Positions 1 to 52,427 of a DNA stretch of 52,427 bases are shown in pieces. Each line of letters opens with the position of its first letter. The first letter of the stretch is position 1. The notes under the pieces were generated by a model. It saw only the letters and a list, made by a program, of their open reading frames with translations. It had not been told where the DNA came from and did not search any database. The position numbers and the translations under genes are program-made. Source of the stretch: a virus. Its lineage: Duplodnaviria; Caudoviricetes. Location of the stretch: positions 1 through 52,427 of the IMG/VR virus record IMGVR_UViG_3300038678_000203, one strand, 5' to 3'.

Positions 1-20
1 AAATAAAACCAAAACCAAAA

Positions 21-119
21 GCTCATACCACTTCCCCCTCTCTTTGATTAATAATATCTTCAAGATTCTCTCCGGTTAATTTCTGATACCTCTTAGCGAA
101 TTCCATCCTGTCACGAGGA
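21..119 (+). repeat. 99-bp terminal direct repeat (copy 1), assembly circularity overlap
   Basis: Identical to 52329-52427. Confidence 0.95.
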
Positions 120-229
120 TGAGTCCAGGTAAATAATCTAATCGTTAAAAATTTATCAAGGTACTCACTCGATAAATACTTATTATACGCTATCGCATTT
201 TGAATCATTTCGTTTCTTAGTTGTTTCAT
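23..229 (-). CDS. Hypothetical protein
   Basis: 68-aa ORF tightly packed after 232..1323; its stop overlaps the next start (ATGA). Confidence 0.7.
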   Translation of the reverse strand: MKQLRNEMIQNAIAYNKYLSSEYLDKFLTIRLFTWTHPRDRMEFAKRYQKLTGENLEDIINQREGEVV

Positions 230-231
230 GG

Positions 232-1323
232 TTATAGATTAATATGGTTAATAACTTTATCAATTAACAAACCTACATCAGAACACATTTTTTTATTCTT
301 AGTAGATTTAAAAGAGTATTTCCCCTTCAGTGTAGATAAGTCAGAAATCAAATCTTTCACTTTAGCTGAGTCACCTTTGCTTAATTCTGATTGGAGCCGG
401 GCTTCTTCTTCCTCTTTGGCTTTTTGTTCAGATTCCTGTTTTGCCTTTAATTCAGCTTCGATTTTCTCCCTAGATTCTCGCTCTTTTTTAAATTTAGCTT
501 CATTTTCCTTTGCTAATCGAGATTGTTCAGCTTCTCGTTTTTTACGATCTACTTCATCTTTCTTTGCTTTAGCTTCAGCCTCTTTCTTCAGTAGTTCATT
601 TTCTTTTCGGATGCGCTCTTGTTCTTTATCAAAATCTTCTTTTTCTTTTTTTAAATAATGAACAAGCTCATCCCACATATCTAAATCCCATTGACCAAAA
701 TTTGAAACCTTATTATCTTCAGGCATAAATTGCCAAAGATGAATAACACTTGATCGCCTATCACTATTCAGCCTCTCAACTCTCTCGGCCTCTACTCGAT
801 CCTCTTCAGCTTTTTTCTCTGCGGCAATTCTGATATCATATGACGTTTTCGTTCCAAATAAAAAATTATCCCATACTCCATCTGTAAGCTCCCCTAAATT
901 TCCGGGAACAAAATCAACTTCATACTTCTCTAGCTCTAAAGCTCTTTCTTCTTGAAGCTTTTCAATTTTTTCAGCTTCGATATTTTCATAATGCCTTTCA
1001 ATTGCCATCAACTTCTCTTCAATGCCCTGAGAGGACATTAATTGAGCATTTTTCCATCCATCAACAAATCTGCCGCCTTGTAAATAAAAATGTTTTAATT
1101 CTTTATGAATCTCAGCAGTTCCAGTTCGTATTTTAACATATTTCAATCTCAATTCTTTAGCTTTTGTTGTAGCTTCCTTTGAGATTTCAAGTTTTACAAC
1201 TTCATTATATTCCTTTTCCAATGCAATCATACTGTCTAACATTGGTTTGAACATATCAGAAATTTGCTTTGCTTTATTTTCTTCAAGTCCAAATTCTTTG
1301 GGATCAATTTTTACTAAATTCAT
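232..1323 (-). CDS. Coiled-coil phage protein in recombination module
   Basis: 363 aa, E/K-rich helical; directly downstream of exonuclease and annealing genes. Confidence 0.75.
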   Translation of the reverse strand: MNLVKIDPKEFGLEENKAKQISDMFKPMLDSMIALEKEYNEVVKLEISKEATTKAKELRLKYVKIRTGTAEIHKELKHFYLQGGRFVDGWKNAQLMSSQGIEEKLMAIERHYENIEAEKIEKLQEERALELEKYEVDFVPGNLGELTDGVWDNFLFGTKTSYDIRIAAEKKAEEDRVEAERVERLNSDRRSSVIHLWQFMPEDNKVSNFGQWDLDMWDELVHYLKKEKEDFDKEQERIRKENELLKKEAEAKAKKDEVDRKKREAEQSRLAKENEAKFKKERESREKIEAELKAKQESEQKAKEEEEARLQSELSKGDSAKVKDLISDLSTLKGKYSFKSTKNKKMCSDVGLLIDKVINHINL

Positions 1324-1325
1324 AT

Positions 1326-2006
1326 TTATTTAAGTTTAGAAATTAAGTGGTCACGTATAATTATTGCTTTTCTAACTTTCTCAATCATATAGTTACTATC
1401 AATCTCGTCAACTTTAAAATTGATCATAACCATCCTGTTTTCATTCTTTTTAAATCTAGGGTCATAGCTGATAAATTTCCAGTTATCACGATTACATTTC
1501 CCAGCGTAAAAAGTCATTTGCCAATATTTAGCAGGATAATTCTTTTTAATATCAACTTGATTTCCGAGTAAATATAATAGATGATTATCGGAATTAGGAC
1601 AATAAACCTCTATTCCTGTATCAAATTCATCAACCCAGCCGTCAATTGACCATGCTGTAGAATCATCTGATTCAGTGTCTTTTTCAATTATCTTTATGCC
1701 TTTTGATGCTTCTAAATATCTCTTAGCTTCTGGCTCAAGTTCAATACCTCTTAGCATTTCAATGGAAGGCTTAAATTCCTTTCGCTCTCCTGTAAGATAT
1801 TCAGTTACTTTTTCATAGATGTATGTCATTGCTCCATCTCCAAAAGGAATATCTATTGTTTTTCTTTTTCCTTTATTCCTTTTTTCTTCTGCCAATTCTT
1901 CAGCACTCATAGCTCTTTTTCCTTCAGGTATAAGTCGATAAATTGACGACCCCGTAAATTTACCAAACCTTAATTTTAATTGTTCTTCTGTTAGTGTTGA
2001 GTTCAT
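1326..2006 (-). CDS. YqaJ/lambda-exonuclease-like recombination nuclease
   Basis: R.GKFTGS, M.RGIELEPEA, SIDG, E.xCP, YWQM and FISYDPR motifs. Confidence 0.85.
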   Translation of the reverse strand: MNSTLTEEQLKLRFGKFTGSSIYRLIPEGKRAMSAEELAEEKRNKGKRKTIDIPFGDGAMTYIYEKVTEYLTGERKEFKPSIEMLRGIELEPEAKRYLEASKGIKIIEKDTESDDSTAWSIDGWVDEFDTGIEVYCPNSDNHLLYLLGNQVDIKKNYPAKYWQMTFYAGKCNRDNWKFISYDPRFKKNENRMVMINFKVDEIDSNYMIEKVRKAIIIRDHLISKLK

Positions 2007-2527
2007 GGTTTCTCCGTTATTTTAGCATCCTTAAACCTATCAGAGTCCATGAGACCCTCGTAATTCATAGTATCTTCTTTTCCCATATCCATACCGAAAA
2101 TGCACCCTATCTTTTTAGCTGCATTTTTCTCAGCAAATGTCAAGGCGTTAGGAGCGGCTTTTTGAACAGAATCGAAGTTAACTTCATTCCAGTCCATTGC
2201 CCCCTTCTTTGATTTAGTGTGAATAGGAAAACCACCTACGCCATCTTGATAGCGCATTTCTTTAGTTATCGGGTGCTTGTAGTGCAGTCTGACGGTGCAG
2301 ACAACAGAATTAACCATTTGTTGAACTTGTCGAACTTCTACATTCCATGTTACAAACAGACGGGTAAGCATAAACCGAACCTTATCAATTGACAGGTAAG
2401 GAATACCCTTGTACTCTTTAATCCACGATTTAGGCGGAGTTTGATTAAGGATTACATTGAAGGCATTTTCCTGGGCCTCTTCACCGGCCTCAGATTTCAT
2501 AATCTCTGAATAAGTTGGAATTTCCAT
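2003..2527 (-). CDS. Sak/Rad52-like single-strand annealing protein
   Basis: YLSID.V...L..LF..W, DGVG and A.T.AEKNAAKKIG.IFG motifs; adjacent to exonuclease. Confidence 0.7.
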   Translation of the reverse strand: MEIPTYSEIMKSEAGEEAQENAFNVILNQTPPKSWIKEYKGIPYLSIDKVRFMLTRLFVTWNVEVRQVQQMVNSVVCTVRLHYKHPITKEMRYQDGVGGFPIHTKSKKGAMDWNEVNFDSVQKAAPNALTFAEKNAAKKIGCIFGMDMGKEDTMNYEGLMDSDRFKDAKITEKP

Positions 2528-2551
2528 ATTTTAAAAGTTTAAGTTTGAAAT

Positions 2552-2584
2552 GCTAATGTATGAAATGTTTTTCACTTATGCAAA
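2552..2584 (-). promoter_or_regulatory. Early-type promoter (TTTGCA...TACATTAGC)
   Basis: Member of a 33-bp promoter family resembling the Bacteroidota -33 TTTG / -7 TAnnTTTG consensus. Confidence 0.7.
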
Positions 2585-2602
2585 TTAAATTGGAAAAGAC
2601 AA

Positions 2603-2867
2603 GTTTTAAGCTACTTGCAGGAATTGAAATTATCCTTCTTCATCCCAATTCCAATATTTTACACCTGAATTAGTCCAACCGAAATGCTCTCCGTTTTCAA
2701 GTAACCAATCTTCGGCTTCGTTAAATGAATCAAAATCTTCTATAATGACATCTCCATCTATATCACGGAGAAAATCACGGTTTCCAAAGTCGATAAAACT
2801 GTATGCACTCATAATAATTTAAATTTTTAGATTAATAAATATGTTGTGCTACTAAGTAGCTTAAAAC
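2603..2867 (-). repeat. Segment bounded by perfect 14-bp inverted repeats (GTTTTAAGCTACTT ... AAGTAGCTTAAAAC)
   Basis: 2603-2616 and 2854-2867 are exact reverse complements and enclose one gene. Confidence 0.85.
2630..2812 (-). CDS. Small acidic hypothetical protein
   Basis: 60-aa ORF with AT-rich leader inside the inverted-repeat segment. Confidence 0.7.
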   Translation of the reverse strand: MSAYSFIDFGNRDFLRDIDGDVIIEDFDSFNEAEDWLLENGEHFGWTNSGVKYWNWDEEG

Positions 2868-2886
2868 CTTCCCTTATTCAAAAATA

Positions 2887-3084
2887 TTACCCCTCCCACG
2901 GCTTTGTTGGAAAGTCTTTCGCGTCGATCACATCATGCATAACCTTACTTACGTTGGATGGTTTTATAGAGTTCTCCCTACAAAATTTCATAAATCCGCC
3001 ACATTCTTTATAATACTCAGACGTTACAACAAAGTCTGGCATACTCTTAAAGTGCATTACTACAACTGAAATCTTTTCTTCCAT
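2887..3084 (-). CDS. Hypothetical protein (start probably at MEEK)
   Basis: The upstream in-frame extension coincides with the repeated leader motif. Confidence 0.6.
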   Translation of the reverse strand: MEEKISVVVMHFKSMPDFVVTSEYYKECGGFMKFCRENSIKPSNVSKVMHDVIDAKDFPTKPWEG

Positions 3085-3129
3085 GGTAATATTTATTTTA
3101 GATTTTACCTTTGCCATATCAAATAATGG

Positions 3130-3288
3130 CTATGTTTTCAATAACCATTCTAGACGGCGAATACAATTCTTACTACCGTTAATCCTACCAGAATAATACG
3201 ATGTGTCCATCCCATCCGTTATAGCTTTCTCAAATCGCCTTAAGGAAATGCGTTCATCTACGATAGCTCTTTTAATTTTCTCTTCCAT
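3130..3288 (-). CDS. Small hypothetical protein, 52 aa (MEEKIKRAIV...), not in ORF track
   Basis: Translated by hand; preceded by leader repeat. Confidence 0.6.
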   Translation of the reverse strand: MEEKIKRAIVDERISLRRFEKAITDGMDTSYYSGRINGSKNCIRRLEWLLKT

Positions 3289-3331
3289 GATAATATATTT
3301 TAAATTTTACCTTCACCATATACTTCGAAGA

Positions 3332-3488
3332 GTTAGCACAAACGCCCCTTCGAGGGGTCGCTAACGATCAGTTAATAATTCGTCCATTGATATTCGCACA
3401 TAGATGAACAAAAGTTTCTACCTTTGCTAATTGTATTGCCACATTTTAGGCAATTATTAACTTCCTTCGTCAGCTCGTTTGTGCTAAC
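3332..3488 (-). repeat. Segment bounded by perfect 13-bp inverted repeats (GTTAGCACAAACG ... CGTTTGTGCTAAC)
   Basis: 3332-3344 and 3476-3488 are exact reverse complements; nested hairpin at 3332-3365. Confidence 0.8.
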
Positions 3489-3593
3489 GTTTAATTTTTT
3501 TGCTCGATAAACCATTCTCAAATAAATTATCTTAGTAATAATTCCATCCTTGTATGCTTCATACAGGAAATTAATTAATTCTTTTTTAGTCAT
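3372..3593 (-). CDS. Hypothetical protein with C-terminal zinc ribbon
   Basis: CLKC...FCSSMC motif. Confidence 0.6.
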   Translation of the reverse strand: MTKKELINFLYEAYKDGIITKIIYLRMVYRAKKLNVSTNELTKEVNNCLKCGNTISKGRNFCSSMCEYQWTNY

Positions 3594-3703
3594 CTCTTTG
3601 TTTTTAAGTTCTACAAGTTCTCAGTGCGCACGTAGGATAACATTAAATAACTGGCTAGTAAATTCAACATAATTTATTCGCACAAATAGCTATAAGCAAT
3701 AAC

Positions 3704-3904
3704 TTAAGGATACAGTGATCCGCAGATAGCGTCTTGAATAGACCTATCATCTTCCTTCATCACCATTTCATCAGTAACTTTTAGGTCATCAAACAACACA
3801 ATAGATGAGTATCTATCTGTAAACATGTAATTCAGTTTCATTAACCTTAAAGCTTTTTTTTGAATTTCCTTCAATAACTTATCTTTTTCTTTTTCTCTTT
3901 CCAT
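3704..3904 (-). CDS. Hypothetical protein
   Basis: 66-aa ORF preceded by leader repeat. Confidence 0.6.
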   Translation of the reverse strand: MEREKEKDKLLKEIQKKALRLMKLNYMFTDRYSSIVLFDDLKVTDEMVMKEDDRSIQDAICGSLYP

Positions 3905-3949
3905 AATAAAATATATTAAATTTTACCTTCACCATATACTCCGCAGAGG

Positions 3950-4201
3950 TTAATCCTTAACCTCCAACAAAGTCAAATCCGACCCCTTGCCTGAATCTTC
4001 TAACTTAACCCAATCAGAGAAGGAGTTATCGACCGGAGTATTTATCCACTGAAATACAACAGTTCTAGAAAGTATCCATGCAGCTTTTAGATTAGTTCCT
4101 TCTTTATGTGCTACTATCATTGCAGCACGTTGCTTCCAATAAGGTTCTTTTGGGCTGTGTAAGAAACATTGGATTACTAGGCATTTGGTGTGTTCTGACA
4201 T
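3950..4201 (-). CDS. Hypothetical protein
   Basis: 83-aa ORF in early operon. Confidence 0.6.
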   Translation of the reverse strand: MSEHTKCLVIQCFLHSPKEPYWKQRAAMIVAHKEGTNLKAAWILSRTVVFQWINTPVDNSFSDWVKLEDSGKGSDLTLLEVKD

Positions 4202-4216
4202 AATTTCAAAAGTTAG

Positions 4217-4555
4217 TTATTTTTTTTGTTGCCCAATGTACTCACCAAGAATATCAAGCTTATTCAAAATCTGATCAGTCTCTTCTTTCGCGTATTTTTT
4301 AATAAGCTCTTCTCTTATTAATTCGATATTGGTAAGCGTTTTACCATATTTTGTTATTTCTTTATACCAAGAATTAAAATATGTTCCTCCTGTTGTTCCG
4401 TATTTATTTACAAGAGATAATTGTTCCTCACCATTTATTTTAATGGTTAGCTTTTGACCTATTTCTGTTTTCGAAACTACTTCTGTGAAATTTTTAAATT
4501 CTCTGTTGAAACGTTCTTCGGCTCTTTCATTGATTCTTTTTTCTAGTGTGTTCAT
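4217..4555 (-). CDS. Hypothetical protein, first gene of early operon
   Basis: 112-aa ORF just downstream of promoter 4579-4611. Confidence 0.7.
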   Translation of the reverse strand: MNTLEKRINERAEERFNREFKNFTEVVSKTEIGQKLTIKINGEEQLSLVNKYGTTGGTYFNSWYKEITKYGKTLTNIELIREELIKKYAKEETDQILNKLDILGEYIGQQKK

Positions 4556-4578
4556 ATCTCATATATTTTAAGTTCTCT

Positions 4579-4611
4579 GCTAATATATGCAAAAGTTTTC
4601 ACATATGCAAG
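4579..4611 (-). promoter_or_regulatory. Early-type promoter (CTTGCATATGTGAAAACTTTTGCATATATTAGC)
   Basis: Close match to copies at 2552, 20362, 36028 and 45165. Confidence 0.75.
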
Positions 4612-4621
4612 TTTATTGCAT

Positions 4622-4651
4622 AAAAAAACCGGGTAATCTCCATTACCCGGT
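4622..4651 (-). terminator. Rho-independent terminator
   Basis: CCGGGTAAT-GGAG-ATTACCCGG stem-loop followed by T7 on the minus strand, at the end of the lysis operon. Confidence 0.9.
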
Positions 4652-4692
4652 CAAACTTTTAAAAATATGAAATCACAAATACTTCCCAGAAG
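4622..4692 (-). ncRNA. Candidate small RNA of about 70 nt
   Basis: Promoter-like motif at 4695-4727 followed by an ORF-free stretch and a terminator. Confidence 0.4.
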
Positions 4693-4694
4693 AA

Positions 4695-4727
4695 GCTAAA
4701 GTACTACTTTTTTCCTTTACTTGCAAA
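4695..4727 (-). promoter_or_regulatory. Promoter-like motif (TTTGCAAG...TACTTTAGC)
   Basis: Same spacing as the other promoter copies. Confidence 0.55.
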
Positions 4728-4901
4728 TTATTTCTTCTTTGTTTGCTTTTGAACATGGTGAACTAAAGACGCACCAGTCAACGCAATAATTACAGACATT
4801 GCAGCAGCAAATATATCAGCAGGTATTTTTGTTTGAAACGCCATTAAAATAATAATTGCTACTTGTCCAATAATAGTTTTGTTTCCGTTAATCCATTTCA
4901 T
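4728..4901 (-). CDS. Putative two-TM holin-like protein, 57 aa, not in ORF track
   Basis: MKWINGNKTIIGQVAIIILMAF...; two hydrophobic segments and a basic C-terminus; in lysis cassette. Confidence 0.6.
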   Translation of the reverse strand: MKWINGNKTIIGQVAIIILMAFQTKIPADIFAAAMSVIIALTGASLVHHVQKQTKKK

Positions 4902-4911
4902 AATATAGTTT

Positions 4912-5133
4912 TTAGTTATTATTAGCCCGTTTAGAGCGTTTTTTAGCCTTTATTCGTTCTAATAGAGGTTTGCGTGTTATCTTGTTAGTTATATCTTGAG
5001 AGCTATTAGAATTGCGCTTTTGAACTATTTTCCGGGTTGATATCTCGGTATTATTTACGCTACTTCGCATTAACAACCATAATATAATCATTCCTGCGAT
5101 AACTCCTATTAATGCAGCAATTAATAATTTCAT
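4912..5133 (-). CDS. Membrane-anchored basic protein in lysis cassette
   Basis: N-terminal TM helix; directly after the endolysin. Confidence 0.6.
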   Translation of the reverse strand: MKLLIAALIGVIAGMIILWLLMRSSVNNTEISTRKIVQKRNSNSSQDITNKITRKPLLERIKAKKRSKRANNN

Positions 5134-5615
5134 GATTCGTAAATTACATATTTAGTACGACTCCCAATTTTCACAGCTTTTAAAATCTCATTTCTATTTT
5201 TAGTCCCATTATATGAAACATGAACCCAAGACGGATTATCCTGATCTCCAAACTCCCATATAAGCTGGTCGAAATATAAGTTATCTTTGATATAATTAAA
5301 TATTTCACCGTTAGAACTCCACCCATGAATAACAAAATAGTCATTATCAATATCCATTGCAGCTCCATTATTCGCTAAATGCTGGCTATTTTCAGCACCA
5401 TGAATTAATGAATTAAGATCACTAGACCTGAAAAAACTTGATATATTTATAGGCTGATCTCCAAGGCCATTTCTTAATGGTTCAAAAACAAACATTGCTA
5501 AAGATTGCATTCTCTTTAATTGATCGTTATTAGGTTCATTTAAAACAGAATGTCTTATAGCTGTGTCGCTTTTTATAGCTTCTTTATAACTTACATTTTC
5601 AGATATTCTTTCCAT
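5130..5615 (-). CDS. Endolysin, peptidase M15 (D-Ala-D-Ala carboxypeptidase-like)
   Basis: SSFFRS..LN, SQH......A.D, FDQLIWE and WVHVSY zinc-ligand motifs. Confidence 0.9.
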   Translation of the reverse strand: MERISENVSYKEAIKSDTAIRHSVLNEPNNDQLKRMQSLAMFVFEPLRNGLGDQPINISSFFRSSDLNSLIHGAENSQHLANNGAAMDIDNDYFVIHGWSSNGEIFNYIKDNLYFDQLIWEFGDQDNPSWVHVSYNGTKNRNEILKAVKIGSRTKYVIYES

Positions 5616-6019
5616 TATTCATGCTGTTTTAAGATATCTTCTTTAAGTTCTTTATAGACTTGAGACAACTTATTCTCAGAATCTTCCTGTTCAGAATAAA
5701 GATGTTCATAATCTCTCAGGTGTTCTCCAATAGTTTGATTGATTTCAATTATAGTCTCCTTATTTTCCTTAATAGTAGGAAATGCATTTTCAACAGTAGT
5801 AGCAAATTTAATCAAATTCTTATATTCTTCAACTGTAAGGATTTTATGCGTTTTGTCATTTACATGAATATCTTCATCTAATAAATGATTTTCTAAGTTA
5901 TTTTGAAGTTTAGCGTAACCGATAACAGAGCCGACAATAGTTGCTAAAATAGGAATTGCTATAGAAATCAGGTTTCCTATAGTCAAGTTGCCTAGCATAT
6001 TCTTTTTTATCTCAGCCAT
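5615..6019 (-). CDS. Single-TM coiled-coil protein (holin/antiholin-like)
   Basis: N-terminal TM plus coiled coil, upstream of the endolysin. Confidence 0.55.
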   Translation of the reverse strand: MAEIKKNMLGNLTIGNLISIAIPILATIVGSVIGYAKLQNNLENHLLDEDIHVNDKTHKILTVEEYKNLIKFATTVENAFPTIKENKETIIEINQTIGEHLRDYEHLYSEQEDSENKLSQVYKELKEDILKQHE

Positions 6020-6025
6020 TCATAA

Positions 6026-6379
6026 TCAACTTTTACTATTAATCAGTTTCTCAAGCCCTTTAAAACCTAATTCAACATACTTTCTGAAATCATCTACTTT
6101 GGCAATAAAATCTGATTTAAGTTCTTTGTGTCGGTCATTATTCGTTTCTACAAGTATTTTTATATCTGAATCCATTTTTGCGAATTTTTGATTTTGATCT
6201 TCTTTAAATTCATTAAACCTTTCTACACCAAGTTTTGCATTTATTTTGGTTTCATTGTCTTTCTGCATACTTTGTTGCAACTTTCTGAAGGCTATCCATA
6301 GGAGAACAACTTGTATTAAAAACCCCCCGACTAAAAGCGTCCCCGCGAAAAAAACCGATAAAGTAATATTGTCAGACAT
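6026..6379 (-). CDS. Single-TM coiled-coil protein (holin-like); start at MSDNIT
   Basis: N-terminal TM plus coiled coil. Confidence 0.55.
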   Translation of the reverse strand: MSDNITLSVFFAGTLLVGGFLIQVVLLWIAFRKLQQSMQKDNETKINAKLGVERFNEFKEDQNQKFAKMDSDIKILVETNNDRHKELKSDFIAKVDDFRKYVELGFKGLEKLINSKS

Positions 6380-6666
6380 AGTGCCATTATTATTATAAAT
6401 AAATAAATGAAAATCTTCCACTCGTAATCGCCATAAATTGCTGCGTAGGACCAAATAAACAGATACGCTGTAGGAGGTATTGCTACAACCATTATTATTT
6501 TACTCTTTATTAAATCGGCCACACAGATAAACATTATCGCTTCTCCGGCACATCTAAGAAGATGATTAACACAATTTATGTCTGTTAACAGCCATAGGGG
6601 GTATGATATAGCAAATAAAGTACCTCCTATAACTATTAATATTTTATTTAATTTGTCCCTCTCCAT
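6331..6666 (-). CDS. Multi-pass (about 4 TM) membrane protein
   Basis: Four hydrophobic segments in 111 aa. Confidence 0.7.
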   Translation of the reverse strand: MERDKLNKILIVIGGTLFAISYPLWLLTDINCVNHLLRCAGEAIMFICVADLIKSKIIMVVAIPPTAYLFIWSYAAIYGDYEWKIFIYLFIIIMALCLTILLYRFFSRGRF

Positions 6667-6668
6667 TT

Positions 6669-6740
6669 TTAAGGTCTGGGATCAGGTGGAGGCTCTTGTG
6701 GTTTTGGTTTTGGGCGAACTACTTTTTGTAAATGTTTCAT
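6669..6740 (-). CDS. 23-aa proline-rich micropeptide MKHLQKVVRPKPKPQEPPPDPRP
   Basis: ATGA overlap with the upstream stop; its stop lies 2 nt before the next ATG, filling the gap exactly. Confidence 0.55.
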   Translation of the reverse strand: MKHLQKVVRPKPKPQEPPPDPRP

Positions 6741-7282
6741 AGCTTAATATTTAAGTGAATATATCCGCTGTAAACAATATTTTTACTTATCAGCGGTCTG
6801 TTTTTTACATTTCCAATATAAGAAATACTATACTTTTTTTTAGTATAAAGTCTTAACTCAATATTCCCTCCATAAGTCCACGCGTATCCGCCTTGATTAT
6901 GGATAACTCCCGTTTCAAATCCGGTAAGTAATGCCAATCTTCTGTCTATTAGTGTATAATCTAAACCTCCTGTAAAACTTTCATACTCTGCCCATCCAAA
7001 AGTTTCTACAACCAAATAAGGATTGTATCGATTATGCTTATAAAATATCTTCTGCCTGAGATCAAGTTTGTATTCGGATAACATTTTAGGATCGATACCA
7101 GGAGAAATATACAATCCATTCTTACCGTCAAAGCCATCATACCAGAAGTGTTCATAGGCTATTGTGATGCCTATTCCCCCAATTAAACCTAAAACTACTC
7201 CATTGCCTCCAATCTTTGGGGCCGCTTTAGATTGTATGATGATTCCTAAAGCAATTAGAAATATAAGAGCTAGCTTTCTCAT
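6737..7282 (-). CDS. Secreted protein, probable small outer-membrane beta-barrel
   Basis: Signal peptide, alternating hydrophobic strands and a C-terminal GYIHLNIKL beta-signal-like end. Confidence 0.55.
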   Translation of the reverse strand: MRKLALIFLIALGIIIQSKAAPKIGGNGVVLGLIGGIGITIAYEHFWYDGFDGKNGLYISPGIDPKMLSEYKLDLRQKIFYKHNRYNPYLVVETFGWAEYESFTGGLDYTLIDRRLALLTGFETGVIHNQGGYAWTYGGNIELRLYTKKKYSISYIGNVKNRPLISKNIVYSGYIHLNIKL

Positions 7283-7488
7283 TCCTCAATTATCAAGTAA
7301 GGCATTCCGGTAATTAGATCAAATCTAGCAGTTACATTACAACCTACTGAATCGATTATCATATTGCCATGAATTTGTATTTTCTTAATAGAATCGATCA
7401 TTTGTATTGCTTCCTGCTTGTATTTATCACAATTGCAATCACAACCTAACACCAAGACAAATAATAATATGAGTACTAAGTTTTTCAT
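7279..7488 (-). CDS. Small lipoprotein (start MKNLVL)
   Basis: Lipobox LVLG-C. Confidence 0.6.
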   Translation of the reverse strand: MKNLVLILLFVLVLGCDCNCDKYKQEAIQMIDSIKKIQIHGNMIIDSVGCNVTARFDLITGMPYLIIEE

Positions 7489-7583
7489 TGCATAATTATC
7501 CAAACTACTAGTAAAGCGATAGTAAGACCAAACATTATAATTACTACCAATCCAATTTTGCTGACTCTTTTTCTTTTTACCAT
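7485..7583 (-). CDS. 32-aa membrane peptide, not in ORF track
   Basis: MVKRKRVSKIGLVVIIMFGLTIALLVVWIIMQ; ATGA-coupled to the next gene. Confidence 0.5.
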   Translation of the reverse strand: MVKRKRVSKIGLVVIIMFGLTIALLVVWIIMQ

Positions 7584-7602
7584 TCAAATCGTATATACTG
7601 TA

Positions 7603-7740
7603 TCATCCCTGGTACGGATTTCCTATAATGTGAAGGATACCAGCTATCGTAGCAACAAAACCAACAACGACGCCCACGGCTAGCCATATCCACTTTTTAT
7701 TTTTTGTCTTTTTAAAAAAAGGTTTCAATCGAAATTCCAT
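7603..7740 (-). CDS. 45-aa membrane peptide, not in ORF track
   Basis: Basic N-terminus plus one TM helix (KWIWLAVGVVVGFVATIAGILHII). Confidence 0.5.
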   Translation of the reverse strand: MEFRLKPFFKKTKNKKWIWLAVGVVVGFVATIAGILHIIGNPYQG

Positions 7741-8198
7741 ACTGCACCTCCATTTGATGTAATCCAGTTTATTTGATTCTGTGTGAATTCGTCATCAGCC
7801 GAATGTGAATAATTGAACATCCAGAGATTTGAATTTTTCCAATATAAGTTCCAGTTGTTGTTGATTATCTCATTCTCAAGCTTTGTTTTTATTGCAGGAG
7901 AGATTACAGATTTAGGTATCCGGATAACAGGAAATTCGAAAGCATCCAAAATTACCTTGGCTAGATATCGCTCAGTTACTTTATTTAATAGAAGGGTATA
8001 TTTTCCTAACACCTCATCATAAGAATAGTCGATATAAGTTAAAGCTCCCTGCCTGGGATATCCGTTGATATCATTAATTGAATCAATGAAAATAGAAACT
8101 CTTGGAGAATAATCCACGTAAAGTACATTCTTTTGAATGCTATCAAGCTGACTAAATACTGAACAGCTAATGAATAATAATAGTATTGTTAATCTCAT
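7725..8198 (-). CDS. Secreted hypothetical protein
   Basis: Signal peptide VFS|Q. Confidence 0.7.
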   Translation of the reverse strand: MRLTILLLFISCSVFSQLDSIQKNVLYVDYSPRVSIFIDSINDINGYPRQGALTYIDYSYDEVLGKYTLLLNKVTERYLAKVILDAFEFPVIRIPKSVISPAIKTKLENEIINNNWNLYWKNSNLWMFNYSHSADDEFTQNQINWITSNGGAVWNFD

Positions 8199-9139
8199 TG
8201 CAAATCAGTTATTTCTAATTGTGTCAATACTCTTGGATAAATCATCATGCTACTTAATTGCCCCTCATAAGGCCTATAATTAATAGTTGAAATCTGACCA
8301 GTAAATGTAGTTGATGCTTTTGTTGTATTCGCGTCAATTATATTATTTGCATTATGATAAGCTTTGACATTTCCTTCACTGCTTATTGTCACTGCATAAT
8401 TATTTAAGCCGCTGTGATCTATACTTGACGATGTAAATTTATCATTACTCGCTCCATCACCTACCCATACAATAAACGTTGCTCCTGATTTTACTTCAAA
8501 TACTAATCTATTAAATGGAGACGCTACATTTGCACCAAAAAGTGATGACTGTATAGTAACAGGATCGCTCGCCCAAAAGAAAACAGATATATTTCTATTG
8601 GTTAAAGATAAAGGAGTATTCAAATAATCATTATCTCCATCGAAATCCAATTCCGCAGTATCAGACTCAGCCCATAATAATTTCGGCATATTGATTGCAG
8701 TTGTCTGCGTTGCATGATTCCCATTGCCGGTCTGATCAAACAATGTATCAACACCTCCCCAAAAATATTCATCGCCAACACTACCCGTAAAATTTTGATC
8801 AAATACTACTGTATCAGGCGTACCAAAAATATCACGGACTTGATAAATTGTTCCACTTGTCGGTGACCCTATTCTTGCTGAATTACCTATAACAACCTCG
8901 CTTGTTCCGTCAAACACAACCGTATCATTACTTGACGATTTTACCGTGTCGGCAGTAGAGTTAAACGTTAAAGCACTTACTAGATTATTAATAGCGTCGT
9001 ATTCAGCTGTTGGAAGTAAATCACCTCTACTAAGTGAGAATGTATTATCATCTCCCATCATAACGCCGCCAGTAGGAATTATTTGACAGTACGAAACCGA
9101 ACAGATAAAACAGAGCAATATAACCGCTTTCACCTTCAT
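8195..9139 (-). CDS. Secreted LamG/concanavalin-like lectin-fold protein
   Basis: Signal peptide SYC|Q; DQTGNGNHATQ, FDGDNDYL and IYPRVLT..EI motifs. Confidence 0.75.
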   Translation of the reverse strand: MKVKAVILLCFICSVSYCQIIPTGGVMMGDDNTFSLSRGDLLPTAEYDAINNLVSALTFNSTADTVKSSSNDTVVFDGTSEVVIGNSARIGSPTSGTIYQVRDIFGTPDTVVFDQNFTGSVGDEYFWGGVDTLFDQTGNGNHATQTTAINMPKLLWAESDTAELDFDGDNDYLNTPLSLTNRNISVFFWASDPVTIQSSLFGANVASPFNRLVFEVKSGATFIVWVGDGASNDKFTSSSIDHSGLNNYAVTISSEGNVKAYHNANNIIDANTTKASTTFTGQISTINYRPYEGQLSSMMIYPRVLTQLEITDLQ

Positions 9140-9140
9140 G

Positions 9141-9527
9141 TTAATTTATATCGATTAATAATTCTATCAGCGCCGTATCTTGTGCGACTATTGTCAAGGT
9201 ATCAATTAAAGCATAATCGCTCCCAAAATTATAAGAAAATTCCCCTGGTTTCATTACGATTCCATTCGAAGGAATTCCATCAATAGTACCTGTTACACCC
9301 GTAATCACTGCATTGCCTGTAGCTGTAAGCGGTACGTACACCGATCCACTTATCACGTTATCTGATTTATAAATATGTAGGGTATCGTCTACAATTGTAA
9401 GAAATAATATGGTTTCAGAACTGACCCGAACAGTTGTTTTGGAAGATATCGATCCAGATTCATATACTTCCTGAGCACTTAATAATAGCGTAGGAAATAA
9501 TAGAAATATAATTATTAAATTTTTCAT
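9141..9527 (-). CDS. Secreted beta-rich protein
   Basis: Signal peptide LSA|Q. Confidence 0.7.
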   Translation of the reverse strand: MKNLIIIFLLFPTLLLSAQEVYESGSISSKTTVRVSSETILFLTIVDDTLHIYKSDNVISGSVYVPLTATGNAVITGVTGTIDGIPSNGIVMKPGEFSYNFGSDYALIDTLTIVAQDTALIELLIDIN

Positions 9528-9530
9528 GGC

Positions 9531-9944
9531 TTATTTTTTTTGTCTTATTATTAAATTTCCACTAGTACACGTCGCATCATCAACTATGCCTATCCATACA
9601 TAATTAGCATGATAACCAGAAAAATTAAATACTAATTGATTCACCTCAACACCTAAGTAACTTTGCGTATAAGTAACAGTACTTAATGTTACAGGAAGCG
9701 GCAATCCACCAAATGAAGGAAGAAATGCTGGTTTTGTATCTGTCAGCGTGTAGCCAATTTTAAGACCTAATACATCGCAATTAATATCAGTAAAATCAAC
9801 TTCAATAATTGCGTGTTCTTTAATTGATATGGGCGCAAGCGTGTCCCCAGTCACTCCCGACATATCAAACATTGTATATTCCAAAAATTCCTGACCGCTC
9901 ACAAGCATCGGAATTAAACAGATAAAAAATATTAGCTTTTTCAT
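9531..9944 (-). CDS. Secreted beta-rich protein
   Basis: Signal peptide VSG|Q. Confidence 0.7.
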   Translation of the reverse strand: MKKLIFFICLIPMLVSGQEFLEYTMFDMSGVTGDTLAPISIKEHAIIEVDFTDINCDVLGLKIGYTLTDTKPAFLPSFGGLPLPVTLSTVTYTQSYLGVEVNQLVFNFSGYHANYVWIGIVDDATCTSGNLIIRQKK

Positions 9945-10144
9945 GATATAAAATTATTGTTAAATGTTAAACTTTGCAACATAATCGCGTCTTTTTTCTT
10001 CTGATCACCTTCGTAATCCTCAATAATTAGTGCTTCTGTCACCTCTGCATTAAGCGAAGCAGAGTTATCATTAGCAACTGAGACTAATTCATCAAGTCTG
10101 CCAAAATTCTGATCTACTACGTCAAATATACTTATTCCGCTCAT
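9941..10144 (-). CDS. LysM/tail-X-like protein, paralog of 11000..11302
   Basis: SG.SIFD...QNFG.LD.LV...NDN shared with 11000..11302. Confidence 0.65.
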   Translation of the reverse strand: MSGISIFDVVDQNFGRLDELVSVANDNSASLNAEVTEALIIEDYEGDQKKKDAIMLQSLTFNNNFIS

Positions 10145-10153
10145 GATTTTTTA

Positions 10154-10565
10154 AATATAAGTAGTCGCTCATTATTTAAGAGACCATTATCTTATCAATG
10201 GTCTGCCCTTTGTTAGTAATAAATACTGTTGAGTATTTCACAACTATAAATTTAAAATCACCTAATTCGTCATGATAGTTTATCAATAAAAACTCACCTG
10301 GAACATCTTCATCATCCTTTATATCATTCCAAAAAAATGAAGGTACTCCGACAACTACCCCGTCTTTACCTTGAGTTAAATTCCCATAATTCTTTTTAAA
10401 ATCATCGATATTTTGATAATGTTTAAATTGATGAATTATATTACTTCCATCAAATATAAGCGTTCTACCGCCATCATTTATATTTGAAGATTCGTTACAA
10501 TTAATTTTTATTTCCATTTTCTTAAGATTTAAATTATTATTATTATTATTACGACTACTTATATT
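10154..10565 (-). repeat. Segment bounded by perfect 14-bp inverted repeats (AATATAAGTAGTCG ... CGACTACTTATATT)
   Basis: 10154-10167 and 10552-10565 are exact reverse complements and enclose one gene. Confidence 0.85.
10176..10517 (-). CDS. Hypothetical non-structural protein inserted in tail module (start MEIKINC)
   Basis: AT-rich gene with its own leader inside inverted repeats. Confidence 0.65.
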   Translation of the reverse strand: MEIKINCNESSNINDGGRTLIFDGSNIIHQFKHYQNIDDFKKNYGNLTQGKDGVVVGVPSFFWNDIKDDEDVPGEFLLINYHDELGDFKFIVVKYSTVFITNKGQTIDKIMVS

Positions 10566-10995
10566 ATATCTTAGTGGCGTTATATTCAACAATTGATTGA
10601 AATGAAAGTACTACATTAAACCCGTCAGCATCCTTTGCGGCACGTGTAAATGCAGATTGAACGCCTGATGTATCATAGCAATTGATAGTAATCGCATAAC
10701 TATTGTCCGCAAACGCGCTTGGAAACGTAATCTTTTGTGCCCCGGCGGCTAATGTCCCAGAAACTCCTGACCTTGAATTAACCGAAGCTACTGCTACCCC
10801 CGAATCTTGTAATTCACCGACAGCATCAAGGCCCGCTAAATTACCGGGTGAAGCCGGAACTATTTTAGTTGCTTTAGTTGCAATGGCTACGGCATTAGTG
10901 CCTATATCAGTATTTAGTGCAATATCATTATCATTAATCTTATTCCTTGCGACTACGCCATCGTCATCGTTTAATACAGGGTCAAGAACTGCCAT
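10564..10995 (-). CDS. Short tail fibre/baseplate-associated protein
   Basis: ARNKINDN, GNLAGLD..G.LQDSG and ITFPSAF....Y motifs typical of fibre modules. Confidence 0.65.
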   Translation of the reverse strand: MAVLDPVLNDDDGVVARNKINDNDIALNTDIGTNAVAIATKATKIVPASPGNLAGLDAVGELQDSGVAVASVNSRSGVSGTLAAGAQKITFPSAFADNSYAITINCYDTSGVQSAFTRAAKDADGFNVVLSFQSIVEYNATKI

Positions 10996-10999
10996 ATCT

Positions 11000-11302
11000 T
11001 TAATCTATCCAAGTTTCAGTATCAATCCACTTACCCCCATCATTCCATATACCTTCAGCTAAAATCCAATCCAGTATAGTGACAGAGTAATTATTTCCAA
11101 ATGTAGTTCCGCTGTCTGATATTTCTTTTTTTACATCAGCAATACCGAGAGTAGAATTATCAATAACAAGCTCAGTCCCCGGAAAAAGATTATCAGACAA
11201 AGACAATCCGTTATCATTTGATAGAGTTACAAGATTATCCAGTGTGCCAAAATTCTGGTTCGTAATATCAAATATACTTTGTCCACTCTGTGCTTTAGCC
11301 AT
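11000..11302 (-). CDS. LysM/tail-X-like baseplate protein
   Basis: GQSIFDI..Q.FG.......L...N.L.......PG..L.I pattern; baseplate position. Confidence 0.7.
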   Translation of the reverse strand: MAKAQSGQSIFDITNQNFGTLDNLVTLSNDNGLSLSDNLFPGTELVIDNSTLGIADVKKEISDSGTTFGNNYSVTILDWILAEGIWNDGGKWIDTETWID

Positions 11303-11601
11303 TATTTAGTTTTTACAGCATCTACAAATATTTCAGGCCCATCGTTGATAATCAAAGATACAACATTATAGTTATCCCTTTGCAGTGCTTCTCTGATAGC
11401 TTTACGCTCATCATTCTTGCGAAATGGGCCGTATAGTCGTCCGGATACCCCGTAACCGAGTAAAGGATATTGGTAGAATTGTCCTTTTTCAGCTTGAAGT
11501 ATTGCCTGGATGTTTTGATCATCCGACTGACCTATCTCCCAATCTCCATCAACTATTGAAAGATCATCATTTGAATCAAATACTAAATCTTTGCTTATCA
11601 T
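11302..11601 (-). CDS. gp25/gpW-like baseplate wedge protein
   Basis: DL.I.DGD..IG.SD.Q.I..IL...KG.F.QYP..G.G motif. Confidence 0.75.
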   Translation of the reverse strand: MISKDLVFDSNDDLSIVDGDWEIGQSDDQNIQAILQAEKGQFYQYPLLGYGVSGRLYGPFRKNDERKAIREALQRDNYNVVSLIINDGPEIFVDAVKTK

Positions 11602-11603
11602 AG

Positions 11604-12155
11604 TTAGTGTTTTACTTTTGTGTTTTCAAATTCTGTTTTAGTTGATGAAGGTACGCTGTCAGTTAAGTAACCGGCTGTTAAAACAACCTTAAGTGCTGCC
11701 CCACCGTCACTAGGGACTGGCGCCCATGTATTAAAGTCTGTTTGTAATTGATCAAATAAAGCCTCTAAATCATTCAATCGATTAGTCAGAGCTATTACTT
11801 TCACCATCCCATCATTCACCCCATCGTTAAAAGTCCACTGGGTTTGCTTTGCAACTACATTACTAATCTCAGTCCATGCGCTTATAAAAGCCTCTTCTTT
11901 ACTCATAAAAGTAATTACGACAAGCGAGCCGACTGTTGGAACTACAAAAAAACCCTTGCTATCAGTATTTGACCCTTCGGTGTAATCAGCCTCTAATCTT
12001 ACATCCAGAACATCAGGACCCCCATTTGAAGGAGTCACCACGCAAGTTCTCGTTGATTCACTTACGCTTTTTACCAATCCCTGTAGAGAATAAAGTTCAT
12101 TTTCTCCGGCCCAAATCTTAATCAAATCAAATAATATGTCAGTCTCTCTTCCCAT
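11604..12155 (-). CDS. Baseplate spike (gpV/gp45-like OB fold)
   Basis: RTC.V.P......DVRL and P.VGS.V motifs; DGGAALK; terminal KVKH. Confidence 0.75.
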   Translation of the reverse strand: MGRETDILFDLIKIWAGENELYSLQGLVKSVSESTRTCVVTPSNGGPDVLDVRLEADYTEGSNTDSKGFFVVPTVGSLVVITFMSKEEAFISAWTEISNVVAKQTQWTFNDGVNDGMVKVIALTNRLNDLEALFDQLQTDFNTWAPVPSDGGAALKVVLTAGYLTDSVPSSTKTEFENTKVKH

Positions 12156-13130
12156 TTATGTAGTTTGAATATCTAAATTAAGCACCTGTCTATAGCCATT
12201 CTGACCAAATGCTATATTGACCCCTTTTATAATATACTTCCCGTCTTTCTCAGGGAACTTCAAATCTTCAATCTGAGCAATATCACCATGCTGCACCACT
12301 GGCTCACCAAATGTTGTTACCTGGCCCCGGAATCCTGAGTAGTATAGATTAGGTAGCCATCTCTCAAGGAATTCAGTCATTTGTGCTGTAGTTCTTCCGG
12401 GTACCGTCATAGTATTAAGATCACCGCCGGGGTTTCCCGTCCGAGTAACAATCGACCCATTTTCATAAAAAGTATATAGCTCAATCTTCGATCCGTCAGG
12501 TTGCACGCTTACCCCGTGAGCTACAGTATTAAGTTCTGATTCATCAAGTTTCTCAAGTCCGTCACCACGAATTATATTCCTTTGAAATTTAAAATCATGG
12601 GTTGATCCGGTGCCAGGAGTGTAAGCCAATCCTGAATTAAGCACTCCATCTCTGAACCAAGAAATTATCTTGTATTTCGTTTTCAATTCTTGAAGTACCT
12701 TTACGAGACTCACTCGGTCAATCTTAAAATTCCCTAATGTCGCATCTACTATATTAACATCACCTGAATAATTATCGGTGATAAGGGTATTCAAGGTTAC
12801 ATTCTTAGCTGAATAATTATTAATAGTCTGTTGTTTTAAGATAAAAGCCTCATCCTCACACATTACTTTCATAGGTGATTCAGGCACCACTTTTTTAACA
12901 TATCCAATGAAACGAGTGGTTAAATTAGGGTGATAACCCAGTTTAATAGTAACCGCATCATTCGTTTTAATAATACTTTTAATTGAAACTCCGTCTTTAT
13001 TGGTGATCTTAGTCGGCAGTTCAATAACAGCGGTATCGGTCAGAGTTTCCCAACTTGACGCAATGCTTACATTAGTCACATAAGTGAAACGTAAACTGCC
13101 GATTGTTATTTCTGATCTAAGTCTAAGCAT
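12156..13130 (-). CDS. Baseplate hub (gpD/gp44-like)
   Basis: SSWETLTDTA.I.LP, LGY......F.GYV, CED and G..TTFG.P motifs; follows tape measure. Confidence 0.8.
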   Translation of the reverse strand: MLRLRSEITIGSLRFTYVTNVSIASSWETLTDTAVIELPTKITNKDGVSIKSIIKTNDAVTIKLGYHPNLTTRFIGYVKKVVPESPMKVMCEDEAFILKQQTINNYSAKNVTLNTLITDNYSGDVNIVDATLGNFKIDRVSLVKVLQELKTKYKIISWFRDGVLNSGLAYTPGTGSTHDFKFQRNIIRGDGLEKLDESELNTVAHGVSVQPDGSKIELYTFYENGSIVTRTGNPGGDLNTMTVPGRTTAQMTEFLERWLPNLYYSGFRGQVTTFGEPVVQHGDIAQIEDLKFPEKDGKYIIKGVNIAFGQNGYRQVLNLDIQTT

Positions 13131-13134
13131 CTCA

Positions 13135-14784
13135 TTAATTAGATATTGCCTGCGCATCAGCAAGCATTCTGAGCCACATCTCTATAAAAGTATCTCTCAC
13201 TTCTGCTCCGGATTCTGTTATCGTTTCTGAATTTACAGAGAAATTTTCTACAAATTTGTCTATGTTAATGTTGAAAACTTTTGGAGCTGCGGATGTGATT
13301 CTAGTTACTTGGTCTGATAAATCACCCGCCCCTCCTTTTGCCGTATCATCAAATACGGTCGATTGAGTCGTAAGTAATTTACTTAATTGACCTTCATTAT
13401 CAAGTAATTCTTTTAATTGTTTTACATATATCTTAAGTGAAGCTCTCCTTTCTCTATTATTAACTCTCTCTATATTTAGCGTCCTATTAAATGATCCTTG
13501 AAATACACTTCTGGTTATTCCAACAAATGCTTTATTTATTTTTTTCTCTCCACCTAATCGTGGAATATCTTCCATGGCCTTTCTTAATTTATCACCTGCT
13601 CTTCCCATTTCAGCAAATGTTTTTACTCTAAGAACTTCCATATCAGTAACTCCCTGTATTGAAGCCTTAAAATTATCCATTTCTTTAGAGGATTTTCTTA
13701 AAGACAATTCTTTATCAGTGGTGTTTATGCGATCTATTTTTTCTAAAAAGTCAGTCGCAAATTTCGTCATGTTTCTTAAAGAGTTAGTTATTTTTCCTTC
13801 TCCTCTATTAAGATTAAGAACTAAGCCCTCCCATGCAGAGCTAAGTCTTTTTACATCAGAATTTAGATTATCTGTATTTACGCGTGCTTGCTCATAAGCT
13901 ATATTAGTGCCCGTCATTGACTCGGTAAGCTCATCAACTCTCTCCCGTTGCTTAATTAATGTTTGTGCGGCAATTACATTTTGACGGCCAAACATTTTAT
14001 TAAGTTTATTTACGTCATCTTGAATAGGAGCTAGATTTTCAAGAGCTTTGGATAAACCTACTACTTTAGGATTAATTTTTTTATCTAATGATGAACCTAA
14101 TTTAAGAAGAATATTACGCATCTGAATACCAGCACGCGCACCTTTAAGCCCTTTAGTCGATAGCGTTTCAACAGCAGCAGCAGATTGCTCTATACTTATA
14201 CCTAACGAATCGGCAACGCCTCCAAACTCCTTTAATGAGTTTGTTAAATCTGGAATTTCAGCAGCAGCAAATTTTGAACCGGCAGCCAATAAATTAATAA
14301 CCCTTGAACTCTGATCAGCTCCAAGTCCGAACTGATTAAGTGCATCAGTAAGAGCGTTTGCAGCAGCTGGTAACTCAAGTCCCGAAGCTTCAGAAAGTGT
14401 AATAGCCTCTTTAGTAACAGCAGCTAAAGCTGAAGCATTTTCAAGTAACTCAGGCTTTGCACTTGCGATTAATTTAAAAGCTTTTACAGTATCGATTGAA
14501 CTCTTAGTTGTAGCTTTTCCTAACTCGATAGCTTTCCTTTTCAAAAAATCTAAATCATCACCAGTAGCCCCGGTAATAGCTGACAGATTAGATACCTGCT
14601 CTTCAAAATCAGCCATTTTTTTAATTGAATTCCCAAGAATAGCACCAACAGCGGCAAAAGTTGCAAAACGACCAATAGTGCGCACTAAAGATTTATCAAA
14701 ACGCTGAGTACTCTGGTTGATTTTATTCATTCTGCCAGAGAACTTATCCTGAAGCGATATTAGATATCTTACATCTTGTGCCAT
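13135..14784 (-). CDS. Tail tape measure protein (TP901 core)
   Basis: FEEQVSNLSAITGATG, LNQFGL and AG..MRNIL motifs; follows chaperone. Confidence 0.9.
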   Translation of the reverse strand: MAQDVRYLISLQDKFSGRMNKINQSTQRFDKSLVRTIGRFATFAAVGAILGNSIKKMADFEEQVSNLSAITGATGDDLDFLKRKAIELGKATTKSSIDTVKAFKLIASAKPELLENASALAAVTKEAITLSEASGLELPAAANALTDALNQFGLGADQSSRVINLLAAGSKFAAAEIPDLTNSLKEFGGVADSLGISIEQSAAAVETLSTKGLKGARAGIQMRNILLKLGSSLDKKINPKVVGLSKALENLAPIQDDVNKLNKMFGRQNVIAAQTLIKQRERVDELTESMTGTNIAYEQARVNTDNLNSDVKRLSSAWEGLVLNLNRGEGKITNSLRNMTKFATDFLEKIDRINTTDKELSLRKSSKEMDNFKASIQGVTDMEVLRVKTFAEMGRAGDKLRKAMEDIPRLGGEKKINKAFVGITRSVFQGSFNRTLNIERVNNRERRASLKIYVKQLKELLDNEGQLSKLLTTQSTVFDDTAKGGAGDLSDQVTRITSAAPKVFNINIDKFVENFSVNSETITESGAEVRDTFIEMWLRMLADAQAISN

Positions 14785-14978
14785 TTATTTAAATTTTAAA
14801 GGCAATTGAGATATTGGCAATAAATGCTGACTTGCCAAGTATCTAACCCGGCACCAATTTTTAGCAATAGATTCTATAGGGTCTTTATCTGCCATCGGAT
14901 CAACGTGTAAAAAAAATAGGATTAGAGCTATCTTTTGCTCTAACCCTACAATATCAGTTTTAAGCTTATACTTGCTTA
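14785..14978 (-). CDS. Tail chaperone extension (gpGT-like) reached by -1 frameshift
   Basis: -1 frame open from the A10 run to a TAA directly before the tape measure ATG. Confidence 0.75.
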
Positions 14979-15278
14979 TTTTTTTTTTATCTCAAGATCG
15001 ACAGGTAAAGCGTACTCATTAGCAAGATTAATGCAGATTGACATTAATACTTTAGAATTTTTTTCTATCTCAGTATCGAGAGCTACGCAACATAGCTCCC
15101 AAATAACTTTCCCCGCACCTATCACATCCATTGATCCAGATGATTTAACCTGATCCAATGAAGCTTTTATTTGATCGAAAGTAGGTTCTTGAATTTCGTA
15201 ATTCAATTCTTTATCTTTAAAATCAAATGAATACTTCTGAGTTTTTCGATCCTTTATTCGTGGAGCTTTGTCAGTCAT
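14976..15278 (-). CDS. Tail assembly chaperone (lambda gpG-like)
   Basis: Between tube and tape measure; ends ATA AAA AAA AAA TAA. Confidence 0.8.
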   Translation of the reverse strand: MTDKAPRIKDRKTQKYSFDFKDKELNYEIQEPTFDQIKASLDQVKSSGSMDVIGAGKVIWELCCVALDTEIEKNSKVLMSICINLANEYALPVDLEIKKK

Positions 15279-15698
15279 CTACCTATATTTTACGTTTGAT
15301 ATTACAATATCAAAAGTTCGAGTTATGTCAGTATCTCCCGTTGTAGATTCAACGCCATCAGTTGTAAACTCCACATTCTTTAGAACATGAACTACTGGTT
15401 TCTGAGGGTTGCCAAATACTATAACAATATCGAACATAGGAATCTGAAGCAGCGATCCGTTAGGAGCCGCATCTCTCAAAGCCTCTACATCATTCATCGA
15501 AATATCCAGCGAACCGGATGAATCAATCGGACCTTTTCCTCGGCTTACAGGTCGGTTTCCCGTACCCATATTATTGGTTTTATCCTGCTCTTCAGTGTAA
15601 TTGATAGAGTTTATACCGGAAAGAGGCACGCCTAATACAACGGCTTCTATCTGAGTATAATCGTATGCTCTTCCATTTATTAATGGTGCTGCTGCCAT
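15279..15698 (-). CDS. Tail tube protein
   Basis: LINGRAYD, GI.SINY.E.Q, G.G..PVSRG.G and FDI motifs; follows sheath. Confidence 0.85.
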   Translation of the reverse strand: MAAAPLINGRAYDYTQIEAVVLGVPLSGINSINYTEEQDKTNNMGTGNRPVSRGKGPIDSSGSLDISMNDVEALRDAAPNGSLLQIPMFDIVIVFGNPQKPVVHVLKNVEFTTDGVESTTGDTDITRTFDIVISNVKYR

Positions 15699-15702
15699 AG
15701 TT

Positions 15703-17280
15703 TTAACTTATTGATACGGCAAAGCCGATGTTAACAGTAATTAATCTTGCTACTCCTACAGGAACTATCTGAATAGTCAATGTAATAGTCGAAGTCGTTA
15801 CAACATCTTGATCGGGATCAATCAGCACTGAATTGGCTGGTAGTTCACCGTCAGGATTAGTATTGATTTCAGCATTAGTAGCCATATTTTCAAGCGCTTT
15901 GAAAGCATCGTTCTTGAAATCTTCAATAGTTCCAGTTGATAATTTACCAGTTGAAGCGTCTACATAAAGAGGGCTGTTTATTTTGTTGATAAGATTTTCT
16001 CTTACCAAGCGCACAGCCTTATCAATAGTTCGATTATTCGCAAGATAAGCGAAATCACTAGTTACTAAAGTAGCGGTCGGATCGTCACTGTAAAACGAAC
16101 CAGTTACGCCTGTTTCTTTAGTCAGGTAAATATATCCCTGATTAGTTAAAGTCGTAAGTGTAACCGCGCTCTGAACGTCCCATGCTTCACCAGTTGCAAA
16201 TTGCAGAGTATCATACTCATTAAATGGAGTTGTCTGAACTACAACTGAAGCAGATCGAGAATGTATCTGATCAAATTTATTTCTCCAACCGATATTCTCA
16301 TGAACTGATGCATTGGCAGCCGATCCAAGAGCGGCACCTAAGCAAGTCATAGAAAATCCATTCACACCAACCATACGTCCACCTTCGCCTCCTTTATCCT
16401 CACCTATCACTACGCTTACATTTTTAGAGTCTAATGCCCTCATGTCTGCAAGTGCAGCTAATGTAGTAGCTGAAAAATCAGCTCCTAGTAATACTGATAA
16501 AGGATTATCATCAGTTTCAACAGCAGTTGCTCCGGTTTGAGAAGCAGTTACCTGACTAGATGCGAAAGTATCCGGCAAGAAAACTCCCATCTGGCGAATA
16601 TCACCACTGGCAAAATCCTGAACTAATCCGATCTGAGTTCCATCATAAGAGGCGTAAATACCTATATATAGAATTCCTTGTGCAAGCCCCGATATATTCT
16701 CAGCTTCAGCGAAAAACTCTGATACATGATAATGATTAATAGCAACTTCTGATCCTACACCAGATGTAAACTGTGTTTCGGTATCTGTTCCCGCACCTGA
16801 TGAGGCAGAAACTAATCCGGCAGCATTGAGAGAAACTCCATATTTTGCCGGTGCAATTATTAAAGCACTAGAAGGAACTGCATTAGTAGATGTAAATCCA
16901 TGATTTACAGTCTCAAGGTTAATAGCGTTGAATATTCCCGTTGCTATTGTTACTGTAGTATCTGCGGTTACTTCCGTGTAAGTACATAAAGTTATAGCAC
17001 TACCTCCCGCTGGAGTTATAGTAACTGTCCAAACATCACCAGCAGCTCCGGCAGCAGATATTAAAATATTCCCTCCTGTTGCTACTGTTTCATCTGAATG
17101 AGTTTCGACAATACCTAAAGCCTCAGCTTCAGCAAGTGTTGTAACTTTCTTTATCCTATCAGAAGAACCGAATCCTGAAGGAAGAGCAGTTTGGCTAAAT
17201 ATCAATCCTGATATATAATCCTCACCAGGCTGCTGCCTTCCAAGTCCTCCGCCTCCTCTAACAAATGTTATTTTTCCCAT
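15703..17280 (-). CDS. Tail sheath protein (DUF2586-like)
   Basis: GGLGR......ISGL, NRTIDKAVR and IVPVGVAR.I.VNIGF motifs. Confidence 0.85.
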   Translation of the reverse strand: MGKITFVRGGGGLGRQQPGEDYISGLIFSQTALPSGFGSSDRIKKVTTLAEAEALGIVETHSDETVATGGNILISAAGAAGDVWTVTITPAGGSAITLCTYTEVTADTTVTIATGIFNAINLETVNHGFTSTNAVPSSALIIAPAKYGVSLNAAGLVSASSGAGTDTETQFTSGVGSEVAINHYHVSEFFAEAENISGLAQGILYIGIYASYDGTQIGLVQDFASGDIRQMGVFLPDTFASSQVTASQTGATAVETDDNPLSVLLGADFSATTLAALADMRALDSKNVSVVIGEDKGGEGGRMVGVNGFSMTCLGAALGSAANASVHENIGWRNKFDQIHSRSASVVVQTTPFNEYDTLQFATGEAWDVQSAVTLTTLTNQGYIYLTKETGVTGSFYSDDPTATLVTSDFAYLANNRTIDKAVRLVRENLINKINSPLYVDASTGKLSTGTIEDFKNDAFKALENMATNAEINTNPDGELPANSVLIDPDQDVVTTSTITLTIQIVPVGVARLITVNIGFAVSIS

Positions 17281-17283
17281 CGG

Positions 17284-17535
17284 TTAACCTCCTTTTTTTG
17301 GTGTAACCTTCTTTGCTTCTACTTTTGTTTCCGTTGGTTTTTTTGGCTCTACTCTTTTCTGTTTCGCAAAATCTTCTCTTATGAATGGGTAATATTGCTT
17401 ATCCATTCCGCAATATCGCTGAGCTTCATTTTCTTCATTAAAGAAATGTCTATCCTCAGTTCCATAAATTATTTGGCGACTAGAATTAGAAACAAAATAT
17501 CCTTTAGCTAATACCTTTAATTCATCTCTTGTCAT
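17284..17535 (-). CDS. Small protein between capsid and sheath genes
   Basis: Y.T.D..FF.....A..Y motif with a K/E-rich tail. Confidence 0.65.
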   Translation of the reverse strand: MTRDELKVLAKGYFVSNSSRQIIYGTEDRHFFNEENEAQRYCGMDKQYYPFIREDFAKQKRVEPKKPTETKVEAKKVTPKKGG

Positions 17536-17552
17536 GATAATAATTTTAATGA

Positions 17553-18497
17553 TTAAGCATTGTCCTCAACAAGTGTGAAGATACCTTTTTGATCAGTTCT
17601 GTCAAATGTAGCACCAAATCGAACTACTGAAGAAAGAAGTGTTCCACCTAAATATTCAGGCTTACCTCGCTCAATGAAAGTAGCTGCATGACCTTCAGCA
17701 TGACGAACCATAGATGCATGCCAAAAAATAGCGGCAGCATTATCAGTTGCGGAAATTACTTCATCAACAGTACGCTTAATAGGTAAGCTAGCTTCAGAAT
17801 ACATAACACCAGTTGAACCAATATCGTTATTTCTCATCAGCAGATTAAAACCTGCAATAAAAGCAATCTCGCCGTTGATAAGTTTAGAAAGTTCACCGGT
17901 TTTGTCAGCATCGACAAATTTATCAAGCTTCATTAAGTCGTCAACCATCTCAGGAGTGAGCAATCCGAAAATAGAATTACGTCCTAAGTTAGGAAGATTC
18001 ATTTTGTTGAATTGCTTTCTTATATTCAGCATGTCATTAACTGCGATACCCTTTCTGTTTCCAGTGGTGTCAGTTACGACAGAGGCACGAGTTGAGCCAG
18101 TTGTCTGAGCAATATTACCCGTTAAAGTAGCTCCCCAGTTGGTTGCTGCAATATTACCGGCGCGTGTATTGATCGACTGAGCAAGCGAACTTGCAACATC
18201 TGTCATCTTATTATAATTCAATACAATAGATTCCTCTCTGCGAATCAATTGAGGTTGTGTATAAAGCTGCTCAACAGGATAAGACTTAAGGCTATCTTCT
18301 CTTGCGGTAATCTGCAAAGGAAGTACAGTTGGGTCACCAGATGAAGCGGCTCCTATGTCTCCTGCAATTGGAATTTCCACGTTCTCAACATCAATCGCGA
18401 TGCCTCCTTCAGTGCGAGACTTCTTGTAAAATGAATTATCAGGGAAAAGCTCCTTTTGAAACTCCTTTGAAAATTTTATTGGACTAATTTGTGCCAT
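17553..18497 (-). CDS. Major capsid protein
   Basis: 314 aa; LFPDNSF, V.IP.AG and G.I..IAGF motifs; follows the protease. Confidence 0.8.
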   Translation of the reverse strand: MAQISPIKFSKEFQKELFPDNSFYKKSRTEGGIAIDVENVEIPIAGDIGAASSGDPTVLPLQITAREDSLKSYPVEQLYTQPQLIRREESIVLNYNKMTDVASSLAQSINTRAGNIAATNWGATLTGNIAQTTGSTRASVVTDTTGNRKGIAVNDMLNIRKQFNKMNLPNLGRNSIFGLLTPEMVDDLMKLDKFVDADKTGELSKLINGEIAFIAGFNLLMRNNDIGSTGVMYSEASLPIKRTVDEVISATDNAAAIFWHASMVRHAEGHAATFIERGKPEYLGGTLLSSVVRFGATFDRTDQKGIFTLVEDNA

Positions 18498-18524
18498 TTT
18501 ATTGTCGTTTTTAAATTCCTAATT

Positions 18525-19106
18525 TTAAGAGGCCATCTTCCATATAATATGGACAGTTCCAGTTGCTGTTACATCACCTGCGCCAGCCCATCCGTCTGCA
18601 CAGTTAAGATAAAGTGTTTTTGCACTTGCAGCAACGTTTAGGGCGATGCCTGTATGAATACCTGCTGTAGCTCCTAAAAGTACAGTAGTCGTGTTTGCTC
18701 CTGAAATAGCTCCAGAAGTTTGACCGTCTATATAGTCCATTTCAGTAGTTGCTAATACGGCTGTTGCGCCAGCTCCTAATACTGAACCGATTCCAACATC
18801 GGGTGTATCTCCTACTATTGTTGCTGTACCAGTGAAAGCTAAACTAAAATAGACAACGTCTACGATTTGCGCTCCTGCGGGTAGTGTGTACATTAAAGCT
18901 CCGAATGTTAAATCGGCAGCTCCTACGGCTGACCCTACAGCAAAATCTGCCAAGGTTAGTACAGTTTTGTGATTAGCCGCGTCACCTTGTTCTACAACTG
19001 AAAGCCCTGTTGCTGTTGCTACAGTGCCTACATTTATACTGGTTGTTGGAGTTAAGTTACTAGCTGTTGCTCCATATGGTTGTTTAATTCCTCCGTGTAT
19101 TGGCAT
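18525..19106 (-). CDS. Putative head decoration protein (start MPIHGG)
   Basis: A/G/T-rich beta protein between protease and capsid genes. Confidence 0.6.
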   Translation of the reverse strand: MPIHGGIKQPYGATASNLTPTTSINVGTVATATGLSVVEQGDAANHKTVLTLADFAVGSAVGAADLTFGALMYTLPAGAQIVDVVYFSLAFTGTATIVGDTPDVGIGSVLGAGATAVLATTEMDYIDGQTSGAISGANTTTVLLGATAGIHTGIALNVAASAKTLYLNCADGWAGAGDVTATGTVHIIWKMAS

Positions 19107-19117
19107 GATTATAGTTT

Positions 19118-20281
19118 TTAGTCTGCTTTTTCCCAAGCGTTATACATTGCTTCGAATTCCTTTGGGTCCTGCAATTCAATGCGTTTTAATTCATCAGGAT
19201 TGGTCTTGGATAAGTTTTGAAACTTATCAGCAAGCTCTTTCTCCTTCTTATCTCCGGTAACTGACTTCTGATTTATATTTTTGATCAGGTCAATCGCGTT
19301 AGCTTGCGGTATCTGAATCATATCAACCATAGAGTTGAAATTATCAACGCCCATAGATTTACATTGCTCAGTAAGAGATTCCTTGTTTTCCTCAGCGAAT
19401 TTGCCTGAGTCAATAGCTGATTTAACAGCATTTTCAACATCTTTCACTTCAAACTCATCAACTTTCGCTTGTAGTTCAGTGATTTCAGTATCTTTTTCGG
19501 TAACCTGATTCTTAACTTCTGTAAGTTCAGTGTTAAGAGTTTCGACTTTTCCTTCTGCCTCAGTTGCTCGCTTGTCAATATCCTTGATAGCTTTAACCGC
19601 TGAAATTTCCTTAGCATCTTCGCTAAGATTAAGATAACTTAATACTTCTTTCATCTTATTTTCAATTTTTGGATTATTCAAATCGTGGCAAACATTCATA
19701 ATATCTGCCAATGACATATTTTCTTTTATAAGAGGTGTATTCTCTGATTTCTCTACGAAATCTATGAACCCAAATTTCTTAGCCTCCTTGGCTGTCATCC
19801 GAGTATTTTTATTCATTAGTTCTTTAATCTCATCAGATGTTTTGCCACTATTATTAGATAGAATAGTGACAATAGAATCCCTCATTATTGACAAATCTTT
19901 TTTCAATGGCGAATCTTCCATCTCATCCAGAGAAACCCCGTCAACTAAAGGGTTATGAACCATCATAGTTGAGAAGTCGAAAGCTCCTCGATGACCTTTA
20001 TTTCCTGAAGCAAGAATGAATGAACCCGCTGAGTCTGCAACACCTTCATTAAATGTGTGAATTTCAGCGTCCGAAGTTAAATTTGCAGATACAATAGAAA
20101 ATGCATGAACCACAGAGCCACCGATAGTATTTATCCTTTCTTTGATAACTTTGGCTCCCATTTGATTGAGCATATGAATTTCAGCAGCTACTTCTCGTCC
20201 GTCAATCTCCTCACCTACAATGCCATGCAGAAGGATTTCAAATTCACCTTCACTTTTATTTACAAAATACTTCAAATTCAT
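19118..20281 (-). CDS. ClpP-type prohead protease fused to coiled-coil scaffold (start MNLKYF)
   Basis: INTIGGSV, GVADSAGS (catalytic Ser), MMVHNP and A.EAKKFGFID motifs; C-terminal coiled coil. Confidence 0.9.
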   Translation of the reverse strand: MNLKYFVNKSEGEFEILLHGIVGEEIDGREVAAEIHMLNQMGAKVIKERINTIGGSVVHAFSIVSANLTSDAEIHTFNEGVADSAGSFILASGNKGHRGAFDFSTMMVHNPLVDGVSLDEMEDSPLKKDLSIMRDSIVTILSNNSGKTSDEIKELMNKNTRMTAKEAKKFGFIDFVEKSENTPLIKENMSLADIMNVCHDLNNPKIENKMKEVLSYLNLSEDAKEISAVKAIKDIDKRATEAEGKVETLNTELTEVKNQVTEKDTEITELQAKVDEFEVKDVENAVKSAIDSGKFAEENKESLTEQCKSMGVDNFNSMVDMIQIPQANAIDLIKNINQKSVTGDKKEKELADKFQNLSKTNPDELKRIELQDPKEFEAMYNAWEKAD

Positions 20282-20361
20282 AGCATAAAAATAGCTAATA
20301 GAAAGGAGTGGAAAAGGGAAAAGGCGTGGGGATATCCGTCTTGTCAGTAAAAATGAAAACA

Positions 20362-20394
20362 TTTGCATATATTAAAAAGTTTTCATATCTTTGG
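20362..20394 (+). promoter_or_regulatory. Early-type promoter for plus-strand island 1
   Basis: TTTGCATATATTAAAAAGTTTTCATATCTTTGG. Confidence 0.75.
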
Positions 20395-20408
20395 AAAAAC
20401 TTTGAGAT

Positions 20409-20633
20409 ATGAAATACCCAAATAAAATACTAAAAAAAGAACAGGTAGTTTTAAAATCACTAATAGAAAATTTCTTACCTGAAGGTTACGAGCATAGGAA
20501 AAGGGTGATAAACCTTAAGTTGAGTATATTGGAGGAGAAAACTTGTGAAAATTGTAAATACGTTGTATTGAGTATTATTAAAGAACCTTGCCTTTCCTGC
20601 TGGAATAATAATCAATACAAACTCAAAAATTAA
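20409..20633 (+). CDS. Hypothetical protein with Cys motif
   Basis: CENCKY...PCLSC. Confidence 0.65.
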   Translation: MKYPNKILKKEQVVLKSLIENFLPEGYEHRKRVINLKLSILEEKTCENCKYVVLSIIKEPCLSCWNNNQYKLKN

Positions 20634-20644
20634 TATGTTTTGTT

Positions 20645-20821
20645 ATGGTAAAATTTGAATACTTAAGAATTACAACTACTCCTTTAAAAAAGGAAATGGA
20701 AGAATCATGGCTAGACGCTAAAGGAGAAAAAGGGTGGGAATTAGTTTCTGTTGTTCCAATACAAGTTCATATATTTTCATACTGGAAAAATGAATATTAT
20801 TTTAAAAGAAAGTGCAACTAA
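20645..20821 (+). CDS. DUF4177-like small protein, 58 aa, not in ORF track
   Basis: FEY...WL...G.KGWELVSV...YYFKR. Confidence 0.7.
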   Translation: MVKFEYLRITTTPLKKEMEESWLDAKGEKGWELVSVVPIQVHIFSYWKNEYYFKRKCN

Positions 20822-20860
20822 CCCACATTAAATTAATTATTAATCTAAAACTTAGAAAAT

Positions 20861-21058
20861 ATGAACTACGACGAAGCATACCAAGAAATGAAGATTGGCA
20901 AAAAAATAAAGCAAGGAAAATATCTTTATTTTTTAGGCAAAAGCGATAGAAGCGAGCCATATACATTGATTATGAGAATAAATAAACCCCCATTAGTTCG
21001 CAAAGGATTTAAAAAAATTAAAAAACGGGCGATTTTATCATTAACGCTCACCCCCTAA
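20861..21058 (+). CDS. Hypothetical basic protein
   Basis: MNYDEAY..MK.GKKI start; leader AAAACTTAGAAAAT. Confidence 0.55.
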   Translation: MNYDEAYQEMKIGKKIKQGKYLYFLGKSDRSEPYTLIMRINKPPLVRKGFKKIKKRAILSLTLTP

Positions 21059-21191
21059 AATCCCTCCAGATAGTACGCTCCGACAAGTAAAGCTCTTCTG
21101 CCAACTGCCGAACAGCCTCAGTAGATTTAGAAGATGAATTAACTACATCCTTAACATATTCTCTTCTTTTATCAATTTTATTTTTGTTCAT
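21048..21191 (-). CDS. Small HTH DNA-binding protein, 47 aa, not in ORF track
   Basis: AVRQLAEELYLSERTIWRDF; ATGA-coupled to the upstream gene. Confidence 0.75.
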   Translation of the reverse strand: MNKNKIDKRREYVKDVVNSSSKSTEAVRQLAEELYLSERTIWRDFRG

Positions 21192-23452
21192 GGTGTTAAA
21201 TAAAAACCTACTGACAAATCATTTGATATTGGTTGCTTAGTAATAGATTCAAGAATCGGGATTACATTTCCAACCACAGCGTTTAAATCCACTTCAATAA
21301 CACCTGGTAATAGATCAATATTAGCTGCGGTTCCTGACTGATAAACCAATCCAACTCCTTTATTCGGTTGTAGTGTCAATGATCCGGAATAACTAACACT
21401 GTCAGCATCAAAAAAAACTAAATCATACAAATTAACAGTCTGTGGGGAATCTGTCCAATTAGCTATACCTATTACACATTGATCCGCTGTGATTGAACCT
21501 GACACACTTGCATAATGATTTACAAACGTAACTGTTGAGTTTTCCTCCCATCCATTACCGGCTCCCAATTCATTTGCCGTTGTATCCGTCCAATCAGAAA
21601 CACTATGAGGATAGTCATTATAATATCTCTCCATATTAATATTTTGATCAGCAGCATCTTGCGGATTAGCAAAGGTATTTGTATCTGAATCTGAACCTCT
21701 ACCATCAAAATAAAATGTCGGTGAAAATTCATCACAACACCATGTTAAATAATTGTAACCAAAAGCATCTGCATCATTATTTAACATAGTATTTTTATAG
21801 AATTCACAATCTATAGTTCCTGTGCCGAAATGGCCGAAACTTCGATCAACAAATCGCATCCCGTGTCCATACATCCGAACAAATAAATTATCCCTAATAG
21901 TATTAGTGTCGGTTCCATTAAGTAAAATTCCCCTATAATCATCAATAATAGTATTTGAATCTACTAATATACCCCTAGCATCAGTATCTAAATAAATCCC
22001 CTGATGATGAGTCGTACTTCTACAATGAAAAGCATCGTTTGCATATAAGCCATGAGAAGATATATTATTTCTTATAATTTTTTCTACTGTTGTCCCAGGC
22101 GATCCGGAAATGTAATAAGCAGCAGCATCTTGTACGTAAGTTACGTGTCTTGATACATAATTTCCGTACACATAATAAGGTATATTACCATCTCCCTCAG
22201 ACACCCCTTTAATATGTATTCCGTTTCGTCCGCAAGAATCAATTCTGTTTCCAACTATATTAACTTCGCCCTCTGGAAATCTTGACCATATACCATTAAA
22301 GCTAACATCACCATCACCACCTCCGCCTTCGGAAGTTCCTATATTATGAAAATAACAATCAATTACATTCCAAACATCTCCACGTTGATCAATCACTCCC
22401 ATATTGGTTGTATGAAGAATACTGTCATTTGTCAACCATAATTTACTTCCATCATCAGAAAACACACTTACATGATTAAATTTGAATGTACAACTATCAA
22501 AAACTACACTATCGCAATTATAAAGTATCACTCCTGCTGCATTGCCTCCGTGAATTTCAAGTCCAACGAACCTCAATGTATCGCAATTACTAAACCCGAA
22601 TACACTATCATTTACAGATTGAAAAATATTCTCTCCACTAATATCTGTTGGTGAATGAACATAAATATTACCTTCTCTTGCATTGTCGCTAGTGTTTGAT
22701 GCCCACTCATATTTTTGATTAAGATACAATGAGTGGTTATACAAAAACATTTTATAAGTATAAGAAGGATCATTTATTAGACTGTCTGAACCGTCTCCTG
22801 CTGATATTAGATTTGCAATATCAAACTTTGCGTCTGCGCTTGTCCAATCTTGAACTTCAAAAGATTCTGCCCACCAAGGCTCTATTTCCACTTTTCCTGA
22901 TGCTCCGTTGTGATAGTTATTAGGGTGACTTCCTATTAAACTAGAACATTTGAATTTCGTTTTATCACCTATGTCAGTTATTGTAGTGTACACTCCATCT
23001 GCTTGATATCTTCCCATTTCATGGTGATTGCGATTCTGATCCAATAGGAAGCAATAGTTATTTTCAAACCGCTTCCAGCCTCCCCTAGCCTGGTACGGTA
23101 AAAATCTATAATAAGATACATTTAACATAGTATGAGAGAACGTATAAATAGTATCGGCAGTAGACACGTAATTTAAAGTGTCATAAATAGTAATAATTGG
23201 CTTTAATCCTGTTCCATATGCAGCAAAAGTCATATGATGATTATTAACCCAACCAATAGCAACAGAATCAAAAATACCACCTCTCTCAAAATACATTGTA
23301 TCCCTGCCCATCGTTATAGCTTCAGGTCTTGCTTTTGCAGTTCCTGGGGTCAACCCATTAGCACTATTATCGCCGGAGTTACTAACATAATGCTTAGTAG
23401 CCCCTAAGTCGAAACAAATCAATAATAATATGAGTACTTTAATTACTCTCAT
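21188..23452 (-). CDS. Secreted right-handed beta-helix protein (putative polysaccharide depolymerase)
   Basis: Signal peptide; YVSNSGDNSANGLTP, F.RGG.F, AYGTG.KP and GIYLD......V..NTI motifs. Confidence 0.8.
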   Translation of the reverse strand: MRVIKVLILLLICFDLGATKHYVSNSGDNSANGLTPGTAKARPEAITMGRDTMYFERGGIFDSVAIGWVNNHHMTFAAYGTGLKPIITIYDTLNYVSTADTIYTFSHTMLNVSYYRFLPYQARGGWKRFENNYCFLLDQNRNHHEMGRYQADGVYTTITDIGDKTKFKCSSLIGSHPNNYHNGASGKVEIEPWWAESFEVQDWTSADAKFDIANLISAGDGSDSLINDPSYTYKMFLYNHSLYLNQKYEWASNTSDNAREGNIYVHSPTDISGENIFQSVNDSVFGFSNCDTLRFVGLEIHGGNAAGVILYNCDSVVFDSCTFKFNHVSVFSDDGSKLWLTNDSILHTTNMGVIDQRGDVWNVIDCYFHNIGTSEGGGGDGDVSFNGIWSRFPEGEVNIVGNRIDSCGRNGIHIKGVSEGDGNIPYYVYGNYVSRHVTYVQDAAAYYISGSPGTTVEKIIRNNISSHGLYANDAFHCRSTTHHQGIYLDTDARGILVDSNTIIDDYRGILLNGTDTNTIRDNLFVRMYGHGMRFVDRSFGHFGTGTIDCEFYKNTMLNNDADAFGYNYLTWCCDEFSPTFYFDGRGSDSDTNTFANPQDAADQNINMERYYNDYPHSVSDWTDTTANELGAGNGWEENSTVTFVNHYASVSGSITADQCVIGIANWTDSPQTVNLYDLVFFDADSVSYSGSLTLQPNKGVGLVYQSGTAANIDLLPGVIEVDLNAVVGNVIPILESITKQPISNDLSVGFYLTP

Positions 23453-26372
23453 AATTCATCAACCTTTCAATGTTTTTTATCCTATCCTCCAAATTATTCA
23501 CTTTTTCTTCAAGTTTTTTATTTTTAATTTCAAGCTGCTCAATATATCTAAAGGAATGCTCTATACCCCATTGGAGCTTATGAATAACCTTGCTTGGCCC
23601 ACCTCTCATATTATAATCATCAACCAATTTCTTGCCGTCCCAATACCTCCAATACAATTCTTCTAAGCCTGTTCTTGGATCAACTTTTGTATTACTTAAA
23701 TAACTTTCTATCGGTTCAAGATAATCGAATAAACCCCGGCCAGCAGATACAAGGCTGTCACCAAATAAAGCCCCGGTAGGAGAAAGAGCAGCCCATTGGA
23801 TATCCCCTTCGGCATCGATTGCATAGTTTAGGTATACAGAATCACTTGCAAATACTCGCCCTGTTGAATCTATCACAAATTGATCAACTGCATTGCGAGT
23901 TGCAACAAACAAATTACCAGTGGAAGTACTAGCATTTCCTACAGTTATGCCACCTGCGCCTGTAGTAAAGAAAGCATTAAGACAATTTCCCGTTCCTGTC
24001 CCTTGTAAATCAATTCCATTCCCATTTGAACTGTGATTAACTACAATGCCACCTCTATTATTTTGAGCATCGATCACCAATGATCTACCGTTAGTGACAG
24101 TACTTATAATATATAAAGCTGTATCTGCTAACTCATTAGTTAATCTTAATGTATTAAAAGCATATTTCATTCTTGCATTGCCCGCAAATGCCCCAGAATT
24201 ATTATATTGAATTTCTGTATCACTTCCAGCAGGAGTTCCACCACCACCATTCAATAACTCCCAACTTGTCCCATTATGCCAGTATATTGAATCCCGATCA
24301 GAAGGAACGGCCAAATATCCTTTAACAGCATCGCCAGTAAATGCAGAAAATGAAGCTACCGGCTCTATATACTGATATCCTCCAATTCTCTGAACCAATA
24401 CACTTTGATCGGTTACCTTACTTAATATAACAGGAGAACTCGTGCTATTTATAAAAAACTTCATGCCAGTAACTCCGTCATCTGTTATGTAATCACCAGT
24501 GCTGAAAATAGCTTGATTAGTTGCGCCTACATTTAAATTACCTCCTAATGAAGTAGTAGTCCCCGCAGTTGTTATAGCAGCATTAAGAAGTAAAGTTGTA
24601 TTTACATCCGGCATCGTGATAGTCCGAGTATTTCCTGTAGTAATCCCAGATGCATCAAACCCTATTTTTTTTGTGTTATCAGTAACATTACTTATAAAAA
24701 ATGAATTATCAAAAGCTTCTCCACCAGTAATTGCACCTCCGCCAGCAGCACTAGCAGGAAACAAACCTCTTAAATCTTCTACTGACGTCACTGTAAATGT
24801 ACCACTAGAAGTAGTTTGATATCTTATATTAATCTTAGCTATTAAAAAACCTGTTCCTTTGTATTCTGTAGGAATAGTAAATACTGCATAATTACTTAAA
24901 TCTTCTTCTGTAATTTCAGAACCATAAAAACCACTTGGCTTATTAATAAATAATTGACAATCAGCAGAATCTTCACTTACTGAACCCCAAGCTATCAATG
25001 AATAATAAGTGTTATTACTCCTTAATGATGCTCCTGTATTGTCAGTATCGATTGATCCTAAATTAGTTATAATCTCATAAGCCACAGCCTCATCATTAAT
25101 CACATAAGCACTATCAGTACTTTGTAAATCTATTACAGGATATGAATGGGTATGAAGTTGAAGTATTTGCCCTGATGTATGGGAATACTTAATTGTATCA
25201 AGACCCCCTCCATTTGTCCCTACAGAAATAGTAGGTAAAACACCACTCAACCAAGTAGCATTTTGATTCCTAATCCATTCATTTACATGGCTTAAATGAC
25301 CTTGCATATTCGCATCATTCAAGTGATCAGTCCATGCATGCACCTTGTATACTCCATTTACTTGGGCTGAAACAGCACTTTGGACAAATACATCAGCAAC
25401 TGGTACATATTGTTCTGACGTAGGAAAGCTACTTGTTGATACTGTTAAAACCCTAGTGGAATTAGGAATATAAACATAGTTTCGAGTAGGGGAAATATCA
25501 CTGCCAGCTGTAAGATTTATACTATCAGGAATCGAAAACCGGACCGGTAAATTGTCAAAAAACAGAGTTAAAGAATTCACTGAATTAAAAAGCTTCAGCT
25601 GTACATTAGTTCCGTTGCTTGACACTTCTATAATATGACTTTCAATAATTGCCCCGTTAAAAATACTTAGTACATCCCTGGTATTTGTAAGCACATCAAC
25701 TTTTGCATTAATTACACCTAAAGTTGCATGAGTTCTACCACAATGACCTAATTGAACAACCCAAGCAGGAGTAGGAGGCGGAACACTGACATGCTGACCA
25801 TCTATTGTATCCAAATATATAAGGCCTACAGGGCAACCAGTTGTATTTATATTATTAATATCACCCCATAAGGCGACTTCACCAGTATCACTCGCTGTAA
25901 TATCTTCAGTTGCAAACCCTATAGTGCCACGCGCTGTACTATCCCATGCTGCATTCGCAAAATATATATGCCATACCCCATCAGTACTATCAATCCTAAC
26001 AACTTCACCGTCATCAATAGTACCTCCCGTCATATTTATGCCTCGCAACCTTCCCTCACGCCCAACATCAAGGGCAGTACCACTTCTATTATTATACTGA
26101 ACTCGATTCTTTTTTATAGCATCGTAATAGTCCCGCCCTTCCTTCCAAGGGATAGCCGTCTGATCTGTATTGTAATCTATTACTTTTACAGCTACGGTAT
26201 CAGTAAGGATTGTTTTCCCTTCTGCTTTCAAGGTGTTAGGAGTAAATGTATATTCCGGAATATGGTCTACATGAATATTAAAAGAGTCTGTAGAGTTGAC
26301 GTATTCTGTATTAGTCTGACTGCATGCAGCAACCGAAATTAGTAGTAATAAAGGAATAATTATTTTTTTCAT
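23439..26372 (-). CDS. Signal-peptide-bearing fibre protein with S74-like C-terminal chaperone coiled coil
   Basis: 977 aa; GFATEDI...TG.V...G domain, PAGSDTEIQYNNSGAFAG repeat motif and C-terminal coiled coil. Confidence 0.7.
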   Translation of the reverse strand: MKKIIIPLLLLISVAACSQTNTEYVNSTDSFNIHVDHIPEYTFTPNTLKAEGKTILTDTVAVKVIDYNTDQTAIPWKEGRDYYDAIKKNRVQYNNRSGTALDVGREGRLRGINMTGGTIDDGEVVRIDSTDGVWHIYFANAAWDSTARGTIGFATEDITASDTGEVALWGDINNINTTGCPVGLIYLDTIDGQHVSVPPPTPAWVVQLGHCGRTHATLGVINAKVDVLTNTRDVLSIFNGAIIESHIIEVSSNGTNVQLKLFNSVNSLTLFFDNLPVRFSIPDSINLTAGSDISPTRNYVYIPNSTRVLTVSTSSFPTSEQYVPVADVFVQSAVSAQVNGVYKVHAWTDHLNDANMQGHLSHVNEWIRNQNATWLSGVLPTISVGTNGGGLDTIKYSHTSGQILQLHTHSYPVIDLQSTDSAYVINDEAVAYEIITNLGSIDTDNTGASLRSNNTYYSLIAWGSVSEDSADCQLFINKPSGFYGSEITEEDLSNYAVFTIPTEYKGTGFLIAKINIRYQTTSSGTFTVTSVEDLRGLFPASAAGGGAITGGEAFDNSFFISNVTDNTKKIGFDASGITTGNTRTITMPDVNTTLLLNAAITTAGTTTSLGGNLNVGATNQAIFSTGDYITDDGVTGMKFFINSTSSPVILSKVTDQSVLVQRIGGYQYIEPVASFSAFTGDAVKGYLAVPSDRDSIYWHNGTSWELLNGGGGTPAGSDTEIQYNNSGAFAGNARMKYAFNTLRLTNELADTALYIISTVTNGRSLVIDAQNNRGGIVVNHSSNGNGIDLQGTGTGNCLNAFFTTGAGGITVGNASTSTGNLFVATRNAVDQFVIDSTGRVFASDSVYLNYAIDAEGDIQWAALSPTGALFGDSLVSAGRGLFDYLEPIESYLSNTKVDPRTGLEELYWRYWDGKKLVDDYNMRGGPSKVIHKLQWGIEHSFRYIEQLEIKNKKLEEKVNNLEDRIKNIERLMNYESN

Positions 26373-26878
26373 GGTAGTATAACTTTATTTATAGTAATAG
26401 TTACCGGAGCCGCGTCAATATCAGTGCTTACAATAGCCGGTTCTGTTAACATAGTTGTAAACTCCTGCGCCCACACGCGCACATTGTTATTGTTCGATTC
26501 ATCACTTTCACTTGACCTCTGAAGCGGATTGAAATTATCTCCTTCAGTCATTGTCACAGCCCGATATATCAAATCAATATTTACAAGGTCTGTTTCAAAA
26601 GTATCATCATCCGGATTAAGAGAAAATACAGCGTAGTAAATCGTAATTACAACCTCTGAACTTTTTTGCTGCTGAGTTCTATTTTCTTGGTGAGGATGCA
26701 ATTCACTTGCACCCCAGTTTACTGTATTGAGTTGTATCCAAGCTTGAGGAAACCTCTTAGAAACATCTTCCTCATAATCTAAAGTATCCTGCCCGTTATA
26801 ATGCAGAACATTCTCAAGGAATGCCAATGCTTCAAGTTTTGCTTTTATAGCTTGATATATCTCTAGTTTTACGCTCAT
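26369..26878 (-). CDS. Tail completion/terminator (Mu gp37-like)
   Basis: IY.AIK.KL, YNGQ and FP.A.I motifs; follows gpG-like gene. Confidence 0.65.
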   Translation of the reverse strand: MSVKLEIYQAIKAKLEALAFLENVLHYNGQDTLDYEEDVSKRFPQAWIQLNTVNWGASELHPHQENRTQQQKSSEVVITIYYAVFSLNPDDDTFETDLVNIDLIYRAVTMTEGDNFNPLQRSSESDESNNNNVRVWAQEFTTMLTEPAIVSTDIDAAPVTITINKVILP

Positions 26879-27300
26879 TTAAAAACTCCTATTAATAACT
26901 TTTTCAACAGCTTTTTATTTGACTCATCCAAATCTTTAGAATCACCAACAAATTCTCTCTGAGGCATTCCCTTCAATCCTTCATTATGTCTGGCTGCATA
27001 TGCTATGCCTTGTGATCCTATAATTATTTCTTTCCAAGTTGATTTCAGTACTTTAATCGATCTTCGCAGCGCCCCAGTGTCAATTAATATTCCCCGTCCC
27101 TGATTTCTTTTAGCAGTCGTTTGCCTTGCTTGCCATCCTGACTTACTGGCATCAGTCTGTTTTCCACCCTGGCGAAACCCTTTAAGAAAATGATTCAATG
27201 AATTATTCGCCACTTTCTTAGGAGCCGTCCTTTGAAAAACTTTGAACGCTGCCTGAGAGCTACCGAACTGAAATCCTTTTCCTATTCTTTTGATCGCCAT
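26875..27300 (-). CDS. Virion morphogenesis protein (Mu gpG-like)
   Basis: W..R, ILIDTG.LRRSI, YAARHNEG and MPQREFVG motifs. Confidence 0.9.
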   Translation of the reverse strand: MAIKRIGKGFQFGSSQAAFKVFQRTAPKKVANNSLNHFLKGFRQGGKQTDASKSGWQARQTTAKRNQGRGILIDTGALRRSIKVLKSTWKEIIIGSQGIAYAARHNEGLKGMPQREFVGDSKDLDESNKKLLKKLLIGVFK

Positions 27301-28010
27301 CTCAAAGCCCTTTCAAAATCTGGCCCTTCAGCCTTAGTATGTTTAAAATACGGATGTTTATTTTCGTTAAATATATAATCCACTTTTCCGGGATTTACGT
27401 TGAACATTTTATCTGAATTTGCAGGAACCCCTTTCAAGCTACTTTTTCGTCCGCCAGCTAGATTTATCACAGTACAGCGGCAGTTAAATCCATTACTCGG
27501 CATCCTGGTATCCCAAAATGAGTCATTAACCGGGAACGTCAAATTATCCCAATCTGCATGCTCTGGCCTCACCCTTTCATCTGCTGCCGTCTGATACTTA
27601 AGCATCGGAAAATCTTCTTTGTCAGCCTCAAAATCAAGCCACTTATCAGCGTTTTGAGATACTGCAAATGAGGTATCCTGCTCAGTTTTTAACCATACCT
27701 TATTATACTTGTCATTAATATTCTCAGCAAAGCCCCGGAATTCTTTAAATGGTCGCTTGGTACCATCTTCCATGAACACAAAATTATTCAAATCCTTAAC
27801 CTCTTGAAATGTCTTAGCTCCTGAAAATGCTGTTATATTTCCATTATAAGAAGCCATCCGAGCCACTTTAAGATCAGAATCAAGCTCTCCAAATCCTTCT
27901 ATGACAAAAGCCATTATTTCTTCGAATGTGAAAGAACTTAGTTCAGCAGGTAATTTTGATAGTGTTATGCTGCCTGCATATATCCCGGAAAATAATTCTT
28001 CTTCTTCCAT
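27282..28010 (-). CDS. Head morphogenesis protein (Mu gpF / SPP1 gp7-like)
   Basis: WLKTE, Y.TA.DERVRPEH and FW....P.NGFNCRC motifs. Confidence 0.9.
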   Translation of the reverse strand: MEEEELFSGIYAGSITLSKLPAELSSFTFEEIMAFVIEGFGELDSDLKVARMASYNGNITAFSGAKTFQEVKDLNNFVFMEDGTKRPFKEFRGFAENINDKYNKVWLKTEQDTSFAVSQNADKWLDFEADKEDFPMLKYQTAADERVRPEHADWDNLTFPVNDSFWDTRMPSNGFNCRCTVINLAGGRKSSLKGVPANSDKMFNVNPGKVDYIFNENKHPYFKHTKAEGPDFERALRWRSKE

Positions 28011-29138
28011 TTATATGTACTTAACAATCACCCATCCTCTGTTATATGAGGTAGAGTCGAATGTAGCAGTATCAAAATCACCGCTAGTTATTCTGTTTAA
28101 TGATATATTTGCAGACAATACAGTTATATAGCCTCCATTACCAGTTCCCGTTGTCCCTCCATTAAGATCATATTTAGCGGTGTCTAAATCATTTCTAATT
28201 AAGCATTCTACACCAATTATATTAGTATAAGTCAAACCATGAGCGACAGAAACAGAGGGAGTAGCATCCATATCCCAGTCACCGGTAAGTAAGAACTTAT
28301 GTTTTACTCCCCCATCTCTAGCAGCCGCCGAAGCCGGAGTCATATATGTTATAGCATCTGTTCCAATTAAAGCTATGGAATTAGCAGCAGCCCGCTTATC
28401 TGATAATACGCTCCAAGTTGCAGTCCCATCGTTAACAAGAATTATCAATGCTGACTCATCAATTCCAGTCAATACAACTGTAGCGTCAGCTTGAGCAATA
28501 ACAATAGAGCCTTGAGTCCACGCAACATCAATAAATATATATTCATTGTACACAGTTGTATTATCAGGATCAGGAATTGTTATTGTCCAAGTTGCAGCAC
28601 CATTGGCTGTAAACCTTACCCATTTAGTATTATTTCCTATAGTTATATTTGCACTGTTAGAAGATTCTACATCACCAGTAACATACCGTTTTATCTTGTC
28701 GTTAATATGCTCGCCATTCAAAGCATCAAGCTCGGAAACAGATACCGAACCCTGAACTGTTATAGTACCTCTGTTTTGTTCAAGAGTTTGGCGGGGTGTT
28801 GCATCAATGAATGTTTTGTCTCCATCTGCTCTATATGTCACTGTTTTATCAAACGCAAGGAATTCAGTGTCAGAATCAAAAGTTCCAGAATCAGACTCAA
28901 CAATAACTATCTCGTCATTGAGATAAATATATCCGGCAGTCATCGACCATGTATTAGTAGGCGCAGCACCTCCAACAGTTACAACACATCCAGATATAAT
29001 AAAATTAGGATTAGTACCTACTGCAAATGATTTAAACATTGCAAACATAGCATCCCTATTATCGCTTTCAGACCCAAATAATATTTGATCTAATCTTACA
29101 TCAGGCTCACCGCCTGTAAATTGTAGTCTGTTATTCAT
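28011..29138 (-). CDS. Tail fibre protein (baseplate-attached)
   Basis: IISGC....GYIYLN.EI N-terminal module typical of Bacteroidota phage fibres; follows wedge genes. Confidence 0.7.
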   Translation of the reverse strand: MNNRLQFTGGEPDVRLDQILFGSESDNRDAMFAMFKSFAVGTNPNFIISGCVVTVGGAAPTNTWSMTAGYIYLNDEIVIVESDSGTFDSDTEFLAFDKTVTYRADGDKTFIDATPRQTLEQNRGTITVQGSVSVSELDALNGEHINDKIKRYVTGDVESSNSANITIGNNTKWVRFTANGAATWTITIPDPDNTTVYNEYIFIDVAWTQGSIVIAQADATVVLTGIDESALIILVNDGTATWSVLSDKRAAANSIALIGTDAITYMTPASAAARDGGVKHKFLLTGDWDMDATPSVSVAHGLTYTNIIGVECLIRNDLDTAKYDLNGGTTGTGNGGYITVLSANISLNRITSGDFDTATFDSTSYNRGWVIVKYI

Positions 29139-29397
29139 GGTTCTTTATTTTTTCATAAGTCCTTTCAAATATATCAGGTTTACATGGGTAAAACTCTCCC
29201 TTCACTCCTTTTATAATCCAGTCTCCTTTTTTAGCCAAATGATTTCCTTCTAGTGTCTCGATAATAAATGTCTTAGTTCCCATCTCACCAGGCTTCCATT
29301 TAACTAACCCTAACGCTAATATCTGATCAAAGCTTTCTTGACTTCCAATCCACTGCTCAGCATCAATGATTACTGGTTTCTTTCTAAATTTTGCCAT
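29131..29397 (-). CDS. Conserved phage protein (KKPVxIxA...GDWIIKGVKGEFYPCKPDIF)
   Basis: Widely seen non-structural phage family motif. Confidence 0.8.
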   Translation of the reverse strand: MAKFRKKPVIIDAEQWIGSQESFDQILALGLVKWKPGEMGTKTFIIETLEGNHLAKKGDWIIKGVKGEFYPCKPDIFERTYEKIKNHE

Positions 29398-29581
29398 GAT
29401 TTAAAATGTTATGTTTTTGTCTACTATCTCTGTATTTTTCATCCCTACACATACAACAACTACATGGCGATCCATGACTACGAAATGAATAGAAATTACC
29501 TTCTTCACGAGTTAGGTTATAATTTATTAATCTCTTTTTATATTTCAACATTTTAATTTTATGTCTCTCACCTTTATTCAT
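29384..29581 (-). CDS. Small basic protein with PCSCxMC motif
   Basis: 65-aa ORF. Confidence 0.6.
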   Translation of the reverse strand: MNKGERHKIKMLKYKKRLINYNLTREEGNFYSFRSHGSPCSCCMCRDEKYRDSRQKHNILNHGKI

Positions 29582-29584
29582 CCC

Positions 29585-30103
29585 CTAAAAAGTTACAACG
29601 TTCCAATTTTTTGATGCTTTAACATAATTTCTTAACTGAGCTGTCAATAATGCCGACACCGTAATAATAGTTACAGGAATATTAACCGTAAAATTATCGG
29701 CCGTTATTCCTTCACCACTCTGATAGAATGCTATCGGAGCAACTACCACCTCACCACTTTGATAAATCGTGTAAGTAGTTGCGGCAGCTTCGCCACTCTG
29801 ATAGATATTCACAGAGTCAATACCAGCAATATCATTCTCAGTTATAAATATCCTCCTTAGCGTTACATCATAGGTATCATTTAAATACTCTTCAAGTGCT
29901 TTATGTTGCCCTGTATATTTTAAAAAATCAATCGTCTCTGTATTCAATGTTAACAGATCATCTGATATATCCTGAACCGGCGCAATCATAGACCTCAGAT
30001 AAGGAAGTAATTTATGTTCAGTCCCTGAAGCTGTTTCGCGCCAAAACCAAGGAGTTAAATTCTCAACTACATTATCCCAGTCTATATTGAATATGTTAGC
30101 CAT
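29585..30103 (-). CDS. Baseplate wedge protein (gpI/gp48-like position)
   Basis: IDW......L.P, TGQ...LE.YLND.YD and F.VNIP motifs. Confidence 0.7.
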   Translation of the reverse strand: MANIFNIDWDNVVENLTPWFWRETASGTEHKLLPYLRSMIAPVQDISDDLLTLNTETIDFLKYTGQHKALEEYLNDTYDVTLRRIFITENDIAGIDSVNIYQSGEAAATTYTIYQSGEVVVAPIAFYQSGEGITADNFTVNIPVTIITVSALLTAQLRNYVKASKNWNVVTF

Positions 30104-30987
30104 CACCCCGCAGTATAAGTAAGCGTTCCGCTCAGAGGAAAAGCCGGATCAATCAGCATATATCCAGCATTTGCCGTATAAGTCTGAAGGGTCGTAGCAA
30201 GTACATCCAGATAAGAACCTCCATCTGGTTTCCCTTCTATATTCGTAGCAACAGCGTTTTTAACTCCTGTCGCTGCTTGAATAGCATCAGTTAATTTCAT
30301 AACCACCATGTCACCCGCAAAATCATCAGCCTGAAAAGTTTGTAGAAATGCATCTACAGCATCCTCAACAGGAAATGTCGCCGGTGTACTTAACAATGAA
30401 CCATCAGCGGCTAATAACTGCGGATCATATTCAATAGTATATTCACACTTCAGTAAATCTGGATCATTCGAAATAATCGAAATAGAATCACCGGCAAATC
30501 TTTTTTCAGTCCAGTAAGTTGTAAACCCTGCTAATTCAGGAGCAGATAATGGCCCCGCTACACTGGCTGTAATCTTCGCCACTTTAATAACTATTATCCC
30601 ATTAATAATATCAGCCGCTGAAAGATCAACTATCCGGTTATCCGAATCAACAGGGTTGTACGTGAGAATATTACCTATTAAAACTTGAGTATCACCATCG
30701 TCATCAACAAATGTATCTGTCCATACCAAAGCATCACCGAACTGATAAAGCAAGCTCTCTGCTGCATACCACTTCAATACTCCAACAGGGATTTCTAGTC
30801 TGCGCTCTTCAATGTTTTCTGTCTGAACTACAAATAAATCCTCAATAACTTTAATAGCTACAGCACAGATAAAAAATAGTAAATCCCAAATTGCTGTCTG
30901 ACTGGTAGATGTAAGCCCAGCTAATCCTGACTCGGCTTCTTTAGCCGTTACCATTGCAGCTTTTATTTCAGCTATTGTCCTTGCCAT
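30103..30987 (-). CDS. Baseplate J-like wedge protein
   Basis: MARTIAEIK, S.S..AIW, LKWY......YQ.GD, IKVAK and AGY motifs. Confidence 0.75.
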   Translation of the reverse strand: MARTIAEIKAAMVTAKEAESGLAGLTSTSQTAIWDLLFFICAVAIKVIEDLFVVQTENIEERRLEIPVGVLKWYAAESLLYQFGDALVWTDTFVDDDGDTQVLIGNILTYNPVDSDNRIVDLSAADIINGIIVIKVAKITASVAGPLSAPELAGFTTYWTEKRFAGDSISIISNDPDLLKCEYTIEYDPQLLAADGSLLSTPATFPVEDAVDAFLQTFQADDFAGDMVVMKLTDAIQAATGVKNAVATNIEGKPDGGSYLDVLATTLQTYTANAGYMLIDPAFPLSGTLTYTAG

Positions 30988-32275
30988 AAAGCTTGGTTAT
31001 TTTATTCATTACTAAAGACTTATTTTCAGGTTCAGTTATAATAGTCTCATCAATCTCCATTCCTGTTTTCTTTTCTACAGATTCAGCACTTACAGAATAA
31101 CCAGCCTGAGATAATTTCAACACTATCTCAGACCATTCACCAATTGATAATTTCTCTGCATAGTCCCAGCCTCCAAATATTTTTTTGCTTTCAGATATCA
31201 TTCCGATTTTTTTCATCCTTGGGATAAGCATATCGTTAACCACTGACTTTATATCTAGCTTATCAGAAAAAATTAAATCATCAAGTACATTTTCATGAAC
31301 ATTAGCTGATCCGGCGAATGCTTTTTCATCAGTGGTTCCTGTTTGGCTTAAAATTATCTTGCTTATCGCTTGGTCGCACTTTTCGACAAGCGTTCCATAT
31401 ATTTTATGTGGATCAGATGAGCCTTTAGATTCGATAAACTCAACTTGGTCAAGATCATCCATAACTAAATAATCAGCTCCGGTTGCCGCCTCGAAAGCAT
31501 CAATCATGTTTTGCTTTCTTGTTTTATCAGTAAGTGAAGTACGGCCTACTCTCAATGGCATTCCAAAAATAGATGCGTGTTGAGACCAATTGCCAAATAT
31601 TGATTTCCATATAATATAAGGGGCACATTTATTTATTAATCCAAGATCAGTTCTTGAACCTACACGAACTACCCAAGTATTATAAGGATCATCACCAAAG
31701 TAAATTGAATTATCATTACTACCGTGTATGAATGTAGTATTAACATCAATGATCATTGAGTCATAATAAGGTATCTGATTTTCTTCAGGTATTTTTTCCA
31801 CATTGACAAATCGATCATTTACAACACTCCCTAATTGAATAGCTTCCCATCCGTAAAACTTAGAATCCATTACATAGCGCATAAAGTTCCGGAACCAGGG
31901 AAGTGGAAAACCTTGAGGATCGATAAACTTTTTATTTTCTTCTTCATCAATATCACCCGATTCATCCATAATCTTGAAGCTTCCTGATATTGCTTTATTC
32001 GTTCTTGATTGCATTGTAGCAAATAGCTGATAGTCATCAACGAAATCCCTAAAGAACTCCATCAAGCCTTGCCTATCAGGATTGTCAATATCCTCGGCTG
32101 CACTTACGTGAGTTCTCCAATCATCAATCTCTTTAGTAACCCTTTCGAGCTGCTCTTGAATGATCCGGTCAATAGCATTAGCTTGCTGAGGAACTCTCTT
32201 CGTAATATTCTTAAACACATCTAATCTCTCAGCTTTCTTAATTTCCGTGATTTTCTTATCGGTAAGTAATTTCAT
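30968..32275 (-). CDS. Portal protein (DUF935, Mu gp29-like)
   Basis: W.....IFGMPLRVG, ISK.IL.QT.TTD and A.VHE motifs. Confidence 0.9.
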   Translation of the reverse strand: MKLLTDKKITEIKKAERLDVFKNITKRVPQQANAIDRIIQEQLERVTKEIDDWRTHVSAAEDIDNPDRQGLMEFFRDFVDDYQLFATMQSRTNKAISGSFKIMDESGDIDEEENKKFIDPQGFPLPWFRNFMRYVMDSKFYGWEAIQLGSVVNDRFVNVEKIPEENQIPYYDSMIIDVNTTFIHGSNDNSIYFGDDPYNTWVVRVGSRTDLGLINKCAPYIIWKSIFGNWSQHASIFGMPLRVGRTSLTDKTRKQNMIDAFEAATGADYLVMDDLDQVEFIESKGSSDPHKIYGTLVEKCDQAISKIILSQTGTTDEKAFAGSANVHENVLDDLIFSDKLDIKSVVNDMLIPRMKKIGMISESKKIFGGWDYAEKLSIGEWSEIVLKLSQAGYSVSAESVEKKTGMEIDETIITEPENKSLVMNKITKLYGKDNS

Positions 32276-32277
32276 AA

Positions 32278-32994
32278 TCAATATTTAAAAGCTGTGTTAG
32301 ATGAGGCACCGTAGCTGAAGCGTTCTCCGCTCTGTACATTTGGTGTTATAGCTGTAAGATCAGGCATGATATCGCCCTTTTGAACTTTTTCAAGATACCG
32401 GATTGCATTCTCAGAATCATTCTTGTTACCAAATCCATCATAGCGAACCCGGCGAACATCAGGAATATTTCTTGGTGAAGTTTTAGAGTGAATATTGTAA
32501 AGTGTTATATCAATGGTAACTTGAACTATCTTAGCATTGCGATTATCTTCAGCGGTGAAGCTGGCTGTTACACTTGGTAATACTCCCGATCCTGCTAATA
32601 TGCAAGTATAGAAAGTATTGTTTTCTGCACGTAAATCCCATTTAGAGGGAGTGGTTGTTGGCGACTCTCCTGCGGTTGTTGTATCGTTAGCCTGGTAAAT
32701 ATTACTGTCTGTAAATGAAATCAGGTCGCCACTAGTATAAACTGTTGCAGCAGCCCATGCAGTCTCTGACCAGAATACCCGATCATCAACAGCATATGTT
32801 GTAGCAAGTAAGAAATCCTGAACTACTTTAAAAACTATGGCTTCATCATATCTGTGGCGGATATATCCGGCAACCTCTTCAACCGCTGCATCTATAGCGT
32901 CGTCAAGTAACCGGTCACTAGAATTTGTAAGCTCATCAACATTAGTCTCATCAATGAGCGTATTAAAATCATATTTAACCAGAAATTTACTCAT
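32278..32994 (-). CDS. Head-tail adaptor (Mu gp36/DUF1320-like) with inserted carbohydrate-binding modules
   Basis: A..EV.GYI..RYD, DI.LY.IH....P..IP..R..RY and AI.YL..V.KG motifs; CBM5/12-like insert. Confidence 0.8.
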   Translation of the reverse strand: MSKFLVKYDFNTLIDETNVDELTNSSDRLLDDAIDAAVEEVAGYIRHRYDEAIVFKVVQDFLLATTYAVDDRVFWSETAWAAATVYTSGDLISFTDSNIYQANDTTTAGESPTTTPSKWDLRAENNTFYTCILAGSGVLPSVTASFTAEDNRNAKIVQVTIDITLYNIHSKTSPRNIPDVRRVRYDGFGNKNDSENAIRYLEKVQKGDIMPDLTAITPNVQSGERFSYGASSNTAFKY

Positions 32995-33078
32995 TGTCTT
33001 CAAAGTTACGTAAAAAATATTAAAACAAAGATAGTAAATAATTGATTCATTGGGAGTTGTATTATTTCGTGCTATTTA

Positions 33079-33111
33079 GTTGCATGGCGTATTATTTTGT
33101 TGTATGTTAGC
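33079..33111 (+). promoter_or_regulatory. Promoter for plus-strand island 2
   Basis: GTTGCA...TATGTTAGC with the family spacing. Confidence 0.6.
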
Positions 33112-33136
33112 TGAATGAAAAAATTGATAAACACTA

Positions 33137-33367
33137 ATGACTGTGAAAAATAAAATAATAGATATTTTAGTAAAACACCAATCTTCAGTCGACAATTGGA
33201 GTAGAGAAACGAATGCATGTTTTGATACTGAATATTCAAAAATAGCAGATGAGCTAGTAAAATTATTTGCTATGCCTGTTGTTAAAATATGTGATGATCA
33301 GATGAAAAAAATTACATTAGCAATAGAAGCAGGAAAAATAATAAATAATAATTGTGGGCCGCTATAA
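33137..33367 (+). CDS. Hypothetical protein
   Basis: 76-aa ORF after the promoter. Confidence 0.6.
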   Translation: MTVKNKIIDILVKHQSSVDNWSRETNACFDTEYSKIADELVKLFAMPVVKICDDQMKKITLAIEAGKIINNNCGPL

Positions 33368-33376
33368 ATAACCACC

Positions 33377-33682
33377 ATGGCAAACTTTAAAATAGGACAG
33401 AAAGTTGTTTGTGTTAGAACGCATTCGGCAGGACTTATTAAGAAAGGAATCATCTACATAATAGAAACTATAGTACAATGCCCTTGTGGAAAGACTGTAC
33501 TTAACATTGGAACTAATAATCATACATGTTGTAGTGTTTGCGGACATAGTTTCGGTGGATCATTTTTATGTTCAACCCTCTTCCGCCCTCTCCAACACAA
33601 ATACAACCTAATCAAAAACTCAGAACTCATTGAGGTAATAGAAGAGACTATTGATTCACCTGTTAAAGAGCCGGCTATATGA
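33377..33682 (+). CDS. Hypothetical zinc-binding protein
   Basis: FKIGQKVVC, CPCG and CSVCG motifs. Confidence 0.7.
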   Translation: MANFKIGQKVVCVRTHSAGLIKKGIIYIIETIVQCPCGKTVLNIGTNNHTCCSVCGHSFGGSFLCSTLFRPLQHKYNLIKNSELIEVIEETIDSPVKEPAI

Positions 33683-34227
33683 AAATCAACAACAACCTAA
33701 TCAGATCGTTTGATCCCTGTTACGATCCTAAAAAAATTGGAATCCCGGATAACGAATCTCTATCCGTAAAAAAATGGATTGAAAAGTACCGCGATTCTGT
33801 AAAAGACAAAGAAGATATTATTTGGGTAGTATGTCGAAAAGAATTTATGTCTGATCGAGATATTAGACTATTTGCTGTATGGTGCGCTAGAGAAGCGCTA
33901 AAATTAGTTGATAAGCCAGATGAGCGAAGCATTAATGCATGCAATGTAGCTGAAAGATTTGCTAATGGAGAAGCTACAAGAGAAGAATTGGCTGCTGCTG
34001 GGGCTGCTGCTTGGGCTGCTTGGGATGCTGGGGATGCTAGGGATGCTGCTTGGGCTGTTGCTAGGGCTGCTGCTAGGGCTGCTTGGGATGCTTGGGATGC
34101 TTGGGATGCTTGGGCTGTTGCTAGGGCTGCTGCTAGGGCTGCTGCTAGGGCTGCTTGGGATGCTTGGGATGCTGGGGATGCTGCTAGGGATGCTCAAATT
34201 AATCATTTATTAACTTATTTTAAATAA
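33679..34227 (+). CDS. Imm5-like domain protein with Ala/Trp/Asp/Arg tandem repeats
   Basis: RLFAVWCAR.AL, D.RS..A..VAERFA.GEAT.EEL motifs followed by AAWAAWDA repeats. Confidence 0.75.
   Translation: MKINNNLIRSFDPCYDPKKIGIPDNESLSVKKWIEKYRDSVKDKEDIIWVVCRKEFMSDRDIRLFAVWCAREALKLVDKPDERSINACNVAERFANGEATREELAAAGAAAWAAWDAGDARDAAWAVARAAARAAWDAWDAWDAWAVARAAARAAARAAWDAWDAGDAARDAQINHLLTYFK
33991..34195 (+). repeat. Coding minisatellite of 9/12-nt units (GCTTGGGAT, GCTGCTAGGGCT)
   Basis: Directly visible. Confidence 0.9.
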
Positions 34228-34229
34228 CC

Positions 34230-34370
34230 ATGTCAAAAATAAACATCAGCGTAACAATCGATCACACTATTTACAAAGCGCTTAAGAAACAAGCCATGAA
34301 AGAAAATCGGAATACTTCGAATATGATTGAAGTTATGGCTGAGAAATATTTGGAGCTATGGATGAAATAG
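34230..34370 (+). CDS. Ribbon-helix-helix DNA-binding protein, 46 aa, not in ORF track
   Basis: INISVTID..IY..LKKQA.KENR..SNMIE. Confidence 0.7.
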   Translation: MSKINISVTIDHTIYKALKKQAMKENRNTSNMIEVMAEKYLELWMK

Positions 34371-34499
34371 TAATAACCCCTAACGGAATGTTCAGCCTAA
34401 TGGATGAAACTTTTATCTTCGGAACTATCGTAACCCTTAATGGTGAGGTGATGGATGTTGTTGTTGGGATTAATTAATATTCACTTAAATAAATACATT

Positions 34500-34748
34500 A
34501 TGATTAAATTAGGAGTAAAAGCTAAGGACAAAATTACAGGATTTGAAGGCATTGTCTATGGTAAAGCACAATACTTGACGGGTTGCGATCAGTATTGTAT
34601 CCAACCTCAAGCAAAGGACGGAGAATGGAAAGATTCTGTCTGGATTGATGAAGGTAGAATTGAAGTACTTGAACCTGTAATTTCAGAAAAAGAGGTAAAA
34701 GCCAAAGAAAATGGTGGGCCTAGAAGAGAAGCACCTACTCATAGATAG
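34500..34748 (+). CDS. Conserved phage protein (start MIKLG)
   Basis: DKITGFEG.......LTGCDQY...P and W.DEGR motifs. Confidence 0.75.
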   Translation: MIKLGVKAKDKITGFEGIVYGKAQYLTGCDQYCIQPQAKDGEWKDSVWIDEGRIEVLEPVISEKEVKAKENGGPRREAPTHR

Positions 34749-34866
34749 TTAGGTGTGTGTAAATTCTGGGATTGGCTTTTGTGGAAATGCCGTGGGAGTC
34801 AATTGCCATTAACTTTCAGGGAATAAAGGAAGGTTTTAAGCTATTTAATTCGAAACCTAAAAAATT

Positions 34867-35235
34867 ATGATAACCTTATCTGATTCAAAAGAAACAAAAG
34901 CCAGAAAAGAACATCAATGTAATTTCTGCGGAGGAAAGATTGTAAAAGGATTGAAATACATCAACTCAACTCATATTTATGATGGACTGTATCATTGGAA
35001 ATCTCATATATATTGTAATAAATTAGTGCATGATTTAAATATGTACAGAGAATGCAATGATGATGGTGTTACTCAAGATTTCTTTATTGAATCAGTTAGT
35101 GAGAAATACATTGAAATTATGTTAGATATATTACATGCTATAGATTTGCCTATACGCATAAGTATAACTGAACAGCTAAATTATGTTCCATTTATCAAGA
35201 AATTGTGGTTTGTAATCAGATACTTAAAATCATGA
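34867..35235 (+). CDS. Zinc-finger phage protein
   Basis: KARKEHQC.FC...I..G..Y and H..C motifs. Confidence 0.75.
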   Translation: MITLSDSKETKARKEHQCNFCGGKIVKGLKYINSTHIYDGLYHWKSHIYCNKLVHDLNMYRECNDDGVTQDFFIESVSEKYIEIMLDILHAIDLPIRISITEQLNYVPFIKKLWFVIRYLKS

Positions 35236-35396
35236 AACTAAGAAAAATTATTGGCTGGGTAATACTTGCATTGTTAGCGATATCTTTATTTACATTTTTA
35301 ATAATAGCTCATGGATTAGTTGATGTGTTAATTGCGTCAGGGATATTAATTGCTATAATCGCACTTGCAACATTTGCCGCTTGGCTCATATACTAA
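35232..35396 (+). CDS. Small two-TM membrane protein (start MKLRK)
   Basis: Two hydrophobic helices. Confidence 0.6.
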   Translation: MKLRKIIGWVILALLAISLFTFLIIAHGLVDVLIASGILIAIIALATFAAWLIY

Positions 35397-35998
35397 ACCA
35401 ACTCCTCTGCATCCAATTCTACATCACTATAAGCAACAAATGAAAAAGGTACTTCATTCCGCTTGCCTTCTACCTGACTTATGTTGAACCGATCTATTAC
35501 AATATTGAAAATACTAAACACATCATTCAAGAAGAGACTTACTATAGGTATTTGCTGAGGGACTTCGAGAGCAGTCCTTAATACCCTTATCCCTTCCAAT
35601 GGGAAAACATTATCCCTATTCGACACCATACCCCGGCAAGTAATCTGAAAGTCACCGTTCGAAACATATTCCTTAACTGTTCCGTCACGTCCTTGAATAG
35701 GAGTCTTAATAATATTACGTGGTAAGTTAACTTCGAACAGTACAGTGTCTACTATAACCTCTGAGTAGGGTATTTCATTATCTTGAAGGTCAGTATACTT
35801 TCCCTCTGGAAATTTTAAGTTATCAATAACCGGCGTATCGAGATATGACTGCGAGATAGGTTCATCGGTTGGGGCATCAGGAATAAATATATCAGCAAGT
35901 CCCGTTTTAACGCCTTGAATTGCAGCCCTGGTAATTAAGAAATTTTGATTTACTCTACCTGATAGTGGTTCTGGTAGTTTAAAAAGTTTTACTGCCAT
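35393..35998 (-). CDS. DUF6046-like tail/baseplate protein (start MAVKLF)
   Basis: NIIKT.IQGRDGTVKEYVS.GD..I...G motif. Confidence 0.8.
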   Translation of the reverse strand: MAVKLFKLPEPLSGRVNQNFLITRAAIQGVKTGLADIFIPDAPTDEPISQSYLDTPVIDNLKFPEGKYTDLQDNEIPYSEVIVDTVLFEVNLPRNIIKTPIQGRDGTVKEYVSNGDFQITCRGMVSNRDNVFPLEGIRVLRTALEVPQQIPIVSLFLNDVFSIFNIVIDRFNISQVEGKRNEVPFSFVAYSDVELDAEELV

Positions 35999-36027
35999 AG
36001 TGTAAAGATAAGAAAAAAGGTTGAATA

Positions 36028-36060
36028 CTTGTATATGTGAAAAACTTTGCATAGATTTGG
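36028..36060 (+). promoter_or_regulatory. Early-type promoter for plus-strand island 3
   Basis: CTTGTATATGTGAAAAACTTTGCATAGATTTGG. Confidence 0.75.
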
Positions 36061-36083
36061 GGTGAACTTAAAAATGTGAGGTG

Positions 36084-36269
36084 ATGGTAACTAAAAAACA
36101 AAAAAAACTAGCAGAGAAAGCAAAAGCTGATTTGCAATATCAAATCGATAACTATAATATCGAAGTTGCTCATGAAAATGCTGACAGATTACTTTGTGAA
36201 TTTCTAAAAGAAATTGGATTTGATGAAGTAGTTAAAGTTTACAATAATGTAACTAAATGGTATGCTTAA
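36084..36269 (+). CDS. Conserved small phage protein
   Basis: E.AH..AD.LLC..L...G...VV..Y....KWYA motif. Confidence 0.7.
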   Translation: MVTKKQKKLAEKAKADLQYQIDNYNIEVAHENADRLLCEFLKEIGFDEVVKVYNNVTKWYA

Positions 36270-36286
36270 CCTTTAAACTTTTAGAT

Positions 36287-36487
36287 ATGAAACACTCAAT
36301 CAAGCGTATATTTTGGTCCGACATTTGGGCAAAATGGATGACGATAGCAATAATTGTATCACTTATTCAGTTAAGTCTTTTATTTCTTCATAGCAATCCG
36401 AGTTTGTTTATGATGTGCCATGTAATTGTATGGCCTACATGGTTTATAATTTGCGTAATAGTTAGATTAATTCACATGAAAAACTAA
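36287..36487 (+). CDS. Small two-TM membrane protein (start MKHSIK)
   Basis: Two hydrophobic helices. Confidence 0.55.
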   Translation: MKHSIKRIFWSDIWAKWMTIAIIVSLIQLSLLFLHSNPSLFMMCHVIVWPTWFIICVIVRLIHMKN

Positions 36488-36491
36488 AACT

Positions 36492-37331
36492 ATGAAACCA
36501 TTTTCGATTGATTTAAAAAACTCCGATAAAGGAGAACGTAAAAAGGCTGTTGCTTATCTTAGGGGTAAGGGTATTGAGGTTAAGAAAAGAGAGGAGTGTT
36601 TTCGTCCTGATTATTTAACTAACAACTGTGATGGAATTGATCTTTATAATTATTTTACATATCATAGCTGTACTCAAGGTCGTGAACTAATCCTAACCCT
36701 CCCCCGTGACTGGGACAAACTGATTAAGCTTGTTGAGGGGAAGAAAGAGTTTGAGAAACTTGAAATTAATAAGTGGTATAAATCACCACCTAATGTTTTT
36801 ATAAAGCATCTTGGAGATAATAGATGTTTAGGAATAGACGCTAAAAAAAATTGGAGAGAGGGTATGGAAATCCCTAATAATGAAGTTAGTCATTACACCC
36901 TAGCCACCCACGAAGAAATAAAACACCGCCTTACTAAAGAGGCTGAGAAGAGGGGGTTTAAGATTGGGACTAAGTATTTAAGTGTAAATAGTATCAGTCT
37001 TGGTAATAAACATACTATTAAAGGCGGGTTTGATTATCATCATAAAAATGATCATTTAACAGATGGACATGGAGGAGCCGCTTATTATCAAGGCAAATGG
37101 GCTGAAATAATCAAAGATGAGGTTCCTGAGACCCCTGTAGTTAATGGGTATAAGTTGGAGGTTGATGGTAATGGAATGTATAAATTCGGGTGCTTTCTGT
37201 TTGATAATCTCTATCCACAACATCTATTAGGTGCAATGGAAACTTATGGACTTGAAGCTATTCAGAAGAGAGACCAACTCATATCTATTGAGGATGTTAG
37301 AAAAGTTGTTGAATATATAAAAAATAAGTGA
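36492..37331 (+). CDS. Hypothetical protein
   Basis: 279 aa; EAEKRGFK.G and Y.QGKWAEII motifs seen in Bacteroidota phage proteins. Confidence 0.7.
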   Translation: MKPFSIDLKNSDKGERKKAVAYLRGKGIEVKKREECFRPDYLTNNCDGIDLYNYFTYHSCTQGRELILTLPRDWDKLIKLVEGKKEFEKLEINKWYKSPPNVFIKHLGDNRCLGIDAKKNWREGMEIPNNEVSHYTLATHEEIKHRLTKEAEKRGFKIGTKYLSVNSISLGNKHTIKGGFDYHHKNDHLTDGHGGAAYYQGKWAEIIKDEVPETPVVNGYKLEVDGNGMYKFGCFLFDNLYPQHLLGAMETYGLEAIQKRDQLISIEDVRKVVEYIKNK

Positions 37332-37332
37332 G

Positions 37333-37524
37333 ATGGAATTATTAGAACTGACATTTAGAAGTTTTTGGCATTTTTTAGGAATGACTATTATATTAAACGG
37401 GGCAGCTTATTTTGTAGTAAACGGATTAACTAGACTTTGGACTAAATTTATGCGTATGTTGATGGTTAGAAAACATGGATGGCCTCCTGAACATTTGGAT
37501 GCTGATGGTGACTGGAAAGACTAA
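37333..37524 (+). CDS. Small membrane protein
   Basis: SFWHFLG and HGWPPEHLDADGD motifs. Confidence 0.65.
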   Translation: MELLELTFRSFWHFLGMTIILNGAAYFVVNGLTRLWTKFMRMLMVRKHGWPPEHLDADGDWKD

Positions 37525-39101
37525 ACCACCCGCCTCTTACCAATAACCATTTTAGTCTCACGCCCTCCACGCTGATACAATAGGAATTCTCGTTGGAAGT
37601 ATTGGCACAACAGGTAATCAGCAGAATCCGAGCAATGACCGTATTTCTCATACGAAATCCCTGTACGAACATCTTTAACCTTCTTCTTTAGCTTGGTACC
37701 GTCTGCATCTTCTTTAGTAAACTGAAAATCTGCTATTGAGTTATAGCAATTTGTTCCTATCGTTATACTGTCACCTTCTTCGAATTTAGAATTAATCCAG
37801 TTACCACGCATAGCAACAGGTGGATTAGAGCGCGGCACCCTCATTGATGGGTTAAACTCACGAATATAGCCACAGAACAGTGTAAAGAAATTCTGACCTT
37901 TCTCAACCTTGGTATCTTCTTTCAAACTTGTAGCGTCTCCATAAACAAACACTCCAGTATCATGCGCAGTATACCGGCGGCAAAATTCACCCCCCAGGCT
38001 TCTTATTGTATTTTTAGGATGAGCTAAACACATCTCATCTATCTGCCAGACCTTACTACCTTCACCTTGCCATAGTGTTGCAGTGATATACGGATTCACA
38101 TTCTCATCTAAACTAATATGAATAGGTAAATCCGGGTTGTACATAATATCTCGTACATGCACTTGGTGAGAAAATGATTTGTAAAATTCTGATCCAACTT
38201 CCATAACTTTGGGGTTTTGCTGATGCAGGGCCTCGAACTTTACCGGGTTGCGCTGTTTGGCTTCTAAGGTCTTCTCTAAAGAATGCATACCTGACCATAG
38301 AACTTCACCTATCTCTCGAGGGTCTTCAGGATTTGAATTATCTACTTTTATAGCCGGAAAAATTATTATCTCCCAATGACTTGAATGCTGATCACTTAAA
38401 GCTTTCATTATTCTACCAGCTATATCATCAATATTCCATCTGGTTAGTGTTAATAAAATCTGACTATCGTTATTTAGTCTAGTTTCAAGCTCAGTAACAT
38501 ACCACTCCCATATTTTCTCTCGATATATCTGACTACCTGCTTCTTCAGCTCCTTTTATTGGATCATCAATTAGCGCAATATCAACAGGATTTCCAGTAAT
38601 ACCACCACCAACACCAACAGATATAAATGAGCCTTGATAACCTACAACTTCAAACTGTTCTGAGTTACGTAAGTAATTACCCTTTGAGTCAGTAGCAACG
38701 TTTTTAGTATTAAGCCTAGTATCAGGAAATACCTCATTGTAACTAGGTTCTAAGATTATACGCTGAACCTGGCGATTAAATTTACTAGCAAAAGTTGCGT
38801 TGTAAGCACATACTGCTATACGAAGATTAGGATTTCTACCAAGCATGTAAGGGGGTAAGCGCCTGGATGTTAGCTCCGATTTTCCTGTTTGAGGGGGCAT
38901 AAACACCATCATTCGCTTAATCTCACCGCGTGCAAATCGATTCAGCTTATCGCATAAAACTTTGTGGTGCCAGTTTGTTATGTAATCATCTTTCGTATAA
39001 CGAGTAAAGGCTAGTATGTCGGACCGGGCTTGGTCTCTTAATTTTTCTCTTTCGAGCGTGTATAATTCTTCTAGTAATTCGAGTTCGTCATTCCTTGACA
39101 C
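37521..39101 (-). CDS. terL: Terminase large subunit
   Basis: Walker A MPPQTGKSE, VGVGGGITG, Walker B IIDDP-type (IALIDDP), QQNP and nuclease H.SD..DY motifs. Confidence 0.95.
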   Translation of the reverse strand: MSRNDELELLEELYTLEREKLRDQARSDILAFTRYTKDDYITNWHHKVLCDKLNRFARGEIKRMMVFMPPQTGKSELTSRRLPPYMLGRNPNLRIAVCAYNATFASKFNRQVQRIILEPSYNEVFPDTRLNTKNVATDSKGNYLRNSEQFEVVGYQGSFISVGVGGGITGNPVDIALIDDPIKGAEEAGSQIYREKIWEWYVTELETRLNNDSQILLTLTRWNIDDIAGRIMKALSDQHSSHWEIIIFPAIKVDNSNPEDPREIGEVLWSGMHSLEKTLEAKQRNPVKFEALHQQNPKVMEVGSEFYKSFSHQVHVRDIMYNPDLPIHISLDENVNPYITATLWQGEGSKVWQIDEMCLAHPKNTIRSLGGEFCRRYTAHDTGVFVYGDATSLKEDTKVEKGQNFFTLFCGYIREFNPSMRVPRSNPPVAMRGNWINSKFEEGDSITIGTNCYNSIADFQFTKEDADGTKLKKKVKDVRTGISYEKYGHCSDSADYLLCQYFQREFLLYQRGGRETKMVIGKRRVV

Positions 39102-39618
39102 CTAGCTTTATTTTAAGTTCTTCGATTCGCGCTTCTCTTTGCTCATTATCAAGAGTTCGCCGGTCATCTTTGATATCAATATCTTGTCTTTCAGCCCACC
39201 TAATACCATCATTAGGGTTTACTTTCCCTCTTCTGTTTTTAAGCCAAATATTTACGGCAGCCACATCAGGAGGCAATTCTTTTGTAACAATCTTTTTTTT
39301 ATAAGTGTCAGTTGTTATCATTTCATTCGGAGTGATTTCAAGATTTACTTTATTATCAACCTTCTCGAAATACACTTCATCATACTTATATCCAAGAGCT
39401 CTTTTATAAAGAGATTCAGCTACTTTCGTGTCAGCTTCTATCTTTCCTGTTTTTATGGACTGTAAAAATTCTGGTTCTCTCTTTTTCCAATTGTTAATAG
39501 TTTTCTCTTCTACATTAAAAAAATCAGCAAATTCTTTATCTGTAGCACCAAGCAAAGCGAGCTTATAAACTTGCTCATTATATTGTTTTTTATATTTTGT
39601 TGGTGCTCCTGCTGGCAT
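39088..39618 (-). CDS. terS: Terminase small subunit
   Basis: G.PTKY, GATD.E.ADFF.V...TINNWK, V..SLYKRALGY and WLKNR motifs. Confidence 0.9.
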   Translation of the reverse strand: MPAGAPTKYKKQYNEQVYKLALLGATDKEFADFFNVEEKTINNWKKREPEFLQSIKTGKIEADTKVAESLYKRALGYKYDEVYFEKVDNKVNLEITPNEMITTDTYKKKIVTKELPPDVAAVNIWLKNRRGKVNPNDGIRWAERQDIDIKDDRRTLDNEQREARIEELKIKLGVKE

Positions 39619-39784
39619 AGCTAATATTAATTTCTATTTGTTTAACTGGCATTATTCCTAAAACCGGGCCGCAATCGATAATAACTTCTTTTTTGTCTGA
39701 TATATCAATTGAATTGATTTGAGGGTAATTTAAACAAAATGTCTTATATAGATCAATAACCATATTTGCTTTTAGATTATTCAT
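39590..39784 (-). CDS. Hypothetical protein (start MNNLKA)
   Basis: ORF upstream of terS. Confidence 0.45.
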   Translation of the reverse strand: MNNLKANMVIDLYKTFCLNYPQINSIDISDKKEVIIDCGPVLGIMPVKQIEINISYASRSTNKI

Positions 39785-39785
39785 A

Positions 39786-39971
39786 CTAAACCTCCACAAC
39801 ATTAACAGGAACATCGAAAGTCTCTGATACTTCTTGAGCTTCAGCTACCGTATCGAAATCCCTTGCATTAGTAATCGGATCGAATAGGGCGAGTACCAAT
39901 CCTCTCGAATCAAGAGTTGAGCCGTTGAAGTATAGGCTAGGGGTTGATGTTGATTGTAAGTGTATAGCCAT
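39786..39971 (-). CDS. Small hypothetical protein, first gene of packaging operon
   Basis: 61 aa; preceded by TAACTTTAC. Confidence 0.6.
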   Translation of the reverse strand: MAIHLQSTSTPSLYFNGSTLDSRGLVLALFDPITNARDFDTVAEAQEVSETFDVPVNVVEV

Positions 39972-39999
39972 AGTGTTGTAAAGTTAGTTAAAAAATTAG

Positions 40000-40431
40000 T
40001 TATTCGCAGTCAATATCTTTAAATATTTTCTCATCAGCTTTAATTGTTGAATCTTTCTTATCCTTTAATCTTATAATATTTATTGCCATATCATATTGCC
40101 GGCATTTCTCTGAATATATGCTATCAGGATGAACTTTCTTAGTATATACATTAAGATTTTCACCACCTAAATTCATAATTGTTCCAACTATATACCCATC
40201 AACTGAATCAACAACTATTTTCTTTTCTCTTATTACAGTATCACAATTATCATATACATGATAATAATTACCTTTGAGAGTTTTCTCCCATCTCCCACTA
40301 CTCCAATGAGTAGTGGTATCTATTCTTGTTTCGTAAATAGGTATTTTACAAGGTACGATAGCTTGTTTAATTGATAATTTTCCTGTGCAACTGCATAAAA
40401 TTACTACTGTTAAAATTAATATGTTTTTCAT
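40000..40431 (-). CDS. Lipoprotein
   Basis: MKNILILTVVILCS-C lipobox. Confidence 0.65.
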   Translation of the reverse strand: MKNILILTVVILCSCTGKLSIKQAIVPCKIPIYETRIDTTTHWSSGRWEKTLKGNYYHVYDNCDTVIREKKIVVDSVDGYIVGTIMNLGGENLNVYTKKVHPDSIYSEKCRQYDMAINIIRLKDKKDSTIKADEKIFKDIDCE

Positions 40432-40435
40432 ATCC

Positions 40436-40768
40436 TTAAATTTTATTAGTTAATATTTTTCGATACCAGGGAAGAGAGTTGAAGGAGTTAATTTGGGACT
40501 CAATTTTCATTCGCTTATCGTTTACTTTGCCAATCTCAGATTTTAATTCTTTGATTAACTCTTTTTCGAAACCCTTTATTTCTTGTTTCGTTCGGAATAC
40601 TTTACGATATCTACAGCCTACTAATCCTTTATCCCGCGATACCTCATACATCTCATAATTAAACGCAAAAGCTTTTTCCAAATCTTCATTTTCCTTGTAA
40701 ACTGAAAGAACCCTTTCCATTCCTTCCTTAGAAAGAATACCCGATTCTAATATGTCTTGTAGTTTCAT
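40436..40768 (-). CDS. Hypothetical protein
   Basis: 110 aa; C-terminal FN.LPWYRK. Confidence 0.65.
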   Translation of the reverse strand: MKLQDILESGILSKEGMERVLSVYKENEDLEKAFAFNYEMYEVSRDKGLVGCRYRKVFRTKQEIKGFEKELIKELKSEIGKVNDKRMKIESQINSFNSLPWYRKILTNKI

Positions 40769-40920
40769 TAAATCACCCTATGAAGTTCATGATATTCTAT
40801 TTCGGGCCGTCTGATGGCCTCGTTATATTCTACCATCGCCCCAAGGATGATGATAGCTAAGAGAAGAAGTGCAACGAATGGTAATAAATATATTGAAAAT
40901 AAAAATGTCCATTTTCTCAT
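40768..40920 (-). CDS. 50-aa single-TM protein, not in ORF track
   Basis: Translated by hand (MRKWTFLFSIYLLPF...). Confidence 0.5.
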   Translation of the reverse strand: MRKWTFLFSIYLLPFVALLLLAIIILGAMVEYNEAIRRPEIEYHELHRVI

Positions 40921-40944
40921 ATATTAAGTGTTCGTTAATAATAC

Positions 40945-41154
40945 TTAGCGAAGAATCTCCCGCTTCCTGTCACTCTTTCTTATCACCGCTACTGTAGCCG
41001 GCTTGTAAAACTCCACTTCTGTATCGGGCATTTGCCAGTTATTAACTGAATATTTAATGTCCTGGTAAACGCAGCAGGATGAGCAGAGGACTGCGAGTAG
41101 GAGAATAATGCCTACGGCAATCAGTAGTGATTTGGTTATGTGTTTATCTTTCAT
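40945..41154 (-). CDS. Small lipoprotein (start MKDKHI)
   Basis: LLLAVLCSS-C. Confidence 0.55.
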   Translation of the reverse strand: MKDKHITKSLLIAVGIILLLAVLCSSCCVYQDIKYSVNNWQMPDTEVEFYKPATVAVIRKSDRKREILR

Positions 41155-41746
41155 GATTATTTGTTTTCCATGAGTTAATACAAGAATCTTTGAAAGCCTC
41201 AGTGTTATAATTCTCGTAATAATGTCCAAATCCTGATTCCGTATATCCATATAACGAATCCCTTAATTCTGGTGTCATAACCCTGCCATTAAATATTAAT
41301 ATATTATCGTGTAAATGCATTGTGGTGTCTGACCTACTATAATGATTGTTATTCTCCATCCTGCGATAATCCTTAACATATCTACCAGTTGAGTCTTTCC
41401 TGTAATAAGGTATATAAGTTGTACCATTTTCAAATATTGTCCAACCCCAGGCATTCACTTGACATTTTCCTGGTTCATCTCCATGAAACTTTACATTACT
41501 AACTGTAATCGAATCGCAATCCCTAAATATTAAAGATTTGTTTCTCTCATACTCATCAACTGCTTCAGGATACAATTCTTTAATCATAGACCTACCTTCA
41601 TTGTCTGTCTCAACATAAAAAGTCCCATATCTGAATCCTTTTTCAAAGTTATTAGGTATTATTATAATGCCCACTGAAATACCCAATAACATACTCAATA
41701 ACATTGCTAAAATTAAAAATAGAATAATTGGTTTATTTTTCATCAT
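41144..41746 (-). CDS. Membrane-anchored exported protein
   Basis: N-terminal TM segment. Confidence 0.65.
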   Translation of the reverse strand: MMKNKPIILFLILAMLLSMLLGISVGIIIIPNNFEKGFRYGTFYVETDNEGRSMIKELYPEAVDEYERNKSLIFRDCDSITVSNVKFHGDEPGKCQVNAWGWTIFENGTTYIPYYRKDSTGRYVKDYRRMENNNHYSRSDTTMHLHDNILIFNGRVMTPELRDSLYGYTESGFGHYYENYNTEAFKDSCINSWKTNNHER

Positions 41747-41922
41747 ACAACTTTTTCAATATTAAAATATGCTGCTATAAATACTATAATCACAACATAA
41801 ACGAATCTTCCAAATATCCACCAATTTCTAAAATCGAATTCCATAACAATAAATGCTGCTATTAAATACACACATATTATAGGTAGTATTGTTGCCAATA
41901 TATGCATTAATGCTTTTTTCAT
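41743..41922 (-). CDS. 59-aa two-TM protein, not in ORF track
   Basis: Translated by hand (MKKALMHILATILP...). Confidence 0.55.
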   Translation of the reverse strand: MKKALMHILATILPIICVYLIAAFIVMEFDFRNWWIFGRFVYVVIIVFIAAYFNIEKVV

Positions 41923-41924
41923 GA

Positions 41925-42287
41925 TTATCGTTTTAATATGAGTTCTTCTCCTGTTAGTGCGAAGTATAGGTTTTGCAGTTGATGAACGTAATGTACTTGA
42001 GCATGAGGAACAATCCCTCCTTCAGGTTCAAGATTTAATACCCCAAATGATGACATTTTAAATTTATGAAAAAGATATCTATGCCAGCTTCCTTTAGGAT
42101 GCCAGTAGCTTCCTCTTTTCTCAAACCCAAACTTCAACAACCACTCTTCGGTTAATGGGATGGGTTTAAACCTGCTTAACTTTCTATCATCATTACTAAA
42201 ATGGCAATAAAAATCAAAACCTTGTAATGTTGCTGTAGTTCCGTACAAATCAAGTAAATTCCCAATTCTTAGTTCAGTTGCTTTCAT
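41925..42287 (-). CDS. Conserved Bacteroidota phage protein
   Basis: MKATELRIGN, PIPLTEEWLLKFGF and YVHQLQNLYFALTGEEL motifs. Confidence 0.85.
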   Translation of the reverse strand: MKATELRIGNLLDLYGTTATLQGFDFYCHFSNDDRKLSRFKPIPLTEEWLLKFGFEKRGSYWHPKGSWHRYLFHKFKMSSFGVLNLEPEGGIVPHAQVHYVHQLQNLYFALTGEELILKR

Positions 42288-42556
42288 ACCTCAGCGCTTA
42301 AAGTGTAATAAGTTCGATTTGTCTTATCCACGTATTCCCACCAATCTTCATCTATTGCCACCCTCCAAAGATATTTACGTGGAATTTTCCATTTGTAATA
42401 TCGCTTGTCAATCGGTTGGTTGTTTTTCCATTGATTGTACAGGACCTGTTTAATATAAACGATCAGAATACTGATAATAGAAAATCCGAATACACCGATA
42501 AGGGTTAGCCAGAACCAAAACATTACAGGAATTTCTAAGTTTAGTAGAGCTATCAT
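42284..42556 (-). CDS. Single-TM protein downstream of sigma factor
   Basis: N-terminal TM helix. Confidence 0.55.
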   Translation of the reverse strand: MIALLNLEIPVMFWFWLTLIGVFGFSIISILIVYIKQVLYNQWKNNQPIDKRYYKWKIPRKYLWRVAIDEDWWEYVDKTNRTYYTLSAEV

Positions 42557-43008
42557 GGTGTTATAGAGTTTTTAATTATTTCTTTTCCGCATTTTATATC
42601 TGACTTTATAGTATTTAAAGGGATATCCATCTTATCTGCAATATCCACATATTTAACTCCGAGATATCTCATAAACATTATCCTTTTAACTTTCTTGTTT
42701 TTGATACCCCTTATCGCAAGACTAAGATTTTGATAAGACTTAACCTTTTCAGTTTCATAAAAGTCAATGTCATCAATGATCGGAAATGTTTCGATTTTTC
42801 TTTTGCGTATTTGGCCTATAAATTCATTTCTCATCACAGTACAAGCCCAATTATAATAACTAGCATCGTCTTTAGCGTGATACATGTCATTATTTTTTAA
42901 CAGCTTTACGTTAACATCCTGAAGCAAGTCCTTTGCTTTCTCTGTATTTCTTGTCAATATACGAGCAAAAGACTGTAATCGCTCCTGAATGTCGGTTAGA
43001 TGAGTCAT
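42553..43008 (-). CDS. ECF-type RNA polymerase sigma factor
   Basis: Region 2 (FA..LTRN.E.AKDLLQD, W...VMRN.FI...RK) and region 4 (G.KY.DIA..M.IPLNTIKS). Confidence 0.85.
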   Translation of the reverse strand: MTHLTDIQERLQSFARILTRNTEKAKDLLQDVNVKLLKNNDMYHAKDDASYYNWACTVMRNEFIGQIRKRKIETFPIIDDIDFYETEKVKSYQNLSLAIRGIKNKKVKRIMFMRYLGVKYVDIADKMDIPLNTIKSDIKCGKEIIKNSITP

Positions 43009-43370
43009 CAAAAAGGTAAATCGCCTACACCATCAACCACACTACCACCAGTTACATTATTGGGCTCTGATTCTGAGCGTCCGCCGGATGAAACACTGGC
43101 ATTTCCAATTATAGGAAGTGCTTCACGCTCTTTTTCGCTCATCGCTTCGCGCACTTCTTTAGAGAAAGATTGTTTAAGCAGGTGAGTATCTTTGTTCTCT
43201 TTATCCTTCGGTGTGTAGTCAAATCCTACGATATCGAAAAATACATTTCCTTTTTCTGACAGAAAAAGTTTGTTAGCTTGAATAGGAATGCAGATAAGTG
43301 TTTCTCCTTCTGTTTTTCCTTTTACAAGTCCGTGGTTAAGTGTGCTTAAGTTAATTTTTAATTTAATCAT
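43008..43370 (-). CDS. Putative single-stranded DNA-binding protein
   Basis: DTHLLKQS.SKE.R and PIIGN motifs; acidic DLPF C-terminus. Confidence 0.65.
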   Translation of the reverse strand: MIKLKINLSTLNHGLVKGKTEGETLICIPIQANKLFLSEKGNVFFDIVGFDYTPKDKENKDTHLLKQSFSKEVREAMSEKEREALPIIGNASVSSGGRSESEPNNVTGGSVVDGVGDLPF

Positions 43371-43374
43371 TTGT

Positions 43375-43548
43375 TTAAGTGTTAAGTGTTAAAAAAGGTG
43401 TTACGATATGTGACTTAGCATCAGGATGCTCCCTTATTAAAATATCTTTAGCCTGTAATTCATCCTCAGTCCAAATAAATTCTTGTACATCTTCATCGCT
43501 TTGGCCAACATTATTATAATATTTAGCTATTCCTATAAACGGTTTCAT
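43375..43548 (-). CDS. 57-aa hypothetical protein, not in ORF track
   Basis: Translated by hand; ATGA-coupled and fills the gap. Confidence 0.5.
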   Translation of the reverse strand: MKPFIGIAKYYNNVGQSDEDVQEFIWTEDELQAKDILIREHPDAKSHIVTPFLTLNT

Positions 43549-43889
43549 AACTCATTAGCTTTTTTAATTAGACTACGCAGGGTTAATTCTGAATACTCTA
43601 TTCCATCAATTGTTGCAATGATAGGTTGATCTTTGCGTTGCCAGATTAAAGTACATTTATCTAAGATATTTCTATCCTTTAACCAAAAACCTAAATCGCC
43701 ATTAAGCTCTTTTTCCGTTACTAAATAAATCTTATCGAATGACACATCAGTTCCTATAAGATTTTCATCAAGCATATTTAAATCAATTCCTCCATCACTA
43801 TAAGAAATGGCTGTATCTAAAATCATTACTCGTAATATCCCATCTGAATCTTCTATTATCATTCCTGGTTTAATCTCGCATTTTTTCAT
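43545..43889 (-). CDS. Hypothetical protein
   Basis: 114-aa ORF. Confidence 0.65.
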   Translation of the reverse strand: MKKCEIKPGMIIEDSDGILRVMILDTAISYSDGGIDLNMLDENLIGTDVSFDKIYLVTEKELNGDLGFWLKDRNILDKCTLIWQRKDQPIIATIDGIEYSELTLRSLIKKANEL

Positions 43890-43893
43890 ATCT

Positions 43894-44136
43894 CTAAGTA
43901 TTAAGTTTAAATGTATTAATAAGTTTCTTCAAGTGAGGATTCTCTTCCTTCATCCTTATAATTTGGAAGTAGTTATCTACCTCTATTTCAATTAGTTGTA
44001 AAAATTCCAAGAGCTGAGGTGTTAGCTTGGCGACTTTAATAGTCTCACCCGAAACACCGTCGATCACATTCATTGACCGGATCAATATCCCATCGGGCGT
44101 TATCTCTGCGGTTTTTATTACTAATCTTGTAGACAT
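43894..44136 (-). CDS. Hypothetical protein
   Basis: 80 aa; C-terminal EENPHLKKLI..F.L. Confidence 0.6.
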   Translation of the reverse strand: MSTRLVIKTAEITPDGILIRSMNVIDGVSGETIKVAKLTPQLLEFLQLIEIEVDNYFQIIRMKEENPHLKKLINTFKLNT

Positions 44137-44462
44137 TTGCCGATTAGTTCTTTAAATTGTTCAACGCTACGAATCACGTAATATTTGTATCCCTCTTTGC
44201 CGATTATGGTTTCCCATGTTAATTGAGAGGGGGATTGCCTACCTGTAGGTGTTTTAAATTCGATGAATATCGGGCCGCGTCCGTAGGGGAGAAGTAAACA
44301 AACATCTGCAACACCACGCTGCAAGCCCATTGCTTTATTTTTTACAGCAGCCTCTTTGGATCGAGAGTTATTATTGATCACGAAATATAAACCCCTATAC
44401 TGGGCGTAAACATTGTGGAAGTGCATGAAACACTCTTGTTGTATTCGGGATTCGGTTAACAT
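44121..44462 (-). CDS. VRR-NUC domain nuclease (possible resolvase)
   Basis: E..IQ, GL..GVAD, FIEFK...GRQS..Q and Y.V.RSV motifs. Confidence 0.9.
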   Translation of the reverse strand: MLTESRIQQECFMHFHNVYAQYRGLYFVINNNSRSKEAAVKNKAMGLQRGVADVCLLLPYGRGPIFIEFKTPTGRQSPSQLTWETIIGKEGYKYYVIRSVEQFKELIGKCLQD

Positions 44463-44965
44463 AATTCAGGGTTTTCGTGAATGTTGCCGATTACTTCTAA
44501 ATCTTCCATACTATTAGACGGGCAGAATGGTAGTTGTTCAAATTGCACTTTAGAGTTTTCGTGTTTCCTATAACAAACAAATGATGCACTACTATTATTC
44601 CATTTTACTTCAAATTTGTTTAGTTTATAACTAGGGGCGTATCTTGCTCTCAATATATAGCCCTCATAAATATCAACTCCATTTATATCTTTGATCCCGG
44701 TGAATTCCATAGGAATAAAATTATTTTCTTCAATCCATATCCAATCTTCTCCAGGTAAGACAGTAAGCAATAAATCGAAATGATCTTCATCGCTATGATA
44801 AATACCATCTTCTATAAACTGAATATGTTTTGGAAGTCCATCAATATAACTTTGAAATTTATCATAATCATATCCCATCATACCTGAGCCGTAAAGAGTA
44901 ATGTTATCAAGCATTATACTTAAATCAGGAATCCAAGCCCGAAATTTAATTTCCCTATTTTTCAT
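44456..44965 (-). CDS. YopX family protein (start MKNREIKFRAW)
   Basis: REIKFRAW, FTG.KD.NG.DIYEG and EVIGNIHENPEL motifs. Confidence 0.9.
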   Translation of the reverse strand: MKNREIKFRAWIPDLSIMLDNITLYGSGMMGYDYDKFQSYIDGLPKHIQFIEDGIYHSDEDHFDLLLTVLPGEDWIWIEENNFIPMEFTGIKDINGVDIYEGYILRARYAPSYKLNKFEVKWNNSSASFVCYRKHENSKVQFEQLPFCPSNSMEDLEVIGNIHENPELC

Positions 44966-45161
44966 CAGAGTCAACAATATATTTAGTTTCTCCAACTTTT
45001 ACACGGGGATTCTTATTGAATCGCACGCCGTTGTAAGATAATCCTTTTGCTTTTGCAAAGGCGGTTATAGTCCTTAGATTCAGTTTTTTTACAATAGCCT
45101 CAAATAGCTCCACGAGAAAGCTGGTTGGCTTGCTATCGATTATTTCGTTTATTTCTTTCAT
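44955..45161 (-). CDS. Small HTH-like protein
   Basis: TITAFAKAKGLSYNGV. Confidence 0.55.
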   Translation of the reverse strand: MKEINEIIDSKPTSFLVELFEAIVKKLNLRTITAFAKAKGLSYNGVRFNKNPRVKVGETKYIVDSDEK

Positions 45162-45164
45162 CCC

Positions 45165-45197
45165 GCTAATGTATGCAATTTATTTCAGTTGTGCAAA
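45165..45197 (-). promoter_or_regulatory. Early-type promoter, near-leaderless transcript
   Basis: TTTGCACAACTGAAATAAATTGCATACATTAGC, 3 nt before the ATG. Confidence 0.7.
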
Positions 45198-45998
45198 CTA
45201 TTTAATAGGAAATTGCTTAAGATTCAATCCTAAAGTATCTTTCTTGTCGAAGAAAGGAATATTTGCAGCTTTGCATTGATTATACAAAGATTCAATCCAT
45301 TCTTTTTTCATAGGTCGTTTTCCCGGGCCAGTTTCTGGGCCGGTAATTACCCAATCGATCAAATTATTAGCTTCAATATCCATAATAAACTTAGATACCT
45401 TACCTAACAACGGCTCACAACTAACAAACCTTACTTTTACAGGTACATTTAATAGTATAGGAATACGCTTATCAGCCATTTTCTGATTCTCGACTGTAAC
45501 ACCTATCCAAATATTATTTGGTGTATCAATATAATTAAGTAAATTATTAGATTCAGATGGAACAGAATCTAATCCATCATCTTTGCATTTTTGCCCGAGC
45601 CATTTATAAAATTCCAACATTCTTTCAGGTCTTTTTGTAAGTATCTGGAAAGTATGCCTTGGATTTTCACACATAACATCCCATACCTTTAATATCCATT
45701 CAAAAGGAACCGACTCATGAAACAGATCACCCATTGAACAAACAAATATCATTTGTGGTTTTTTCCAGTGAAAAGGTTTTTCTAAGGCAGAATTAACAAA
45801 ATGTGTTGTGCCATCCCATTGGCCACATTCTAGATCAAATGGATGCATTCTTAATGCATTACCATAATAGCCTGTATGTTTAATTCCAGCCAATATCTTT
45901 GCCATCCTTTCAGCATAGCAATTTTTACACCCTTCGGATATTTTAGAACATCCGATTATTGGATTCCATGTTTTGTTAGTCCATTCAATTTTTGTCAT
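45198..45998 (-). CDS. DUF5131 (phage Gp37/Gp68) family protein
   Basis: TKIEWT..TWNP..GC.K.SEGCKNCYA, FVCSMGDLFH, FQILTKRPER and FVSCEPLL motifs. Confidence 0.92.
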   Translation of the reverse strand: MTKIEWTNKTWNPIIGCSKISEGCKNCYAERMAKILAGIKHTGYYGNALRMHPFDLECGQWDGTTHFVNSALEKPFHWKKPQMIFVCSMGDLFHESVPFEWILKVWDVMCENPRHTFQILTKRPERMLEFYKWLGQKCKDDGLDSVPSESNNLLNYIDTPNNIWIGVTVENQKMADKRIPILLNVPVKVRFVSCEPLLGKVSKFIMDIEANNLIDWVITGPETGPGKRPMKKEWIESLYNQCKAANIPFFDKKDTLGLNLKQFPIK

Positions 45999-46009
45999 AT
46001 CTCTAAGTT

Positions 46010-47428
46010 TTAGTTTTCAATTTTATACCTCTCAGCCTGAATTCTCGCCCATCCGTTCTTATACTCTCTCAATCGAGCGTATTCATCAAACTGCCCTCTC
46101 TCAGTAAATCGATGCAAAATATACCCGACTTTATAACCGCGAGCCACTCTGATTTCTTCCATCTCAGCTACCGAAGCCCCCGACATCCTCTTCTCAACTG
46201 ATGAATAATCCATTTCTTGAAGTTCAGCAAATACACGTTCTTTTTCTGTTACCGGCCATTCATACCCACATTCAGAGCACGTTTTAGCCTGAGCAGCGAC
46301 TATGCCACCACATTGAGGACAGAACTTTACGGGAAATGCATCTAACTTATTCCTTGATTTCTTCGTAGCAGGCTCAAGTGACCACTTACGCTCAATGTGC
46401 CAATATCCGAACCGCTGTACGTTCATTCCGAAATCTAGTATCTTAAAAGTGTTCTTGCCGGGCGCAACCCTAGAAGCTCGACCCAACATTTGAAGGTAAA
46501 GAGGAAGTGAAGTGGTTGCCCGGTACAATACAATACATTCAATACCCGGATGATCATAGCCTGTTGTGGTAATTCCTACGTTAGTAATCACGCTCCCATT
46601 GGTTGATTCGAATTCTGAAAGGGTGGCGGCCCGCTCAACTTTTCCCATGCTTCCGTCTATATGCAGACATCCTAAATCACGAGCAACCTGAATACTACTA
46701 TTTACCGAAGGGCAAAATATCATAGTTTTTAATCCCGAAGCATGTTTAGCTAGGTTTTCCTTCAACCCTGAGAATACCTTAGTTTCACTATAAAGTCTCT
46801 CCATATCCTTTTCATCAAATTCACCGGCTTTCATCTTCAATTTGGAAAGATCGACTGATACGCCGAAGTATGAGGGTTTAGATAGATATCCCTGACTGAT
46901 TAAGCTTTCGATGCTTGGCCCCTCAACTATCGTAGTATAGAAATCACAGAGCGGTGACTTTTTACCTTGTCTTATCGGAGTTGCTGTTGCTCCGATTACA
47001 TAACACTCATCTTTAAAGTACTGAAACATAGGATCATGAGTGCGTTTGTGACATTCATCTGCTATCACCAAATCAACACGCTTCAGTAACATAGCGAAAT
47101 CCAGACGTGATTTACATCTTCGCTTTATAGTCTCAATCATTCCAATCATCACCAGCCCGTTTGGTATTGCCTTGGTTTGAGCAGTAATATTCTCATACTG
47201 AATACCAACTTTATCAAATGTACCTCCTGTTTGAGAAAGTAATTCTACCCGGTCAGTTAGGATTAAGCATTTCAATCCTTTTTCGGATGCTGCTTTTACG
47301 ATAAAAGAGAACATTACAGTTTTTCCAGAGCCTGTTGGACTCATCATAACTACCCGATTATGCCCGATTTTGAACACTTTTCGGATATTTTCGATGATTT
47401 TTGACTGATATTCTCTGAGTTTTATCAT
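46010..47428 (-). CDS. Superfamily 2 DEAD/DEAH helicase with C-terminal zinc ribbon
   Basis: PTGSGKT, DECH, TATP, QMLGRASR and CPQC...CSEC motifs. Confidence 0.92.
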   Translation of the reverse strand: MIKLREYQSKIIENIRKVFKIGHNRVVMMSPTGSGKTVMFSFIVKAASEKGLKCLILTDRVELLSQTGGTFDKVGIQYENITAQTKAIPNGLVMIGMIETIKRRCKSRLDFAMLLKRVDLVIADECHKRTHDPMFQYFKDECYVIGATATPIRQGKKSPLCDFYTTIVEGPSIESLISQGYLSKPSYFGVSVDLSKLKMKAGEFDEKDMERLYSETKVFSGLKENLAKHASGLKTMIFCPSVNSSIQVARDLGCLHIDGSMGKVERAATLSEFESTNGSVITNVGITTTGYDHPGIECIVLYRATTSLPLYLQMLGRASRVAPGKNTFKILDFGMNVQRFGYWHIERKWSLEPATKKSRNKLDAFPVKFCPQCGGIVAAQAKTCSECGYEWPVTEKERVFAELQEMDYSSVEKRMSGASVAEMEEIRVARGYKVGYILHRFTERGQFDEYARLREYKNGWARIQAERYKIEN

Positions 47429-47949
47429 AGTGATACACCCATCAGTCTATAAATTCTACGCCTATAAGTTTTATGCCTTCTAGCAAATTCACTTATATTT
47501 ACTATTTTACCATGTTCATATAATTTACCTTTATGCATCATAGTGTCAATTAATTCTTTCAATTCTTCATTCGTTAATTGATATTTTTCTTTTTCTCTTT
47601 TTTGTTCAAATTCATCTACTTTTTCTGCATATCTTATGTAAAAATTATTTTTTCTTTTAGCCTCTTCAATTGAAGTATAAAGCTCAATTATACTTTTTAC
47701 CTCTTCAATAGATAATTGAAACCATTCACCCCAAATTCTTCTTGCTGAATATTTTTTATGTAATGTTCTTTCAAGCTCATTTGCCTCTGGAGTTATGATA
47801 AAACCTAAAAGCTCACCTCCATAAGGAGCGTAAGTTTGAAAAGCTCTAAATCTTAATATAGGACTTTCATGTTCTGAATAGCCAATTTTCACTGGCTCTA
47901 ACCTGTTATGCTTAAAAAAATAAACACATCCATTCCTTTTTTCTTCCAT
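47425..47949 (-). CDS. GIY-YIG-like (T5orf172/MUG113) domain protein
   Basis: G.VYF, VKIGYS and LE..LH..Y...R..GEWF motifs. Confidence 0.8.
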   Translation of the reverse strand: MEEKRNGCVYFFKHNRLEPVKIGYSEHESPILRFRAFQTYAPYGGELLGFIITPEANELERTLHKKYSARRIWGEWFQLSIEEVKSIIELYTSIEEAKRKNNFYIRYAEKVDEFEQKREKEKYQLTNEELKELIDTMMHKGKLYEHGKIVNISEFARRHKTYRRRIYRLMGVSL

Positions 47950-47979
47950 AATGTTACAATTTTATTGTAATTAGTGTGT

Positions 47980-48012
47980 GTAAATGTAACAAAAAAGTAA
48001 CACAATTGCAAG
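47980..48012 (-). promoter_or_regulatory. Promoter-like motif upstream of GIY-YIG/helicase operon
   Basis: CTTGCAA...TACATTTAC with the family spacing. Confidence 0.5.
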
Positions 48013-48013
48013 T

Positions 48014-48373
48014 ATGCATCAACCTAAAAATCGTTATAACTCACTGAGATTTAATACTTTAAACACTACTTAGTTCATCTTGCAGCAACCTGCATCAACC
48101 TTGAAAAACAAGGTGGGTACATACCTAGACTTAGTCTCCCTAAGAGTGTAGAGCGCTGTAACAACCGTAGCATCAAAACCGCCTATACTTACCAGAGAGA
48201 GAGGGTGTACTTTACTGTACCCTACTGTATACTATATATTATATATATTATATATTATATTAAATAGTAGTTGTTACAGTTGTTACACGCTCTGTGACGT
48301 TAGCGAGACTAAGCGCGATTATGTACCCACCTTCAGCGTTTAAGTTGCTGCATGGTTGGTACGGTTGGTACGG
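48014..48373. other. Putative replication origin: large imperfect palindrome with iterons and AT-rich core
   Basis: Nested inverted repeats around a TA-rich centre at 48233-48265; non-coding; next to the primase gene. Confidence 0.7.
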
Positions 48374-48515
48374 GATTGTTGATTGTTTTTAGTATTACTT
48401 AAAGCTTTCTTCAAATATCTCCGGTACTTATTGCCCGCTGGATATACTGTTTTCTGCTTTTTGAATAGATTAGTTATAAATTTAAGTAGCTTCATAATCT
48501 AAAGTTATTAATGAT

Positions 48516-50771
48516 TTAAAAAGGCAATTCATCAGTATCCACAGGTTCTGGTGCAGTTTCCCTTCCATACTCTTCAATCCTAACCTCATGAACCCAGAAG
48601 CCCCGAGTGTTATTCCCATCGATTCGCTTCTGAGCTTTAACATATCCCAGGTTTTTGAGTGCTATTGAAAGTTTTTGCTGGCTCAGGCGAATACCTGATT
48701 TTTGTTCTATACCTGATCTGATTTCTGAAGATGAGTAAAATTTAGCGAACGAATCGCCCTCTTCAGCTTTAGTGAAGTATTTCAAGGGCAGCTCCATCTC
48801 TGGGGCTACTTGATTTGCATCGAAGCAAACTTCATTCAGACGGACAATATCTTCTTTATTCAGAAACCAACCTTTTTGATTGTCTCGGAATTTCCAGTAT
48901 AGTTCTATGAAAAGTTCTGTTTTATCTATTTTTGCAAATTTTGCAAGATCAATAGAATCTACCTGAATTGGTATTATGCGCCTATTACCTGTTAGATCGT
49001 TTATAACGTGTTCTTCGTTCGTTGTGCCACAAAGTACAGCCAAGCGCTGGATATCTTCAAAATAACGCCCCCAAGGCTTACGAATAGTAAATTTATCCTT
49101 ACTTATCATCTCTTTGAAGCGTTTCTCATCAGATTTCGATTTTCCGCCGAATTCATCATCGAGAATTAAAAGTTTACAACACATCAACTGACCTATATCA
49201 GCCTCGTTTTTCATATCCAGCTTATTGATAGCAAATAGCCAGCGCAACTCTTCAGGAAGTAACTCTCTGAAGAAATTAGTTTTACCCGTTCCCTGCTCTT
49301 GTCCGGTAAGTACAAGGCAAAGAATTGAATAAATACCGTGCGCGCTGGCTATAATTGAGATCAACCACTTTTCTAAGTAATACTCTACAAACTGAGAATC
49401 CTTAAAATTCAGGCTACTATTAATGCACTCTGCTAGTTTAGTAACGTTTCCGGTAGTTTTTATGTGTTTATTTTTTTCTATCCACTCGAATATAGGGTTG
49501 TACTTGGGGGTAAAGTCAGAATTAATCAAATCAAACACTTTATCTTTGTTTGATTTCTCAGATACTACTTTGATGGACTTGAGATAAATTGAGTTGAGTA
49601 CATAGTCGTTCATCATTTCGCCGTCAACTTCGACAATACCTGTTATTTCATTATATCGAAATTTATAATTTGATTTCAAAAATATTTCAATGTCATAAAG
49701 CAAACCCTCTTCACTGGCTAACTCTTTGGCGGGCATGTCCCAAATTTGCTTGAGTATATCGTCAACATCCGAGCCCGTTATCCCCTCAAACTCATCGAGA
49801 TATTTTATTGCATCAGCTTTACCATTGACCATCGATCCCGAACCAGATGATTGTTCTTGCTTTCTTCGGATTTTAGCTACTGTCTTAATTTTACTTGTGC
49901 GATCAGACACTAGGTCACAACCCGCTAGTTTAGCATAGTAGAAAAAGGATTTGATAGACGAGCCGCTAGACTTTCCGTTGTCAGCCTTTAAGCAATTATC
50001 ATACTGCTTGTCAGGATTTATTTTTTGTTTTCCATAGTAGTATTGAGAGATAATTTTAAAATAGTCTCGTCCCGATTCACCAAGTTTAGATGCCAGGCCG
50101 AAACTAATCCTAAGCCATGAATAATAATCAGTAGCAATATTAATCTGACGCTCTTTGATTTGATTGATAATGAAATCAATGTCATTCTCTGAATATACGT
50201 GGTAGTTATATTGTTTTTCATTTACAGTCGCTCGCTGTTCTTTTTTCTCGAAGTATTTCCATATAGTCGCCCCGAAATTCAGATGGCAATCCGGATCATA
50301 GGATATGAATCTCAGTCGCCCGATATTTGAGCAATGCATATCCGGAATAATAGAATAGTCATTGATCAGTACTTTCGTAATAGCTTCAAAAGACTCGAAA
50401 TGTTTTACTTTATTGATTTTAAAATAGACTGCCAGTCCTTTACCTCCAAGTGAAGTGTGAATTGCGAATACTTCAGGAATTTCTTTTAGCGATTGAGTGA
50501 TTACTTTGGTTGGCTGCGTCTGATCTTTCTCATCTACATCAATCACCAAGAGTCCGGAATGTTCTGAGAGGTCAGAATCTTTTCTGCCCAAGAATAGTCC
50601 CGAAGCGGTAACTGCATGAATTTTTTGTTTGTCACGTTTACCGGCGCGATATTGTAGGACTTCATCTTGCCATTTTCCTGATATTATGCCTTTGAAATAT
50701 TCTTGAACTGTTAGAGTTGATTGTTTTGGTGAGGTTGCATTTTCGAAGATACTTATTTTATGATCTTTCAT
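48516..50771 (-). CDS. Primase-helicase (BT4734-like N-terminus, PriCT-2, VapE/VirE SF3-type ATPase)
   Basis: HSGL..ID.D, S.GGKG, RLRFISYDP, Y.SWL.I.F.LA, G.EQGTGKT, ILDDE and D.TGNRR motifs. Confidence 0.9.
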   Translation of the reverse strand: MKDHKISIFENATSPKQSTLTVQEYFKGIISGKWQDEVLQYRAGKRDKQKIHAVTASGLFLGRKDSDLSEHSGLLVIDVDEKDQTQPTKVITQSLKEIPEVFAIHTSLGGKGLAVYFKINKVKHFESFEAITKVLINDYSIIPDMHCSNIGRLRFISYDPDCHLNFGATIWKYFEKKEQRATVNEKQYNYHVYSENDIDFIINQIKERQINIATDYYSWLRISFGLASKLGESGRDYFKIISQYYYGKQKINPDKQYDNCLKADNGKSSGSSIKSFFYYAKLAGCDLVSDRTSKIKTVAKIRRKQEQSSGSGSMVNGKADAIKYLDEFEGITGSDVDDILKQIWDMPAKELASEEGLLYDIEIFLKSNYKFRYNEITGIVEVDGEMMNDYVLNSIYLKSIKVVSEKSNKDKVFDLINSDFTPKYNPIFEWIEKNKHIKTTGNVTKLAECINSSLNFKDSQFVEYYLEKWLISIIASAHGIYSILCLVLTGQEQGTGKTNFFRELLPEELRWLFAINKLDMKNEADIGQLMCCKLLILDDEFGGKSKSDEKRFKEMISKDKFTIRKPWGRYFEDIQRLAVLCGTTNEEHVINDLTGNRRIIPIQVDSIDLAKFAKIDKTELFIELYWKFRDNQKGWFLNKEDIVRLNEVCFDANQVAPEMELPLKYFTKAEEGDSFAKFYSSSEIRSGIEQKSGIRLSQQKLSIALKNLGYVKAQKRIDGNNTRGFWVHEVRIEEYGRETAPEPVDTDELPF

Positions 50772-50845
50772 ATTTTACCGGATATTAGGAGAGAGAAATT
50801 AAAAGGGGTTGTTAAGTTAGTGAAAAAATGTCGGTTAACTTATAA

Positions 50846-51184
50846 TCATAAAGCATTTTTCCATAAATAATAAAAATCTTTTGGAACTTTTTTCAATGCT
50901 TCTACCCAATCTTCATCAATTAAATTAGAAATAGAAACAGGGAATCGTCCTATACCATAATTTAAACTACCTCCATTTTTATGTAATTCTGACAAGTATG
51001 ATATAATATTAACAGGCAATTCATTTTTTGTAATTTCTGAATATAATGGCTTTTTTATTTCCCTTACACATTCTTTCATATACCCATTCATTAGAAGTGC
51101 CATGCTGTCTTTGTTCCAGTTTTTTGGTAATCTATGCCAATTATCATCTATATATTTTTTAGCTTTTTCAAATAAATTCTCCAT
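50846..51184 (-). CDS. Hypothetical protein
   Basis: 112-aa ORF. Confidence 0.6.
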   Translation of the reverse strand: MENLFEKAKKYIDDNWHRLPKNWNKDSMALLMNGYMKECVREIKKPLYSEITKNELPVNIISYLSELHKNGGSLNYGIGRFPVSISNLIDEDWVEALKKVPKDFYYLWKNAL

Positions 51185-51188
51185 ATCT

Positions 51189-51446
51189 TCACTTCCTTTT
51201 ATACAATTCAGCGTTTTTATTGTTCACAGTTATATAGTCAACCCATTTTATATTGAAGTTAGTTACATCTGACATATCAATGTCAGGATTTAAATCCTTT
51301 TCCATTTCTAAAGTAAATTTTTCAAGCTCTTTTTTTCTTTTGAAAGGTATTCGAAGATACTTGAACCGGATCAATTTTTTAGAAACTCCGTTAGTTATTT
51401 TAAGTCCTAAGAGGTAGATCATAGTAATTAAGGTATTAATTCCCAT
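51189..51446 (-). CDS. Hypothetical protein
   Basis: 85-aa ORF; start uncertain. Confidence 0.55.
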   Translation of the reverse strand: MGINTLITMIYLLGLKITNGVSKKLIRFKYLRIPFKRKKELEKFTLEMEKDLNPDIDMSDVTNFNIKWVDYITVNNKNAELYKRK

Positions 51447-51733
51447 CCCTTACATTTATGACCTCTTGAGATATTCTTACTAACAGTTCTCTTTTCTACG
51501 CCTAGATACTTAGCCGCTTTAGTACGGCTGTCGAATGTGATAGACGCCCCTTCTTTCTGAATGGTTACTGGTTTTGTTTTACCTTGTATATTTCTTAATC
51601 CATTCTCATATCCTACCGCATAAGCCATATCGATATAAAGATTTAGCAGCTTCATCCAGTGAGGATTGAAGTAATAAGCAGGGTCAGATGAAGCCCTGCT
51701 CTGAAATTCTTGTTTTAATCGCTCTAAGCTCAT
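51428..51733 (-). CDS. NUMOD1-like DNA-binding protein
   Basis: KPV, FDS..KAAKYLGV....V and H.CKGW motifs. Confidence 0.7.
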   Translation of the reverse strand: MSLERLKQEFQSRASSDPAYYFNPHWMKLLNLYIDMAYAVGYENGLRNIQGKTKPVTIQKEGASITFDSRTKAAKYLGVEKRTVSKNISRGHKCKGWELIP

Positions 51734-52152
51734 ACAAATTTCATCATCAACTCAGCACAAATATAAATCCCTGCTGGAATGATAGCCCCAAAGACAAACT
51801 TAAGCCAGTACTTACGCCAAAATCTAATAACAGATTCTTTTCTCTTTTTCTTCTTTTCCTTCGCCTTTCCTGAGAAGTTCTTAAATCCATTTTCCCAAAA
51901 ATCACGGGCATAGTAATAGAAATTAATTAATCCTTCGAGTACTGCCCCGGCGAAAGCCAGCTTTTTTTCACCAATAAAAACTGATCCAATTATCAGAAGC
52001 GATATAATGGCACAAAAAGATAGTGATTGAAATCTCTTTACCACTAAGTTCTCAATACGTGAGAAACCTTCGAAAACATACCAGGTTGTCACTGTCTGAG
52101 TTGATACGATCAGGAATGATATCCCGAAATAAAACCAAAACCAAAAGCTCAT
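51730..52152 (-). CDS. Multi-pass membrane protein
   Basis: About four hydrophobic segments. Confidence 0.7.
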   Translation of the reverse strand: MSFWFWFYFGISFLIVSTQTVTTWYVFEGFSRIENLVVKRFQSLSFCAIISLLIIGSVFIGEKKLAFAGAVLEGLINFYYYARDFWENGFKNFSGKAKEKKKKRKESVIRFWRKYWLKFVFGAIIPAGIYICAELMMKFV

Positions 52153-52334
52153 AATTTTTCTTGTTTTAAAAGTTCGTCGGCGAATTTATAAGATTGTTTG
52201 ATTATAACTTCAACCTTTTCATTATCGGAAAAGACTGATTTAGCTGCTCCAGTTAAAGCAGCACTATTGGCCAATATCCCCTGCATAGCCGCACAAGCAG
52301 CGTAGAATCGTTTTGACATATACTCTCCGCTCAT
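52149..52334 (-). CDS. Conserved small phage protein (AAMQGILAN...ADELL)
   Basis: Motif widespread in phages; absent from the allele at the window start. Confidence 0.75.
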   Translation of the reverse strand: MSGEYMSKRFYAACAAMQGILANSAALTGAAKSVFSDNEKVEVIIKQSYKFADELLKQEKL

Positions 52335-52427
52335 ACCACTTCCCCCTCTCTTTGATTAATAATATCTTCAAGATTCTCTCCGGTTAATTTCTGATACCTC
52401 TTAGCGAATTCCATCCTGTCACGAGGA
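52329..52427 (+). repeat. 99-bp terminal direct repeat (copy 2)
   Basis: Identical to 21-119. Confidence 0.95.

Follow-up and report, generated by a model that had tools for sequence, protein, structure and literature searches.

A fibre-like protein and a beta-helix protein with predicted export signals, encoded by overlapping late genes of an uncultured phage

The complete genome of an uncultured phage (an IMG/VR record), analysed here over a stretch of 52,427 nucleotides (the window), encodes a 977-aa fibre-like protein and a 754-aa beta-helix protein in two overlapping late genes of the minus strand, with both proteins beginning with a Sec-type signal peptide (Table 1). Such signals on both proteins suggest that they probably leave the cytoplasm and are not built into the particle there, and export is well supported, as far as sequence can tell, by canonical n-, h- and c-regions and by signals kept across homologues. 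We favour, at a probability of about 0.5, the reading that the two are exported, non-virion accessory proteins, the one glycan-binding and the other glycan-degrading.

Gene arrangement and signal peptides

The coordinates, lengths and N-termini that a first-pass annotation had given for both genes agree with our check of the open reading frames. Upstream of the pair, the stop of a 169-aa ORF is overlapped by the start ATG of the 977-aa gene; the start ATG of the 754-aa gene lies 14 nt ahead of the 977-aa stop. The 169-aa protein resembles the Phage_Mu_Gp37 and Phage_tail_terminator clusters both in ESM Atlas features (0.92–0.94) and in structure (TM 0.71–0.75), so that its earlier label of neck gene is roughly right. 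The label of conventional fibre given to the ORF at 28011..29138 fared less well, as this ORF has no Pfam or PHROG family and weak Atlas leads (0.80–0.81), and comparisons with Pfam, PHROG and the Atlas identified no convincing signal-free fibre in the window. Most neighbouring genes, in the window and in loci L002, L004, L010 and L024, have no Pfam or PHROG family, and a search for near relatives of the phage as a whole, with the window's protease/scaffold as query, returned only ClpP-domain matches of ~30%.

Table 1. Positions in the window of the genes and protein features discussed.
Feature	Position	Strand	Remark
Endolysin gene	5130..5615		On the lysis side of the five-gene cluster
Five signal-peptide genes (137, 128, 314, 157 and 181 aa)	6737..9944	-	Between baseplate genes and lysis genes
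Hub gene	12156..13163		On the baseplate side of the five-gene cluster
47-aa ORF	21048..21191	-	ATGA overlap with the 754-aa stop; resembles an HTH by eye
754-aa gene	21188..23452	-
Right-handed beta-helix repeats, residues 395–554 of the 754-aa protein	21791..22270	-	PF13229, PF05048, TIGR03804 repeat
N-terminal family motif of the mature 754-aa protein, TKHYVSNSGDNSANGLTPGTA	23333..23398	-	Begins 2 residues past the predicted cleavage site
Signal peptide of the 754-aa protein, residues 1–18, MRVIKVLILLLICFDLGA, followed by T	23399..23452	-	Aligned with the signal peptides of relatives
977-aa gene	23439..26372	-
C-terminal long helix/coiled coil of the 977-aa protein, residues 928–975	23448..23591	-	AF2 helix 928–975
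Variable C-terminal region, residues 601–925	23598..24572	-	Orphan, beta-rich; poorly modelled, pLDDT mostly <50
Domain B, ~residues 231–600	24573..25682	-	Conserved family core; invariant His/Asp/Trp/Arg positions (alignments A1–A3)
Domain A, ~residues 60–230	25683..26195	-	Beta-rich; resembles the N-terminal domain of Mtd and capsid-decoration/head-fibre-base domains
Signal peptide of the 977-aa protein, residues 1–18, MKKIIIPLLLLISVAACS, followed by Q	26319..26372	-	SPI reading, Gln at +1
Tail-terminator-like gene, 169 aa	26369..26878	-	Stop shared with the 977-aa start (ATGA); phrog_6911 (unknown function)

The 977-aa protein begins with an n-region of MKK (+2) and an h-region of 15 residues (4–18), with our heuristic placing cleavage between A-C-S and Gln, and with AF2 modelling a helix over residues 5–13 followed by a low-confidence linker. 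The first-pass annotation had left a choice between SPI cleavage before the Gln and SPII cleavage at the Cys, and the signal reads as the former, with a lipobox-like sequence also present. VAAC matches the lipobox pattern [LVI][ASTVI][GAS]C; a Cys adjoining the cleavage site occurs only in the window protein and P0002 among 7 aligned N-termini of the clade, the Cys of P0004 being unaligned and within a poor lipobox, and no acidic surface-export motif was seen by eye after the Cys of the 977-aa protein. Gln occupies +1 in 9–10 of the 13 signal-bearing members of the family, as in the Q-rule described for Bacteroidetes (PMC5837995), and this pattern and the relatives of the terminase point to a probable Bacteroidota host.

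The N-terminus of the 754-aa protein consists of MRVIK (+2), an h-region of 9 residues (6–14) and, by the same heuristic, cleavage between L-G-A and Thr. The Leu at -3 is atypical and the +1 residue is Thr, not Gln; most relatives likewise have Ala before and Thr after the cleavage site. A second group of signal-peptide genes lies in the window's own tail-fibre position (6737..9944), which holds signal-bearing genes only. Four of these five genes have Gln at +1, bringing the genes of the window with a signal followed by Gln to five, the 977-aa one included, and the 314-aa protein carries a Laminin_G_3 domain (PF13385).

Signal peptides were called not with SignalP but with a home-made heuristic, which produces both false positives (3 of 6 flagged proteins in one checked set look unconvincing) and false negatives (P0038 and P0029 among the examples). 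Strong ribosome-binding sites are generally absent from Bacteroidota genes, so that start codons are not checkable by that route. Both circumstances favour the view that the hydrophobic N-termini are non-functional, through chance, mis-called starts or a buried helix, and that the proteins are ordinary tail proteins assembled in the cytoplasm. We regard this as highly improbable. The first-pass annotation had raised two objections to its own reading, real starts further downstream and homologues lacking the signals, and neither holds: a start at the next Met, which is residue 114 in the 977-aa protein and residue 48 in the 754-aa protein, would remove part of the conserved sequence, ahead of which there is no alternative start, and homologues of both proteins carry signals. 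Within the clade of the 977-aa protein the n/h/c architecture is kept at core identities of 37–69% while the sequence of the signal varies, and the recurrent Gln at +1 also counts against a chance origin. The heuristic flags 13 of 47 distinct members of the 977-aa family, an enrichment over background (binomial P ~4e-9), and 109 of 137 relatives of the beta-helix protein; it flags 9 of 85 window genes, and 16 of 95 genes in signal-bearing loci compared with 13 of 380 in signal-free related loci.

Two other readings of these N-termini were dropped. The h-regions, of 15 and 9 residues, are too short for membrane anchors, which argues against signal anchors. T9SS cargo was rejected because no C-terminal sorting domain (PF18962, TIGR04183 or TIGR04131) was found at E ≤ 0.1 in the 977-aa protein, the 754-aa protein or 7 other signal-bearing window proteins, with a Pfam search of the pair also finding none.

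Folds and relatives of the two proteins

Domain A of the 977-aa protein (AF2 pLDDT 74–93) matches 5wk1_K, 9kzj, 6qyy_A and 1yu3 in the PDB with a Foldseek probability of ~1.0, and residues 98–234 share 33.6% identity with an annotated tail fiber protein of Pseudomonas phage Rollin. Domain B (AF2 pLDDT 78, pTM 0.74) gives weak fold matches, all to phage fibres and receptor-binding proteins (9euj_G, 8kec, 4rgg, 2x53 and 1yu3), with an enzyme fold set aside since neuraminidase and similar matches, at a probability <0.1, were unconvincing. These comparisons agree with the earlier description of the protein as fibre-like, and its BFVD neighbours are named tail fiber-like, Mtd N-terminal domain or intramolecular chaperone. 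Residues 601–925 have only 3 weak matches (E 1e-4 to 3e-4) among 5.8 billion clusters. The C-terminus had been described as an S74-like chaperone, which we could not substantiate: the last 203 residues give no match to PF13884 (Peptidase_S74) at E ≤ 1, this domain being found in family members P0027 and P0018 (2.6e-14 and 1.8e-8), and BLASTP against the S74-bearing P0027 aligns the coiled coil alone (17/49 identities to the tail helix), a region modelled as a single helix in the window protein.

The likeness of domain A to decoration and phi29 head-fibre-base domains, and the place of the gene in a head/neck module, raised the possibility of a head fibre. This was rejected, as the same domain matches Mtd and the annotated tail fiber, relatives sit in tail modules, and the problem of the signal peptide remains. 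The Mtd likeness also raised that of a DGR target, which was dropped on finding no template/variable direct repeat of ≥40 nt in the window; the window ORFs scanned, part of the ORF set, include no reverse transcriptase, and no C-type lectin tip was found on the 977-aa protein.

Within its family the window protein falls in a clade of 6 whose members all carry signals (SH-aLRT 99). The core tree holds 7 changes of the signal trait, at least 5 of them forced by well-supported branches, indicating that the signal has been gained or lost repeatedly. (Alignment A1 has no conserved stretch; the locus search used the 12-row alignment A2.) Signal-free relatives have N-terminal extensions of ~45–1850 residues ahead of the core, whereas in signal-bearing relatives with domain A the core begins ~25–110 residues from the (corrected) start. 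Where signal-free relatives have a long extension the 977-aa protein has its signal peptide, followed by a variable linker of ~40 residues and then domain A, with no N-terminal particle-binding domain. In other phages signal-bearing fibre-like genes adjoin further signal-bearing lectin or beta-helix genes: the following genes also bear signals in L002, L004, L010, L024 and L039, with some signal-bearing neighbours carrying Laminin_G_3 lectin domains.

The right-handed beta-helix that had been assigned to the 754-aa protein is confirmed by PF13229 at 48.4 bits (gathering cut-off 25.9, E 1.1e-12). A motif of the type YYVS..G.D..G lies within the first 90 residues of 79 of 137 relatives, and directly after the signal in an N-terminal alignment of 13 sequences (the window protein and 12 relatives); in the window protein, too, it starts at residues 19–21, so close to the signal that a particle-binding domain could not fit in between. 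The mature protein has 12 Cys, compared with 0–2 in the capsid, sheath and portal proteins, and a search of 50,697 phage records found no relative.

Export and possible roles of the pair

We propose that these late products would be exported by the host Sec system, away from the site of head and tail assembly. The 754-aa protein would be a disulfide-rich beta-helix enzyme of a normally secreted family. Its most likely target is a polysaccharide of the host surface (capsule, EPS or O-antigen), which it would cut in the envelope while infection is under way or, once the cell has lysed, in its surroundings. The 977-aa protein would correspond to a phage receptor-binding fibre in free form, with the signal peptide in place of the N-terminal extension. 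Its Gln at +1 may become a pyroglutamate cap in a Bacteroidota host, and the protein, soluble and probably trimeric, would most likely bind a glycan of the host surface. Together the pair may condition that surface by clearing or masking glycans, which would help progeny to get free and to reach new cells. Of the earlier description as exported receptor-binding or capsule-degrading proteins, the export is well supported, and the roles are those suggested by the folds. Counting against our reading is that no T9SS signal or lipoprotein surface-export signal accounts for a crossing of the outer membrane before lysis.

Gene position also weighs against a non-virion pair. In L024, L004 and L042 a signal-bearing fibre-like gene follows the tape measure/tail-tip genes and precedes the lysis genes, where tail-fibre genes classically lie, and no other long fibre-like gene was seen in L024. 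The occupation of the window's own tail-fibre position by signal-bearing genes, the overlap of the pair with late structural genes and the fibre-like fold of the 977-aa protein point the same way, and with no convincing signal-free fibre in the window the phage may need the two proteins on its particle. They would then be true virion receptor-binding proteins that fold and mature in the periplasm after export (disulfides, pyroglutamate), docking on finished tails only once the holin has opened the inner membrane, or after lysis. We consider this unlikely. The tail-fibre region is also a classical site for non-structural exported genes, such as lom and bor of lambda. We know of no tailed phage that attaches exported fibres, and such attachment was absent from the literature searched. 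Neither protein has an N-terminal docking part, with the motif of the 754-aa protein starting almost at the cleavage site, and the latter protein is without a relative in the phage records. The claim of the first-pass annotation that the proteins join the particle after lysis found no result in its support, and we give attachment after export only a small chance. Its more specific form, in which a set of tailed phages, here probably of Bacteroidota, adds Sec-routed, periplasm-matured receptor-binding proteins to otherwise complete tails only as the holin breaches the inner membrane, we hold to be more doubtful; it would imply a last assembly step outside the cytoplasm, of a kind not known for tailed phages. 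Our literature search found no signal-peptide-bearing tail-fibre-like phage protein in the texts covered, whilst supplements, for example that of PMC10367356, may list such genes.

Alternatively, the proteins may reside in the envelope as protection factors that exclude superinfecting phages and keep progeny from sticking to debris, with the fibre-like protein masking or jamming the receptor used by the phage itself, or its export route, and the beta-helix protein trimming newly made capsule or O-antigen within the periplasm. The periplasm is the default destination of SPI substrates without a T9SS domain or a lipoprotein surface signal, and exported phage exclusion proteins provide a precedent, T5 Llp and others among them, as does the role predicted for ORF22 of P1312. 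Known exclusion lipoproteins are, however, far smaller than 977 or 754 aa. The 977-aa family is nearly missing from bacterial genomes, with 1 locus in 185,579 species genomes, that of an Alphaproteobacteria MAG and of the signal-free type, and is therefore no lysogen-protecting gene; neither an integrase nor a repressor was found among the window ORFs scanned (part of the ORF set). For trimming in the periplasm, the beta-helix protein WceF offers a parallel, having been proposed to act on polymer during periplasmic transfer (PMC7949094). On balance we see protection as a lesser possibility, and prefer free accessory proteins that act on host glycans.

Annotation pipelines and host-range predictors call every fibre-like or beta-helix phage gene a virion receptor-binding protein, and should a recurrent subset prove to be exported in free form, such assignments would be wrong for these phages. 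Free export would also mark a stage of infection in which soluble lectin-like and glycan-cutting phage proteins condition the host surface, and proteins built for extracellular life would make attractive glycan-binding or depolymerase reagents. Were fibres instead added after export, the textbook picture of tail assembly would change. One conserved core on which signal peptide and N-terminal extension have repeatedly replaced each other offers a clean comparative test system.

Comparison with known systems

The folds of domain A and of parts of domain B are shared with Mtd of BPP-1 (1yu3), the receptor-binding proteins of lactococcal phages 1358 and p2 and the tail fibre of cyanophage A-1(L), although the matches are weak (TM 0.1–0.25 across the whole query). 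The 977-aa protein also shares with Mtd and the trimeric receptor-binding proteins a layout of conserved N-terminal core and variable C-terminal half, but begins with a Sec signal peptide in place of their particle-binding N-terminus. The beta-helix of the 754-aa protein and the C-terminal coiled coil of the 977-aa protein resemble features of virion-attached tailspike depolymerases of the P22/K1F type and of the endosialidase S74 domain, with S74-bearing members (P0018 and P0027) present within the 977-aa family. In contrast to virion tailspikes, the window proteins have neither an N-terminal particle-binding domain nor PF13884, and the 754-aa protein has no relative in the phage records.

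WceF of Pantoea stewartii, which reportedly has no capsid adaptor, resembles the 754-aa protein in that its right-handed beta-helix is preceded by an export signal at the N-terminus. It is a Tat-exported, tailspike-like protein proposed to trim surface polysaccharide in the periplasm or biofilm (PMC7949094). The likeness is one of fold and signal, WceF being chromosomal and Tat-dependent, whereas the 754-aa protein is phage-encoded with a Sec-type signal that lacks the twin arginine. Phages of Porphyromonas gingivalis carry genes of unknown function with a predicted SPI cleavage that exposes Gln, which the authors regard as an adaptation to the host secretion system (PMC10367356), and the window resembles them in its five genes with Gln at +1. 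In the text covered, neither a fibre-like fold nor a paired beta-helix or lectin gene is mentioned for them.

Host export signals and action in the envelope are features that the pair would have in common with the Lys44 endolysin, SAR endolysins, spanins, T5 Llp and Bor and Lom of lambda. Lys44 is a Sec-exported phage protein (PMC6116005), and a secreted protein of 1096 aa has been predicted in phage P1312 (PMC4569894). Proteins of the Lys44 type and of the Llp/Bor/Lom group are lysis or small exclusion proteins, whereas the pair described here is very large and has the folds of a fibre and a depolymerase.

The 977- and 754-aa genes and their genome

Both ORFs reported by the first-pass annotation, encoding a 977-aa fibre-like protein and a 754-aa beta-helix protein, exist as described. 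The ATG of the 977-aa gene shares an ATGA with the stop of the 169-aa ORF directly upstream, the start ATG of the 754-aa gene lies 14 nt ahead of the 977-aa stop, and the ATG of a 47-aa ORF (MNKNKIDKRREY...SERTIWRDFRG) overlaps the 754-aa stop as a further ATGA; each gene in this run, beginning with the 169-aa gene, thus overlaps the next one. Of the translational coupling to this supposed neck gene that had been proposed, the overlaps are observed, and coupling itself is inferred from them. The 169-aa protein resembles the tail terminators Mu gp37/Phage_tail_terminator in ESM Atlas features and structure, with the 977/754 pair located between tail terminator and prohead protease. The 47-aa ORF falls under the default ORF length cut-off and has, by eye, a small helix-turn-helix look. 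The ~0.8 kb between the 754-aa and prohead protease genes holds small ORFs (74, 58, and 65 aa; one Cys-rich, CENC...CLSC), mostly on the opposite strand, and their interruption of the one-directional late region suggests a module junction.

The phage is contractile-tailed. Its IMG/VR record spans 52,427 bp and has a completeness rating of 100%; an exact direct repeat of 99 nt near both ends agrees with a genome that is circularly closed or terminally redundant, though the record is classed linear. No tRNA genes were found in the window. The terminase shares ~42–50% identity, across ~half of the protein, with its nearest cultured counterparts, those of Alistipes, Elizabethkingia, Flavobacterium, Parabacteroides, and Bacteroides phages, and also of Aggregatibacter phages and a Methanomicrobiales-associated virus. 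Gene order is unusual in that neck and terminator come upstream of protease and capsid, in a region that runs from head-tail adaptor and portal through five ORFs without known function (294, 173, 65, 88, and 375 aa; only the 294-aa product matches a PHROG, of unknown function) to Mu F, Neck1, and tail terminator. Elsewhere, a 182-aa ORF contains 11 overlapping copies of 9/12-nt, GCTGCTGGGGATGCT-like repeats, which would encode an Ala/Gly/Trp/Asp-rich low-complexity stretch; a 47-nt inverted repeat (83% complementary), its arms 31 kb apart in intergenic-looking regions, may be a shared regulatory site; and a gene for a 143-aa protein whose N-terminus looks like that of a lipoprotein (MKNILILTVVILCSC...) lies in the early/replication region, distant from the lysis genes.

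Positions of features in the window
Feature	Position	Strand
Direct repeat, 99 nt	21-119; 52329-52427	
Inverted repeat, 47 nt	4566-4612; 36027-36073	
Endolysin	5130..5615	
Five small signal-bearing genes	6737..9944	-
Baseplate hub	12156..13163	
Tape measure	13135..14784	
Tube	15279..15698	
Sheath	15703..17280	
Major capsid	17553..18497	
ClpP-type protease/scaffold	19118..20368	
Small-ORF interval	20369..21190	
47-aa ORF	21048..21191	-
754-aa gene	21188..23452	-
977-aa gene	23439..26372	-
169-aa gene	26369..26878	-
Neck1/tail-completion	26875..27300	
Adaptor-to-terminator region	27282..33003	-
Mu F-like	27282..28010	
375-aa ORF	28011..29138	
Mu-type portal	30968..32281	
182-aa ORF	33679..34227	
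9/12-nt repeats	33981..34201	+
Large terminase	37521..39101	
143-aa gene	40000..40431	-

Identity of the two proteins

The 977-aa protein has no family in Pfam, PHROGs, or NCBIfam. Its AF2 model (27-row alignment) is confident over residues ~70–535 and poor over 588–936, with a single terminal helix at 928–975, and contains a ~140-residue domain matching the capsid decoration proteins of TW1, T1, FCWL1, and Pam3, the base of the phi29 head fibre, and the N-terminal portion of Bordetella phage Mtd (Foldseek PDB, probability ~1.0). In BFVD, 176 proteins match at E<=0.001; the 50 on the list are uncultured or unnamed phage proteins, and the names, where given, are tail fiber-like, Mtd N-terminal domain, or intramolecular chaperone protein. 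The sole match in 50,697 phage records is to a Pseudomonas phage Rollin protein annotated as a tail fiber, part of which is 33.6% identical to residues 98–234. A separate model of residues 225–600 (pLDDT 78) matched baseplate, fibre, and RBP chains of phages only weakly and no enzyme convincingly, and the last 378 residues are essentially orphan. We read the protein as fibre/RBP-like, a protein in which the N-terminal core is conserved and the C-terminal half varies, probably giving specificity. The S74-like chaperone assigned to its C-terminus was not recovered, PF13884 having no match at E<=1 whereas two relatives score well; the terminal coiled coil does align with an S74-bearing relative, but nothing else of that domain aligns.

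The 754-aa protein is confirmed as a right-handed beta-helix (PF13229, NosD). An exhaustive HMMER scan over 1.84 billion representatives found 137 relatives (E<=0.001), the best of them 28% identical. The phage records contain no match, and the protein is remote from everything. A motif like ATNYYVSNSGSDAANGLT directly follows the signal in 12 aligned relatives (window counterpart GATKHYVSNSGDNSANGLT) and occurs inside the first 90 residues in 79/137. The window protein has no room for a particle-binding domain. The best-scoring relatives have a Laminin_G_3 lectin domain inserted between signal and helix; one carries a T9SS sorting domain, which was looked for in the 754-aa protein and not found. 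The mature protein has 12 Cys, compared with 0–2 in capsid, sheath, and portal, which fits an extracytoplasmic, disulfide-bonded protein.

Signal peptides and their distribution

The 977-aa protein begins with MKK and uncharged hydrophobic residues 4–18, with cleavage predicted between A-C-S and Q, and the 754-aa protein with MRVIK and hydrophobic residues 6–14, with cleavage predicted between L-G-A and T. The possibility that translation starts beyond these segments is contradicted by the next Met residues, 114 and 48 respectively, both of which lie within conserved sequence. A membrane-anchor reading of both N-termini was rejected, the h-regions being too short.

Signals were called with a self-written n/h/c-region heuristic that errs both ways, missing clear cases such as that of the relative P0038. 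For the 754-aa protein, 109/137 relatives are positive, and the 28 negatives include several that are truncated or were missed. For the 977-aa protein, a word-indexed search across 5.8 billion clusters yielded 26 relatives, and scanning added 24 viral loci, 1 genome locus, and, out of 131, 80 metagenome loci, several of the last duplicating viral loci. Signals occur in 13 of 47 distinct proteins (window counted; first two sets), two of them relying on a corrected internal Met start. Among metagenome ORFs with a complete N-terminus, 6/75 are positive, three convincingly by eye (L038, L039, and L042) and three not. The signal is thus conserved among homologues of both proteins, and we consider it highly implausible that the hydrophobic N-termini are non-functional.

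On a core tree of 45 rows, which left out three near-duplicates and two short fragments, the window falls within a signal-bearing clade of six (SH-aLRT 99). The trait requires 7 changes, at least 5 forced by well-supported branches, and label shuffling gave as few in only 1/500; thus a single conserved core has repeatedly exchanged its signal peptide for a long N-terminal extension or the reverse.

Heuristic-positive genes number 9/85 in the window, compared with 13/380 in related loci with a signal-free family member. Gln at +1, the Bacteroidetes Q-rule (PMC5837995), is found in 5 of these 9 window genes and in 9–10 of the 13 signal-bearing family members, and is the main clue toward a putative Bacteroidota host.

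Genomic context and proposed role

Signal-bearing family members also have signal-bearing neighbours (821, 915, and 475 aa in locus L002; 1365, 200, and 367 aa in L004; 1024, 500, and 124 aa in L010; 961 and 115 aa in L024; 756 and 1243 aa in L039), with 16/95 genes flagged across four signal-bearing viral loci against 13/380 across other loci. Laminin_G_3 domains occur in two partner proteins and in the window's 314-aa signal-bearing protein, one of five small signal-bearing genes (137, 128, 314, 157, and 181 aa; four with Gln at +1) at the window's own tail-fibre position, baseplate-to-lysis.

A Sec signal takes a protein out of the cytoplasm unfolded, and heads and tails assemble inside. 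Because the Sec signals are conserved and canonical, assembly is internal, and both proteins lack an N-terminal docking part, we favour, at a probability of roughly 0.5, exported accessory proteins. The cassette of L024, L004, and L042 lies downstream of the genes for tape measure and tail tip, in L024 also ahead of the endolysin, and this is the classical tail-fibre position. Its recurrence counts against accessory proteins, as does the fact that the window offers no clear fibre free of a signal; the 375-aa ORF proposed as a conventional fibre has no family and weak Atlas leads only. Both could be true virion fibres attached after export, which we judge rather improbable for proteins without a docking part. 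In L042 (1188..5398), the signal-bearing family member is preceded by a tail-tip set of lambda/GTA type, comprising a 145-aa protein that resembles an NlpC/P60 peptidase by eye and then a 1257-aa J-like protein; this is the side-tail-fibre position.

As exported accessory proteins, the 754-aa protein would be a glycan-cutting beta-helix of secreted type and the 977-aa protein a free fibre-like glycan binder, stabilised for the outside by pyroglutamate and disulfides. They would act in the envelope during infection and, after lysis, in the surroundings; with neither a T9SS nor a lipoprotein signal for the surface, both would stay in the periplasm until lysis. A role confined to the envelope, as resident exclusion or capsule-trimming factors, seems unlikely.

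Exported phage proteins are already known. Our literature search found no report of fibre/RBP-like phage proteins that bear signal peptides, of a repeated signal/extension swap, or of a fibre-like gene paired with signal-bearing lectin or beta-helix genes, although supplementary gene lists may hold such entries. Precedents are the Sec-exported Lys44 endolysin (PMC6116005), the Tat-exported, tailspike-like WceF (PMC7949094), a phage P1312 protein predicted to be secreted (PMC4569894), and the P. gingivalis phages, in which Q-rule signal peptides on genes of unknown function were noted before (PMC10367356).
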